From contig NZ_BBBG01000003.1 of assembly GCF_001315945.1 (NCBI RefSeq), forward strand, positions 76,468 to 116,467: DNA of 40,000 nucleotides, read 5' to 3'. Position 1 is the first letter of the stretch. Every line of letters starts with the position of its first letter. Both the position numbers and the translations under genes were made by a program. The notes below the pieces were generated by a model, which was given only the letters and a program-made list of their open reading frames with translations, searched no databases and was not told where the DNA came from. Below are positions 1 through 40,000 of the stretch, in pieces. Source of the DNA: Methanogenium cariaci JCM 10550. Lineage in GTDB: Archaea > Halobacteriota > Methanomicrobia > Methanomicrobiales > Methanomicrobiaceae.

Positions 1-941
1 CCCCTGCATCTTTTCCGTGACAGCAAGATAGTTCATCTGGGAGACGAACACAAACCCTGCCGCGGCCCCCCCGACGACCATAAACAGGAAGAAGACCCCC
101 CCGCCTATCCCTCCATAAACCGGTGCGACAAACGAACCGATCACCGCGATTGCCACCAATGCGGATGCCAGACGTATCGTCTGTATCGGCTGAAGGGAGA
201 GACGCGGGGGGGCAATCAGGGAACTGCATATCGTTGCGGCGTTCATCGTTGCAAACAAGATGCCCAGAATAAACGGACTCTCATCGGTGAATTCCGGGTA
301 TAACGATATCAGCACACCGGAAATACCAATGAGAATAAAGGATGACAGATACAGCCACTTGTTCCTCCAGCCAATCATATGCACCTCCGGCATGCCATCC
401 GTGCGTTCACTTTTTGGATCGGATAAAAAGAAGGAAAAGATCAGGGGGGTATCACGGCCAGTCCCGTAAAGAGCATGACCCGCTGTTCTGGCCGAAATGG
501 GCATTCAGGAGGCCGGTTCCCATCAGTCCCGCGATCAGCCCCCCCGCGTTCAGGGCCGCAAAATACAGACCCGAGAGTCGGGCATGGTTCGGCTGCAGAT
601 TCACCCATGAGAGGGCACAGGAGACAAACAGTCCCGCACCCACCCCCCCTTCGACAATCCGTGCGACGGCAATGGCATACGGGTTCGAGACCAGCAGAAT
701 AACGGCCCCCGGATACTACGGTAAAAAGCAGGCCTGCAATAATAAACGGTTTGCGACCGAACCTGTCACCCAGCACGCCTGCCGGAAGCACCATCACAAA
801 CGCACCAAAGAAATACGCAGAAAAGATAATTCCCTGAAGGGCGGGCATCTCATCGGCAAATTCAGGAAGCACCGGCACAATAGCATTGGACAGTGCCATG
901 ATGATGAAAATGCCGATGACCAGTGACAGGCGTTGCTTCAT
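1..941 (-). CDS. MFS-type transporter, N-terminal part (3' end beyond window start); frame broken several times
   Basis: ORF 441..941(-) begins MKQRLSLVIGIFIIMALSNAIVPVLPEF...LPAGVLGDRFGRKPFIIAGLL, with an MFS motif-A-like GDRFGRKP after TM2. The hydrophobic continuation lies in ORF 452..643(-) and other frames down to nt 1. Confidence 0.65.
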
Positions 942-978
942 TGCGGTAATATTCGCAGAGAAAATAAAAGAGAGTATG

Positions 979-2887
979 TTATACCAGACGGTAGGTTTCG
1001 AGATTCATCGGTGAAACGGTCTGGATATGATAGTTTTTGTAGATGGAGGATGCCAGGTCAATCGTGCTCTTCTCATCGCCGTGGATGGTGAAGATACGTT
1101 CCGGCCGGGGCTGGAGATGCTTCACGTAGCGCATCAGCTGATTTCTGTCGGAGTGACCGGAGAACCCGTCAACGGTCTGTATTTCACAGTTCATATTGAT
1201 GGTCTCACGCCGTCCGATGGGTATCTCCTTCCAGCCCTTCTGAATCCTTCTTCCGAGCGTACCGTCCGCCTGATATCCCACAAAGACGAGGGAATTCCTT
1301 TCATCCGGGGGGGCAAGGTTACGCAGATACTCCATTACCGGGCCGCCGGAGAGCATACCGCTGGTGGTGATGATAATGCACGGGTCGCCTTCGATGACCT
1401 TCTTGCGGAGTTCGGATGAATCAACCTGCTCAAAGCATTCAGCCAGGAACGGATTCATACCTTCCTTGAAGATCTGTGTCCTGAGGTCAGGGTTCAGGTA
1501 TTCAGGATAGGTCGTGTGAATGGCCGTTGCTTCCTTGATCATGCCGTCCAGATAGACCTTGACATTCGGAATCTTTTTCAGCCGCACCCCTTCCTCAAGG
1601 GTCAGCATCACTTCCTGGGAACGTCCGACGCGAATGCCGGGATGACAACCTTCCCCCCCCGGTTTATCGTCGTATTGACAATATCGTAGAGTTTTTGTTC
1701 GGCATCCTTTTTGGATGGCTGCATATCATGGGAACCACCGTAAGTATCTCCATGAAGAGTGTCTCCAGACGGGGGGGAACTGCACGGTCGCCGGGCCGAA
1801 GAGACGGGTGGTGTCGTAATTGAAATCGCCGGTGAACGCAACGTTATAGAGACCGTCTCCCACGTGGAAATGACTGATCGCCGATCCCAGAATGTGCCTG
1901 CGTTATGATAGGTCAGTTTGACATCCGGGGGGGCGATATCCGTGACCGAGCCAAAGTTCAGGGTGATCGAATGCTTGAGGTACTCCTGCACTTCCCGTGA
2001 TGAATACGGGGGGGCCACTCCGCCGTCCTTGTTGACCACATCGATATAGTCCAGCTGAAGCATGGCCGAGAGGTCGCGCGTTGCAGGGGGGGTGCTGTAT
2101 ACCGGGCCATCAAACCCGTATTTGTAGAGCAGCGGTATCATTGCACAGTGGTCCAAATGCGCATGCGTCAAAACGACCGCGTCCAGTGAACTGAGCGGAG
2201 ATATCTCCGGCACTCCCAGGTACGGGAATCCCTCGGACTGACTGCCGGGCTTTTCTCCGCAGTCAATAAGGATCCGGCTCTCCGGGGTCGAGAGCAGAAA
2301 CGCCGCCCGGCCCACTTCACGGCAGCAGCGAGGGTGGTGACCCGGACCCATTTGTCCTTGCTCCTGACATCCCGATGGATTCTCTTTCCGATACGGCGAA
2401 GGAACTCCTTTCGTTCATCCTTTACCGACCGGAGATACTGGCGGATATCCTTGACCGTCTTGCTCTCGATGGGAGGGGTGCGCACGACCTTTGCCGTCCA
2501 CCCGATCTCTTTGGTGATGTCACGGAGGGTTGCCCCCCCGTTCTTTCCAATCACAAGTCCGGGTTTTTCGGCTTCAACGAGCACTTCACCGGTATCGGGA
2601 TCAAAGAACAGATCCGTTATGCCCGCAGTATCCGGCACAACCGCGCGCACTTTTGCCGCAGCCTTTTCCGGGTCTTCCAGGATATTGGGGGGGCGCACGA
2701 CAATTCGTTTGCGTAACTCACGGGCAAGGATCTTGATTAAATCTGCCTGTTCGGCAAATTTCTTGGTATCATCGGTGTAGATGACAAGTTCCGGCCCTTC
2801 AAATTCAACCTCTGATATCGAAATGCCCGCAGGCACTTTGGCGTTGATCTTATTCCTGAGATCTTCTAATCGCTCATCAATTAACAT
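979..2887 (-). CDS. fttA: aCPSF1/FttA: KH-domain, metallo-beta-lactamase, beta-CASP ribonuclease (archaeal transcription termination factor). Three ORF fragments joined.
   Basis: Fragments 2168..2887, 1608..2351 and 979..1611 are collinear. N-terminal KH region: [23 protein letters not shown] region: [21 protein letters not shown]...[23 protein letters not shown]-terminal beta-CASP tail: [20 protein letters not shown]...IHGDE. Total 1909 nt, about the 636 aa expected. Confidence 0.9.
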
Positions 2888-2935
2888 TAAAATCGTCCTA
2901 AAAAAGAAAAATAGTAGAGAGAATGCGGGGGGGTT

Positions 2936-3554
2936 TTAAAGAACCTCCTCAGTCATCTCCTCGTATTTATCTTTGGTAATTATTACAATATTCATGGATT
3001 CACCGGATGCCGAATCCCGCCGGATGGCTGACCGCAGTGCCCGTTTTGCAAGGTCAACCGCTGCTGCTTCATCCATATTGGGTTCATACCGGTCTTCCAG
3101 TACCCCCCCGTATGCAAACGGAGAACCTGAACCGGTTGAAACAATATCCTCTTCCTTTGATGCTCCTCCCATCGCATCTACTGAGTAGACGCTGGGGGCC
3201 GTCAATATCAAATCCGCCGACAAGCAGCTGGACATAATACGGATAATGCCGGTTCTGGTTCAGAACATTGGAAAGAAGTGATGCGGATGCACCTACGGTC
3301 ATATCACGACCGCGACGAATCTGGTAGAGGTTACACTCCACCTGCATCAGCCGCACAAGGGTCTGTGCATCGCCCACTCCTCCGGCTATGGTCATGCCTA
3401 TCCGGTCTGCAATCTGGTAGACTTTCTTTGCTTTCTTGCTTGCAATCATTGTGCCCATTGTGGCACGTTGTTCTGTTGCAAGTATTACCCCATCCTGAAA
3501 CACAAGGCCTACCGTTGTAGTACCTTTTGTTACCCCTTCTGGTAGTTCTGACAA
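2936..3554 (-). CDS. psmB: Proteasome subunit beta (two fragments joined)
   Basis: 3084..3554(-): [28 protein letters not shown] (propeptide plus catalytic Thr). 2936..3235(-): [25 protein letters not shown]...[11 protein letters not shown]. Confidence 0.9.
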
Positions 3555-3643
3555 TTCACAATCCTCCGATCAAAAGTACGCTATATAAGGGAGTAAAAGC
3601 GCTTAGGTATAGAACGCGCCATTCTTTCATAAAGGTATTGGAT

Positions 3644-3672
3644 ATATTTTCAGAAAAGCGTTCTGAAAATAT
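3644..3672. terminator. Perfect 12-bp inverted repeat ATATTTTCAGAA-aagcg-TTCTGAAAATAT between the CBS gene 3' end and the psmB start
   Basis: Read directly: 3644-3655 is the exact reverse complement of 3661-3672. It lies 19 nt downstream of the CBS stop on the minus strand and about 90 nt upstream of psmB. Terminator hairpin or operator; not resolved. Confidence 0.35.
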
Positions 3673-3690
3673 GCTGAAATGAAGAAGATA

Positions 3691-4521
3691 TTACGCTTCT
3701 TCAAGAATGATTCTGATTAACTCGCGGTCGTAGAGCATGGAGACCATCTTGCGGTCACCATTGATCACCGGGAGCTGGTCCACCCGTGCACGCTTCATCT
3801 TCAGTGCACATTCACTGACCTCCGCGTTCAGGGAGACAGCAACCACTTCCCGTACCATTGCCTCTTTGACCGGTTTGTCCGGGAGCTGGACCTTGGAGAT
3901 GCCATAGGATATGGTGTAGTTATCGCGGAGCGATTCCCAGGTCCATTCGTCATCGTCCGTGCCGTTTGAAAAGTCACTTACTTCGACACTGTCTTCAATA
4001 CTGGAATGCCGGATTAAATCCCGTTCTGATATGATACCGGTCAGCTGACCGCTCTCATTCAGGATGGGCACCGCATCGTATCCCGACATCTCCATGATCC
4101 TGCCCACAAGCGGCAGGGGTGACTCTTCCCAGACGGCAAAGGTATGGGAACTGAACTTGTTGCGGATCTCGTCAGTGAACTTCATGCGGGCGATAGCGCC
4201 CACGATATCCGATATACTGATGAGACCGATCAGATCCCCGCCTTCAACGACCGGCAGACGGCGGAAATTATTTTTTATTAAAATGGCCGCCGCACTCTGA
4301 ATGGTTTCATCCGGGGGGGTGATGGTGACCGGGTCCGGCGTCATCAGCAGTCCCAGCTGCATTTCTCCGGGATTTCTGAGCAGATCCTTGCGGGTGATGA
4401 TGCCTACCAGCACTCCCTCTTTCAGGACGGGAACGCCACTGATACCGGTTCGTTTCAGTATCCTGAGCACATCATCTCTGTTTCCGGGTATCTCCACGCA
4501 GACAACATCCGTTGTCATCAC
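3691..4521 (-). CDS. CBS-domain protein (four tandem CBS repeats)
   Basis: Intact 276-aa ORF. Repeated CBS signatures: GISGVPVLKEGVLVGIITRKDLL, NFRRLPVVEGGDLIGLISISDIV, GYDAVPILNESGQLTGIISERDLI, RVDQLPVINGDRKMVSMLYDRELI. Confidence 0.85.
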   Translation of the reverse strand: MMTTDVVCVEIPGNRDDVLRILKRTGISGVPVLKEGVLVGIITRKDLLRNPGEMQLGLLMTPDPVTITPPDETIQSAAAILIKNNFRRLPVVEGGDLIGLISISDIVGAIARMKFTDEIRNKFSSHTFAVWEESPLPLVGRIMEMSGYDAVPILNESGQLTGIISERDLIRHSSIEDSVEVSDFSNGTDDDEWTWESLRDNYTISYGISKVQLPDKPVKEAMVREVVAVSLNAEVSECALKMKRARVDQLPVINGDRKMVSMLYDRELIRIILEEA

Positions 4522-4541
4522 GTCACGAACCGTCTCCTGTG

Positions 4542-4969
4542 TTATGCTCTCACCACCAGGGTGCTGACATGACTGTGGCGTACGACATGGGTCGTCACGC
4601 TGCCCAGCAATATCTTCTCGATATCACTCTTCGCGTGAGATCCAAGAACAATAAGATCTGCACTCAAATCGGTTGCTGCAGCAATTATTTCAATGCCTGC
4701 ATGACCTTTTTTCAGATGCGTCTTCAGAGCAACACCTTCCTCTTCACACCTCTTTTCCGCATAGGAAAAACATTCAGTCCCTGCTGTTCCAGCATGTTTC
4801 TGATATATTCCATCGTTTCATCTGCAGGAATGTCATCAAAAAGGCCGGTCTCAAGAACATAGACTACATTAAGCTGCGCATTCCACACTTTGGCTTCGGT
4901 CAATGCCGTTTCCAGAGTTTTAATACTGATTTCTGATCCATCTACGGCAACGAGAATATTTGTAAACAC
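4542..4969 (-). CDS. Universal stress protein (UspA family), one frame break
   Basis: 4724..4969(-): MFTNILVAVDGSEISIKTLETALTEAKVWNAQLNVVYV. My own translation of the downstream frame gives EEGVALKTHLKKGHAGIEIIAAATDLSADLIVLGSHAKSDIEKILLGSVTTHVVRHSHVSTLVVRA, stop at 4542-4544. Confidence 0.8.
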
Positions 4970-4998
4970 AGTCCACCTCTAAAGAATTGCTTTATTAC

Positions 4999-6027
4999 CT
5001 ATTTTAAATAGCAATTTAAAAGACTTCCTTCCATGCTGATGGAATTGAGTCGGGTTATTATGGTATTTAATATGTTTTTTGAGAATCCTGCATTTGAACG
5101 CGCCATATTATACCGGGTAAACCGTGCGTCATGATCTTTGATAAGGGAATAGTTCCTGTCCACTATCTGTGCCCCCCCGCCGGTTGCCATTTTGAGAATT
5201 GTCGGTGCATCGATGTGATACACATAATGGCAGAATGCCATCTCCGCTGCCATATCAGGCTGTACAAACATGACATTGTCCGTTCCCAGCCAGAGTTCGA
5301 CTCCTGCCTCAAGCATCGCATGCACCGGTGGGTTTTGGTTGGAGGAGGTGACGCCCAGTCTCCAGTTGGACCGGGGGGGGCAGATGACCACCGGGATGCC
5401 GGCATCGGCGATGCGCCGGATCTGTGCAGGAGTGACATGCGTGCAGTGAACGAGCATATCCGGGTCAAACGCGAGGGCGGCATCCACATCCCTACTGTCC
5501 TTTTCTCCTGCATGAAAGGCGATCTGTTTTCCGTCGGCACGTGCACGTTCGATGATTTTGGTTAATTCCTCACCGTAATGGCGGCTGCTGGAGACACCCA
5601 GACCTGCACCGACGGACTCTCCCCCCCCGTCCCTTCCGAAGATGACCGCGTCAAGGGAACAGTCGGTATTGGCCTGCTGCAGGTATTCGACACCGGGAAT
5701 ACCGCCTTCCCGGAAATCGGCAAATCCCCCCCATGTTCCGGTCTGTGCCATGGTCCGGATACTTGCCGCCATCGCTTCCACACAGAGACGGGGGGATGAC
5801 GCACGCAATATGCGATGTTTCAGGCCGTCCGGCGGGGGGGCGACGAGATCTCCGATACTCCCGGCGGCATCGACGTCCATGGCAACGGTGTCGCCCAGAT
5901 GGGTATGGGCATTAAAAAATCCCGGAACGATCCATTGATCCGGCACCCGGTCTATCTCTTCGATGTGGGTGATCACCCCATCGGCGACAACGATACGGAC
6001 ATTTCGTTCGTCAAAATCATCTCCCAA
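4999..6027 (-). CDS. Amidohydrolase-superfamily metal hydrolase (chlorohydrolase/deaminase-like)
   Basis: 342-aa ORF with PGFFNAHTHLGDT (HxH metal motif), later FHAGE and LVHCTH, and GTDN near the C-terminus. The start is a TTG; the true start is uncertain. Confidence 0.7.
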   Translation of the reverse strand: MGDDFDERNVRIVVADGVITHIEEIDRVPDQWIVPGFFNAHTHLGDTVAMDVDAAGSIGDLVAPPPDGLKHRILRASSPRLCVEAMAASIRTMAQTGTWGGFADFREGGIPGVEYLQQANTDCSLDAVIFGRDGGGESVGAGLGVSSSRHYGEELTKIIERARADGKQIAFHAGEKDSRDVDAALAFDPDMLVHCTHVTPAQIRRIADAGIPVVICPPRSNWRLGVTSSNQNPPVHAMLEAGVELWLGTDNVMFVQPDMAAEMAFCHYVYHIDAPTILKMATGGGAQIVDRNYSLIKDHDARFTRYNMARSNAGFSKNILNTIITRLNSISMEGSLLNCYLK

Positions 6028-6110
6028 CAGGGCCCTGCCCTCGTATATCTGTTCAGTGTTCAGCGATTGTCACCTTCCAATTTAAATATGCTAAAATTCA
6101 ATTGTATGCT

Positions 6111-6272
6111 ATGGCAAAAAAGAGTGGTGGAAGACTGGTATCCTCAGCTGGTCTCGTCACATATTATGACAGTGAAGACCGCAGGGCAGTGCAGATCTCC
6201 CCCCCGAATATGGTGATGATCATTGCAGGAGCAATTGCGCTCATTACGATCGTCCTGAATGCAGTATATTAA
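6111..6272 (+). CDS. secG: Sec61-beta / archaeal SecG preprotein translocase subunit (53 aa, not in the ORF track)
   Basis: My translation from ATG 6111: MAKKSGGRLVSSAGLVTYYDSEDRRAVQISPPNMVMIIAGAIALITIVLNAVY*. It shows the typical basic N-terminus, the SSAGL motif and a single C-terminal TM. Confidence 0.75.
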   Translation: MAKKSGGRLVSSAGLVTYYDSEDRRAVQISPPNMVMIIAGAIALITIVLNAVY

Positions 6273-7021
6273 TACTTATTTTTCATCGCCTTTCTGGTGA
6301 GATCTTCCTCTGCTTTGAAGTAGAGGTCATCATGCCCTTCCCAGACGGGCACGTTTCTGCAGATGACCGCAGGCACGCCACGGTTGCTCTCGCCCATGAC
6401 AAAGTTTGCAATACCGGCAATCTCGTCAACGACCGCTTCTTCGGTGATCTCGAGCACATGGCCGAAGAGGTCGGTATCCCCCCCGCGATAATCCTGAATG
6501 GCGGGCATACCGCTCCATCCGATGGCAACTCCGGCCTGTCCTCTCCGGAAGGAACGCCCGCAGGTATCGGTAAGAATAACCCGTATATTTTTCCCGGTAA
6601 TCTTTTTGATCTCTTCCCGAATCTCTGCTGCGGCCTCCATCGGATTGGGCGGCAGCACAATGATGAGTCCGTCTTCCACATTGGAATGGTCAATACCTGC
6701 CCGTACCCCCCCCACATGTCCGTGCGGCAGTGAACAGAGAATAAACGGATAATCGATGATGATGTCGTCGGATTCATCCAGCACCGCCTGAATAAACCGG
6801 GGATCTTCGCCGCACTTCTTTGCGATTTCCGCGGCACGTTCCGTCGGCTGAATATCGGCAAGACACCGTAGATATCCCTTTGATTTGGAATAGGCGGATG
6901 ACGCCACACAGAGCACATCGTTCTCCTCTATGGAAAGACAGTTGGCGATGAATGCCGGGAAGTTATCCCCCCCTGCCTGAACAATGGGTATTCCCTCTAC
7001 GGGAATGATTTCAATTGTCAT
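6269..7021 (-). CDS. cofE: Coenzyme F420-0:L-glutamate ligase
   Basis: Intact 250-aa ORF: VASSAYSKSKGY...GVRAGIDHSNV...ILTDTCGRSFRRGQAGVAIGWSG...DYRGGDTDLFGHVLEIT...DEIAGIANFVMGES. Confidence 0.88.
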   Translation of the reverse strand: MTIEIIPVEGIPIVQAGGDNFPAFIANCLSIEENDVLCVASSAYSKSKGYLRCLADIQPTERAAEIAKKCGEDPRFIQAVLDESDDIIIDYPFILCSLPHGHVGGVRAGIDHSNVEDGLIIVLPPNPMEAAAEIREEIKKITGKNIRVILTDTCGRSFRRGQAGVAIGWSGMPAIQDYRGGDTDLFGHVLEITEEAVVDEIAGIANFVMGESNRGVPAVICRNVPVWEGHDDLYFKAEEDLTRKAMKNKY

Positions 7022-7135
7022 TACTCAATAATAATCGTTGGAAATAAAAACTCTGCGTAAATGTCCTCTTCGGAAGATAAGATTCCATTCCTCAAAAAGA
7101 TTAATCATCTGTCGGATAGATTAGCGATATAAGAG

Positions 7136-7410
7136 ATGTATCTTATCATCCGCTGTGAGAACTGTGCGACGTTCAGCTACATTGACCGGTTTCAGAAGTG
7201 GAAACTCTGCCCGGTATGTGGGGGAAACGATGCAGCGGGGGCAGTGTTCAGGAATATATCGAGGTTGAAAATCATCACGAAGCGGATGCGGTCATTGTTG
7301 AACTGGAACGGTATTTGCACCAGAACAACCGGGAGAATCTGACCGCTGAGGAGACCGGAAAACTGCGTGCAGTGTATGCACGTCTGGTCGCCAGAAGCAC
7401 CAGCTGGTAA
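7136..7410 (+). CDS. Small zinc-ribbon protein (DUF1922-like), two frame breaks at G5 runs
   Basis: MYLIIRCENCATFSYIDRFQKWKLCPVCG. After correcting the G runs near 7221 and 7244 by one nt each, it reads ETMQRGSVQEYIEVENHHEADAVIVELERYLHQNN... Confidence 0.55.
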
Positions 7411-7419
7411 CCGCCGCCA

Positions 7420-7569
7420 TTACCAGGGCTTTCCGCATCCGGGACAGATCATCGTCACGCGGCGGCCACAGTAGGGACAGTAGAGTCCGTCTTTTTTATG
7501 ATCGATGAGTGGCCGACCGCAGTTTTTACAGTGGATGGCAGCAGTATATCCGCAACGATGTTTCAGCAT
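7420..7569 (-). CDS. 49-aa double CxxC zinc-ribbon protein, translationally coupled to fwdC (not in the ORF track)
   Basis: My translation: MLKHRCGYTAAIHCKNCGRPLIDHKKDGLYCPYCGRRVTMICPGCGKPW*. Its ATG shares a base with the fwdC TAA (TAATG at 7569-7571). Confidence 0.45.
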   Translation of the reverse strand: MLKHRCGYTAAIHCKNCGRPLIDHKKDGLYCPYCGRRVTMICPGCGKPW

Positions 7570-8356
7570 TAATCCATATATTTGCAGTTCGCCACATAAA
7601 TTGTTCCCAACCGCGGGAGGTGTAATCCCCCTGAGAACCGGGTGACCGGAACGGAGTCAATCGTTGTCGGGCCGTCATTCCGGAACGTCGGCAGCATATC
7701 ATGTGCCGTTCCGAAAACCCTGCACTCTCCGCCGGACATATTGCCGCAGGGCCGGGAACAGTCACCCATGATGGTCAGCCGTCCGTCCCGGATATCAACC
7801 CCCGGCATGTCCCCCCCGGCGTTGCCATGAATGATGATCTCGCCGCCTGCCATGGTCTCTCCGGCAAAGTCTCCTGCATCACCCATGATCTCAATCAGTC
7901 CGCCTTGCATGCCCTGCTTTTCCCCCCCCGGTATCCGGAACCGGCATAGTCCATGGCATTGCCGTGACAGAGAATCTTGCCGCCATGTATCTCCCGACCC
8001 AGCCAGGAGTCTGCATCCCCCCCCTGGATTTCAATGAGCCCCCCCGCACTCATGAAATTCCCGCAATGCATCCCGATATCGCGTTCGATAAGGATCTTGC
8101 CGCCGTCCATGTACTCACCGACCCGTTTGATATGGGAACTGTCGCCCCGGATGATGATCTCGACCTGTTCGGCGGATTTTGCATTCCCGTCCTTTCTGAC
8201 GTGGAAGACATCCGTGATATCCAGTTCCTTATTGCCTTTCCAGACATGAAACTCCCGTTCCGGGTCCAGAAAGTTTTTGGGGGGGGTGATACACTCCGCT
8301 TCAATCGGGAGATTCGGTTTATGCCGCTCTTTTACTTCAAGAATGACTTTCATCAT
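7569..8356 (-). CDS. fwdC: Formylmethanofuran dehydrogenase subunit C (two fragments joined)
   Basis: Glycine-rich beta-helix repeats: GGKILIERDIGMHCGNFMSAGGLIEIQGGDADSWLGREIHGGKILCHGNA, then QGGLIEIMGDAGDFAGETMAGGEIIIHGNAG. W versus Mo type cannot be told from the sequence. Confidence 0.88.
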
Positions 8357-10084
8357 AAGGATGCCTCCGTCTCCATGCAGACATTGCGGCCGATATACTC
8401 CTCTCCGACCGGATAGTTTGCCAGTCGCATCGAGTAATATTTGTTAAATCCGTCAATAAACGCCGGATCCGTGCTCATATCGTATGCCGGAGGCACATGG
8501 GGGGGTTTCACCCAGTAGGTCGAATGGTTTCCTTCCAGGGTGCAGGTACCTCTCCGGCAGACAACTTCTCCGCGTTTAATGGTGTATTCCGTTGTGGAAA
8601 AGCCGTTGATGATCCGTTCATAGTCATGTGCCGGGTCGGTGTTCGTGACATCAATCGGGTAGATGGCAATATCCGCTTCGGCACCTTCCGAAAGGTAACC
8701 TTTTCCATAATCAACCAGACCCAGTGCACGCGCCTGTGCCGCACGGGTCATGATCACAATCTCATTCCAGGTGAGTTCCCGTTCCAGTGCAGGCAGAATC
8801 ACCCGTCTGCCGGTTGATTTGTGCAGCGTGGCAAATTCCTTGTCGCGATATTCCTTGCTCATTAAAAGGGCCATCACTTCCGGATATTTGACGAAGGGCG
8901 CCCCCCCGTTGGGGTTATCGGTCGCAAGAATGCACCGCCACGGGTCATTGACCAGCAGGCCCAGTTCCAGACCGATGGCCCACATGATCGCGTTGACCAG
9001 GTTCTTCTTTCGGTACTGAACGGGAATAACCCCGGACCCGGTCTCCATCTCGACGTCATGATTGCTCCACTTGTTATGGTAGAGACGATAGAGGTTGAAC
9101 TCCATCGGCCCGTCGCAGTCATTGTAGTCGTCTTCCCGAACATCACCTGACCGGTGTCGATGACAATCTGGGGGGGTTTGTCGTTCACCGACTTGGCGAT
9201 ATCCTCTGCCTTGGAACAGAAATCGTTCCATGAAGAGCCGCCGTAGGAATGGAACTGCACATGCGTGGAGTAGAGCGACTGGCGCTTATCGTTGAGGTCG
9301 GGAATGGCGTTGTAGGTGTCGAGCGTGCACATGTAGTTGCCCGGTTTTCCCAGGTTATTGCAGTGCAGATGCACGGAATGAGGCAGGTTGAGCATCTCGT
9401 TTGCCTCGATCATCTTTACGATGATCTCACGGGGGGGCGTGATATTGAATCGCGGAATCGGTTTATGAATGCAGGAGATATCCTCGCCGAACCCCCCCAT
9501 GCTTCCGTCCCGCCGGGATTGGTCAGTTTGACCCCCCCGAAGCCCTTGGCGGCCGAGAGGTACCATGCGAGAACCCCCCCCGCAAGGCGTTTGATGTCCC
9601 CCCCGTCCTGAATTGCCTCCAAAGCAAACCAGTTGCCGTCAAAGAGCGTGTTTGCCAGACAGTCCTGCAAGGGGGTGTAGCGGAACTCCTCATGGGTGTG
9701 GCGTGCCTCCATCGGTGCCATCGCCCCCCCTTCCAGAAGTGTCGTGTATCCCATCTTGGAGTAGCGGTAACTGTTGCCATAGGTTGTCGGGACGCTGTAA
9801 CCGGCGGTTGCATGCATATCCCCCCCTTTGCGTGATGTGCGCCCGGCCCGCATATCCTCCGGGCTCATGTACCTGCCGAAGTTGACTTTTGTTCCGCAGA
9901 TATGCGTATGGGAATCAATCCCGCCGGGGGGGAGGGTGAGCATGCCTGTAGCGTCAATCACCTGATCCGGGTTTTTGACGTCATCGACAATTTTGCCGTC
10001 CCGGACGGCGATGTCCATCGTCTCGCCGGATATCCGCTGTATCGGGTCGATGACATAGGCATTTTTTATCAGGAGTGTTTTCAT
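8353..10084 (-). CDS. fwdA: Formylmethanofuran dehydrogenase subunit A (amidohydrolase fold; three fragments joined)
   Basis: 9416..10084(-): MKTLLIKNAYVIDP...LPPGGIDSHTHICG. Collinear continuations at 8874..9566 and 8353..9231. Total 1732 nt, about 577 aa. Confidence 0.88.
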
Positions 10085-11403
10085 AGGCCTTTCACCTCAA
10101 GCATTCGGTCATAAATTCGGGTGAGGATCTCGGTGTCGGAGGGGGGGTATGCGGAGTCCATTGCTTTCTTAATCTTGATGGGAATGCCGTCCATCCGGTA
10201 TGCCGTCCCTTCCGCATCGATACCGGTCACCGCGACCGGTATCTGGAGGTCGGCAAGGGTGGTGGTCATCGACTCGAACGGGTCGATGACAATAAGGGGG
10301 GGATATCACGCAACTGCTCCATACAGGCACGGGGGGGGAAATGGCCCCCCCCGGATCGCTTGCGATGATCATACCGGCATCACACTCCTTGCGTGCAAGA
10401 ACATCAATGGCCGTTGTCTCTCCGGGGGGGTTATAGAAGGCCACACCCCCCCGGCAGAAGTCAACTGCAAAGGGGTAGCCGGTCATCCATGACATCACTT
10501 CGTTTGCCCCGTAGACATTCCAGTGTCCCCCCCGCATCGGGGGGGTGAGCGTAAATTTGGTATGCCGGTTCAGGTCATCGACGAGTTCGATGGCGTTTCT
10601 GACGTTCTTGTATTTGCCTTTCGCCATCGTCAGGCCGACACCGAAGAATAAGGCACCGAATGAACAGGTCTTACACATCTCCGCCACCTGCATGAGCTGG
10701 GTTTTGGTGACCCCTGCGACCGATTCCGGTATCATATCGCTTTTGCCCCGGAGAATGGCCCGCAGAGAGGAGAGCACCGCATAGTCGCCGCCCGGTTTGA
10801 TGCGGATAAACTCATCGGCAACCTTTGCCGTCTCCGTTTCCCGCACATCGACGACGATGACCTTCCGGTTCCGGAACGCATTGTCCAGGAAATATCCGTC
10901 CGCATAGGTGGTATACCGGCTCATATGCCGGGGGTGGGCCTCAATGGGGGTTGCAGCCCCCCCAGTAGATGATGAGATCCGCACGGTTCTTCACCTGACC
11001 CAGCGTACAGCCGGGATGACCTACTTCCTGAATGGCAAGAATGGACGGGCCGTGACAAACAGAGGTGGTGCTGTCAATGACGCCGCCCAGAATTTCGTTC
11101 ATATGGACCCCCGACACACTGCGCCTCTCCGTGCGTCCCGGACCAGCCAAAGAGCAGCGGCCGGTCGGCGTCCAGCAGCATATCGACCGCGGTCTCCACC
11201 GCTTCATCGTAGCTGATCTCAACCCACGCGCCGTCCACCTTTTTTATCGGGGTTTTCAGCCGGTTTTTCCCCCCCAGAAATTTTGCGTTCCCGATGGTGC
11301 AGCAGTTATTTGCTGATACGATTTTGTCATTTTCTACTTCCAGAGTGATGTCATCACACAGACACCCGCAGAAGGGGCATACCATATCCTTAATTTCCTG
11401 CAT
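10081..11403 (-). CDS. fwdB: Formylmethanofuran dehydrogenase subunit B (molybdo/tungstopterin subunit, Cys type; several fragments joined)
   Basis: N-terminus MQEIKDMVCPFCGCLCDDI (FeS Cys cluster). DSTTSVCHGPSILAIQEVG (active-site Cys, no in-frame TGA needed). Long middle fragment 10169..10984. Confidence 0.88.
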
Positions 11404-11782
11404 ACCTGACTCCTCCTAACTGTTCCAGTAGTTCAACCGGTGTTTTCCGGTCTTCCGACGTCGGGCTGATCTCCACTTCATGAATCTTATAGTCGGGCAT
11501 CCCGGTGCCGTGGGTGCAGGCTGCGATGATTGAATTGCAGTGGATACCGTAGGAGACAAAGGCCATCCCTTTCGGCAGCCCTTCATCGGCAACGGCCATC
11601 AGTACGACTTCACCGATCGCACTTGTCACCAGCACATTCTCACCCTCTTCCACGCCCAGTTCCAGCAGGTCCAGCGGATGAATCTGACACCGGGAGGTCT
11701 CCTCGGCATATCCCTGACCCAGTTTGTTCTCGATATATTTCCCCTGCCGGATGGTCCGTCCGGTGTTCAGGATGAACTTCAT
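11390..11782 (-). CDS. fwdD: Formylmethanofuran dehydrogenase subunit D
   Basis: Intact 130-aa ORF: MKFILNTGRTIRQGKYIENKLGQGY...CQIHPLDLLELGVEEGENVLVTSAIGEVVL (molybdopterin-dinucleotide-binding barrel). Confidence 0.88.
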   Translation of the reverse strand: MKFILNTGRTIRQGKYIENKLGQGYAEETSRCQIHPLDLLELGVEEGENVLVTSAIGEVVLMAVADEGLPKGMAFVSYGIHCNSIIAACTHGTGMPDYKIHEVEISPTSEDRKTPVELLEQLGGVRYAGN

Positions 11783-12404
11783 TGGTCCACCCCCCCTTGC
11801 ATACCTTCGACCACGCGTGCCACCCGGATGGCATGGTTCGCGCAGGTCTTTTCACAGGTCTTACAGCCGGTACACTTCTCCGGGTGGATGATACGCATCT
11901 CACCGTTGATAATGCGCATGATCACCTCTTCGCTGGATGCGGTACCCGTCCCTCCCAGATAGGGTCGATCTCTTTATTGATGGGGGGGCAGGCCACCGCA
12001 CAGTTCCCGCACCGGCTGCACAGCACAGGGTCGATGGAGAGATGGAAGGATGACTGAAATGAAGTCTGTTCTGCTTTTTGCGTTTCGAGAATCACCCCCC
12101 CTGTCGTCAAAACATCCTCGGGACAGGCCTCCACACAGAGTCCGCACCGGATACAGTGGCCGGGGGGGTATATCTCCGGGTTCCAGACGCCGTCCGTTTC
12201 AACTACGGCGATGGCGTTCGGTGCGGGACAGATCATCATGCATGCCAGACAATGCGTGCACTCCTTATCGGTGATGGTGGGAAATCCCCCGGAAATGGGG
12301 GGGGCGGGGGGGTGATAAGAGGGGGGGGTCTTCACGGTGAAAAATTTCGTGAGCCACTCGCCACGGGCAAATTCTTTCAGATACCAGATTATTGACGATG
12401 CCAT
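11779..12404 (-). CDS. Polyferredoxin with four CxxCxxCxxxC(P) motifs linking the hydrogenase and fwd genes (EhaP-like); frame break near 11930-11990
   Basis: CTHCLACMMICP, CIRCGLCVEACP and CSRCGNCAVACP in ORF 11922..12422(-). My translation of the next frame gives VIMRIINGEMRIIHPEKCTGCKTCEKTCANHAIRVARVVEGMQGGVDQ*, whose TGA overlaps the fwdD ATG. Confidence 0.75.
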
Positions 12405-12411
12405 CGGTTTT

Positions 12412-13507
12412 TTACCTCTCATTGCATGCGATGCACGGGTCTGAACTGATATAGGTGGAGGTCACATCGGCCGAGGAGTCCACCCCCCCTTTCAGCATGT
12501 AATGCACGCATGCCTCGATATTCATAATGGACGGCGTGCGTATCCCGATCTTTTCTATCCGTCCGAACTCGTCTGTGTCGATGATATACGAGAGTTCGCC
12601 GCGGGGGGGGCTTCACCCGCCCATGTACCGGAGCCTGCTCCGATGACGCCGCCGCCCCCGGATGGTGCCCGGCTCCATCTGTGAAAGACAGCTACGGATG
12701 AGGTTGGTGCTCTGGAATACCTCAAGGAACCGGAGCATTATGCGAGCATAATTGTCCCCCCCGTCATCGAGGAGAACAGATTCAAATCCCAGTTTCTTAT
12801 AGGTCGGGTGGAAGAGTCGGCAGTCGTTGTCCAGATTGCTGGCACGGGCCGTAGGCCCGACCGTGTGTGACTCGATTGCCTCTTCACGGGTAAACACGCC
12901 GACATCCTTGCTCCTGAGGGCGATCATCGAGCCTCCTTCAAACATCCCGACAAACCGGGTGAGTTCGGAGTCGATGTGGTCGAGCATGGTGTGCAGGGAC
13001 TGTTCTTTCTCTTTTGTGAGGTCGAACCGCACGCCGCCGGGGGATGATGTAGGAACAGGTGACGCGTGCTCCGGTGATCAGTTCGAGGGCGTCCATGGCC
13101 GTCTCCCGCAGATTGAGCAGGTACATGGCGAGGGTCTCATGCTCGATGGTGTAACAGTAGGAATAGTTAGCCAGAAGATGGCTCTGAATCCGGTCCAGCT
13201 CGTTTACCACCGCCCGGAGATAGGCCGCCCGGTCGGGGACGGCGATATCACCGATGCGTTCCATGCCTTCGATGTAGACGTAATTGTGTATGACCGAACA
13301 GATGCCGCAGACCCGCTCTGCCAGAAACATGACCTCCTGCCAGGGCCTGCCGACCATGATCCGCTCGATACCTTTCTTTACGTATCCGAGTTCCAGTTCT
13401 GCCTGAACGACATATTCACCACGGGTCTCACACTTAATCCGGCACGGTTCCTTAAAGACCGGATGCACCGGCCCTATGGGAAGGGATACATCAACTGTCT
13501 TTTTCAT
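12412..13507 (-). CDS. ehaO: Group-4 (energy-converting) [NiFe] hydrogenase large subunit, three fragments joined
   Basis: N-terminal Ni-binding motif ERVCGICSVIH (12938..13507). The C-terminal frame I translated reads PRGELSYIIDTDEFGRIEKIGIRTPSIMNIEACVHYMLKGGVDSSADVTSTYISSDPCIACNER*, with the DPCxxC motif. The eha letter comes from operon order only. Confidence 0.85.
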
Positions 13508-13973
13508 TCTTCTCTCCTTTCATAATCACTGAATACCACGGGTGCAAGTGACAGAATCGCTTCCAGAATCTCGGTCGGCCGGGGGGGAGGACACCCCCCC
13601 GGCACCTCTGCTGCGATGGGGGGGATGTGCTTTCGCACCGGCGGGTCGAGATAGGTGCCTTCTCGGTTAAAGACACACCCGGATATGGGACAGTTTCCGA
13701 TGGCGATTGCCGCCTTGGGTTCGGGAATCTTGTCCCAGACCATCTTCAGTTTGTCTTCCCACTGGGGGGGGAAAATCCCCCGGTCACCAGCAGGATGTCG
13801 GCTTCCCGCGGGTTGTTATGCACGTAGATGCCGTACTGTTCGATATCATACCGGGGGGGTGCCAGACAGGCAAGAATCTCGATATCACATCCGTTGCACG
13901 AACCGACATTGACATAACAGACATGGATGGACCGTGAACGGACCGCGTTTTTCATGTCCTGTAATGCTGTCAT
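13504..13973 (-). CDS. ehaN: Group-4 [NiFe] hydrogenase small subunit (NuoB-like), break at the G8 run 13764-13771
   Basis: [30 protein letters not shown]...ADILLVTG, then [14 protein letters not shown]...GCPPRP. The eha letter comes from operon order only. Confidence 0.85.
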
Positions 13974-14368
13974 GAACGGATTACCTCTTGTATCATTGTT
14001 ATTCCTTCATTTATTGCCTGTTCTTTGGTGCAACCGGCGGAAATTTTGTCGTTTGTCTGCTGGATGATGGTGTTCATCTCGTCATCGGTGAGGAGAGGTA
14101 TCTGCCGGGTAATGAGGCTCGCCCCCCCTAATAGGGATTCGACGGACTGATCCGTTTCGGTCTGTTCTCTTTCCCAGACCTCATAGCGTGCCGGAATATT
14201 TTCCAGCAGGGACATGTCATGGAGACTGATCAGTTTTTTTCGGAGGATCTGGCGGCGGACCCCCCCGTATTTTTCACACAGGGCGGCCATTGTCACTTCA
14301 TGAAGCGGGCTGGAGAGGATGATGAGTTTCATCTCCCGCAGATCGTTTTCGTAGAGATAGGTGACCAT
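13970..14368 (-). CDS. Hydrophilic hydrogenase-operon protein (EhaM-like by position)
   Basis: Internal ATG at 14368 ([25 protein letters not shown]...) sits in a TGATG overlap with the upstream membrane gene. Its stop overlaps the small-subunit start. No motif recognised. Confidence 0.45.
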
Positions 14369-14618
14369 CAGGCCATCCCCCCCCTGCGACGAGTACGGCA
14401 TAGAGGGCAAAGAGCCCGACACAGATCCAGAGGATACCCATCTCCGCTTTCTTGAGGTGTTCTTCATCTGTCGTCCAGGCGATACCGGTCAGGATGAGGA
14501 ACACCACACCGAGACCGAGTGCCTGCAGAGAGATCTCCGGGTGCAGTGTCACCTGCCACACGGCGATCAAAAGGTAGGCAACGAGGCCGCCGGAGAGGAT
14601 GGTTTTGATTGATGTCAT
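14369..14618 (-). CDS. Small integral-membrane hydrogenase subunit (approximate 3' end)
   Basis: MTSIKTILSGGLVAYLLIAVWQVTLHPEISLQALGLGVVFLILTGIAW...ILWICVGLFALYAVLVAGG. The ORF tail after the G run at about 14377-14384 looks out of frame. Confidence 0.5.
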
Positions 14619-15465
14619 GCGATCAGCCCCCCCAGGATGGCCATCCAGGCCACAAGAATCACGATCGTTACCAGCTGCACCGTCACACAGTCATACGGGC
14701 TGAGCATGGGTGTTACTGCACACACAAACGAGAGCGATATCAGAATGATGAGCATCGCGACCACCAGCAGAACCGGTGATAAGGCTCCCCAGAAGATCGC
14801 GACAAACGTCATCAGCAGGACGACGGTGCGGATGGCATCCGATATCTCCAGACCCGCACGCCAGGCACCGAAGTGCTCGGTCTTATACCCGCTGACAATC
14901 TCCTTTGCCTCGACAATGGAGAAGGGTCCGTAATGCATCTTGGAGAGAATGACCATATACATCGCAATCGCTGCGGGGAACAGACTGAACAGAAGCGGGC
15001 CGTGTATTGCCTGGTACTGCATGATGTCTGATATCATCAGGGATCCAGTGGTAAAGTAGATGCCTGCGACCACGGCAAAGAGGGGTATCTCAGACGAGGC
15101 CGATATGACCGAACGCACACCGCCGAATTTTGCATACGGGGATCCGGGCGATAACCCCGACGCCGTGCTCCACCATTTTCTGCACCATGTAGATGCCGAA
15201 CAAAAGCAGCAGACTGCCGCCGAGGACTACGGTGTAGAGCGCTCCGACCCATATGGCAATGGCAACGAAGACGATGCTGATATAGAGCGGTTTACTCGCG
15301 GTGCGGGGGGGGACCCAGGTCTCTTTAAAGGAGAACTTCAGGGTATGCAGGATCTCCTGCCAGATGGGAGGGCCGGGCCGGCCCTGTATCCGTGCAATGG
15401 CCTTCCGGTGTATCCCCCATAAATAAGAGCCCGAGGAATGGTGCTGCAATCAGATAACCGATCAT
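14615..15465 (-). CDS. NuoH/EchB-like integral-membrane hydrogenase subunit (EhaJ-like), fragments joined
   Basis: MIGYLIAAPFLGLLFMG..HRKAIARIQGRPGPPIWQEILHTLKFSFKE (NuoH-family signature). The hydrophobic continuation is 14615..15118(-). Confidence 0.75.
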
Positions 15466-15469
15466 ATCT

Positions 15470-15676
15470 TTAGTACCCCCCCATAAACGGATAGTCCTCT
15501 TCTCCGTTCCGGTATTTCCAGAGCAGCATGGTTCCCAGAACGAATAGCGGCAGTGCAACGATACAGATGAGTGCCTGTTCGATATCTGACATTAAACCGA
15601 TATACGGTCCGATTCCTCCGATGATGAGGCAAATCAGCGCGACAACGGTTATTATCTGAATTATTTTTCCATTCAT
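15470..15676 (-). CDS. Small integral-membrane hydrogenase subunit
   Basis: 68-aa ORF with two TM helices (IIQIITVVALICLIIGGIGPYIGL, ALICIVALPLFVLGTMLLW) in the operon string. Confidence 0.55.
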   Translation of the reverse strand: MNGKIIQIITVVALICLIIGGIGPYIGLMSDIEQALICIVALPLFVLGTMLLWKYRNGEEDYPFMGGY

Positions 15677-15682
15677 AATATA

Positions 15683-16356
15683 TCACACTGTAAGCATTAT
15701 CTCCACAACTCTCAGGAACATCAAGAGGGAACTGACGTGAATCATAATCACATAGGGCGCACCCGGTGCCCGGAACAGTTCCGCCTTTGCCGCATAGAAC
15801 GGCGCGATACCTTCTCCCATGACTCCCACCAGAATCAGGGCCTTGGCCATGCCCGGCATGGCGGGCGCCATTGCCGAGAGTTCCCAGATGGAGAGCGTCC
15901 CGGTCGCCGCAAGGGTGATTGCCGCTGCGCCGAAGAGGGGGGGATGGTGGCCAGCATCGATATGATGCCGTAGTTGAAGGCCGCGTTCAGCACATGTTTG
16001 TTTTTCACCGATGCCACGATGCCGATGATGCAGATACCCACCATGCTGACAAAGAGGGTGAAGTTAAACACGTCTCCGCTGGTAACAGCTCCCATTGTTG
16101 CAACACCACAGGCAATTGCCATAAAGCGCCGGAAATGCAGATCCTTTCCGGTGACCTCCTTTGCATAGATGGCATCGGTGCCAAAGGCGACGTCCAGCTG
16201 TTTTTCCGGTCTGGAAAAGATACAGATGAGCGTGAATATCAGGGCGAAGAGGAAGAGCGCTCCGGTGTAGGGAGTGAAATAATTCACAATATCCCCCCCG
16301 AACGGCAGCACGAACAGTTCCTGTCCGCCGATACTGGATGAGGGTAGTTCAAACAT
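15683..16356 (-). CDS. Integral-membrane hydrogenase subunit (about 224 aa, two fragments)
   Basis: MFELPSSSIGGQELFVLPFGGDIVNYFTPYTGALFLFALIFTLICIF... continued by 15683..15871(-), ...ALILVGVMGEGIAPFYAAKAELF... Confidence 0.6.
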
Positions 16357-16955
16357 CGTTTTCACCCCCCCGCATGGTTCCCACAAGGGACATCTTGGCG
16401 GTTACTTTGGCAAGGATTGCTCCTCCGGCAAGCATGACGGCAAAGAACCAGTATTCGGGAACGATCATGAAGATAAAGAACGCGACAATCCAGAAGGTCC
16501 ATGCATATCCCGATACGGTCTCGACAAGGGCAAAGCGTTCGGACGATTTCTTTCCCATGAAGTAAAAGACCATGCCGGTGCCTGCGACCGCTCCTCCGGT
16601 AAACCCGGAGAGTACGATGCCGTAAAGGACGAGGATGACCGCGATGATCGTGGGGGGCGGTGTCCATGACCTCAATCCGGAACGGGGCTTTTATGGGACG
16701 GGTCAGGTGTTCCCGGACGAGATATATCTCGGAGAGCGCCATCAGTTCGGATATGCCGACGACAAGGCCGGGGGGGATGATGAGGGCTTCTGCAAGGTCG
16801 GTTGCGATGAGCGCGATGACCGCGAGGGCCGATACCTCGGCAAGGTCGGCAATGATCAGCCGGTGGATGTCGTTTTTCTCCCGGAATGCCGCGACAAAGG
16901 TGATGATGATGGCAACGAGGGCGACACTGAGGCCGATGGTGTATTCATTCATCAT
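16349..16955 (-). CDS. Integral-membrane hydrogenase subunit (about 200 aa), break at the G6 run 16652-16657
   Basis: MNEYTIGLSVALVAIIITFVAAFREKNDIHRLIIADLAEVSALAVIALIATDLAEALI...IEVMDT joins to ...PPTIIAVILVLYGIVLSGFTGGAVAGTGMVFYFMG... Confidence 0.6.
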
Positions 16956-17437
16956 TCGTCCTCCCTCCGGTAAAGGAATGAGGCGATGGCAAAGGCGGCG
17001 AACAGGATACTTGTCTCGACGATGGTATCCAGTCCCCCCCGGGTGTTGTAGAGAATCTCATCGATGATGCCTCCCGGATGGGAGACGATGGTGGTGCCGA
17101 GATACTGGTTTGAGATGGCCATAAGTGCGGAGAGCGGAGTGAGGTATGCGGTCACATATCCCAGGTAGGGGGAGTTCTGCGGGTACTGTGCTGCCACTTC
17201 GGTTGTGCCGAACGGAACTCCTCCCCCCCGGTCGTAGGGGGGGTTCAGGGCAGAAGAGGTGTTGATCTCCTTGGGATAGAGCTGTGTCTCTTCGTATCCG
17301 ATGGGGGCTGCGATGCTAATTATAAGGGCAATACCGGCGATGGCAATGACGATCACCGCATAGATGGCGATCAGGTTGTCGATGTCCGCCATGTAGCGGG
17401 AGAGCTGTTTAATCACAGGGTTCACCCCCCCGTTCAA
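16952..17437 (-). CDS. Membrane hydrogenase subunit with an MnhB-like C-terminal segment
   Basis: 161-aa ORF: IAIYAVIVIAIAGIALIISIAAP...GGLDTIVETSILFAAFAIASFLY. Start uncertain (TTG, G run at about 17421-17427). Confidence 0.55.
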   Translation of the reverse strand: MNGGVNPVIKQLSRYMADIDNLIAIYAVIVIAIAGIALIISIAAPIGYEETQLYPKEINTSSALNPPYDRGGGVPFGTTEVAAQYPQNSPYLGYVTAYLTPLSALMAISNQYLGTTIVSHPGGIIDEILYNTRGGLDTIVETSILFAAFAIASFLYRREDE

Positions 17438-17651
17438 TGACCCGTATCAAAACGATGGTGGCAATCGCGGTCACGGCGACAAACGTCAAAAGCGCGATGG
17501 TCTCATTGTAGGCGAGCATGATCAGCATGAGGCCTGCACCTGCCATTTCTACATGGATCAGCCGGGAGATGTAATCCCTCTCGCGCGGGAAGGCGGAGGC
17601 CGCAACGCCTGCCAGAAGAATGATAAAGCCGAGGATGAGTTCAGGCGTCAT
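17409..17651 (-). CDS. Small integral-membrane hydrogenase subunit
   Basis: 80-aa ORF: MTPELILGFIILLAGVAASAF...AGAGLMLIMLAYNETIALLTFVAVTAIATIVLI. Confidence 0.55.
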   Translation of the reverse strand: MTPELILGFIILLAGVAASAFPRERDYISRLIHVEMAGAGLMLIMLAYNETIALLTFVAVTAIATIVLIRVIERGGEPCD

Positions 17652-17884
17652 CGGTATTCCTCCCGGTGGCCTGAAGAATGAATATCGTCGTCAGGGGGGG
17701 CATGATGATCGCAACCAGTATGGCCACATCAAGGTAGCCCTTCAGTACGATGAGGGGGGATCACCCCCCCGCCCATCATGACGGCAAGCCCGATAAGTTT
17801 GTCAAAGGGACTCGGTTTGATGTAGACCGCGATGACGCCCAGCAGGGCAATCAGGCCGAGGATGAGCATATAGAATTCATTCAT
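17641..17884 (-). CDS. Small integral-membrane hydrogenase subunit (frame break at the C/G run near 17757-17770)
   Basis: MNEFYMLILGLIALLGVIAVYIKPSPFDKLIGLAVMMGGG, then my translation of the next frame, PLIVLKGYLDVAILVAIIMPPLTTIFILQATGRNTDDA*. The stop overlaps the next ATG region. Confidence 0.5.
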
Positions 17885-18141
17885 GTGAAATCCCTCCTGC
17901 ATAGGTGCTGGCAATCGCATTGGCTTCCAGGGTTGAACCGACAAAATAGGCGATGCCTGCGAAAAGTACCATGATGTCAGGGATGGACAGCACAATCAGT
18001 CCCGTGATGGCGAAGTTCATGACGTTCAAAAAGACCAGTTTTTTGAGAGTGTGCTTCTCAGTCAGAATACGGATGACCGCATACAGGGCGACAATCCCGC
18101 ATAGATATGCAGATCATGCCCGCATCATATATGGGAATCAT
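17877..18141 (-). CDS. Small integral-membrane hydrogenase subunit (frame join unresolved near 18080-18100)
   Basis: ATG at 18141 ([10 protein letters not shown]...). The downstream frame reads ...GIVALYAVIRILTEKHTLKKLVFLNVMNFAITGLIVLSIPDIMVLFAGIAYFVGSTLEANAIASTYAGG. Its stop overlaps the next ATG (CATGAATGA). Confidence 0.45.
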
Positions 18142-18631
18142 GCCCGGACCCTCCATATTCTGGTCAGGAGATGGCTTGCATATGGGTGGGACAGTCCCTG
18201 GATGGTGAGGATAGCGATGACCATGCCCGCGATGAAGGCGTCGGCGGGTATCCCGATGAGGCTGAAGCCTGCGATCAGGAATGTGGCGCAGAAGGCGCCG
18301 GTGTTCCGGCGTATCCTGGGTCATGACAGATCCTGTTTCCGACGAATACAAGGGCGGTGGCGATGAGTCCGCCGGGGGGGATACCGGCGACGAACACTCC
18401 GCAGGCCGCAAGCAGGGTTCCTGCGGATGCATCGGGGGGGGAACAGACGATATTTCCCATCATATATCCGCCATTCAGTGCGCCCTTGTCGGCGGCGATG
18501 CTGGTGCCGATGGCAGTTGCACCGCTCACCCCCCCTCCCTTCTCCGGAAGCCTGAATATAATATCAATTGTAATAAAAAGAATCCAGCAGACAAGCGCTG
18601 CAACTATTATGTTTACGACCACGCCGGGCAT
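18138..18631 (-). CDS. First integral-membrane subunit of the hydrogenase operon (about 164 aa, frame break near 18300-18330)
   Basis: [26 protein letters not shown]...[21 protein letters not shown], then my translation [46 protein letters not shown]..., stop in an ATGA overlap at 18138-18141. Confidence 0.55.
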
Positions 18632-18854
18632 TTATTAACTCCGAATAATAACAGATACTCTTTCAGAGGTTTAACATTTCCCATTGTCACAGTAAAATTA
18701 CCGTTTATTATCCTAAATAGGTTAATTGTGGGAAAGATCCGCGTAATGATGGAATAATACCGGAGATTTGGTAGTAAACGGGTTCAATTTTAGGCGGACC
18801 GGGCATACAGTTCTCCATCTGTGAGTATGTATATACCTCTTCAGGGCGACTTTA

Positions 18855-19906
18855 TTGATAATGAAAAGCGCATTCGCGGATCATGATAAACTTGCCCTCC
18901 TGATTATAGGGATTGTGCTGTTTATCACGCTCTACGCTTTCGGTTCTCTGCTGGGTGTTGTCATACTTGCAGTATCTCTTGCCGTTGTTGTCATGCCGCT
19001 GAATACGTGGCTTGCACGGTTTGTTAGTAAACAGGTTGCAGCATTTGCCGTCACGTTTATTGTGAGTATTCTTGCGATTGGTGCGTTGGCGTTTGGTGCG
19101 GTCATACTCTATGGGAATGCAGATTATCTGACGCAGATCATTACCCAGATATATGCTGCGCTTATCGATATGGCGTTGATCCCGCCGGGGGGGATGCAAC
19201 GACTCCGCCGATTGATGTGGCAGGGATTCTGGATTCCCATATGGACACGATTCAGTCGGGGGGGTTCTTTTCGGTGTTGTCCGGGTTTACCGCAGCGATA
19301 TTTAATGTGATTATCTTTTTCCTGGTGTTCTTTATCTTCCTTTTATTTGGAGAACAGATCTGGCAGAACCTGCTGTCCGGTATTCCTGACTCTCTGAAAT
19401 CCTTTGTGAGTCATATCGAGGAAATAAGCTCGAACACCCTGTATTCGATATATATTGTGCATATCTCAACGTCGGTGATCACCTTTCTTCTGGCGATACC
19501 GTTCTTTTATGTGCTGGGATACGGGCATATCATCTTCTGGTCGCTGATCGTGGCATTGTTCCAGCTGATCCCGATCATCGGCCCGACCCTGATTATGATC
19601 TTTTTGGGCATTTATGCGATTGCCATGGGAGATTACCGGGCGGCGGCGCTGATTGCAATTATCGGGTATCCGGTGGTATGCGCTGTCCCTGACCTGCTCT
19701 TCCGGCCGATTATGATGGGGAAGAGGACATCCATTCACCCTGCAATTATGTGGGTCGGGTTCTTTGGCGGGCTGTGGATCATGGGGATTGTCGGGTTTGT
19801 CATCGGGCCTCTTGTGCTGGCACTCTTAGTCGCCTGCGGACGCGAGCTGATTGGGATCATGAAGCGGGCCAAAGAGAACGGGTGGCTGGAGAAGGTGCAG
19901 GTGTGA
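18855..19906 (+). CDS. AI-2E (PerM/UPF0118) family transporter, two fragments joined
   Basis: Fragments 18855..19310 and 19217..19906 are collinear and polytopic. C-terminal half: LFQLIPIIGPTLIMIFLGIYAIAMGDY...PIMMGKRTSIHPAIMWVGFFGGLWIMGIVGFVIGPLVLA. Confidence 0.78.
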
Positions 19907-20029
19907 GGAGAGAATAATAATTCTAACACTCATACCCGTTTTTCCGATTTTTCCGATTTTACCCTGATTTTTTCAACGAGATATACAAGGATTATACCTT
20001 TTTAGTGACAACAATGTTGTCTGTATTTG

Positions 20030-20116
20030 GCGAGGGTTGCCGAGTCGGTCAAAGGCGCTGGGTTTAGGGCCCAGTCTTGTAGAAGTTCGCGGGTTCGAAT
20101 CCCTCCCCCCCTCGCA
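20030..20116 (+). tRNA. tRNA-Leu (anticodon UAG), class II with long variable arm; no encoded CCA
   Basis: Hand-folded. Acceptor GCGAGGG/CCCTCGC plus discriminator A. Anticodon stem CTGGG/CCCAG with loop TTTAGGG. Variable arm CTT-GTAG-AAG. T-loop TTCGAAT. The C7 run 20105-20111 is 3 nt longer than the fold allows (C4 expected), and there is one C:T mismatch in the T-stem. Confidence 0.85.
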
Positions 20117-20126
20117 TGACTTTTTT
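20110..20126. repeat. Left copy of the casposon target-site duplication (attL), spanning the last 7 nt of tRNA-Leu plus 10 nt downstream
   Basis: CCTCGCATGACTTTTTT versus CCCCGCATTTGTTTTTT at 35026-35042, 13/17 identical by hand alignment. Each copy abuts a TIR. Confidence 0.7.
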
Positions 20127-20159
20127 GGGTTATAGTTAGTTGTGAAAAACGCCACTATT
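20127..20159. repeat. Left terminal inverted repeat of the casposon
   Basis: GGGTTATAGTTAGTTGTGAAAAACGCCACTATT is the exact reverse complement of 34993-35025. Confidence 0.9.
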
Positions 20160-20217
20160 CTAAATGTAAACATTCAACAAATATTCTAACTGTTTTGGGC
20201 AAGTTGGATAGGAGATA

Positions 20218-20598
20218 TTAGAAATGTTGCAAAATGATTCTAAAATAAAACCCTACATACACAGAAGCTAGACCAAATAAAAATCCTGATACAAATCTCT
20301 TGGTATTATTACTGGTATAGCTGCTTAAACATTGTAAAAATCCATCAATAATTAAAGGCAATAATAAGACTGGAAGTAAAATAATGGGCAAATGGTAGTT
20401 CATTAATAGTAATATTATACCAATTATGCCTCCAACAAGCATACCAAAGCATCTGGCACACAAGTATCTTTCAATTCCAAAAAACTTAATCGATCTTTCT
20501 GGCATATGATGACAAAAACAAAGGACATATGTTCTATTTTTTATAGTCATTAGTAAAGATAAGCCGTAAGAGTCAAGATTACAAATAGAAAGGTCCAC
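20218..20598 (-). CDS. DUF2085-like membrane protein (casposon cargo)
   Basis: 126-aa ORF: CFCHHMPERSIKFFGIERYLCARCFGMLVGG followed by TM helices. Confidence 0.6.
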   Translation of the reverse strand: MDLSICNLDSYGLSLLMTIKNRTYVLCFCHHMPERSIKFFGIERYLCARCFGMLVGGIIGIILLLMNYHLPIILLPVLLLPLIIDGFLQCLSSYTSNNTKRFVSGFLFGLASVYVGFYFRIILQHF

Positions 20599-21046
20599 AC
20601 ATTATCATAAGATATTATGCATTATTGTTTTATGCTACAATTTTTCAATAAATATTCTGCGGATCTCTTTATCGAATTAATTCCTGGAAAATGTCTGGAG
20701 GATTAATGCCACTCCATTTTGGTTTGAATCCATCACCAAGACAATTCGTTTGAGATCACAATGACCATCCGTTAGATAAATGTATTTTATCTAAATTTCT
20801 TCAGTACAAAAATCTACCTAATATTCACCAATTTCACTGAAGTTTGTTATCTACGTGAATACAAAGCAAACCAAAATCTGTTAAAATATGGCAGTTTACA
20901 ACGACTTTGTTGAAGATTTGGATGCTCCAAATTCTGTGATGGCGTCCGACAGAAAGGATTGATTTGTCATCCAATCCGTCAAAATATGATTAATTGGATT
21001 TTTTTCCTGAATATAAAAAGAAATTCAAGTCAATTAATAATTAGGC

Positions 21047-21535
21047 TTATATTTTCTTGGAGGCCATCATATGATTTTCGTCATTTTCCAAAATGAGCAT
21101 ATGTTTCCCAATCCATCCCTCAACATGATATTCATCAGATTTAATTTTACAGGAAACATAACCCTCGTCAAGGATTTTTTCATCAATAATCTCTACTCTT
21201 ACATTCTTATCTGCAGGCAGTTTACCAACAATTTTTAGGTATTTTCTCTCTGGAGTTTTCCAAACGTTAACAGTATCTCCGATCCAATATTCTGCAGATT
21301 CAGGATCATTTATACACAAATTAATGATCGCATATGTTTTGGTTGGTGTAGGCGTAACAATTGTTTTGGTAGGTGATACTTGAGATGATTCAGGCAGTTC
21401 TCCTATTATTGCTCCCCCAAACTGCTCCAAATATAGTGAAAAATAAAAAGAGTCCAACACATCCAACACATATAATGACAAAATTCTCTTTATTTGATCT
21501 TTTAGGTGGTGAGTCTGGTGATGGTTTAGCTGCAT
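21047..21535 (-). CDS. Hypothetical membrane-anchored protein with an SH3-like C-terminal half (cargo)
   Basis: 162-aa ORF in the AT-rich segment. It has a Thr/Pro linker (TKTIVTPTPTKT). The C-terminus WIGDTVNVWKTPERKYLKIVGKLPADKNVRVEIIDEKILDEGYVSCKI...GWIGKHML resembles bacterial SH3 domains. Confidence 0.4.
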   Translation of the reverse strand: MQLNHHQTHHLKDQIKRILSLYVLDVLDSFYFSLYLEQFGGAIIGELPESSQVSPTKTIVTPTPTKTYAIINLCINDPESAEYWIGDTVNVWKTPERKYLKIVGKLPADKNVRVEIIDEKILDEGYVSCKIKSDEYHVEGWIGKHMLILENDENHMMASKKI

Positions 21536-21696
21536 CCATAATTATATGAGAATATTAATCCTATATATGCCTTTATAATCGTTATTTTTACAAAATAATT
21601 TGCAGAGTGTCTCAAATAACAATTATATTTGCAATATGGGTATTTTATCATTGTATTTTGAATTATCTGGAGTAATTATGTTTAAATATTCATACA

Positions 21697-22191
21697 ATGT
21701 CACACTTTTACATGAAAGAAGAATCAATTGAAATTACACGAAACCACATTGATATAATAAATTCAGTGATTGAAAATTCCATCCAATACGAAGATCTAAT
21801 GGATAATAAACGAAGACTTGGTATTACGGGAGAAGTTGGTGAGATCGGAGCTTGTTTCAAATATAACTTAAGATTGGCAAAAAATTCTCAATCTGCTGGC
21901 TATGACGCTATTGATAGTGAAGGAAAAAAGGTTCAAATTAAAACACGAAGAATTGTTTTAGGCCGGAAATCAATAGAATCAAAAAGGCTCTCTTCGTTCT
22001 CTGAACATAAATTTGACTATTGCCTTTTAGTTCTCCTTGATGAGAAATATGATATTTATGAAACGTGGAAAGCCGAGTCATCAGCCATAATGGCTGTTGC
22101 TCGTGATCATAAAAAATGTCAACCATCTATACGTGAATTTAAAAATGAGGGCGAGAAGATTTTCGATAGAAAAACTATGGAAATCTCATGA
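21697..22191 (+). CDS. Small PD-(D/E)xK-type (restriction-endonuclease-fold) protein, DUF6998-like (cargo)
   Basis: 164-aa ORF: GITGEVGEIGACFKYNL...SAGYDAIDSEGKKVQIKTRR, giving an E...D...QxK arrangement. Confidence 0.5.
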   Translation: MSHFYMKEESIEITRNHIDIINSVIENSIQYEDLMDNKRRLGITGEVGEIGACFKYNLRLAKNSQSAGYDAIDSEGKKVQIKTRRIVLGRKSIESKRLSSFSEHKFDYCLLVLLDEKYDIYETWKAESSAIMAVARDHKKCQPSIREFKNEGEKIFDRKTMEIS

Positions 22192-22315
22192 TCTAAAAAG
22201 GGGGGGATAATCGTTGAAGATCAAATTATCATCAGCCTTTTAACAGCAGGAGTCTTCAAATTCAAATCCCCCTTTCTCCCGAATCCTCTGCTTCATCCTC
22301 TGGAACGTCTTTCTA

Positions 22316-24864
22316 TCAACCCCCACACTCTTCAGCTACCTTCTGAGACATGGCAATAATCTTCTTCATGATCTCAGCCTTATCGATAAACTTCTGAGCC
22401 TTCCGAACTTCCAGTGCCTGTTCATCAATGTTGTTCGCTTCCTTCCCTATGTGAGCCACATCATCAGCCACAATATGTCTCCTTTCAAGCAAACCAACAT
22501 CCCCCCCATCAAACTTGTGTTCCGGGTGATTGGCATAATCAAGAATGGTCTGGCAAAGTGCTCTGAAGTAGTGCGAACCCCCCCGCTTGATTTTTCCGGT
22601 CTGATAATCGATGAACTCCCTGTGAACAATTGACTGTGGGTCTTTGGAGAACGGACATAGCGGTTTAACAGGAACACCATTCTCATCCTTCGTTTTAAAG
22701 CCGACAAGATAGAAATTGAACGGCTTAATCTGATCATCCCATGCTTTCCCTTCATTAAAACTATCAAACCTCTTCCATACATGAGAGGTGCTGACCGAAA
22801 GACGGGAGACCGCATAAAATTTTGAATACTTCTCATAGATCTCCATCGCTGAAACAAACCCATAGTGCATACTCAGGATGTCCTGCCAGACTTCAGCCTG
22901 CCAGTCCTTCACATTATTCGGGAAGGGGGGGTTTGCCAGATGTCCCAGACCATGCAGCTTGTATGACCGTTCACCATCCATGAACCGAATGTCCTTGCCG
23001 TCAAGATAGTAGAGAGCATACCGCTTTGAAGAGATGCCATAGAACCACATGTCCTCCTTTTCAGGCTTGAGCAGAGGTATTTCAATGCTATACGGGTTCA
23101 GTGGCTGGAAGAAGTCAAGGATGGGCTGTGCAAGGTCGGGCGGAACAAAAATACTGTCAGTATCCATGTAGGCATGCTGCCCACCCAGCTCCAGCACCTT
23201 TGCCTCAGCCATTGCGAGAAAGAGACGTGACCCTGCAGTAATCATTACCGCCATAAGAGGGTGGAAATATTTCCCTTCTTTCTCATGCCGGTTCTCTACA
23301 GTCGTGAAAGAATCAATACCATTCACCTCAACAGGACTTTTCTTATCTTCTGGATTGAGTTCAATGAAGATACCATAACTCATCGCATTGACAAGAATCT
23401 TGATGGCCTGTGCCTGGCTTGAGAGGTGAAGATATTCAGGATCATCTTTGGAGATGGTCTTGAGGTTTTGTTTAATCTCCTGTCTCTTTTCAACCAGCAC
23501 CTGAAACAGATTGTCCCTGCGAGGGTCAATATCAACCCCCCCATGAATCCGGGTCTTCTGAAGGCTGGCCTGTTGTCCTACCGGGACAAACCGGATGGCT
23601 TCAATAATGTCAGGCACTTTCCCGGTGAGCAGCACCGAGCCGATGACATCCGGCAGGGCATACCACATATCTTTCGCACTGGAGAGGTAATTGAGTCCGA
23701 CCACATAGGGAGAGTCATCTCCTTTATAGTCCATCCTCGCCGGGAGAATATCATCATCCGGTCGCAGCTTGACAAGAACACAGAAGTCCTTCCAGATATC
23801 AGGGTTCTGTAAGTCTGCAAGGGTGAGAGAAGAAAGGAACGCTTGTATTTCGTCAGTCGCATCCATTGATTCAACACGATCTGCAATGAGATAGGGCCAG
23901 AGACCCAGAATCATGGTAATGGTTGGATACATACTGGTAAAGTCAAGCACCGACACCTTGGTCGGCTGTTTACGTATCCTGCATTCCGTCCTTCCCCCCC
24001 CGTAATACGCTGACATGATATTACCGAGAATAGCATCCGGAAAGTCAGGGTTCTGCTGATGAAATGGTGTGACAACCATCTGTTTGAGGGCATACTTCCC
24101 GATGGATGCTGAGCTGAACACCTTCGTGAGAGGGATACCAATCTGGAAGAGATCCAGTTCCTGTACAAGCCTGCGATAGACTTCATAGGTCGCTTCGACA
24201 TCCCGGATGTTGTATTCAATATATTTCTCCGTCACCCGTCCATGAGAGACATTGGTATATTTCTCATGGCTGATGTTGAGCATCTCACCTGCACGCTGAA
24301 GGGAGACACGTTTTGCCTGAAGCATTACCTCAGCCAGTTTCTGCACGTCCAGAAAATACCCGCCAAAAAATCTTTTTTCATATTTTTCTTAGTCGAGCTG
24401 AACTTCATGCTGTAAGCGCTTCCCAGCTGTTTTACAATAATGGGTGGTTGCATACGGTCTTCAGAAAGGGTGAGGGTGAACCCTCCTTTGTTTCGTCCGC
24501 GTGAGTGAGCTGCCTTGTGAGCAATCCGACTGAGGTCAAACGGGAGGTTGAACCCAATACAGAGGTTTTTAGATCAAAGACTTCTCGGTAGAATACTTCA
24601 TCGATGAACTCTTTCTGGGAGTAAAGCTCAATGGAATTCTGCTCTGCATACCGTTTCAGGGTCTTTCGTTCACGGTTGTCAAGGTGTGCAGCATTATAGA
24701 TCAGGCCGTGATGCTGTAAGATGTCGTCCTGATAGATCTGGAAATACCCGATCTTCAGATTCTGATACAGGTCAATGGTGGTCTCTGTATCAAAGACCAA
24801 GACACGGGAATGCCTGGGCGGGTGGTCGGGATAAAAGGCTGTTTTCCCCCCTTCCCCTTCTCAT
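22316..24864 (-). CDS. polB: Family-B DNA polymerase of the casposon (about 849 aa; N-terminal quarter broken at A/T and G runs)
   Basis: Exo I: VLVFDTETTID. Exo II after correcting the A5 run: LCIGFNLPFDLSRI. Motif A: VLDFTSMYPTI. SAYYGGGRTE (a G8 run where family-B polymerases have YGG). Motif C: HAYMDTDSIF. The ATG at 24864 sits in an ATGA overlap with the HNH stop. Confidence 0.88.
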
Positions 24865-25235
24865 TGAGTTTTCGAGTGTATCCACGGACTGCTAACACTG
24901 GCATTCTGCTGCACCTCATGGGCAAATTCGATAAGTGACTGACCAACATATTTCAGAAGTGCACCAAGGCTCAGGAGCCAGAATGCAACCTGTTCTGCCT
25001 GAAGACCATTGGCAGCGCGGGCTTTCGGAGGAAAACGGTTCTGCTCCATTGTTACCTTTGCGTGACAGTTCTTGCAGAGAGGAACGGTCTTCTCAGATGT
25101 CGCTCTACCATCGACATGGTGCATCTCAAGGAGGGCTGGATTATCTTCTCCACACATTACACAGCATTGCACGGTCTGGCCTGACCGGATCATCTTCTTT
25201 GTTGTATTTTGGTAGGTTTTTTTGTCCATATGCAT
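24861..25235 (-). CDS. HNH endonuclease
   Basis: 124-aa ORF: CCVMCGEDNPALLEMHHVDGRATSEKTVPLCKNCHAKV. Confidence 0.8.
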   Translation of the reverse strand: MHMDKKTYQNTTKKMIRSGQTVQCCVMCGEDNPALLEMHHVDGRATSEKTVPLCKNCHAKVTMEQNRFPPKARAANGLQAEQVAFWLLSLGALLKYVGQSLIEFAHEVQQNASVSSPWIHSKTQ

Positions 25236-25240
25236 CGCTC

Positions 25241-25882
25241 CTATGACTGATAGATCTCGAAAAATTCCGGTTCTTCTTCTGCATCCTTGATCTCATACAG
25301 GCGTTCCAGATCGGTTTCAAACCGGTAGCGGATACCGTTGGCATCAATAACTACCATCTGCTCAAATCGCTTCAGGAGTGCTGGGTTGTTATCCTCAATT
25401 GCAAACCGGACATAGGCATGGTATCGTGCAATCCGTGTTCGGTCTACTGAGTTTGCAACGGGAATCGAAATATGACCCTTCTCACGGTCATAGATCATCA
25501 TCTCAACTTCTATGCGGTCTGTTTTGTTGATGTGCCAGTAACCACGTTCCTTCCGGAGATTCAGGCCAAGATGTTTGACAGCAGTGTCACGTGAAAGACC
25601 CAGCTCTCTGAACTTTGGGGAGAAGTGTTCACCATTCCGCATGGCACGGAGCAGTTCAAGGGAGAGGAGCCGTTCACGCTTCTCTTCAGGAGAGAGATCA
25701 TTCCACGGGTTATTACTCAGGTCATAGTCTCGGACGCGGAGACCCTTCAGCTCTTTCAGGCTCTTGCCGGGAAATCGTTCATGGAACCGGATGATACGCT
25801 TTGCATACCGTGATTCCCGTGGGTGTGCGTTGAGCCACTCGCCATAGGTGCGATACTCCTGAGAGAACCGTTTGCGGCTCAT
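25241..25882 (-). CDS. Hypothetical 213-aa casposon core protein
   Basis: Intact ORF at the core GC level, between the RHH and HNH genes, start in an ATGA overlap with the RHH stop. No motif recognised. Confidence 0.5.
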   Translation of the reverse strand: MSRKRFSQEYRTYGEWLNAHPRESRYAKRIIRFHERFPGKSLKELKGLRVRDYDLSNNPWNDLSPEEKRERLLSLELLRAMRNGEHFSPKFRELGLSRDTAVKHLGLNLRKERGYWHINKTDRIEVEMMIYDREKGHISIPVANSVDRTRIARYHAYVRFAIEDNNPALLKRFEQMVVIDANGIRYRFETDLERLYEIKDAEEEPEFFEIYQS

Positions 25883-26028
25883 CTGTCTGCCTCCAGCATC
25901 CGGATGAACGCCATCCTGAGGACTTCAGCCTGGGAACATCCATAGCGGTCTGCGGTCTCAACGATCTTCGCCTTCAGATACGGCGAAACAGAAATGACCA
26001 GTTTGTTGGTCTTTTCTTTTGGTGTCAT
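25879..26028 (-). CDS. 49-aa ribbon-helix-helix (CopG/Arc-like) protein (not in the ORF track)
   Basis: My translation: MTPKEKTNKLVISVSPYLKAKIVETADRYGCSQAEVLRMAFIRMLEADR*. It shows a beta-strand then two helices, the typical RHH pattern. Confidence 0.6.
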   Translation of the reverse strand: MTPKEKTNKLVISVSPYLKAKIVETADRYGCSQAEVLRMAFIRMLEADR

Positions 26029-26050
26029 AGAGTCATGAAGGAGAGCAGAC

Positions 26051-26150
26051 ACTATCGTTAGTAATGATAGCTAATATGATAGCATATATTATATCATATA
26101 AAGATAATAGTGAATGTTGATAGTCAAATGTCAGATGCTAAAAGTGATAG
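26051..26150. promoter_or_regulatory. Divergent promoter/operator region with iterated TGATAG motifs and an AT palindrome
   Basis: ACTATC at 26051-56 (inverted). TGATAG at 26065-70, 26077-82, 26118-23 and 26145-50. ATAATAG at 26104-10. TATA-like ATATATTATATCATATA at about 26084-26100. Confidence 0.45.
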
Positions 26151-27029
26151 TGCAATAATCCAGTATCTCTCCACTCATCCCCCCCAACAAGAACCTCCAA
26201 ACTTGTGAGAGAGATCGTGGAAAATCACAAAGGTGAAAGGGGATTTAGTGAACCAAGCCTGTACAGGTCAATTGAATATTTGGACAAAGCAGGCATGATT
26301 GCAAAAATTCAAAATCCAGACCTTATCGCCTATGGAATCAAAGAATCCAATAATAGAGCCGTCTATCTCACGCTGAAGCCCTTTGCAGAACGAAAAGAAC
26401 ATCTTGACACATTATTTGGCCTGCTTTCCAAAGGTGACACAGCAGATATCAGGATGGTTCTCGATGAAATCCGACTTTACCGTGACAAATACATTCTCAC
26501 ACCAAAACAGTTAGACTCGATTGTCAACCTGCTGACCAAAGACGCTGATATTGCCAAAGCAGCTACCGAAATTCTCTATGATTATTTCATAATACGGGAA
26601 ATTCCACCTTTTGAGAAAGACCGGTTTAGGGTTCTGCTGCGTGCAAGCCTTACACAGTTTGACATTCGTGTGCCGCAAAATTCACAGATGCGTAATCAAC
26701 ATATCCGCATGCTCGGAAAGTTGAGGGATGAAGGGGGGGTGGTATCCCAACTCATTGAGGATGCCCGAAACGCAGATGACTTTGAATCTCTGAAGAACGA
26801 TTATCTGACAAATTTCACTGCCTTTATCATTGAATCACACCGCACGGAACTCTTCAATCTGGAACGCGAACTGCGAAAGGGAGACCGGGTGAAAGAGGCC
26901 GATACTCTTGCAGAGATACGTAAGTATGCAACGGAACATGAGAGTGACCCGCTTGATGCAACCGACCCGATGGAAGGCATCATAGGTGCGCCTGAACTGA
27001 AAGGACTGCTCAAGGGGATGAGGTCATGA
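26128..27029 (+). CDS. Winged-HTH DNA-binding protein upstream of cas1 (N-terminus restored across the C7 run 26179-26185)
   Basis: From ATG 26128: MSDAKSDSAIIQYLSTHP. With a C5 run it joins in frame to TRTSKLVREIVENHKGERGFSEPSLYRSIEYLDKAGMIAKI (wHTH). The stop overlaps the cas1 start. Confidence 0.65.
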
Positions 27030-28252
27030 AGTTCCTGCTTCTCAACGGGCATGGGATCAGCATGAAAGTTGACCGTGCACACCTCCATATCACGGACGGA
27101 CGGTTCTCTACCGAAGAGGAGCCTGCGAAGTATGTCTTCCATCCACAACGTATTGACATCGATTCCATTGTGATCTACGGGAGGAGTGGCAACCTCAGTC
27201 TTGAAGCCATTCGCTGGCTTGTCAAACACAATGTGCAGGTGTCTGTTCTCGATTGGGATGGAACCATGCTCACCACCATGCTCCCTCCGGAGAGCGTGCA
27301 GGTGAAAACGAAGTTTGCACAATACCGGGCATTTGACGATAAGAAGTTGAGACTGAAACTCGCAAAGAAGTTTATTGAATCCAAGTTTGACCGCTCCCAG
27401 ATCGTCCTTGACTATCTGCACCAGCGCTATCCGGATGTTGACCCTGAGATTCCCTATGAACCAAAGAATCTGAAAGACGCAAAGTTGATCCGTGAAGTGA
27501 TGGGAGTTGAGGGAGCTGTTGCCCAGCACTACTGGAAGCAGTTTGCCAAAGTCATCCCTGAAGAGTATGAGTTTGAGAGCCGGACGGGACGTTACCACAC
27601 ACGGCCATCAGGTGCAGGGGGGGATCAGGTCAATTGTATGCTGAATTATGGGTATGCCCTTCTCGAAGCCGAGTGTTTGCGGGTCATCAACAGTGTTGGT
27701 CTTGATGCACATGTAGGATTCCTTCATGAGATGCAATCCGGCAAGAACAGTCTGGCCTATGACATGCAGGAGTTGTTCCGGTTTCTTGTTGACCTAGCAG
27801 TTGTCAACCTCGTTGAGCGCGAAGCGATGACCGCGAAGGATTTTGTCAGGACTGAGAGCTATGCACTGAGGTTACGGCCCACAGGTGCACGCAAGATGAC
27901 GGAAGAGGTGAACGCATGGTTCAACAAGACGGTTGAGTATCAGGGCAAAGAGCTGATGTGGAGTTATGTGATGGTGCTGAAGGGCAGGGAGCTGGCGCAC
28001 TATCTGACTGGGAAGAAACAGTCGTTGTGTTTCATGAAACCGGAGTATCAGGTTGACAGGGTTGATACGGATGACGTCCGTAGGAAGATACTCAGTATAT
28101 CATATGCTGACTGGAAGAAACTGGGTTTCTCAAAAGGTTCATTGCACTATATGAAAAAGAACGCAGAGTCTGAGAAGCCGTTTTCCCTCAATCAACACGT
28201 TGTTGAACGGTTGATGCAATGGGATCAACTGAAAGAGACGCTTACGGTCTGA
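27026..28252 (+). CDS. cas1: Cas1 homologue (casposase) with a C-terminal HTH
   Basis: Intact 408-aa ORF: MGVEGAVAQHYW (catalytic Glu), NCMLNYGYALLEAE, GLDAHVGFLHEMQSGKNSLAYDMQELFR (His and acidic residues). C-terminus: ISYADWKKLGFSKGSLHYMKKN. Confidence 0.9.
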   Translation: MKFLLLNGHGISMKVDRAHLHITDGRFSTEEEPAKYVFHPQRIDIDSIVIYGRSGNLSLEAIRWLVKHNVQVSVLDWDGTMLTTMLPPESVQVKTKFAQYRAFDDKKLRLKLAKKFIESKFDRSQIVLDYLHQRYPDVDPEIPYEPKNLKDAKLIREVMGVEGAVAQHYWKQFAKVIPEEYEFESRTGRYHTRPSGAGGDQVNCMLNYGYALLEAECLRVINSVGLDAHVGFLHEMQSGKNSLAYDMQELFRFLVDLAVVNLVEREAMTAKDFVRTESYALRLRPTGARKMTEEVNAWFNKTVEYQGKELMWSYVMVLKGRELAHYLTGKKQSLCFMKPEYQVDRVDTDDVRRKILSISYADWKKLGFSKGSLHYMKKNAESEKPFSLNQHVVERLMQWDQLKETLTV

Positions 28253-28276
28253 TATTTATTTCAACTTTCTTTTCTG

Positions 28277-28350
28277 TTGAGGCAATTCAACGTCCATTGA
28301 TAGTTGATGTTGAAGTATTGTTGATAATTATTGAGAATTAGCGATGTTGA
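28277..28350. repeat. Cluster of eight TTGA(T/A) motifs downstream of cas1
   Basis: TTGA at 28277, 28297, 28304, 28310, 28321, 28331 and 28347. The cluster includes TTGATAG at 28297-28303, identical to the operator-like motif at 26117-26123. Confidence 0.35.
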
Positions 28351-28619
28351 TTCCACGAGGATGAGGAAAGATGTCAATTGAGTTTAATCTGTTTTCAAAT
28401 CACTTTATTTCAAGTTTAAGAAATTAGTATGGGAGAAACGAGTATCATTCAAAGGTTGTTATGCTCGCCGGGTTCAGTGTAAGGTAAGAATCAGTGAGGT
28501 ATTAGCTAAACGGCCCTCCCAATATCTTATTAAACCACTATATTTGAAATTTTTTAAAATTCATGGATTATATTATTTAATAAAACTTAAACACAATCAC
28601 ATCGTTACGTCGTATATAT

Positions 28620-31600
28620 ATGTCCATAGAATGGGATCGATTAAGATCCTTTGACGGATCTGTCCAACATGCTTTTGAAGAGCTATGTGCTCAATTAGTT
28701 TCAAATGAAAAGTTTCCTTCAGATTCAACGTTTGTTCGTAATGGATTGCCCGATGGAGGTGTTGAATTTTATTGGACATTACCGGATGGAAAAGAATACG
28801 GTTGGCAGGTCAAGTATTTTACTAATTTAAATGATAGTCATCGTTTTTCTCAAATAGACCGTTCTGTCAAAGATTCCATTAGAAATCATCCAAATTTGAT
28901 TAGTTATACAGTCTGCCTAGCAATGGACTTGCCTGATGCAAAAGTTAAAAACAAGAAATCGGCTAAAGAAAAATGGGATGGATATGTAATAAAATGGAAT
29001 AAAATAGCACAGGAAAATGGAAAGTCCATTGAATTTCGATATTGGGGTGATCATCAAATCTGGAAACGATTGAGTGCTGAAGAAAACCGAGGTAGACATT
29101 ATTTTTGGTTCAATAAAGATTTTTTTAGCAATGAATGGTATAAAAAAAGCATTGAAGTATCTCGTGCTAACGTTGGCCCTCGATATTCAAGTGAATATAA
29201 TGTGGATTTACCAATTATAAAATACTTTAATGGGTTAGGACGGACGAATGATTTTTTTAAAGAATTCACGCCTTTATTCAATAATATCCAACGCGCATAT
29301 AATTATTTGGATCTCAAAAAAATTGAGGAAATAATTGGGACATCTGAGCCGGTTATTGATCAAGACATTGAAGAATTAGAAAGAATTCATGGCAAGATTT
29401 TAAAACACCAACTTGGTTTTATTGATTTTAATTCAATTAATGTATTATGTTCGACAATCCAGGTCATATTAACAGATTGGAATAATAATATAAAACAAAA
29501 AATTAGAGATGAAAAACGGGATTGGATTGAACAAAATCGAGATAAGGATAAACTCTATTCTCACCTTCAAAATTATGAAGATCCTTATAGCAAACTGTTA
29601 CAATTAAATCAGGAATTATCAAATCTAAAAGAATTTGCATTAGGTAACGCTGGTAGATCCGCGAATATCCCATTATTGTTAATTACTGGTAATGCAGGAA
29701 ATGGTAAGACCCATCTCCTTTGCGATGTTGCGGTGAGAAGGATCGGAACAGATTTACCAACAATCCTCTTATTAGGAAGTCATTTTAGAGATGATGAACC
29801 TTGGAATCAGATTATAAAGCATCTTGGTTTAAATTGTAATCGTGATGAATTTTTAGGAGCACTAAATACAACAGCCGAGATTGCCAAATCAAAATGTCTA
29901 ATCTTCATTGATGCACTGAATGAAGGTGATGGGAAAAAACTATGGAGAAAGTATTTAGCGGGGATGATCGAAACTCTCAAAAATTACCCCCCCGTTTGGG
30001 AATTGTTTTAAGTGTACGAAGTTCTTACAAAAATATCATAATCCCTGAAGGATTTGATTCAAATAATTATGTTGAAATAATTCATGAGGGATTTTCAGGT
30101 CATGAATTTGAAGCAAGTAAAATTTTTTTTGATCACTATAATATTGAGAGACCCACAATACCAATCCTAAATCCCGAATTTAAAAATCCATTATTTTTAA
30201 AAACTTTCTGTGAAGCCATTCAAAATCACGGTGAGACAAAAATACCAGAAGGAATCCAAGGGATTTCTAAAGTTTTTAACTACTATATTGACTCTATCGA
30301 TGAAAAATTATCAAGAGAAGAATATTTGGATTTTGATCCAAAATCGAAAATTGTCCAGAAAGCAATGGAAGAGATTGCATCACATATGGCAGAAAACGGA
30401 AATCCTTGGCTATTATACGAAGATGCTAAAAATATTGTTGACAATATTCTTGGGAATAAAAAACATTCTCAATCCCTTTTCCGACATTTGGTTTCCGAAG
30501 GAATACTATCTGAGGATGTGATTTGGGATAAAGATGATAATTATAATGAGGTTATTCGTTTTTCCTACGAACGTTTCTCTGATTATTTAATAACCGAAAG
30601 TTTGTTTAAATTACATTTTGAATCTGGTGAAATTTGTGATCTATTCAAAAATGGAAAACCTCTGTTTCAACTCATCAAAGATGAACCAACCTGTTGGCAG
30701 AATCAGGGACTAATTGAAGCGCTATCTATTCAAATTCCGGAACGTTACGGACAAGAGTTATCAGATGTCGCACCACATTGTGCTAACTTTCAATCGGTAC
30801 GAGAAGCATTCATAAATAGTATTATTTGGAGACATCCCACTGCGTTCTCTAAGTCTACATTGACATACATCAATAACTATATTCTTAAAACAAGAAAACC
30901 CCATGACCAAAATTTGGTTTTCAATTTGTTAGATGCATTCTTACAAATCTCCTCTAATCCAAATCATCCGTATAATGCAGATCAACTTCATAAATGGCTT
31001 TTTAATTTAAAACTTGGAGTCAGAGACAGTTTATGGACAGTCTATCTCTCTCGTCGATACAACGATGAAACATCAATTGATTCTTTAATTGAATGGGCTT
31101 GGTTCAGTGATGTTAAAGAAACTATAGATGATGAATCAAGAAGGTTATACGGAATTACTCTTGCTTGGTTCTTGACATCATCTCATAGATATCTACGAGA
31201 TCGAACAACCAAGGCTCTCATTTCACTTTTCTCAAACCACTTAGATCTCTTTCATAAGATCCTTGAAGATTTTATCGAAGTAGATGACCCATATGTATTG
31301 GAACGCCTTTTTGCAGTTGCATATGGTTGCGCAATGAGAGGTAATGATACGGAAAACATTGCAATACTGGCAAAAGATGTATTTACTTGGATCTTCGAAG
31401 ATGGGTGTCCGCCACCCAATATACTTCTACGCGATTATGCACGAGGTTTAATCGAATGCTCTCTCCAAAAAAACGGAGATATGAATATTAATGTTGAAAA
31501 AATTCAACCCCCCCCATATACAAGTGCGTGTGAAGACTTTATTCCTGATATAAATGAATTGAAAAAAGATGAAATTAGAATAAAAAAATTATGTGAAAAT

Positions 31601-33218
31601 AGCAAAGCTGCGACTGAAATTTATGATTCAGTAATGGGTTTTGAGGATTTTGCACGATATGTTATAGGAACAAATTCAGATTCGTTTGATTGGTCTTCAA
31701 GACGATTAAAGAATTCACGACCTACTGTCATGGAGAGATACCTGAATTTTGTAGGATCATTAAATAAAGATAAGAAAAATGCTTGGGATAAATTTGAATA
31801 TCACTTTAACGCAACAAAAAATCCGATTATATCAGAAAATAATGGTGACTTTTCAATAATAATTGAGAAGAAATTCTCTGCTAGAACAATTAAGAAATAT
31901 GAGAATTTGCTATTAAGTTCTTTAAACTCAAAAGAAAAGAAAATCTTTGATAAATATGTCATTCCCTATCTTGAAAACCCACATAAATACAGAAAGGACG
32001 ACAAAAAATTCAATATTACTATAGCACAGCAATGGATTTTAAAACGAGTATTTGATTTAGGTTGGACCGAAGAGCGTTTCGGAGATTTCGATAATTGGAT
32101 GATCATTTTGAACAATCGGAATTATATCCGAGCCGCAAATAAACCTGAAAGAATTGGGAAGAAATACCAATGGATTGCATATTATGAATTTCTTGCAATC
32201 GTTTCTGATAATTTCAAACTTAAAAATGATTATTGGGGGGGAGGACAATCTTCTTTAAAATATGACGGCCCTTGGCAGTTAAATGTGAGAAATATTGATC
32301 CTTCTATTTTATCAATAAAAACCGAACCTCCAGGATGGGAATCAGATGGGTCAGAAAATAACTGGTGGTTCACAGAACAATATAACCAAAAAGAGCCGAA
32401 TGAAACAGATGAACAATGGATATCAGGTTCCAATGACCTTCCTAATGTAAAAGCATTAATCCAAGTTACTAATCCCAAAGACTGTTCTGAATGGTTGAAT
32501 TTAAATGGCATATACAATTGGTCTCAACACACGGATTCTGATGAAATTATGCATAAAACAAAGCGAGAATTGTTCTATATAATTCATGTATATATTGTGA
32601 AGAAGCAGGATAGTCAAAAAGCATTCAGATGGGCACAAAAGGTAAATTTTAAAGGACGATGGATGCCCGATCCCTTCGACTTCCATACAATTTATCTTGG
32701 GGAATTTGTGTGGTCTCCAGCGTACATCGGTACAACTGCAAATGGATATTCTGAATGGAAATTAGGACTACATTATGCAAATAATAATATTCCATGTCCA
32801 ATTCACAATCCTTGTGTAAAATATAATTGGAGTTCTGGGGGGTTATGACTGTTCTATAGAAGAAGGAATTTCAATCTCTATCCCATCCGCATGTTGATAG
32901 AAAAAATGGGTCTATCATGGAATGGAGAGGAAGGCAAATGGTTTAATAATAAGGGAGAACTTGTTGCATTCGATCCCTCAGTAAATGAGAGAGGGCCCCA
33001 ATGTTTACTGATTAATAAAAAATATTTCACTTCCTTCTTAAATGAAAATGGTTATGATATTTTTTGGGCACTGCTCGGTGAAAAAAATATAATTTCAGGA
33101 ATGCCCCCCTTCAAGCTGTTTGTATATAACTGGCGCTTACCAGTTAAAAGATAATGAAGTGATCGGTAAGAAAAAATCAACATATACTGTTTTTGATGAT
33201 GGTATAGAAAAAACCTAA
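28620..33218 (+). CDS. Giant (~1,530 aa) Mrr-like PD-(D/E)xK nuclease plus STAND-like P-loop NTPase plus large uncharacterised C-terminal region; at least 4 frame breaks
   Basis: N-terminus: FEELCAQLVS...GLPDGGVEFYW...GWQVKYF (Mrr-type D...QxK). Walker A: LLITGNAGNGKTHLL (about 29686-29715). Walker B: CLIFIDALNEGD (about 29895-29930). ORFs 28620..30011, 29942..32848 and 32891..33154 join at the C7 run 29987-93, the G6 run 32837-42, about 32889 and the C run 33103-10. The tail SSCLYITGAYQLKDNEVIGKKKSTYTVFDDGIEKT* ends at 33218. Confidence 0.7.
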
Positions 33219-33250
33219 TCTAAATATATCAACATTATTTTAATGAATAT

Positions 33251-33664
33251 TTATTTTTCTCGAATTACATATATATTTGATACCTTTATTATTGGATCTT
33301 GCACACTCCAAGTATCATAAAAATGGATTTCACTTTCAAATATTTCATTCGGTTTAAAATCGTTTATTTCAAATTCTTTGCATTGAAGTTCTTTTGTTCC
33401 TTTAGAATTCAGCATTGTAACCTTGAAATGAACATCCTCAATAACATGACCATTATTTATTGCAACAATTTGAATCGGATAATCAAAACGCTGTATACCT
33501 GCACGTCCAAGGTCAGATAAAGAATTCATATTATGCTCTAAAAGTGTAGTTTCAATTGAAATATTCTCTGTTGGAGTCAATTCGTATGTGACACATCCAG
33601 GAATAAATATTACAAGAAATGATGAAAGAAGAACTAAGATCTTAAAGAATTTCATATATGACAA
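33251..33664 (-). CDS. Putative lipoprotein/secreted protein (cargo)
   Basis: 137-aa ORF: MKFFKILVLLSSFLVIFIPGC (signal peptide with a lipobox-like Cys). Confidence 0.45.
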   Translation of the reverse strand: MSYMKFFKILVLLSSFLVIFIPGCVTYELTPTENISIETTLLEHNMNSLSDLGRAGIQRFDYPIQIVAINNGHVIEDVHFKVTMLNSKGTKELQCKEFEINDFKPNEIFESEIHFYDTWSVQDPIIKVSNIYVIREK

Positions 33665-33815
33665 TAGATTTATGCATATTATAAGATACCCTACAATAGC
33701 TAATATGTTTTGAAGATATTATGGGATCATTTTCCGGCAAATGTTTAGGAAAGGAGTTTTAGTTTATAATAATTGAGAACTCCTTTAAATTTAATTTAAT
33801 CGTAAATCTTAACGG

Positions 33816-34013
33816 TTAGAAATATCTACTGACAATCCCGATAACACCAAGTCCTCCAAAGATAAGCCCAATACCAACTCCACCCCAAATTGCGAGTTGT
33901 CCTGCTGTGGCGTTAACGTCGGTGGCACTTAATATAATTCCAGCAATGATCAGGACAGGTACTATTCCTACTCCTTTCATACCGAGGCCAAATATTTTTT
34001 GAGTCATGTTCAC
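33816..34013 (-). CDS. Small Gly-rich two-TM membrane protein (cargo)
   Basis: 65-aa ORF: GVGIVPVLIIAGIILSA...LAIWGGVGIGLIFGGLGVIGIV. Confidence 0.4.
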   Translation of the reverse strand: MNMTQKIFGLGMKGVGIVPVLIIAGIILSATDVNATAGQLAIWGGVGIGLIFGGLGVIGIVSRYF

Positions 34014-34109
34014 CTCCCGTTCAATTTTTTTACGTGTTTTTTTGTAGAACCTGAAATATCAATAAAAGTTTCATTATAGCATCATTAACATCTTTAGCAT
34101 TGTGAGTAT

Positions 34110-34906
34110 ATGGCTGGAATTGAAAAGACAATTCATATCATCCCACTGGGTCACGAAATTGATCGTGCGGTAATCCCATTTGATGATACGACAGTTGATC
34201 ATGTTTACATCCTTACCGGGCTCAAAGAAACAAATTCCCGAATGGATTTGAGTAAAAAACAACAATATTATGCTAAAAAAGTAAGAGACAAATTACAGGA
34301 AAAAGGCATATTTGTAACATGTATTCATATAAATCTCTTCGATTTACGTGAAGTAATGAAAACAATTTCAAAAATAATCGTAGAAGAAAAAGCAAAAAAT
34401 AACCGTATTTTTGTAAATATGTCCGCTGCAGGGAGACTAACATCAGTGGCAGCAACACTTGTTGGAATGGCTCATGATGTTCAAGTGTATTATGTCCATG
34501 CTGATGAATATCCTGATGATGAAGAAATCAGAAAAATTCATGGTTTGAGCATCTGTTCTTCTCAGGAAATTACGCAATTATCAAATTTTAAAATTGTAAT
34601 GCCTGATCCTGAAGATTTAGAAATACTTCTTTTCCTTACTAAAAGAGATACGGCCAGAATGAGCGATATTTTGGAAATGATGCATGAAAAAAATATTGAA
34701 GGTTTCGAGGAGGATTTTAAGAAAATTGAACAATCTCAGAAAAAAAGAAGAGTTCAGAGCAGGCAATTAATGAAGCTGGATAAAACGATTATCGCTCGGT
34801 TAAAAAAAATGGATTTGTTTCTCGAACCAAAAAGGGCAAATATACTTATGTTTCAATAACCGAATCAGGAAATTATGCAGCACATATCAGTGGTATGATG
34901 GAATAA
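34110..34906 (+). CDS. Csa3/CARF-like Rossmann N-domain plus C-terminal wHTH regulator (HFX_2341/DUF6293-like); frame break at the A8 run 34803-34810
   Basis: N-terminus: KTIHIIPLGHEIDRAVIPF...VYILTG...IFVNMSAAGRLTSVAATLVG. After the A run, my translation gives GFVSRTKKGKYTYVSITESGNYAAHISGMME* (wHTH wing). Confidence 0.5.
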
Positions 34907-34992
34907 TTACTATTATTGATATACACAATTCTATTTTCAGAAGAATGCATCGCTATGCGTTTTTTCTAACAGAACAGTGAAAGTGATTTTAA

Positions 34993-35025
34993 AATAGTGG
35001 CGTTTTTCACAACTAACTATAACCC
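34993..35025. repeat. Right terminal inverted repeat of the casposon
   Basis: AATAGTGGCGTTTTTCACAACTAACTATAACCC is the exact reverse complement of 20127-20159. Confidence 0.9.
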
Positions 35026-35042
35026 CCCCGCATTTGTTTTTT
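35026..35042. repeat. Right copy of the target-site duplication (attR-like, retains a tRNA 3'-end-like CCCCGCA)
   Basis: CCCCGCATTTGTTTTTT versus 20110-20126. The exact C count is unreliable. Confidence 0.65.
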
Positions 35043-35071
35043 GGGTAATAGTTATCTTGTAATTTTGCAAC
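35043..35071. repeat. Degenerate second left-TIR copy
   Basis: GGGTAATAGTTATCTTGTAATTTTGCAAC versus GGGTTATAGTTAGTTGTGAAAAACGCCAC. The first 12 nt are 11/12 identical. Similarity beyond that needs one indel. Confidence 0.5.
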
Positions 35072-35110
35072 TTTTAATAGTTCTTGATTCATTGAAATGC
35101 ATTTTTCATA

Positions 35111-35500
35111 TTATAGATGCTGAAAAATCAATATGGTGTTATGCAAAATAATATTGGTGAAATATAACACCATCCCCACAAGACCAACTTGTATAGCTAC
35201 TATCACTAAATTTTGTAAATTATCTATCATCACCATTTTATTTATTAATATTTTTGCTCCCTCTACCAATCCAAAAACCAATGAAAATGCAATTAATTTG
35301 ACAAGAATGTGTAGGTAAACATTTGGAGCTATCATCACCATATATGGATTGCTTTCATGTAATCCATTACCAATATTAAGTGCAATTGTCGTTGTAATTA
35401 TATCCAAAATAAATACTAATACCAAACCAATCCAAATTATATTATTATCAAGGGTTTCTCTAAATTTATGTAAAAACTTATAAAAAATTGTTATTTTCAT
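35111..35500 (-). CDS. DUF5658-like membrane protein
   Basis: 129-aa ORF: IIWIGLVLVFILDIITTTIALNIGNGLHESNPYM (the ExNP motif typical of this archaeal membrane family). Confidence 0.5.
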   Translation of the reverse strand: MKITIFYKFLHKFRETLDNNIIWIGLVLVFILDIITTTIALNIGNGLHESNPYMVMIAPNVYLHILVKLIAFSLVFGLVEGAKILINKMVMIDNLQNLVIVAIQVGLVGMVLYFTNIILHNTILIFQHL

Positions 35501-35601
35501 CGATGTTTATCTCGTTAAAATGTAGGAGTTTCATATTATTATAATAATGTGGCCTAAATTAATGAACCATAATATTACTTGATTCGACATAACTTGTTTA
35601 T

Positions 35602-36357
35602 TCACCTCTCCCAACTTTTATAAAATCCTTGGTTAGCCGGTGAAAGAACACCTATTTCAACATCACTAGGATGTGGATTTATTTTGTTGGAATACACATA
35701 TCCAAAAATTTCTGTTTTGACATAGATAGGATCTATAGTTCTCTCACTAACTGAGATCTGGTCATTGTCTGCAAGTGACTTCACATGCCATTTTGGATTA
35801 CCCATTCTCCCTATTACATCAATATCAACCAAATATGGGAAAACATTATTATTGGTTACATTTAGGAGAAACAACCCACCTAACGCATGAAATGTTGATT
35901 TTAATGTTGCTTTTTCTTTGTTTTGAAATCTGTCATGTTTAACATCAGTATGATCCTTCCACCATTCTGGGGGGGATTTACCCAAATTCCAGTCTTTAAA
36001 TGGATAAATCTTTTCATTATTTTTCAAGTTGTACACATACTTGGAAGATAGAACGTAAAATTTATCATAGACCTCCCGATAGTCGTTCATATTTAACTTT
36101 TTATCCTGTTTTTTCTGACGATATTTCGAAATATTAGGAATCGAGTTAAATTCAGAAGAAGTGATTGAACTTTTTAGAAAAGAGTCAACGATACTTCCTA
36201 TGTCCAATAACATACTTCCTAATTGATAAGACCAAACGTCATAATGAGTAGGTGTTAAAGGTACATATCTTAGATAATTCAAAAATTCATTTTCTAATAA
36301 TTGATATTGATTCCAAGATATGGCAGAATTTGAACCCATATTAATAACTAAAAGCAA
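35602..36357 (-). CDS. Hypothetical 251-aa protein (possible Abi/HEPN-like; unproven)
   Basis: Intact AT-rich ORF: ...SPPEWWKDHTDVKHDRFQNKEKATLKSTFHALGGLFLL... No family confidently recognised. Confidence 0.35.
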   Translation of the reverse strand: MLLVINMGSNSAISWNQYQLLENEFLNYLRYVPLTPTHYDVWSYQLGSMLLDIGSIVDSFLKSSITSSEFNSIPNISKYRQKKQDKKLNMNDYREVYDKFYVLSSKYVYNLKNNEKIYPFKDWNLGKSPPEWWKDHTDVKHDRFQNKEKATLKSTFHALGGLFLLNVTNNNVFPYLVDIDVIGRMGNPKWHVKSLADNDQISVSERTIDPIYVKTEIFGYVYSNKINPHPSDVEIGVLSPANQGFYKSWER

Positions 36358-36477
36358 TTACATAAATAATGCTATTGAAAATAATATCAAAATTAGTATG
36401 CCAAAAGATTTCACTTTTATCTGCGGGGGGGTTCTAATATAACATTTCAATAACTTTTCTGTTGATTTTCTTATCCT

Positions 36478-36715
36478 TCTTCATCCTCAAAAGCGCCCCC
36501 CCGATTAATCCATCTTCTCTCTCTCCTTGTAAGGCATATTCAAAATCTCTTCCCGATATTCCAGCTCATTCACAAACACCTGTGACCTCTTCACATCAAG
36601 AACCTGTTCATTAACACTGTTTGGTCTCCTTCCCGATGTGAATCCCGCCATAAGCGACAATATGCTTTCTCTCAAGCAGGCCAATATCCCTTACCAAACA
36701 TTCACACAGCGATCT
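36478..36715 (-). pseudogene. Remnant of a casposon PolB C-terminus (frameshifted and truncated)
   Basis: Nucleotide similarity to 22301-22510, for example CCTGTTCATTAACACTGTTTGGTCTCCTTCCCGATGTGAA versus CCTGTTCATCAATGTTGTTCGCTTCCTTCCCTATGTGAG. Translation DIGLLERKHIVAYGGIHIGKE versus the PolB DVGLLERRHIVADDVAHIGKE, followed by a stop and a frame change. Confidence 0.65.
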
Positions 36716-36884
36716 ATTTTCTTCTAATAATTAACAATTTAAGTGAAATGCGATATTGTTCTTCTAAACAAATCACTCTTGTGTTCGATCCTTTATTTTC
36801 TTGAAATATCCAATAAATAATCTTCAAAAGATAGTATTCGATAAGGACATATAATGAAAGAAATAACATTAAGCTTGTATTGAA

Positions 36885-38321
36885 ATGGACTATCATAGAA
36901 TTAAAAATCTCAAAGAAAGTGATCCAACAATACGGTTGTTCAATGCCGATAATAGTCCACTAATCATTAGTTTTATTTTCCAAGCATTTAAGCAGAATAA
37001 CAAAATCACGATATCTAATGATGAGCTCGTTTCCAATCTTACCGACACAATTTATTTAATCCGAAATACTTGCGGAGAGGAATTATATCCTGATTCTGCT
37101 CAAAATTACCTTGACAATTGGGCAAATGAGGCATACTTAAGAAAATATTATCCCGCCGATAATGATGAACCCTGTTTTGAACTTACTCCATCAACTGAGA
37201 AAGCATTAGAATGGATAAAGGAGCTAGAGAATCGGGAATTTGTAGGTACTGAATCTCGGCTAATTAAAATTATTGAGATGCTGAAGGAAATTGCTTATAG
37301 AAATTCAGACAACCCAACAATACGATTAGAAGAATTAGAAAGGAAAAAAAGTGAGATTGAAGAAGAAATCAATAAAATTAATTCAGGGATACTTGAAAAA
37401 TTTAGTGATACACAAATTAAAGAACGATATTTCGATATTTACGATACCTCGAATAAATTACTCTCAGATTTTAAGCAGATTGAATACAATTTTCGCCAAC
37501 TTGATCAAGACGTCAGAAAAAAGCAGATTACCAGTGAAGTACAAAAAGGAGAGCTTTTAAATGATATTTTTTCGAGTCATGACATTCTTTCGGAGTCTGA
37601 TCAAGGGAAAAGTTTTCGAGCTTTTTGGGATTTACTGCTGTCCCAAAACAAACAGGATGAATTGGACGAATTGATCGAATTAATCGTTCATTTGCCCGAA
37701 ATTCAGGATATTAAAAGGGATGACACTCTTGACGGATTGAAAGATCATCTTATTGAAGCAGGATATAGGATCAATAACACGAATCACATACTAGTTGAGC
37801 AATTGCGAAAATACCTTGATGATAGGATTTATTTGGATAATAAACGGATTATTGAGATAATTAGGGACATTAAATCAATTGCAGTTGAAATAAAAAACAA
37901 TCCCCCAAGCAATAAAGAGATTATTACAATTCCTGATCGCCCACAAATTGAGATGATTATGGAACGTCCATTGTGGGATGTATCTATCAGTCAGGATTTG
38001 AGACAAATCGACCTTGAAGAAGGTAACTCGACATTGGTTGATACCCAACAATTGTATTCTCAATTTGATATCAATCAGGAAGAACTTAGGTCGAGAATTG
38101 ATGAATTACTTTCGATCACCTCTCAATTTACGTTGAAAACACTCATTGAAAAATATCCTGTTGAACGAGGACTCGCAGAGATTCTTATCTATGTTGATAT
38201 CGCATTAAAAAATGAGAAAGCATTTGTTAACGAAAATATTTCTGAAACGATGATCGTATGGAACAAAATATCGAATAGATATTTCGAAATTCAACTTCCT
38301 CAAATTATTATTAGTAGGTGA
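36885..38321 (+). CDS. jetA: Wadjet JetA (DUF3375, MksF-like kleisin)
   Basis: Intact 478-aa ORF: IKNLKESDPTIRLFNADNSPLIISFIFQAFKQNNKITISNDELVSNLTDTIY. This is the typical DUF3375 N-terminus, and the gene sits first in a jetABC order. Confidence 0.75.
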   Translation: MDYHRIKNLKESDPTIRLFNADNSPLIISFIFQAFKQNNKITISNDELVSNLTDTIYLIRNTCGEELYPDSAQNYLDNWANEAYLRKYYPADNDEPCFELTPSTEKALEWIKELENREFVGTESRLIKIIEMLKEIAYRNSDNPTIRLEELERKKSEIEEEINKINSGILEKFSDTQIKERYFDIYDTSNKLLSDFKQIEYNFRQLDQDVRKKQITSEVQKGELLNDIFSSHDILSESDQGKSFRAFWDLLLSQNKQDELDELIELIVHLPEIQDIKRDDTLDGLKDHLIEAGYRINNTNHILVEQLRKYLDDRIYLDNKRIIEIIRDIKSIAVEIKNNPPSNKEIITIPDRPQIEMIMERPLWDVSISQDLRQIDLEEGNSTLVDTQQLYSQFDINQEELRSRIDELLSITSQFTLKTLIEKYPVERGLAEILIYVDIALKNEKAFVNENISETMIVWNKISNRYFEIQLPQIIISR

Positions 38322-38328
38322 GAATGGT

Positions 38329-38909
38329 ATGGATAACGAGACTTTACCCTATGCTCTAGCTGTAATAAAATTATTAAAAGGCGTTGTATACAGTGACGAT
38401 AAGACCGTTTGGAATTGTCTCATTCAATACCAGCGGGATATTAAACAACATTTTTCGGGAATAGGAATTGAAGTATTTGTCCAGGAAAGCGAAGGATTTG
38501 CTTACTTAAAACAAAAAGACAGTGATCCAAGTCAGGAAGAAAACCTTCCCCCCATATTATTGAGAGAAGACAACTCAGTTATCCTGTTACTCTACTCTCT
38601 GTCCTGCTATTCGAAAAATTAATTGAATTCGATATGAAAGGTGGAGATTCTACAAGATTAATCATTGATCGTGAGGAGATCAAAGACTCTGTAAGAATAT
38701 TTCTCCCGGAAGGTTCAAACGAGGCTAAATTGACTGACAAAGTTGATAAACATATCAAAAAACTTGTAGACTTTGGTTTTTTAAGAGTACTGAGTACTGA
38801 TTCGAATAAGTTTGAAGTCAGAAGAATTCTGAAAGCAAAAATATCTGCTGATGGACTTCAGGAGATTAAAGCAAAGTTGGGGGGGGAACATGCAAAACTC
38901 CTTAATTGA
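38329..38909 (+). CDS. jetB: Wadjet JetB (DUF4194, MksE-like), frame break at the C6 run 38548-38553
   Basis: PYALAVIKLLKGVVYSDDKTVWNCLIQYQRDIKQHFSGIGIEVFVQESEGFAYLKQ. After the C run: HIIERRQLSYPVTLLLSVLLFEKLIEFDMKGGDSTRLIIDREEI... Confidence 0.72.
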
Positions 38910-40000
38910 TTTTTCAGACGATGATCTACAGAAAGGATTTCGGTTACATCGTTTAGAAGTCTACAATTGGGGGGGAACTTTTAATCAGAAAGTGTGGAAG
39001 GTTGAACCATGTGGTTTCAATTCGTTATTGACTGGTGATATTGGATCGGGAAAATCCACCTTGGTTGATGCAATTGTTACCCTATTGGTTCCTCCGAATA
39101 AGATTATTTACAATAAAGCAGCTGGCGCTGGAAGTAAAGAACGAACCATTGGCTCTTATGTAATGGGAGAATATAAAAATCAGAGGAGTGAGTTCAGTAA
39201 CAATTCCAGTCCGGTTTATTTACGAAATGATAATGAATATTCGGTCCTTCTTGCTCGGTTCTACAATAAAGGATTTGAATCAGGATACACGTTAGCTCAA
39301 GTTTTTTGGATACGAAAAGGAATTGCAAAGAAATTTTTTGTCATCTCAAAACAGGACTTAAGTATCAAAGAGCATTTTAAAATAAATAATGATGAAAGAG
39401 ATGTCTTTTCTCTGAAAAAACGCTTAAAAACTCTCGATCAAACCGAAGTCTATGATTATTTTAAGGATTATAGTTCCAAATTTCGCTCCCATTTTGGAAT
39501 TAAATCTGAGAAAGTAATGGAGTTATTTTATCAGACAGTCTCGATGAAGTCTGTAGGTAAATTAACTGAATTCATGCGAAATCATATGCTGGAAAAATTG
39601 GACGTAAAAGATGAGATTGAGGGAATAAAAAATAACTATGAAAACCTTACAAAATCTCATGAAGCGGTTCAAAAAGCAAAACGACAATTAGAACAATTAA
39701 CTCCTTTAGATGAAGCAATTGACGCATATCAAATAATTGTTGAAAAAAATATAGAATTAAAAAAGTCTATTGATTTTTTACCCGTTTTTTTTTGCAGATA
39801 AAAAAGCCATAATTCTTGAGAAAGAGATTCAATCCCACATTTCAACTAAAGAACGAACTGAGCATGATATTACTAAAATCACTCTTGATTTAGAAACATT
39901 GCGCGACCAAGAGAAAGATGTTATTATTTCAATTAATCAGAATGAGGAAGGACAAAGGATAAATCAGCTGGACAGTGAAATCGCTGCTCTGGAAAAAGTG
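38890..40000 (+). CDS. jetC: Wadjet JetC (SMC/MksB-like ATPase), N-terminal part; frame break at the T run about 39784-39792; continues beyond the window
   Basis: [96 protein letters not shown] (Walker A and the JetC head signature). Coiled-coil-like sequence runs to nt 40000. Confidence 0.78.

What the first reader, a model, noticed from the sequence alone, without database searches (positions are those of the whole stretch)
20110..35042. Apparently complete casposon inserted at the 3' end of tRNA-Leu(UAG)
The left end 20127-20159 and the right end 34993-35025 are perfect 33-bp inverted repeats. Each is flanked by a 17-nt direct repeat (13/17 identical), and the left copy contains the last 7 nt of the tRNA. 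Inside is the casposon signature: a solo Cas1 with intact catalytic motifs and a C-terminal HTH, family-B polymerase, HNH, RHH and wHTH genes. There is no cas2 and no CRISPR array. Core genes are translationally coupled through ATGA overlaps at 24861-24864 and 25879-25882. Identical TIRs and an intact casposase suggest a recently mobile element. Targeting of tRNA 3' ends is what I recall for family-2 casposons of Methanosarcina, but that is from memory and not checked here.
Basis: partly seen in the sequence, partly recalled or inferred. Interest (0 to 1): 0.75.

Follow-up and report, generated by a model that had tools for sequence, protein, structure and literature searches.

The report
Defence-carrying casposon at a tRNA-Leu gene
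This is a complete family-2 casposon, a self-replicating transposon that inserts with a Cas1-type enzyme, sitting at the 3' end of a leucine tRNA gene of the methanogen Methanogenium cariaci. It is a new example of a known kind, notable mainly because it and its close relatives carry different antiviral defence genes.

Summary
Window 20127-20159 and 34993-35025 are perfect 33-nt inverted repeats (38 nt at 97%). They enclose a solo Cas1 that matches the M. mazei casposase over its full length (PDB 6OPM, E=1e-180), plus PolB, HNH, RHH and two conserved accessory genes. tRNA-Leu(UAG) lies directly to the left.

Three corrections are needed:
- The window is an error-laden assembly of Methanogenium cariaci in which every G/C run of 4 or more is written as 7. 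A newer assembly of the same sequence differs only by indels.
- The target-site duplication is therefore 14 nt (CGCA+N10, 11/14 identical), not 17. It overlaps 4, not 7, tRNA bases. The frameshifts in PolB are artefacts.
- The ATGA at 24861-24864 is not the PolB start, which is at 24904.

These features match published M. mazei family-2 casposons: tRNA-Leu target, 14-bp duplication with invariant CGCA, and tandem arrays. This is a new member of a known kind.

Additional points:
- The element carries Avs2, a methyl-directed restriction-like gene and a CARF-wHTH regulator.
- Four close relatives with the same core carry different defence cargo.
- The right-hand neighbour is a decayed casposon holding a Wadjet system.
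- Related genomes show empty, differently occupied and near-identically occupied sites, which supports mobility.

The parts
20030..20116 (+). tRNA-Leu(UAG), the integration target. It stays intact. The window copy has 3 artefactual extra Cs in the T-stem/acceptor.
   Evidence: ARAGORN and Rfam. An 84-nt tRNA is found in the accurate assembly. Coordinates mapped.
20113..20126 (+). [quoted passage not shown] CGCA is the last 4 nt of the tRNA.
   Evidence: Junction comparison. The same N10 (TGACTTTTTT) follows the tRNA in Methanogenium sp. MK-MG.
20127..20164 (+). Left terminal inverted repeat, GGGTTATAGTTAGTTGTGAAAAACGCCACTATT...
   Evidence: It is identical to the left TIR of the Methanogenium sp. 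S4BF casposon.
20218..20550 (-). Left cargo: DUF2085 membrane protein.
   Evidence: Pfam 1.4e-25; gene call in the accurate assembly.
21047..21539 (-). Left cargo: 163-aa protein of unknown function.
   Evidence: Gene call. No Pfam or PADLOC hit.
21697..22191 (+). Left cargo: DUF6998 protein resembling a type II methyl-directed restriction enzyme.
   Evidence: Pfam DUF6998 3.3e-9; PADLOC mREase_II 1.9e-14.
22221..24904 (-). Family B DNA polymerase. It is 888 aa in the accurate assembly. In the window it is broken by five homopolymer indel artefacts.
   Evidence: Pfam DNA_pol_B_2 and DNA_pol_B; frame analysis; intact gene call; indel list.
24861..25235 (-). HNH endonuclease, 124 aa.
   Evidence: Weak Pfam HNH and RecA_dep_nuc hits. 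91% identical to the S4BF homologue. Present in every relative.
25241..25882 (-). Conserved 213-aa core protein. By position it is one of the two accessory 'HTH' proteins of family 2.
   Evidence: 97.7% identical to S4BF. A 213-216-aa homologue sits at the same position in all relatives. No Pfam hit.
25879..26028 (-). Small RHH-type regulator, 49 aa. Its stop overlaps the start of the 213-aa gene (ATGA at 25879-25882).
   Evidence: The homologue in L137 hits Pfam RepB-RCR_reg.
26053..26127 (.). Divergent promoter/operator region between the RHH and HTH-Cas1 operons. It holds most of five TGATAG motifs; the last ones run into the start of the HTH gene.
   Evidence: TRF 12-nt repeat at 26064-26100. 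The 26020-26310 stretch is 96% conserved with S4BF. The function is inferred.
26128..27029 (+). 298-aa accessory protein upstream of cas1, the second family-2 accessory gene. Its stop overlaps the cas1 start (ATGA at 27026-27029).
   Evidence: Gene call. 94% identical to S4BF. Coordinates mapped. The window copy has a +2 artefact at 26180.
27026..28252 (+). Casposase: Cas1 with a C-terminal HTH. The catalytic residues E162, H234 and E249 align with E162, H232 and E247 of the M. mazei casposase.
   Evidence: Pfam 2.7e-67. PDB 6OPM E=9.6e-181 over residues 1-402. Active-site residues taken from PMC6977970.
28620..33218 (+). Right cargo: Avs2 antiviral STAND NTPase. It is 1529 aa in the accurate assembly and split into 3 ORFs in the window by artefacts.
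   Evidence: PADLOC Avs2 E=0, 1661 bits, full length. Gene call. Indels.
33251..34007 (-). Two small cargo ORFs of 134 aa and 63 aa, both unknown. The 63-aa gene belongs to the conserved right-end module.
   Evidence: The 63-aa gene is 85% identical to its S4BF homologue.
34110..34906 (+). CARF-wHTH (HFX_2341/Csa3-like) regulator, 265 aa. With the 63-aa gene and the TIR it forms a right-end module.
   Evidence: Pfam HFX_2341_N 2e-35 and DUF6293_C. PADLOC CARF3 3.6e-103. Weak NCBIfam Csa3 hit. The module is 90% identical, inverted, to the left end of the second S4BF element.
34988..35025 (-). Right terminal inverted repeat.
35029..35042 (+). Right copy of the 14-bp duplication, CGCATTTGTTTTTT. 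Positions 35026-35028 are artefactual Cs.
35043..40000 (+). Neighbouring element B, a decayed casposon used as a defence island. Contents: a second TIR (GGGTAATAGTTATCTTGTAATTTTGCAAC), two unknown genes (35111-35500 and 35602-36339, minus strand), a PolB C-terminal remnant (36505-36684, minus strand), and Wadjet JetA (36885-38321), JetB (38329-38909) and JetC (38851 onward). It continues beyond the window.
   Evidence: The same TIR type follows tRNA-Leu in L023, L083 and L089. JetD and PDC-S06 lie beyond the window.

Best explanation
The feature is a structurally complete family-2 casposon of Methanogenium cariaci. It measures 14,863 bp in the accurate assembly and 14,899 nt in the window. It is inserted immediately after tRNA-Leu(UAG).

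Mechanism, inferred from the 66%-identical M. mazei casposase and not shown here:
- A casposase tetramer binds the CCC-3' ends of the terminal inverted repeats.
- It joins the two ends 14 bp apart on opposite strands. Gap repair then gives the 14-bp duplication and leaves the tRNA intact.
- The element's own PolB copies it. HNH, the RHH protein and the two accessory proteins assist or regulate.

Structure, shown directly:
- A 6.0-kb core (PolB to Cas1, 47% GC) is flanked by low-GC cargo (32-33% GC).
- The cargo includes Avs2, a methyl-directed restriction-like gene and a CARF-wHTH regulator.
- The element is the tRNA-proximal member of a tandem array. Its right neighbour is a decayed casposon carrying Wadjet.
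For: - TIRs: 33/33 perfect, 0 expected by chance.
- Duplication: 14 bp, CGCA+N10, with mismatches only at central positions 6-8. This matches the published pattern of invariant CGCA, variable centre and AT-rich 3' end (PMC4779613).
- Casposase: PDB 6OPM E=1e-180 over the full length including the C-terminal HTH, with the catalytic E/H/E conserved. CRISPR Cas1 structures reach at best 1e-42, and no subtype model passes its cut-off.
- Nearest homologues at ~65% identity come from Methanolobus, Methanococcoides and Methanoregula, the published family-2 hosts.
- All genes are intact in GCA_054654835.1. The window frameshifts also hit the host genes EhaB, EhaD and AI-2E, and they follow a systematic homopolymer rule.
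- Insertion and mobility:
  - Methanogenium sp. S4BF has the identical TIR and a 92.5%-identical core, while its host flank is only 78.7% identical and its cargo differs.
  - The closer relative MK-MG (flank 84.8%) has a different casposon at the same tRNA.
  - A Methanoculleus MAG with the same AI-2E/tRNA-Leu synteny has an empty site.
- 22-23 methanogen loci have tRNA-Leu (UAG, UAA or CAA), then 10 nt, then a GGGTWATAG TIR. No haloarchaeal or bacterial locus does.
- Complete relatives L133/L135 have a 13/14 duplication and enclose their cargo within the TIRs.
- The same TIR is found in 5 metagenome contigs in other contexts.
Against: - The two duplication copies differ at 3 of 14 positions. 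Under simple cut-and-paste this suggests age or a non-canonical history.
- The right-end module (63-aa gene, CARF-wHTH, TIR) is shared, inverted, with a different element in S4BF. The present element may therefore be a recombinant rather than one lineage.
- The strong GC contrast between core and cargo shows mosaic origin.
- No transposition, excision or circular form was observed here.
- The far (right) end of the tandem array was not found, so both flanks of this genome could not be compared with one empty site.
Confidence: 0.93

Rival explanations
1. The TIR-bounded 15 kb is a chimera, not one transposon. Under this view, a casposon that lost its own right end was fused by recombination or deletion to the right-end module of another tandem casposon. 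It may no longer move as a unit.
For: - The right-end module at 33789-35025 is 90% identical, inverted, to the left end of the second S4BF element.
- Cargo GC is 32-33% against 47% for the core.
- The duplication copies are only 11/14 identical.
- Tandem arrays give ample substrate for TIR-TIR recombination.
Against: - The two TIRs are identical over 33 nt, whereas the S4BF version of the CARF-adjacent TIR differs at 4 positions.
- Relatives L133/L135 and L136 have the same layout (core, then cargo, then TIR) as single insertions, with 13/14 and CGCATTCT-matching duplications.
- Non-identical duplications are documented for MetMaz-C1, which can carry a duplication copy from its donor site (PMC10359463).
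- A recombinant origin would not prevent mobility, because the casposase needs only the two TIR ends.
Confidence: 0.15
2. The element is a dead, pseudogenised relic. PolB and several cargo genes are frameshifted, so it cannot replicate or move.
For: In the window, PolB is read through three frames with 5 shifts. Avs2, CARF-wHTH and JetB are also split.
Against: - The newer assembly of the same sequence has 0 substitutions and intact genes: PolB 888 aa and Avs2 1529 aa.
- Essential host genes EhaB and EhaD are equally frameshifted in the window.
- All indels follow one rule, G/C runs of 4 or more written as 7, plus single-base losses in runs.
Confidence: 0.03
3. The cas1 is a remnant of, or an adaptation gene for, a CRISPR-Cas system rather than a transposase.
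For: NCBI annotates it as 'CRISPR-associated endonuclease Cas1'. It passes the generic cas1 model.
Against: - There is no array, cas2 or other cas gene in the window plus 8 kb beyond.
- All CRISPR subtype Cas1 models score below their cut-offs.
- It matches the casposase structure over its full length, including the casposon-specific C-terminal HTH.
- It is embedded between TIRs with PolB and HNH.
Confidence: 0.01
4. The island is a tyrosine- or serine-recombinase integrative element or provirus that uses tRNA-Leu as its att site. Under this view the casposon genes are passengers.
For: tRNA 3' ends are classic att sites. M. mazei has such an element next to a casposon at tRNA-Leu (PMC4779613).
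Against: - No integrase, capsid or terminase family was found among the ORFs scanned from 20.1 to 40 kb.
- The flanking repeat shares only 4 nt with the tRNA, not a 15-50-nt att core.
- The boundaries are inverted repeats ending in CCC-3', as in casposons.
Confidence: 0.01

Closest known systems
Methanosarcina mazei family-2 casposons at tRNA-Leu (e.g. MetMaz1FA1A3-C2, MetMaz3HT1A1-C1) and MetMaz-C1. Described in Krupovic et al. 2016 (PMC4779613), Hickman et al. 2020 (PMC6977970) and the 2023 NAR in vivo study (PMC10359463).
   Same: - Casposase about 66% identical over its full length, with the C-terminal HTH and the catalytic E/H/E.
- PolB-HNH-accessory-Cas1 core.
- TIR ending ...CCC-3'.
- 14-bp duplication made of the last 4 bp of tRNA-Leu (CGCA) plus 10 AT-rich bp.
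- Tandem arrays with one decayed copy.
   Different: - The host is a Methanomicrobiales species (Methanogenium), not Methanosarcina.
- The TIR sequence is different.
- The element is larger (14.9 kb against about 10 kb) because of 8.9 kb of low-GC cargo: Avs2, a methyl-directed restriction-like gene and CARF-wHTH.
- The decayed neighbour here carries a complete Wadjet system.
Unpublished sister element in Methanogenium sp. S4BF (CP091277, locus L001).
   Same: - Identical left TIR.
- Core 92.5% identical at the DNA level.
- Same tRNA-Leu(UAG) next to the Eha/AI-2E locus.
- 14-nt CGCA duplication.
- A second TIR exactly 14 nt after the right TIR.
   Different: - The cargo is replaced: DUF1889 on the left; type I restriction-modification plus a TIR-domain protein on the right.
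- The CARF-wHTH end module belongs to the second element and is inverted.
AciBoo-C1 of Aciduliprofundum boonei (family 2; casposase integrase shown in vitro).
   Same: Casposase-driven, site-specific insertion at a tRNA 3' end with a 14-15-bp duplication. The target is recognised through sequence upstream of the duplicated segment.
   Different: The target is tRNA-Pro, not tRNA-Leu. The host is a thermophile. The TIRs and cargo differ. This comparison rests on the literature only (abstracts listed); no sequence comparison was made here.
Tn7-like transposons and pipolins as site-specific carriers of defence cargo (PMC8649781, PMC11551731).
   Same: Site-specific insertion next to a conserved gene, repeated use of the same site, and variable defence-gene cargo attached to a conserved mobility core.
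   Different: The transposition machinery is unrelated (casposase rather than TnsABC or a tyrosine recombinase). The pipolin study reported a lower defence-gene density in 48 reference casposons than in pipolins.

Membership tests
Family-2 casposon | Cas1 homologue (casposase) with conserved catalytic residues, not linked to a CRISPR array or cas2. | tested here: met
   Pfam Cas_Cas1 2.7e-67. E162, H234 and E249 align with E162, H232 and E247 of 6OPM. No array or cas2 was found.
Family-2 casposon | C-terminal HTH fused to Cas1, unique to family 2 (PMC4046053). | tested here: met
   The alignment to the M. mazei casposase runs through residues 1-402 of 408, covering the C-terminal extension that CRISPR Cas1 proteins lack. 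The Pfam Cas1 domain ends at residue 296.
Family-2 casposon | Cas1 clusters with family-2 casposases in a phylogeny that includes families 1, 3 and 4. | tested here: inconclusive
   No tree with reference families was built. Similarity strongly favours family 2: about 66% identity to the M. mazei casposase and 60-69% to the Cas1 of Methanolobus, Methanococcoides and Methanoregula, the published family-2 hosts.
Family-2 casposon | Family B DNA polymerase of the archaeal RNA-primed (PolB3-like) type. | tested here: inconclusive
   An intact 888-aa PolB is present with Pfam DNA_pol_B_2 and DNA_pol_B hits. Its phylogenetic type was not determined.
Family-2 casposon | Five-gene core: Cas1, PolB, HNH and two HTH proteins. 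| tested here: met
   PolB, HNH, the 213-aa gene, RHH, the 298-aa gene and Cas1 appear in the same order in S4BF, L133-L136 and L137-L139. The HTH nature of the 213-aa and 298-aa proteins was not confirmed by Pfam or NCBIfam.
Family-2 casposon | Terminal inverted repeats. | tested here: met
   33 nt perfect, 38 nt at 97%. The terminus ...TATAACCC-3' resembles ...TATATCCC-3' of M. mazei.
Family-2 casposon | Target-site duplication. For the tRNA-Leu lineage: 14 bp, invariant CGCA, AT-rich 3' part, overlapping 4-7 3' nucleotides of a tRNA gene. | tested here: met
   CGCATGACTTTTTT and CGCATTTGTTTTTT in the accurate assembly. Criteria taken from PMC4779613 and PMC4046053.
Family-2 casposon | Size 6-16 kb; euryarchaeal host. 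| tested here: met
   14,863 bp. Host is Methanogenium cariaci.
Family-2 casposon | Casposase-catalysed integration and excision activity. | not testable with these tools
   Shown only for the M. mazei and A. boonei enzymes (PMC6977970, PMC10359463).
CRISPR-Cas adaptation module | cas1 adjacent to cas2 and a repeat array; Cas1 passes a subtype model. | tested here: not met
   No array. No cas2 among the called genes. All subtype-specific NCBIfam models score below their cut-offs.
tRNA-targeting integrase-type integrative element | Tyrosine or serine recombinase gene, and direct att repeats containing 15 nt or more of the tRNA 3' end. | tested here: not met
   No recombinase family was hit. The flanking repeat shares only 4 nt with the tRNA.

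The most novel reading that the evidence does not exclude
This casposon lineage acts as a vehicle for antiviral defence genes. A nearly fixed 6-kb mobility and replication core carries an exchangeable cargo slot between cas1 and the right TIR.

Cargo seen in that slot in close relatives with 85-95% identical Cas1:
- Avs2 in M. cariaci
- type I restriction-modification plus a TIR-domain protein in S4BF
- an Avs4-like STAND NTPase in L133/L135
- a PD-Lambda-4-like protein in L136
- a more distant relative, L139, has an Mrr-NACHT-WD40 protein in the same position

Repeated insertion at tRNA-Leu would then build a defence island. Here that island includes Wadjet and PDC-S06 in the decayed neighbour.

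A further speculation concerns the casposon-borne Csa3-like CARF-wHTH protein at the right end. It may regulate casposase expression in cis, as the chromosomal CARF protein MM_0565 does for cas1-solo in M. mazei.
Probability: 0.5. Interest if true: 0.55.

Novelty: new member of a known kind. Interest (0 to 1): 0.4.

Why it matters
Casposons are the presumed ancestors of the CRISPR adaptation machinery, and few intact, recently mobile copies are known outside Methanosarcina.

This element adds a structurally complete family-2 casposon in a cultured Methanomicrobiales species. A near-identical sister element, a differently occupied site and an empty site exist in relatives. Together these form a natural set for testing target recognition of tRNA-Leu isoacceptors and excision.

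Closely related cores carry different defence systems, and a decayed neighbour holds Wadjet. This suggests that casposons help assemble defence islands in methanogens. No paper in the searchable library links casposons to these defence systems.

On a practical level, the case shows that the older M. cariaci assembly has a systematic homopolymer error. That error creates false pseudogenes and distorts short repeats.

Tried and rejected
- Exact look-up of the window's Cas1 found nothing. The window protein has one artefactual extra residue. Look-ups with JetA and the 213-aa protein succeeded.
- I tried to walk right of the array. A protein search with the DUF3800 protein of L002 returned only a cluster representative from a 1.4-kb contig. 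The far end of the array and the right host flank therefore remain unknown.
- Search for a right TIR of element B:
  - Mismatch search, inverted-repeat search and a position-weight matrix built from 25 TIRs found none up to L002 21437.
  - There is only a weak '...AAATAACCC' candidate at the GC jump near L002 20083. I do not claim it.
- The M. marinum locus L010 shares a 155-nt stretch with the right end of L002, but it is a tRNA-Leu(CAA) locus without synteny. It was not used as an empty site.
- I looked for an internal TIR at the inner border of the shared right-end module (33789). Homology simply ends after the 63-aa gene.
- A PDB sequence search with the CARF-wHTH protein gave no significant hit.
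- NCBIfam gave nothing for the 213-aa, 298-aa, RHH, HNH or PolB proteins.
- Rfam found no RNA other than the tRNA in the window.
- I considered PolB decay as real and rejected it.

Full report
**1. What is in the sequence**

ARAGORN finds a single tRNA in the window, tRNA-Leu(UAG) at 20029-20115. Rfam agrees and finds nothing else.

The longest inverted repeat in 19-40 kb is 20127-20164 against 34988-35025. It is 38 nt at 97% complementarity, with the outer 33 nt perfect. All other inverted repeats are 70-88% complementary. The 33-mer occurs exactly twice, with none expected in 100 shuffles.

A direct repeat, 20107-20138 against 35023-35054, spans the junctions. It continues into a second TIR-like sequence, GGGTAATAGTTA..., that starts at 35043.

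Between the TIRs lie the following:
- a Cas1 gene (Pfam 2.7e-67)
- a family B polymerase
- an HNH gene
- a small RHH-like gene
- two conserved unknown genes
- about 9 kb of other genes

**2. The window is an error-laden assembly**

PolB is read through three frames in the window. Compared with the orthologous proteins of Methanogenium sp. S4BF, the window has 5 frameshifts in PolB. It also has frameshifts in the host genes EhaB, EhaD and AI-2E.

Exact-protein look-ups brought in contig BAAIGF010000004.1 of GCA_054654835.1. It matches the window over 20.7 kb with 0 substitutions and 50 indels.

The indels follow a rule. Every G/C run of 4, 5 or 6 is written as 7 in the window (27 cases of +3, 5 of +2, 9 of +1). 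There are also nine small deletions (eight of 1 base, one of 2), mostly within base runs.

Both assemblies are Methanogenium cariaci. The 408-aa Cas1 of the window is WP_062397180 and the 407-aa version is GAB7015888.

In the accurate assembly the following genes are all intact: PolB (888 aa), Cas1 (407 aa), a 1529-aa gene, the CARF-wHTH gene (265 aa) and JetB, JetC and JetD.

Consequences:
- The apparent decay is an artefact.
- The poly-C runs at both junctions are 3 bases too long in the window.

**3. True junctions**

The accurate assembly reads as follows:

...GGTTCGAATCCCTCCCCTCGCA|TGACTTTTTT|GGGTTATAGTTAG...
...CTAACTATAACCC|CGCATTTGTTTTTT|GGGTAATAGTTATC...

The duplication is therefore 14 nt: CGCATGACTTTTTT and CGCATTTGTTTTTT. 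The two copies are 11/14 identical and the mismatches fall at central positions 6-8. Only CGCA belongs to the tRNA.

The element is 14,863 bp long. The composition differs by segment:

| Segment | Length | GC |
|---|---|---|
| Core, PolB to Cas1 | 6,007 bp | 47.4% |
| Left cargo | 2,091 bp | 31.9% |
| Right cargo | 6,765 bp | 33.0% |
| Host flank | 4,906 bp | 52.2% |

**4. Identity of the Cas1 and of the element**

The Cas1 aligns over residues 1-402 with the M. mazei casposase (PDB 6OPM) at E=9.6e-181. This includes the C-terminal HTH extension. The best CRISPR Cas1 structure reaches 8e-42.

The active-site residues E162, H232 and E247 of the casposase (PMC6977970) align with E162, H234 and E249 here. 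No CRISPR subtype model of NCBIfam reaches its cut-off.

The nearest database homologues are:
- Methanogenium sp. S4BF, at 95% identity
- metagenomic proteins, at 84-86%
- Methanolobus, Methanococcoides and Methanoregula proteins, at 60-69%; these are the published family-2 hosts

There is no array. No other cas gene appears among the called genes from about 5 kb left to 8 kb right of the element.

The family-2 definition in PMC4046053 lists these features, and all are met:
- a C-terminal HTH on Cas1
- a core of Cas1, PolB, HNH and two accessory proteins
- a size of 6-16 kb
- overlap with 4-7 3' nucleotides of a tRNA gene

The specific tRNA-Leu pattern in M. mazei also matches. That pattern is a 14-bp duplication with invariant CGCA, a variable centre and an AT-rich 3' end, with tandem arrays in which one copy has decayed (PMC4779613; PMC6977970).

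**5. Evidence that it is an insertion and has moved**

- Methanogenium sp. S4BF carries the identical left TIR next to the same tRNA-Leu(UAG) and Eha/AI-2E locus. Its TSD copies are CGCATTTTTGGTTC and CGCATTTTTGGGTA. A second TIR begins exactly 14 nt after the right TIR. The casposon core is 92.5% identical over 6.1 kb, while the host flank is only 78.7% identical and the cargo differs.
- A scan of species-representative genomes for the tRNA 3' end returned 120 loci. In 22-23 methanogen loci the tRNA-Leu (anticodon UAG, UAA or CAA) is followed after 10-11 nt (16 in L098) by a GGGTWATAG-type TIR. This is seen in no haloarchaeal or bacterial locus.
- Methanogenium sp. MK-MG has a flank 84.8% identical and the same N10, TGACTTTTTT. 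It holds a different casposon there, with a different TIR and a PolB C-terminus only 41% identical.
- A Methanoculleus MAG (L111) has the same AI-2E-tRNA-Leu(UAG) synteny, with AI-2E 75% identical. Its site is empty...CGCATGCAGAAATTTTTT is followed by a convergent host gene.
- The same TIR occurs in five metagenome contigs in other arrangements. One of these follows a ~57-bp mini-element made only of two TIR ends.
- Complete relatives L133/L135 are 13.0 kb with a 13/14 duplication, and L136 is 12.6 kb. Both enclose their cargo inside the TIRs.

The imperfect duplication has a published explanation. MetMaz-C1 was seen in vivo to bring its own duplication copy to a new tRNA-Leu-like site (PMC10359463). 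Recombination within the tandem array is an alternative explanation.

**6. Cargo and neighbour**

PADLOC assigns the following:
- The 1529-aa gene is Avs2 (E=0, full length).
- The DUF6998 gene resembles a type II methyl-directed restriction enzyme (2e-14).
- The right-end gene is a CARF-wHTH protein (CARF3, 4e-103). Pfam gives HFX_2341_N and NCBIfam gives a weak Csa3 hit.

The 1.2-kb right-end module (63-aa gene, CARF-wHTH, TIR) is 90% identical, in inverted orientation, to the left end of the second S4BF element.

Cargo between cas1 and the right TIR in relatives with the same core:

| Locus | Cargo |
|---|---|
| S4BF | type I R-M plus a TIR-domain protein |
| L133/L135 | Avs4-like 1800-aa STAND NTPase |
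| L136 | PD-Lambda-4_A-like protein |
| L139 | Mrr-NACHT-WD40 protein |
| L137, L138 | compact; no large cargo gene called next to cas1 |

Element B lies to the right of 35043. It begins with a TIR type that directly follows tRNA-Leu in other genomes (L023, L083, L089). It keeps a 40-residue PolB C-terminal remnant at 36505-36684. It then carries Wadjet JetABCD, a PDC-S06 ATPase and small genes, up to a GC jump about 12 kb further on. No right TIR was detected.

**7. Mechanism**

Shown here:
- the anatomy
- conservation of the catalytic residues
- the target pattern
- presence/absence polymorphism among relatives

Inferred from the M. mazei enzyme (PMC6977970, PMC10359463):
- A casposase tetramer binds the TIR 3' ends.
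- It recognises about 30 bp of the tRNA-Leu 3' part plus the 14-bp site.
- It integrates both ends with a 14-bp stagger.
- Excision leaves a single site, possibly through a circular form.
- PolB copies the element.

The RHH gene and the HTH-Cas1 operon diverge from a 96%-conserved region that contains five TGATAG motifs. This is probably an operator, but that is an inference.

**8.

- The duplication is 14 nt, not 17.
- The tRNA overlap is 4 nt, not 7.
- PolB starts at 24904, 44 nt inside HNH, as called in both accurate genomes. The ATGA at 24861-24864 is therefore not a gene junction.
- The ATGA overlaps at 25879-25882 and 27026-27029 are real.

**9. Verdict**

This is a genuine, structurally complete family-2 casposon and a new member of a known kind. 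No paper in the searchable library mentions casposons together with Methanogenium or with Avs, Wadjet or STAND systems.

Its main added interest is the exchangeable defence cargo on a conserved core, and the defence island built by tandem insertion at tRNA-Leu.

Noticed in passing
whole window; examples at 20107, 22202, 24847, 27619, 29988 and 35025: Systematic assembly artefact. Every G/C homopolymer of 4-6 is written as 7, and some runs lose a base. Compared with GCA_054654835.1 there are 0 substitutions and 50 indels in 20.7 kb. This creates false frameshifts in host genes (EhaB, EhaD, AI-2E) as well as in element genes.
   Followed up: yes
window 35043-40000, continuing to about L002 20090: The right neighbour is a decayed casposon. 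It has a different TIR type and a PolB C-terminal remnant at 36505-36684. It carries a complete type I Wadjet system (JetABCD), a PDC-S06 AAA_13 ATPase and MJ0788/DUF2283 genes. No right TIR was found.
   Followed up: partly
window 26053-26204: The divergent intergenic region between the RHH operon and the HTH-cas1 operon contains five TGATAG motifs (TRF 12-nt repeat at 26064-26100). It is 96% identical to the S4BF element. This is probably an operator for the casposon's own regulators.
   Followed up: partly
window 33789-35025 and L001 18603-19838: The right-end module (63-aa gene, Csa3-like CARF-wHTH gene, TIR) is shared at 90% identity with a different, inverted element in Methanogenium sp. 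S4BF. A chromosomal CARF-wHTH protein is known to activate cas1-solo in M. mazei (PMC7465815). A casposon-borne one could do so in cis.
   Followed up: partly
L133/L135, L136, L139 and L001 (relatives of the element): Casposons with the same core carry a different large defence gene between cas1 and the right TIR: an Avs4-like STAND, a PD-Lambda-4_A-like protein, an Mrr-NACHT-WD40 protein, or type I R-M plus a TIR-domain protein. L137 and L138 are compact and have no large cargo gene next to cas1.
   Followed up: partly
L129 6740-6843 and L130 20-123 (metagenome contigs): A ~57-bp mini-element made only of two casposon TIR ends sits between a tRNA 3' end and a full casposon TIR. It is a solo-TIR or MITE-like relic within a tandem array.
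   Followed up: no
L002 20428-21186 (beyond the window's right end): A DUF3800 gene is followed by a DUF3800-X RNA (Rfam RF02984, 84 bits), just after the GC jump that seems to end the low-GC island.
   Followed up: no
L010 3560-3580 (Methanogenium marinum): tRNA-Leu(CAA) is followed after 18 nt by GGGTAATACC. This may be a degraded TIR relic at another tRNA-Leu isoacceptor.
   Followed up: no
window 19939-19960: A perfect 9-nt tandem repeat, TTTTTCCGA x 2.4, lies about 70 nt upstream of the tRNA-Leu gene, in its presumed promoter region.
   Followed up: no
window 16713-19906: The host left flank is the Eha energy-converting hydrogenase operon (EhaB-G) plus an AI-2E family transporter. This synteny is conserved next to tRNA-Leu(UAG) in S4BF, MK-MG, L083, L089, L111 and L137, which makes the site easy to compare across Methanomicrobiales.
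   Followed up: yes

Follow-up and report, generated by a model that had tools for sequence, protein, structure and literature searches.

The long plus-strand gene at 28620-33218 of the Methanogenium cariaci DNA analysed here (a stretch of 40,000 nucleotides, referred to as the window) very probably encodes a single-protein Avs2 antiviral STAND NTPase, as cargo of a 14.9-kb family-2 casposon that occupies the 3' end of a tRNA-Leu gene and holds avs2 in its right arm. The product is about 1,530 amino acids (aa) long, and the window sequence breaks the gene into four pieces, listed as plus-strand open reading frames (ORFs) at 28620-30011 (463 aa), 29942-32848 (968 aa) and 32891-33154 (87 aa), with a tail to 33218. 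Joining the frames at the breaks gave a protein of 1532 aa, colinear with intact homologues across every junction; the chance of encountering 968 stop-free codons at the base composition of the gene was about 2e-35. In agreement with the original prediction, which had described the gene as AT-rich and as the largest of its element (about 30% of the length), it was measured at 30.9% of the 14,899-bp casposon and had a GC content of 33.7% (relative to 53.7% in the host part of the window), falling to 16.7% in the poorest 60 nucleotides. The predicted Mrr-type motif set at the N terminus (FEELCAQL, aa 19-26; PDGGVE, aa 44-49; QVK, aa 63-65) was found complete, as were the P-loop GNAGNGKTH (aa 357-365) and the Walker B motif LIFIDALNEGD (aa 427-437).

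The frame breaks (in a C7 run at 29987, a G6 run at 32837, a GG at 32893 and a C6 run at 33104) had been suspected from the outset of being sequencing errors, and rightly so: in a second M. cariaci assembly the gene is an intact ORF of 1529 aa (WP_460007099.1), to which the joined window protein was identical at 1528 of 1532 positions. Comparison of the window with this second assembly by blastn gave no substitutions and 36 indels over 21.4 kb, with all 36 gaps falling in homopolymer or dinucleotide runs and almost all of them consisting of one to three surplus G or C bases. Six such artefacts lie inside the avs2 gene (29987..33109), at 29987 (+2 C), 31508 (+3 C), 32235 (+3 G), 32837 (+1 G), 32893 (-1 G) and 33104 (+1 C). 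Indel density was similar inside the gene and outside it (1.3 and 1.7 per kb, respectively), and the genes for PolB, JetB, JetC and a host transporter were disrupted as well. The absence of substitutions, together with the 36 homopolymer indels, identifies the frameshifts as sequencing artefacts, and the pattern is the signature of systematic base-calling error, with no gene decay. A dead gene, that is, an Avs2 relic with real frameshifts decaying in an immobile element, would account for the four frame breaks in the window copy, and homopolymers are also natural slippage hot spots, but this reading is highly improbable given the intact ORF, the indel-only difference between the assemblies and the similar burden on sequence elsewhere; the genuine multiple stops that the original prediction had allowed for were not found in the second assembly. 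The older M. cariaci assembly thus suffers from systematic inflation of G/C homopolymers, amounting to about 1.7 indels per kb here and fragmenting many genes.

Judged by its sequence, the gene is a full-length, ordinary Avs2 (AVAST type 2) of M. cariaci, and the family, one of suicide nucleases that sense viruses, is already well studied. The PADLOC Avs2 model PDLC02164 matched protein residues 1-1521 at model positions 2-1495 of 1504 (1646 bits), five further PADLOC Avs2 models also matched, and the NCBIfam equivalog NF041813 was covered from position 3 to 1317 of 1317 with 1472.9 bits against a cutoff of 1000. With phmmer, residues 169-1520 aligned to residues 165-1483 of the EcAvs2 structure (9o4e_A) at E=1.8e-220. 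Homologues at E<=1e-10 numbered 1097, many of them named Avs2 by NCBI; Avs2 homologues were colinear with the M. cariaci protein at 39-67% identity, and the RefSeq name of the protein itself is 'AVAST type 2 anti-phage system protein Avs2' (Methanogenium cariaci). The original prediction was correct in recognizing Avs/NLR-like logic in the combination of an Mrr-type nuclease, a STAND NTPase and a large sensor. It erred in holding that the protein could not be assigned to any described family, and its choice of this gene as the best candidate for an undescribed system was not borne out, since profile and structure searches (PADLOC, NCBIfam, the EcAvs2 structure) place the protein in a characterized family, an outcome that the prediction had itself named as counting against it. 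Pfam alone yielded weak P-loop matches to NACHT, nSTAND5 and AAA_16 (E about 0.05-0.08) and no match in the N- and C-terminal regions, so that recall at the level of Pfam would leave the protein looking like an orphan; that it represents an undescribed STAND/NLR-like defence family is nevertheless almost certainly wrong, as the matches to curated Avs2 models are full-length and above cutoff, the homology to EcAvs2 spans the helical extension, the ATPase and the sensor, and the RefSeq name is already Avs2. Two other assignments were rejected. For a stand-alone Mrr or type IV restriction enzyme, in which such a nuclease is paired with a reader of modified DNA, no Pfam Mrr_cat match was obtained at E<=1, the nuclease is fused to the Avs2 STAND and sensor regions, and structurally it comes closest to the Avs4 effector. 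For a NACHT-type NLR, the match to PF05729 reached 13.9 bits, below the cutoff of 26.7, and was limited to the P-loop (residues 353-381).

The N-terminal domain (about aa 1-165; 28620..29114, plus strand) is predicted from conserved residues, an AlphaFold model and Foldseek to be an Mrr-like PD-(D/E)xK nuclease, with activity assigned by homology. The candidate catalytic residues E20, D45, E49, Q63 and K65 were all conserved, being invariant in 29 homologues, and the model (pLDDT 84.6) had an alpha-beta-beta-beta-alpha-beta core. The top Foldseek match was the N-terminal nuclease of EcAvs4 (8dgf_A; E=1.9e-4, TM 0.52), followed by the PD-(D/E)xK nucleases EndoMS/NucS, Can2/Card1 and EcoO109I; the best PDB profile match of residues 1-185 was also to EcAvs4 (residues 5-91) and was weak (E=0.13). 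The EcAvs4 nuclease (PDB 8DGF) and the M. cariaci effector have an FE..C helix and the motifs G(V/I)E and WQxKF in common, but the kinship is limited to this domain, the Avs4 sensor recognizing portal protein and being non-homologous to the M. cariaci sensor. An Mrr-like dsDNA nuclease is the commonest effector of Avs2 (PMC13601566).

The remaining domains follow EcAvs2 (PDB 9O4E; Evans et al., Nat Commun 2026, PMC13601566), which belongs to the same NCBIfam and PADLOC family and has a homologous helical extension, STAND ATPase and TPR/CTD terminase sensor. The helical segment that links the effector to the ATPase (about aa 166-345; 29115..29654, plus strand) aligned to EcAvs2 from residue 165, and EcAvs2 has a large helical extension at the matching position (PMC13601566). 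The STAND NTPase core (29688..29930, plus strand) contains Walker A (29688-29714) and Walker B (29898-29930); the Walker-motif region aligned to the EcAvs2 ATPase, and G357, G360, G362, K363, T364, D431 and E435 were invariant among six Avs2 sequences. The C-terminal 1,000 aa, originally described as unassigned, turned out to be the Avs2-specific TPR-like terminase sensor with its CTD, homologous to that of EcAvs2 (30700..33218, plus strand, the start being approximate), as determined from the EcAvs2 alignment and the Avs2 profiles: the alignment was continuous up to residue 1483 of 1484, and the C-terminal 400 aa alone matched EcAvs2 at E=1.9e-52. The two proteins differ in that the effector of EcAvs2 is uncharacterized and of a less common type, whereas the M. 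cariaci protein has the Mrr-like nuclease, and in that the M. cariaci host is an archaeon and the gene lies in a casposon.

By description, the layout of an Mrr-family endonuclease, a STAND NTPase and a long Avs2 sensor is also that of KpAvs2 from Klebsiella pneumoniae (Bechon et al., Nat Commun 2024, PMC11564622), in which the nuclease lysine K71 and the Walker A lysine K337 would correspond to K65 and K363 of the M. cariaci protein, respectively. KpAvs2 degrades DNA non-specifically, and its K71A and K337A mutants lose defence (PMC11564622). It differs in its genomic setting, a three-gene operon whose other members are a radical-SAM gene and one of unknown function; for the M. cariaci avs2 gene no conserved partner was found, the downstream ORF137 being unrelated to the gene beside the closest archaeal homologue. 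By analogy with EcAvs2 and KpAvs2, the C-terminal TPR-like sensor would bind a conserved viral protein in the infected cell, most likely the large terminase, through its ATPase domain, of a tailed virus of archaea. Oligomerization of the STAND region to a tetramer, an ATP-dependent step, would then join four N-terminal nuclease domains, and the activated nuclease would degrade DNA indiscriminately, as expected from KpAvs2, leading to abortive infection; the casposon would presumably benefit through protection of its host. For the trigger of the M. cariaci protein, as for its oligomeric state and nuclease activity, the account given is the one suggested by homology.

The identity of the sensed protein is where this scheme may depart from its models. 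Since KpAvs2 is also triggered by proteins other than terminase, namely the unrelated phage proteins Ksap1 and Ksap2 (PMC11564622; PMC13601566), the target in Methanogenium may differ, and there is a real if minor chance that this genuine Avs2 senses a different viral protein, or one encoded by a competing mobile element, and so serves the casposon in its rivalry with other elements. Among the EcAvs2 residues that contact terminase or the bridging ATP, 3 of 9 were identical by a hand count on the alignment (D981, R1130 and E1444); of the six unconserved ones, five are changed (T1128 to N, R1132 to Y, W1266 to I, E1362 to S and E1364 to G) and E1462 falls in a 4-residue deletion of the M. cariaci protein. 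The same tRNA-Leu site moreover hosts more foreign DNA, including a Wadjet anti-plasmid system, and competition of other mobile elements for the tRNA-Leu site is reported for casposons (Krupovic 2016, PMC4779613). On the other hand, the sensor type of Avs2 is clade-specific (PMC13581612), and recognition by EcAvs2 is redundant, tolerating terminases that are less than 10% identical (PMC13601566), so that drift of the interface at the level of the overall divergence is to be expected and provides no argument for a new target. Terminase remains the likeliest trigger by analogy.

The original prediction had placed the gene between the terminal inverted repeats (TIRs) of a casposon, and this was confirmed by the presence of Cas1, PolB, HNH, 38-nt TIRs, a 14-bp target site duplication (TSD) and a tRNA-Leu target. 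The element is a family-2 casposon by its core genes, by its TIRs and TSD, and by its insertion at a tRNA 3' end. The left TIR (20127..20164, 38 nt) is 97% complementary to the right TIR (34988..35025, 38 nt), and this repeat is also present in Methanogenium sp. S4BF. The target of integration is the 3' end of a tRNA-Leu gene (20029..20115, plus strand, ARAGORN), within whose final bases the left TSD copy, CGCATGACTTTTTT (14 bp, 20113..20126), begins; the right copy, CGCATTTGTTTTTT (35029..35042), is identical to the left one at 11 of 14 positions and is preceded in the window by artefactual extra Cs at 35026-35028. Between the TIRs lie the casposase Cas1 (27026..28252, plus strand; Pfam Cas_Cas1, 2.7e-67) and the casposon PolB (22316..24800, minus strand; Pfam DNA_pol_B_2, 2.9e-9, and DNA_pol_B), which is split by artefacts in the window and is intact, at 888 aa, in the second assembly. 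A 6.1-kb core also contains the genes for an HNH nuclease (24861-25235, minus strand; weak HNH match, 0.009), a 213-aa ORF (25241-25882, minus strand) and a putative HTH protein (26205-27029, plus strand), all three with homologues in other casposons; the core genes were seen again in nine further elements. The left arm carries a DUF6998 protein similar to type II methyl-directed restriction enzymes (21697..22191, plus strand; Pfam DUF6998, 3.3e-9; PADLOC mREase_II, 1.9e-14). Close to the right TIR is a CARF-like and winged-helix gene (HFX_2341_N and WHD_DUF6293 in Pfam; 34110..34859, plus strand; PADLOC CARF3, 1.3e-89), 86% identical to its S4BF homologue.

The family-2 casposons of M. mazei (Krupovic et al. 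2014, 2016; PMC4046053, PMC4779613) have the same core of Cas1, PolB, HNH and HTH, and TIRs of 31-59 bp, relative to 38 bp in M. cariaci. Their TSD likewise measures 14 bp, its first four bases (5') being conserved and its 3' end rich in A and T, and they too enter tRNA-Leu 3' ends, where tandem insertions occur (PMC4779613). The M. cariaci element differs in that its host belongs to the order Methanomicrobiales, and in that its arms hold a complete Avs2 and the methyl-directed-REase-like gene; at 14.9 kb it lies at the large end of the reported casposon range of 6-16 kb.

The surroundings of avs2 are rich in defence genes (a Wadjet system, the CARF-like gene and the mREase-like gene), a context in keeping with a role in defence against viruses. 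On an alternative reading, avs2 would belong to a tRNA-Leu-linked defence island, with the right TIR a remnant of another, tandem element and the 14.9 kb a composite that has ceased to move as one. In favour of this, a degenerate second TIR of the left type lies behind the right TSD, at about 35043, the AT-rich island runs on for about 12 kb (Wadjet, AAA_13 and others) with no closing TIR found, the arms have a GC content of about 32-33% relative to 47% in the core, and the TSD is imperfect. We nevertheless consider this unlikely. The TIRs are 97% complementary, and their distance from matching CGCA...T-rich repeats is exactly 14 bp; the layout recurs in three related elements (14.3-14.9 kb, one with a TSD matching at 14/14), whose cargo likewise lies between the TIRs; and tandem casposon insertions are a documented pattern (PMC4779613). 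That Avs2 is cargo of the casposon itself is thus the preferred reading.

Comparison with relatives points to cargo exchange. The 6.1-kb core is 92.9% identical at the nucleotide level to that of the Methanogenium sp. S4BF casposon, while the arms are unrelated: where M. cariaci has Avs2, S4BF carries a type I restriction-modification (R-M) system and a TIR protein, and a metagenomic relative carries Dsr1 (1386 bits). The PolB-Cas1 cores of these casposons are 89-93% identical; more distant relatives carry type IIG R-M. The related casposons adjoin tRNA-Leu genes that differ in anticodon (tag in two, taa in one), and their TSD copies match at 12/14 and, perfectly, at 14/14; the differing anticodons and the perfect TSD are indirect hints that an element of this kind may still be mobile with its cargo. 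The arm downstream of cas1 thus appears to be a slot in which closely related casposons have exchanged differing defence systems. No further Avs2 was found among 158 other Cas1-related loci, and the association of Avs2 with a casposon may therefore be a one-off acquisition.

Tn7-like and P4-like hotspots are likewise defence-carrying mobile elements with exchangeable cargo. Pipolins (PMC11551731) resemble the casposons described here in joining a conserved core for mobility and replication to AT-rich defence cargo that varies between close relatives; they differ in their mobility module, which in the M. cariaci element consists of casposase and PolB. Among 48 casposons analysed with PADLOC, the share of defence genes was lower than in pipolins (PMC11551731). 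A wider proposal, for and against which we see the chances as evenly balanced, is that family-2 casposons are tRNA-Leu-targeting shuttles for whole defence systems, with the slot downstream of cas1, and that the M. cariaci element is the first case of an NLR-like pattern-recognition receptor on a self-synthesizing, Cas1-driven transposon; this assumes that the cargo pattern lacks a systematic description. Our literature search found no work linking casposons with Avs or with Methanogenium.

Taken alone, the gene adds little, being a typical Mrr-STAND-TPR Avs2 that annotation pipelines already recognize; its sole unusual feature is its location inside a casposon, and its main use is as an archaeal test case of whether Avs2 also senses the terminases of archaeal tailed viruses. 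The main interest lies in the context, namely near-identical casposon cores with differing complete defence systems inside their TIRs. Should a systematic survey confirm this pattern, casposons would rank alongside pipolins, Tn7-like elements and satellites among the carriers of the archaeal mobile defence pool and, with their TIRs, 14-bp TSD and tRNA-Leu target, would offer a simple natural system for studying cargo exchange. Casposons have been discussed chiefly as ancestors of the CRISPR adaptation module; if they do act as shuttles, innate immunity would be borne by the very type of element that is thought to have founded CRISPR adaptation.

The gene under study was represented on the + strand of the window (28620-33218) by three long open reading frame (ORF) pieces in the ORF list (28620-30011, 463 aa; 29942-32848, 968 aa; and 32891-33154, 87 aa), followed by a fourth reading frame leading to a stop at 33218. 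The frame breaks fell at a run of seven Cs (29987), a run of six Gs (32837), a GG (32893) and a run of six Cs (33104), and joining of the frames gave a protein of 1532 aa. One long gene had been predicted originally, and every motif quoted for it was found at the spacing given; the probability of a 968-codon open frame arising by chance is about 2e-35 at the base composition of the gene. Its GC content was 33.7%, and that of host sequence in the window was 53.7%; TATA-like AT-rich stretches were noted, by inspection only, 40-70 bp 5' of the ATG. An exact-sequence look-up identified the 968-aa and 463-aa pieces as M. cariaci RefSeq proteins WP_157199913.1 (already named Avs2) and WP_157199912.1 ('hypothetical'), respectively, and the same protein cluster contained the intact 1529-aa Avs2 of a second M. 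cariaci assembly, GCA_054654835.1 (GAB7015889.1 / WP_460007099.1). The joined protein was identical to this intact Avs2 at 1528 of 1532 positions; the four exceptions are a single residue where the frames join at 32893 and three gaps, each of one residue, at homopolymers. Recoding of an in-frame TGA at 32846 was considered and rejected, since this codon results from the mutually cancelling gain of one G at 32837 and loss of one G at 32893.

Comparison of window positions 18584-40000 (21.4 kb) with the second assembly produced 0 mismatches and 36 gaps, all of which were run-length differences, mostly with 1-3 extra G or C in the window. Six of these gaps lay within Avs2, at a density similar inside and outside the gene. 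On the clean contig the locus was present in full and none of its genes was broken (AI-2E transporter, 346 aa; PolB, 888 aa; Cas1, 407 aa; Avs2, 1529 aa; JetB, 191 aa; JetC, 1132 aa). The window assembly thus carries systematic homopolymer errors, and the Avs2 frameshifts are sequencing artefacts in an intact gene, because the clean assembly is intact and differs only by run-length gaps, without mismatches and at like density in and out of the gene. The frameshifts had been suspected originally, and the accurate sequence proposed for their correction was in effect supplied, as regards homopolymer lengths, by GCA_054654835.1. Indels (for example at 19187, 22501, 24365, 27617, 38548, 38879 and 39785) were also seen to break the AI-2E transporter gene, PolB, JetB and JetC, and to put single extra residues into Cas1 and Avs2. 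ORF fragments overlap in the host DNA at window positions 1-18500, which suggests that this stretch is affected as well.

The original prediction could not assign the protein to a described family and saw it as a candidate for an undescribed system, a view that did not survive profile searches. With Pfam, the P-loop alone was matched (NACHT, nSTAND5 and AAA_16, at E of about 0.05-0.08), which explains why the protein had not been placed; the Pfam search gave no assignment for the N-terminal and C-terminal regions, and placement came from PADLOC, NCBIfam and the PDB. The PADLOC Avs2 model PDLC02164 matched residues 1-1521 with 1646 bits (five more Avs2 models also matched), and the NCBIfam equivalog NF041813, 'AVAST type 2 anti-phage system protein Avs2', scored 1472.9 bits against a cutoff of 1000, with the whole model covered. 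A search of 5.8 billion proteins recovered 1097 relatives at E<=1e-10, several of which carry the NCBI name Avs2; the best 120 of the 1097 were nearly all 1500-1550 aa long, colinear and 39-67% identical, and came from archaea (Methanomicrobiales, Helarchaeota, Theionarchaea) and many bacterial phyla. The sole PDB match was the bacterial EcAvs2 (9O4E), in which residues 165-1483 aligned with residues 169-1520 here (E=1.8e-220), through the sensor, so that the large C-terminal region is not 'unassigned' either. On the PADLOC and NCBIfam matches, the relatives and the EcAvs2 alignment, this region is identified by sequence as the predicted Avs2 helical extension, STAND ATPase and TPR-like terminase sensor. 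Every Avs2-defining feature open to a sequence or fold test was found. A conserved Avs2 partner gene was sought, and the downstream ORF137 showed no relation to the gene beside the nearest archaeal homologue; in the absence of such a partner, the gene was treated as a single-gene system. The supposed undescribed system is Avs2, a finding that is real and largely ordinary.

The first 185 residues were analysed separately because EcAvs2 carries a different, uncharacterised effector. Residues E20, D45, E49, Q63 and K65 were invariant among 29 homologues, and an AlphaFold2 model built from the alignment of these homologues (pLDDT 84.6, pTM 0.77) had the alpha-beta-beta-beta-alpha-beta core of PD-(D/E)xK nucleases. 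The top match of the sequence profile in the PDB, residues 5-91 of the bacterial EcAvs4, was marginal (E=0.13), and the fold search was therefore relied upon. Foldseek, run on the N-terminal domain as originally suggested, placed the EcAvs4 N-terminal nuclease (8dgf_A) first in the PDB (E=1.9e-4, TM 0.52), followed by EndoMS/NucS, the Can2/Card1 nuclease domains and EcoO109I. The 'Mrr-like' reading of the N-terminus is thus upheld by invariant residues, model and fold match. Mrr-like dsDNA nucleases are the effector in most Avs2 homologues (PMC13601566), and KpAvs2 has exactly the Mrr-STAND-sensor layout found here (PMC11564622), which is the commonest Avs2 architecture.

Avs2 membership, an intact ORF located inside the element and intact catalytic-type residues in both nuclease and ATPase are established. 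By analogy with EcAvs2 and KpAvs2, the sensor would bind a conserved viral protein, most likely the large-terminase ATPase domain of a tailed archaeal virus, after which the STAND module would tetramerise, the Mrr-like nucleases clustered by the tetramer would switch on, and indiscriminate DNA cleavage would abort the infection. A hand count on the alignments found three of the nine residues reported at the EcAvs2 terminase/bridging-ATP interface identical here (D981, R1130, E1444); the six that are not kept, and the activation of KpAvs2 by non-terminase triggers as well (PMC11564622), speak for a trigger other than large terminase in the Methanogenium host, which we consider unlikely.

The original placement of the gene between the TIRs (ends) of a casposon was confirmed. 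Upstream of Avs2 lie Cas1 (27026-28252; Pfam 2.7e-67) and genes for a putative HTH protein, a 213-aa ORF, an HNH nuclease and a family B polymerase (opposite strand). The TIRs (20127-20164 and 34988-35025) form a 38-nt inverted repeat with 97% complementarity, flanked by 14-base repeats (left CGCATGACTTTTTT, right CGCATTTGTTTTTT) that match at 11 of 14 positions, and the left arm starts directly after a tRNA-Leu (20029-20115). Family-2 casposons of Methanosarcina mazei insert at the 3' end of tRNA-Leu, with TIRs of 31-59 bp and 14-bp target-site duplications (TSDs) in which four 5' bases are conserved and the 3' end is rich in A and T (PMC4779613). Core genes, TIRs, TSD and tRNA target were all found here; since the TIRs, flanking TSD and tRNA-Leu target follow the M. 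mazei pattern, Avs2 sits within a 14,899-bp casposon, of which it makes up 30.9%. The arms, each at 32-33% GC, are poorer in GC than the PolB-Cas1 core (47%). The left-arm cargo includes a DUF6998 protein gene (21697-22191, +) matching PADLOC type II methyl-directed restriction enzyme models (1.9e-14), possibly a second defence gene in the same casposon. Four small arm ORFs, all on the - strand (20218-20598, 21047-21535, 33251-33664 and 33816-34013), had no match in defence libraries; they comprise a DUF2085 membrane protein, a 162-aa ORF, a 137-aa protein with an N-terminus like a lipoprotein signal sequence, and a hydrophobic, glycine-rich 65-aa ORF, possibly a membrane protein.

Methanogenium sp. 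S4BF and metagenomes yielded Cas1 proteins with at least 90% identity. The S4BF element (locus L004) has the same TIRs, adjoins tRNA-Leu with a TSD matching at 12 of 14 positions, and has the 6.1-kb PolB-to-Cas1 core in common with the M. cariaci element (92.9% nucleotide identity), while both arms are unrelated; its cargo downstream of cas1 (L004 11411-18371) is a type I restriction-modification (R-M) system (HsdR, HsdS, HsdM) with a TIR/bSEFIR-like (TIR-domain) protein. In a metagenomic relative, which is bounded on either side by the TIR motif and has a TSD matching at all 14 positions, the same arm carries full-length Dsr1 (PADLOC 1386 bits), and Dsr1 lay just downstream of cas1 in three metagenome contigs (for example L005 13085-16759 and L088 10293-13970). 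In the survey of loci recruited with Cas1 (78 genome and 80 metagenome loci), elements with resolvable TIRs were mostly 8.4-12.5 kb; three, one from a Woesearchaeota MAG, had a type IIG R-M gene just after cas1 (L025 11209-13902, L093 11308-14319, L100 8763-11738), one had a DitA-like protein and another a methyltransferase. The left arm of L025 encodes a DitA/DUF5677 protein. As related elements with a like core differ in the defence cargo after cas1, we infer that this arm is a variable defence-cargo slot. In one Methanomicrobiaceae MAG (Cas1 95% identical), the segment normally after cas1 recurs about 0.9 kb further downstream (L011 8394-9473), as if DNA had been inserted or duplicated where core and cargo meet, the putative exchange point. 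No second casposon-borne Avs2 was detected by tblastn in the 78 genome and 80 metagenome loci, and the closest archaeal homologue (67% identity, Methanomicrobiales HGW-3) was not within a casposon; Avs2 as a casposon load is so far confined to M. cariaci.

Just outside the casposon lies a complete type I Wadjet (JetABCD) anti-plasmid system (JetA, 36885-38321; JetB, 38329-38909; JetC, 38851 onward), with JetD and more genes at 15367-21096 of the clean-assembly locus L086. Given the complete Wadjet and these further genes, the tRNA-Leu site, besides being a target of casposons, is also a defence island. After Wadjet, the clean assembly has a 763-aa AAA_13 ATPase, then MJ0788, DUF2283 and DUF3800 genes. 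A degenerate left-type second TIR, GGGTAATAGTTATCTTGTAATTTTGCAAC, stands directly after the right TSD (35043-35071), followed by an AT-rich island of about 12 kb (onward to 40000; L086 8165-20000), and no matching TIR, TSD or tRNA fragment marking a far end was found within 13 kb. S4BF has a less degenerate second TIR at L004 18603-18635, which lies 14 bp from the right TIR and is 85% complementary to it. The second TIR and island may represent a decayed tandem casposon, or another element at the same site. Within the casposon, a CARF-like and winged-helix gene (34110-34859, +; PADLOC CARF3 1.3e-89; Pfam HFX_2341_N and WHD_DUF6293) lies beside the right TIR, toward which it is oriented; in S4BF the homologue (L004 18723-19382, -; 86% identity) shows the mirror image of this arrangement, beside the TIR of the second, tandem element. 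Csa3-like regulators may merit study as genes that recur near casposon TIRs.

Sir2-like proteins, a restriction endonuclease, methyltransferases and a KAP NTPase were already on the casposon gene list of Krupovic et al. (2014), who also spoke of 'defense functions' (PMC4046053), and in a 2024 study that applied PADLOC to 48 casposons the share of defence genes was lower than in pipolins (PMC11551731). A full-text literature search returned no paper joining casposons with antiviral Avs proteins, and none on casposons and Methanogenium. The cargo-slot pattern is apparently unreported and a modest extension of known ideas, and the locus is of note for its casposon context, not for the Avs2 protein.
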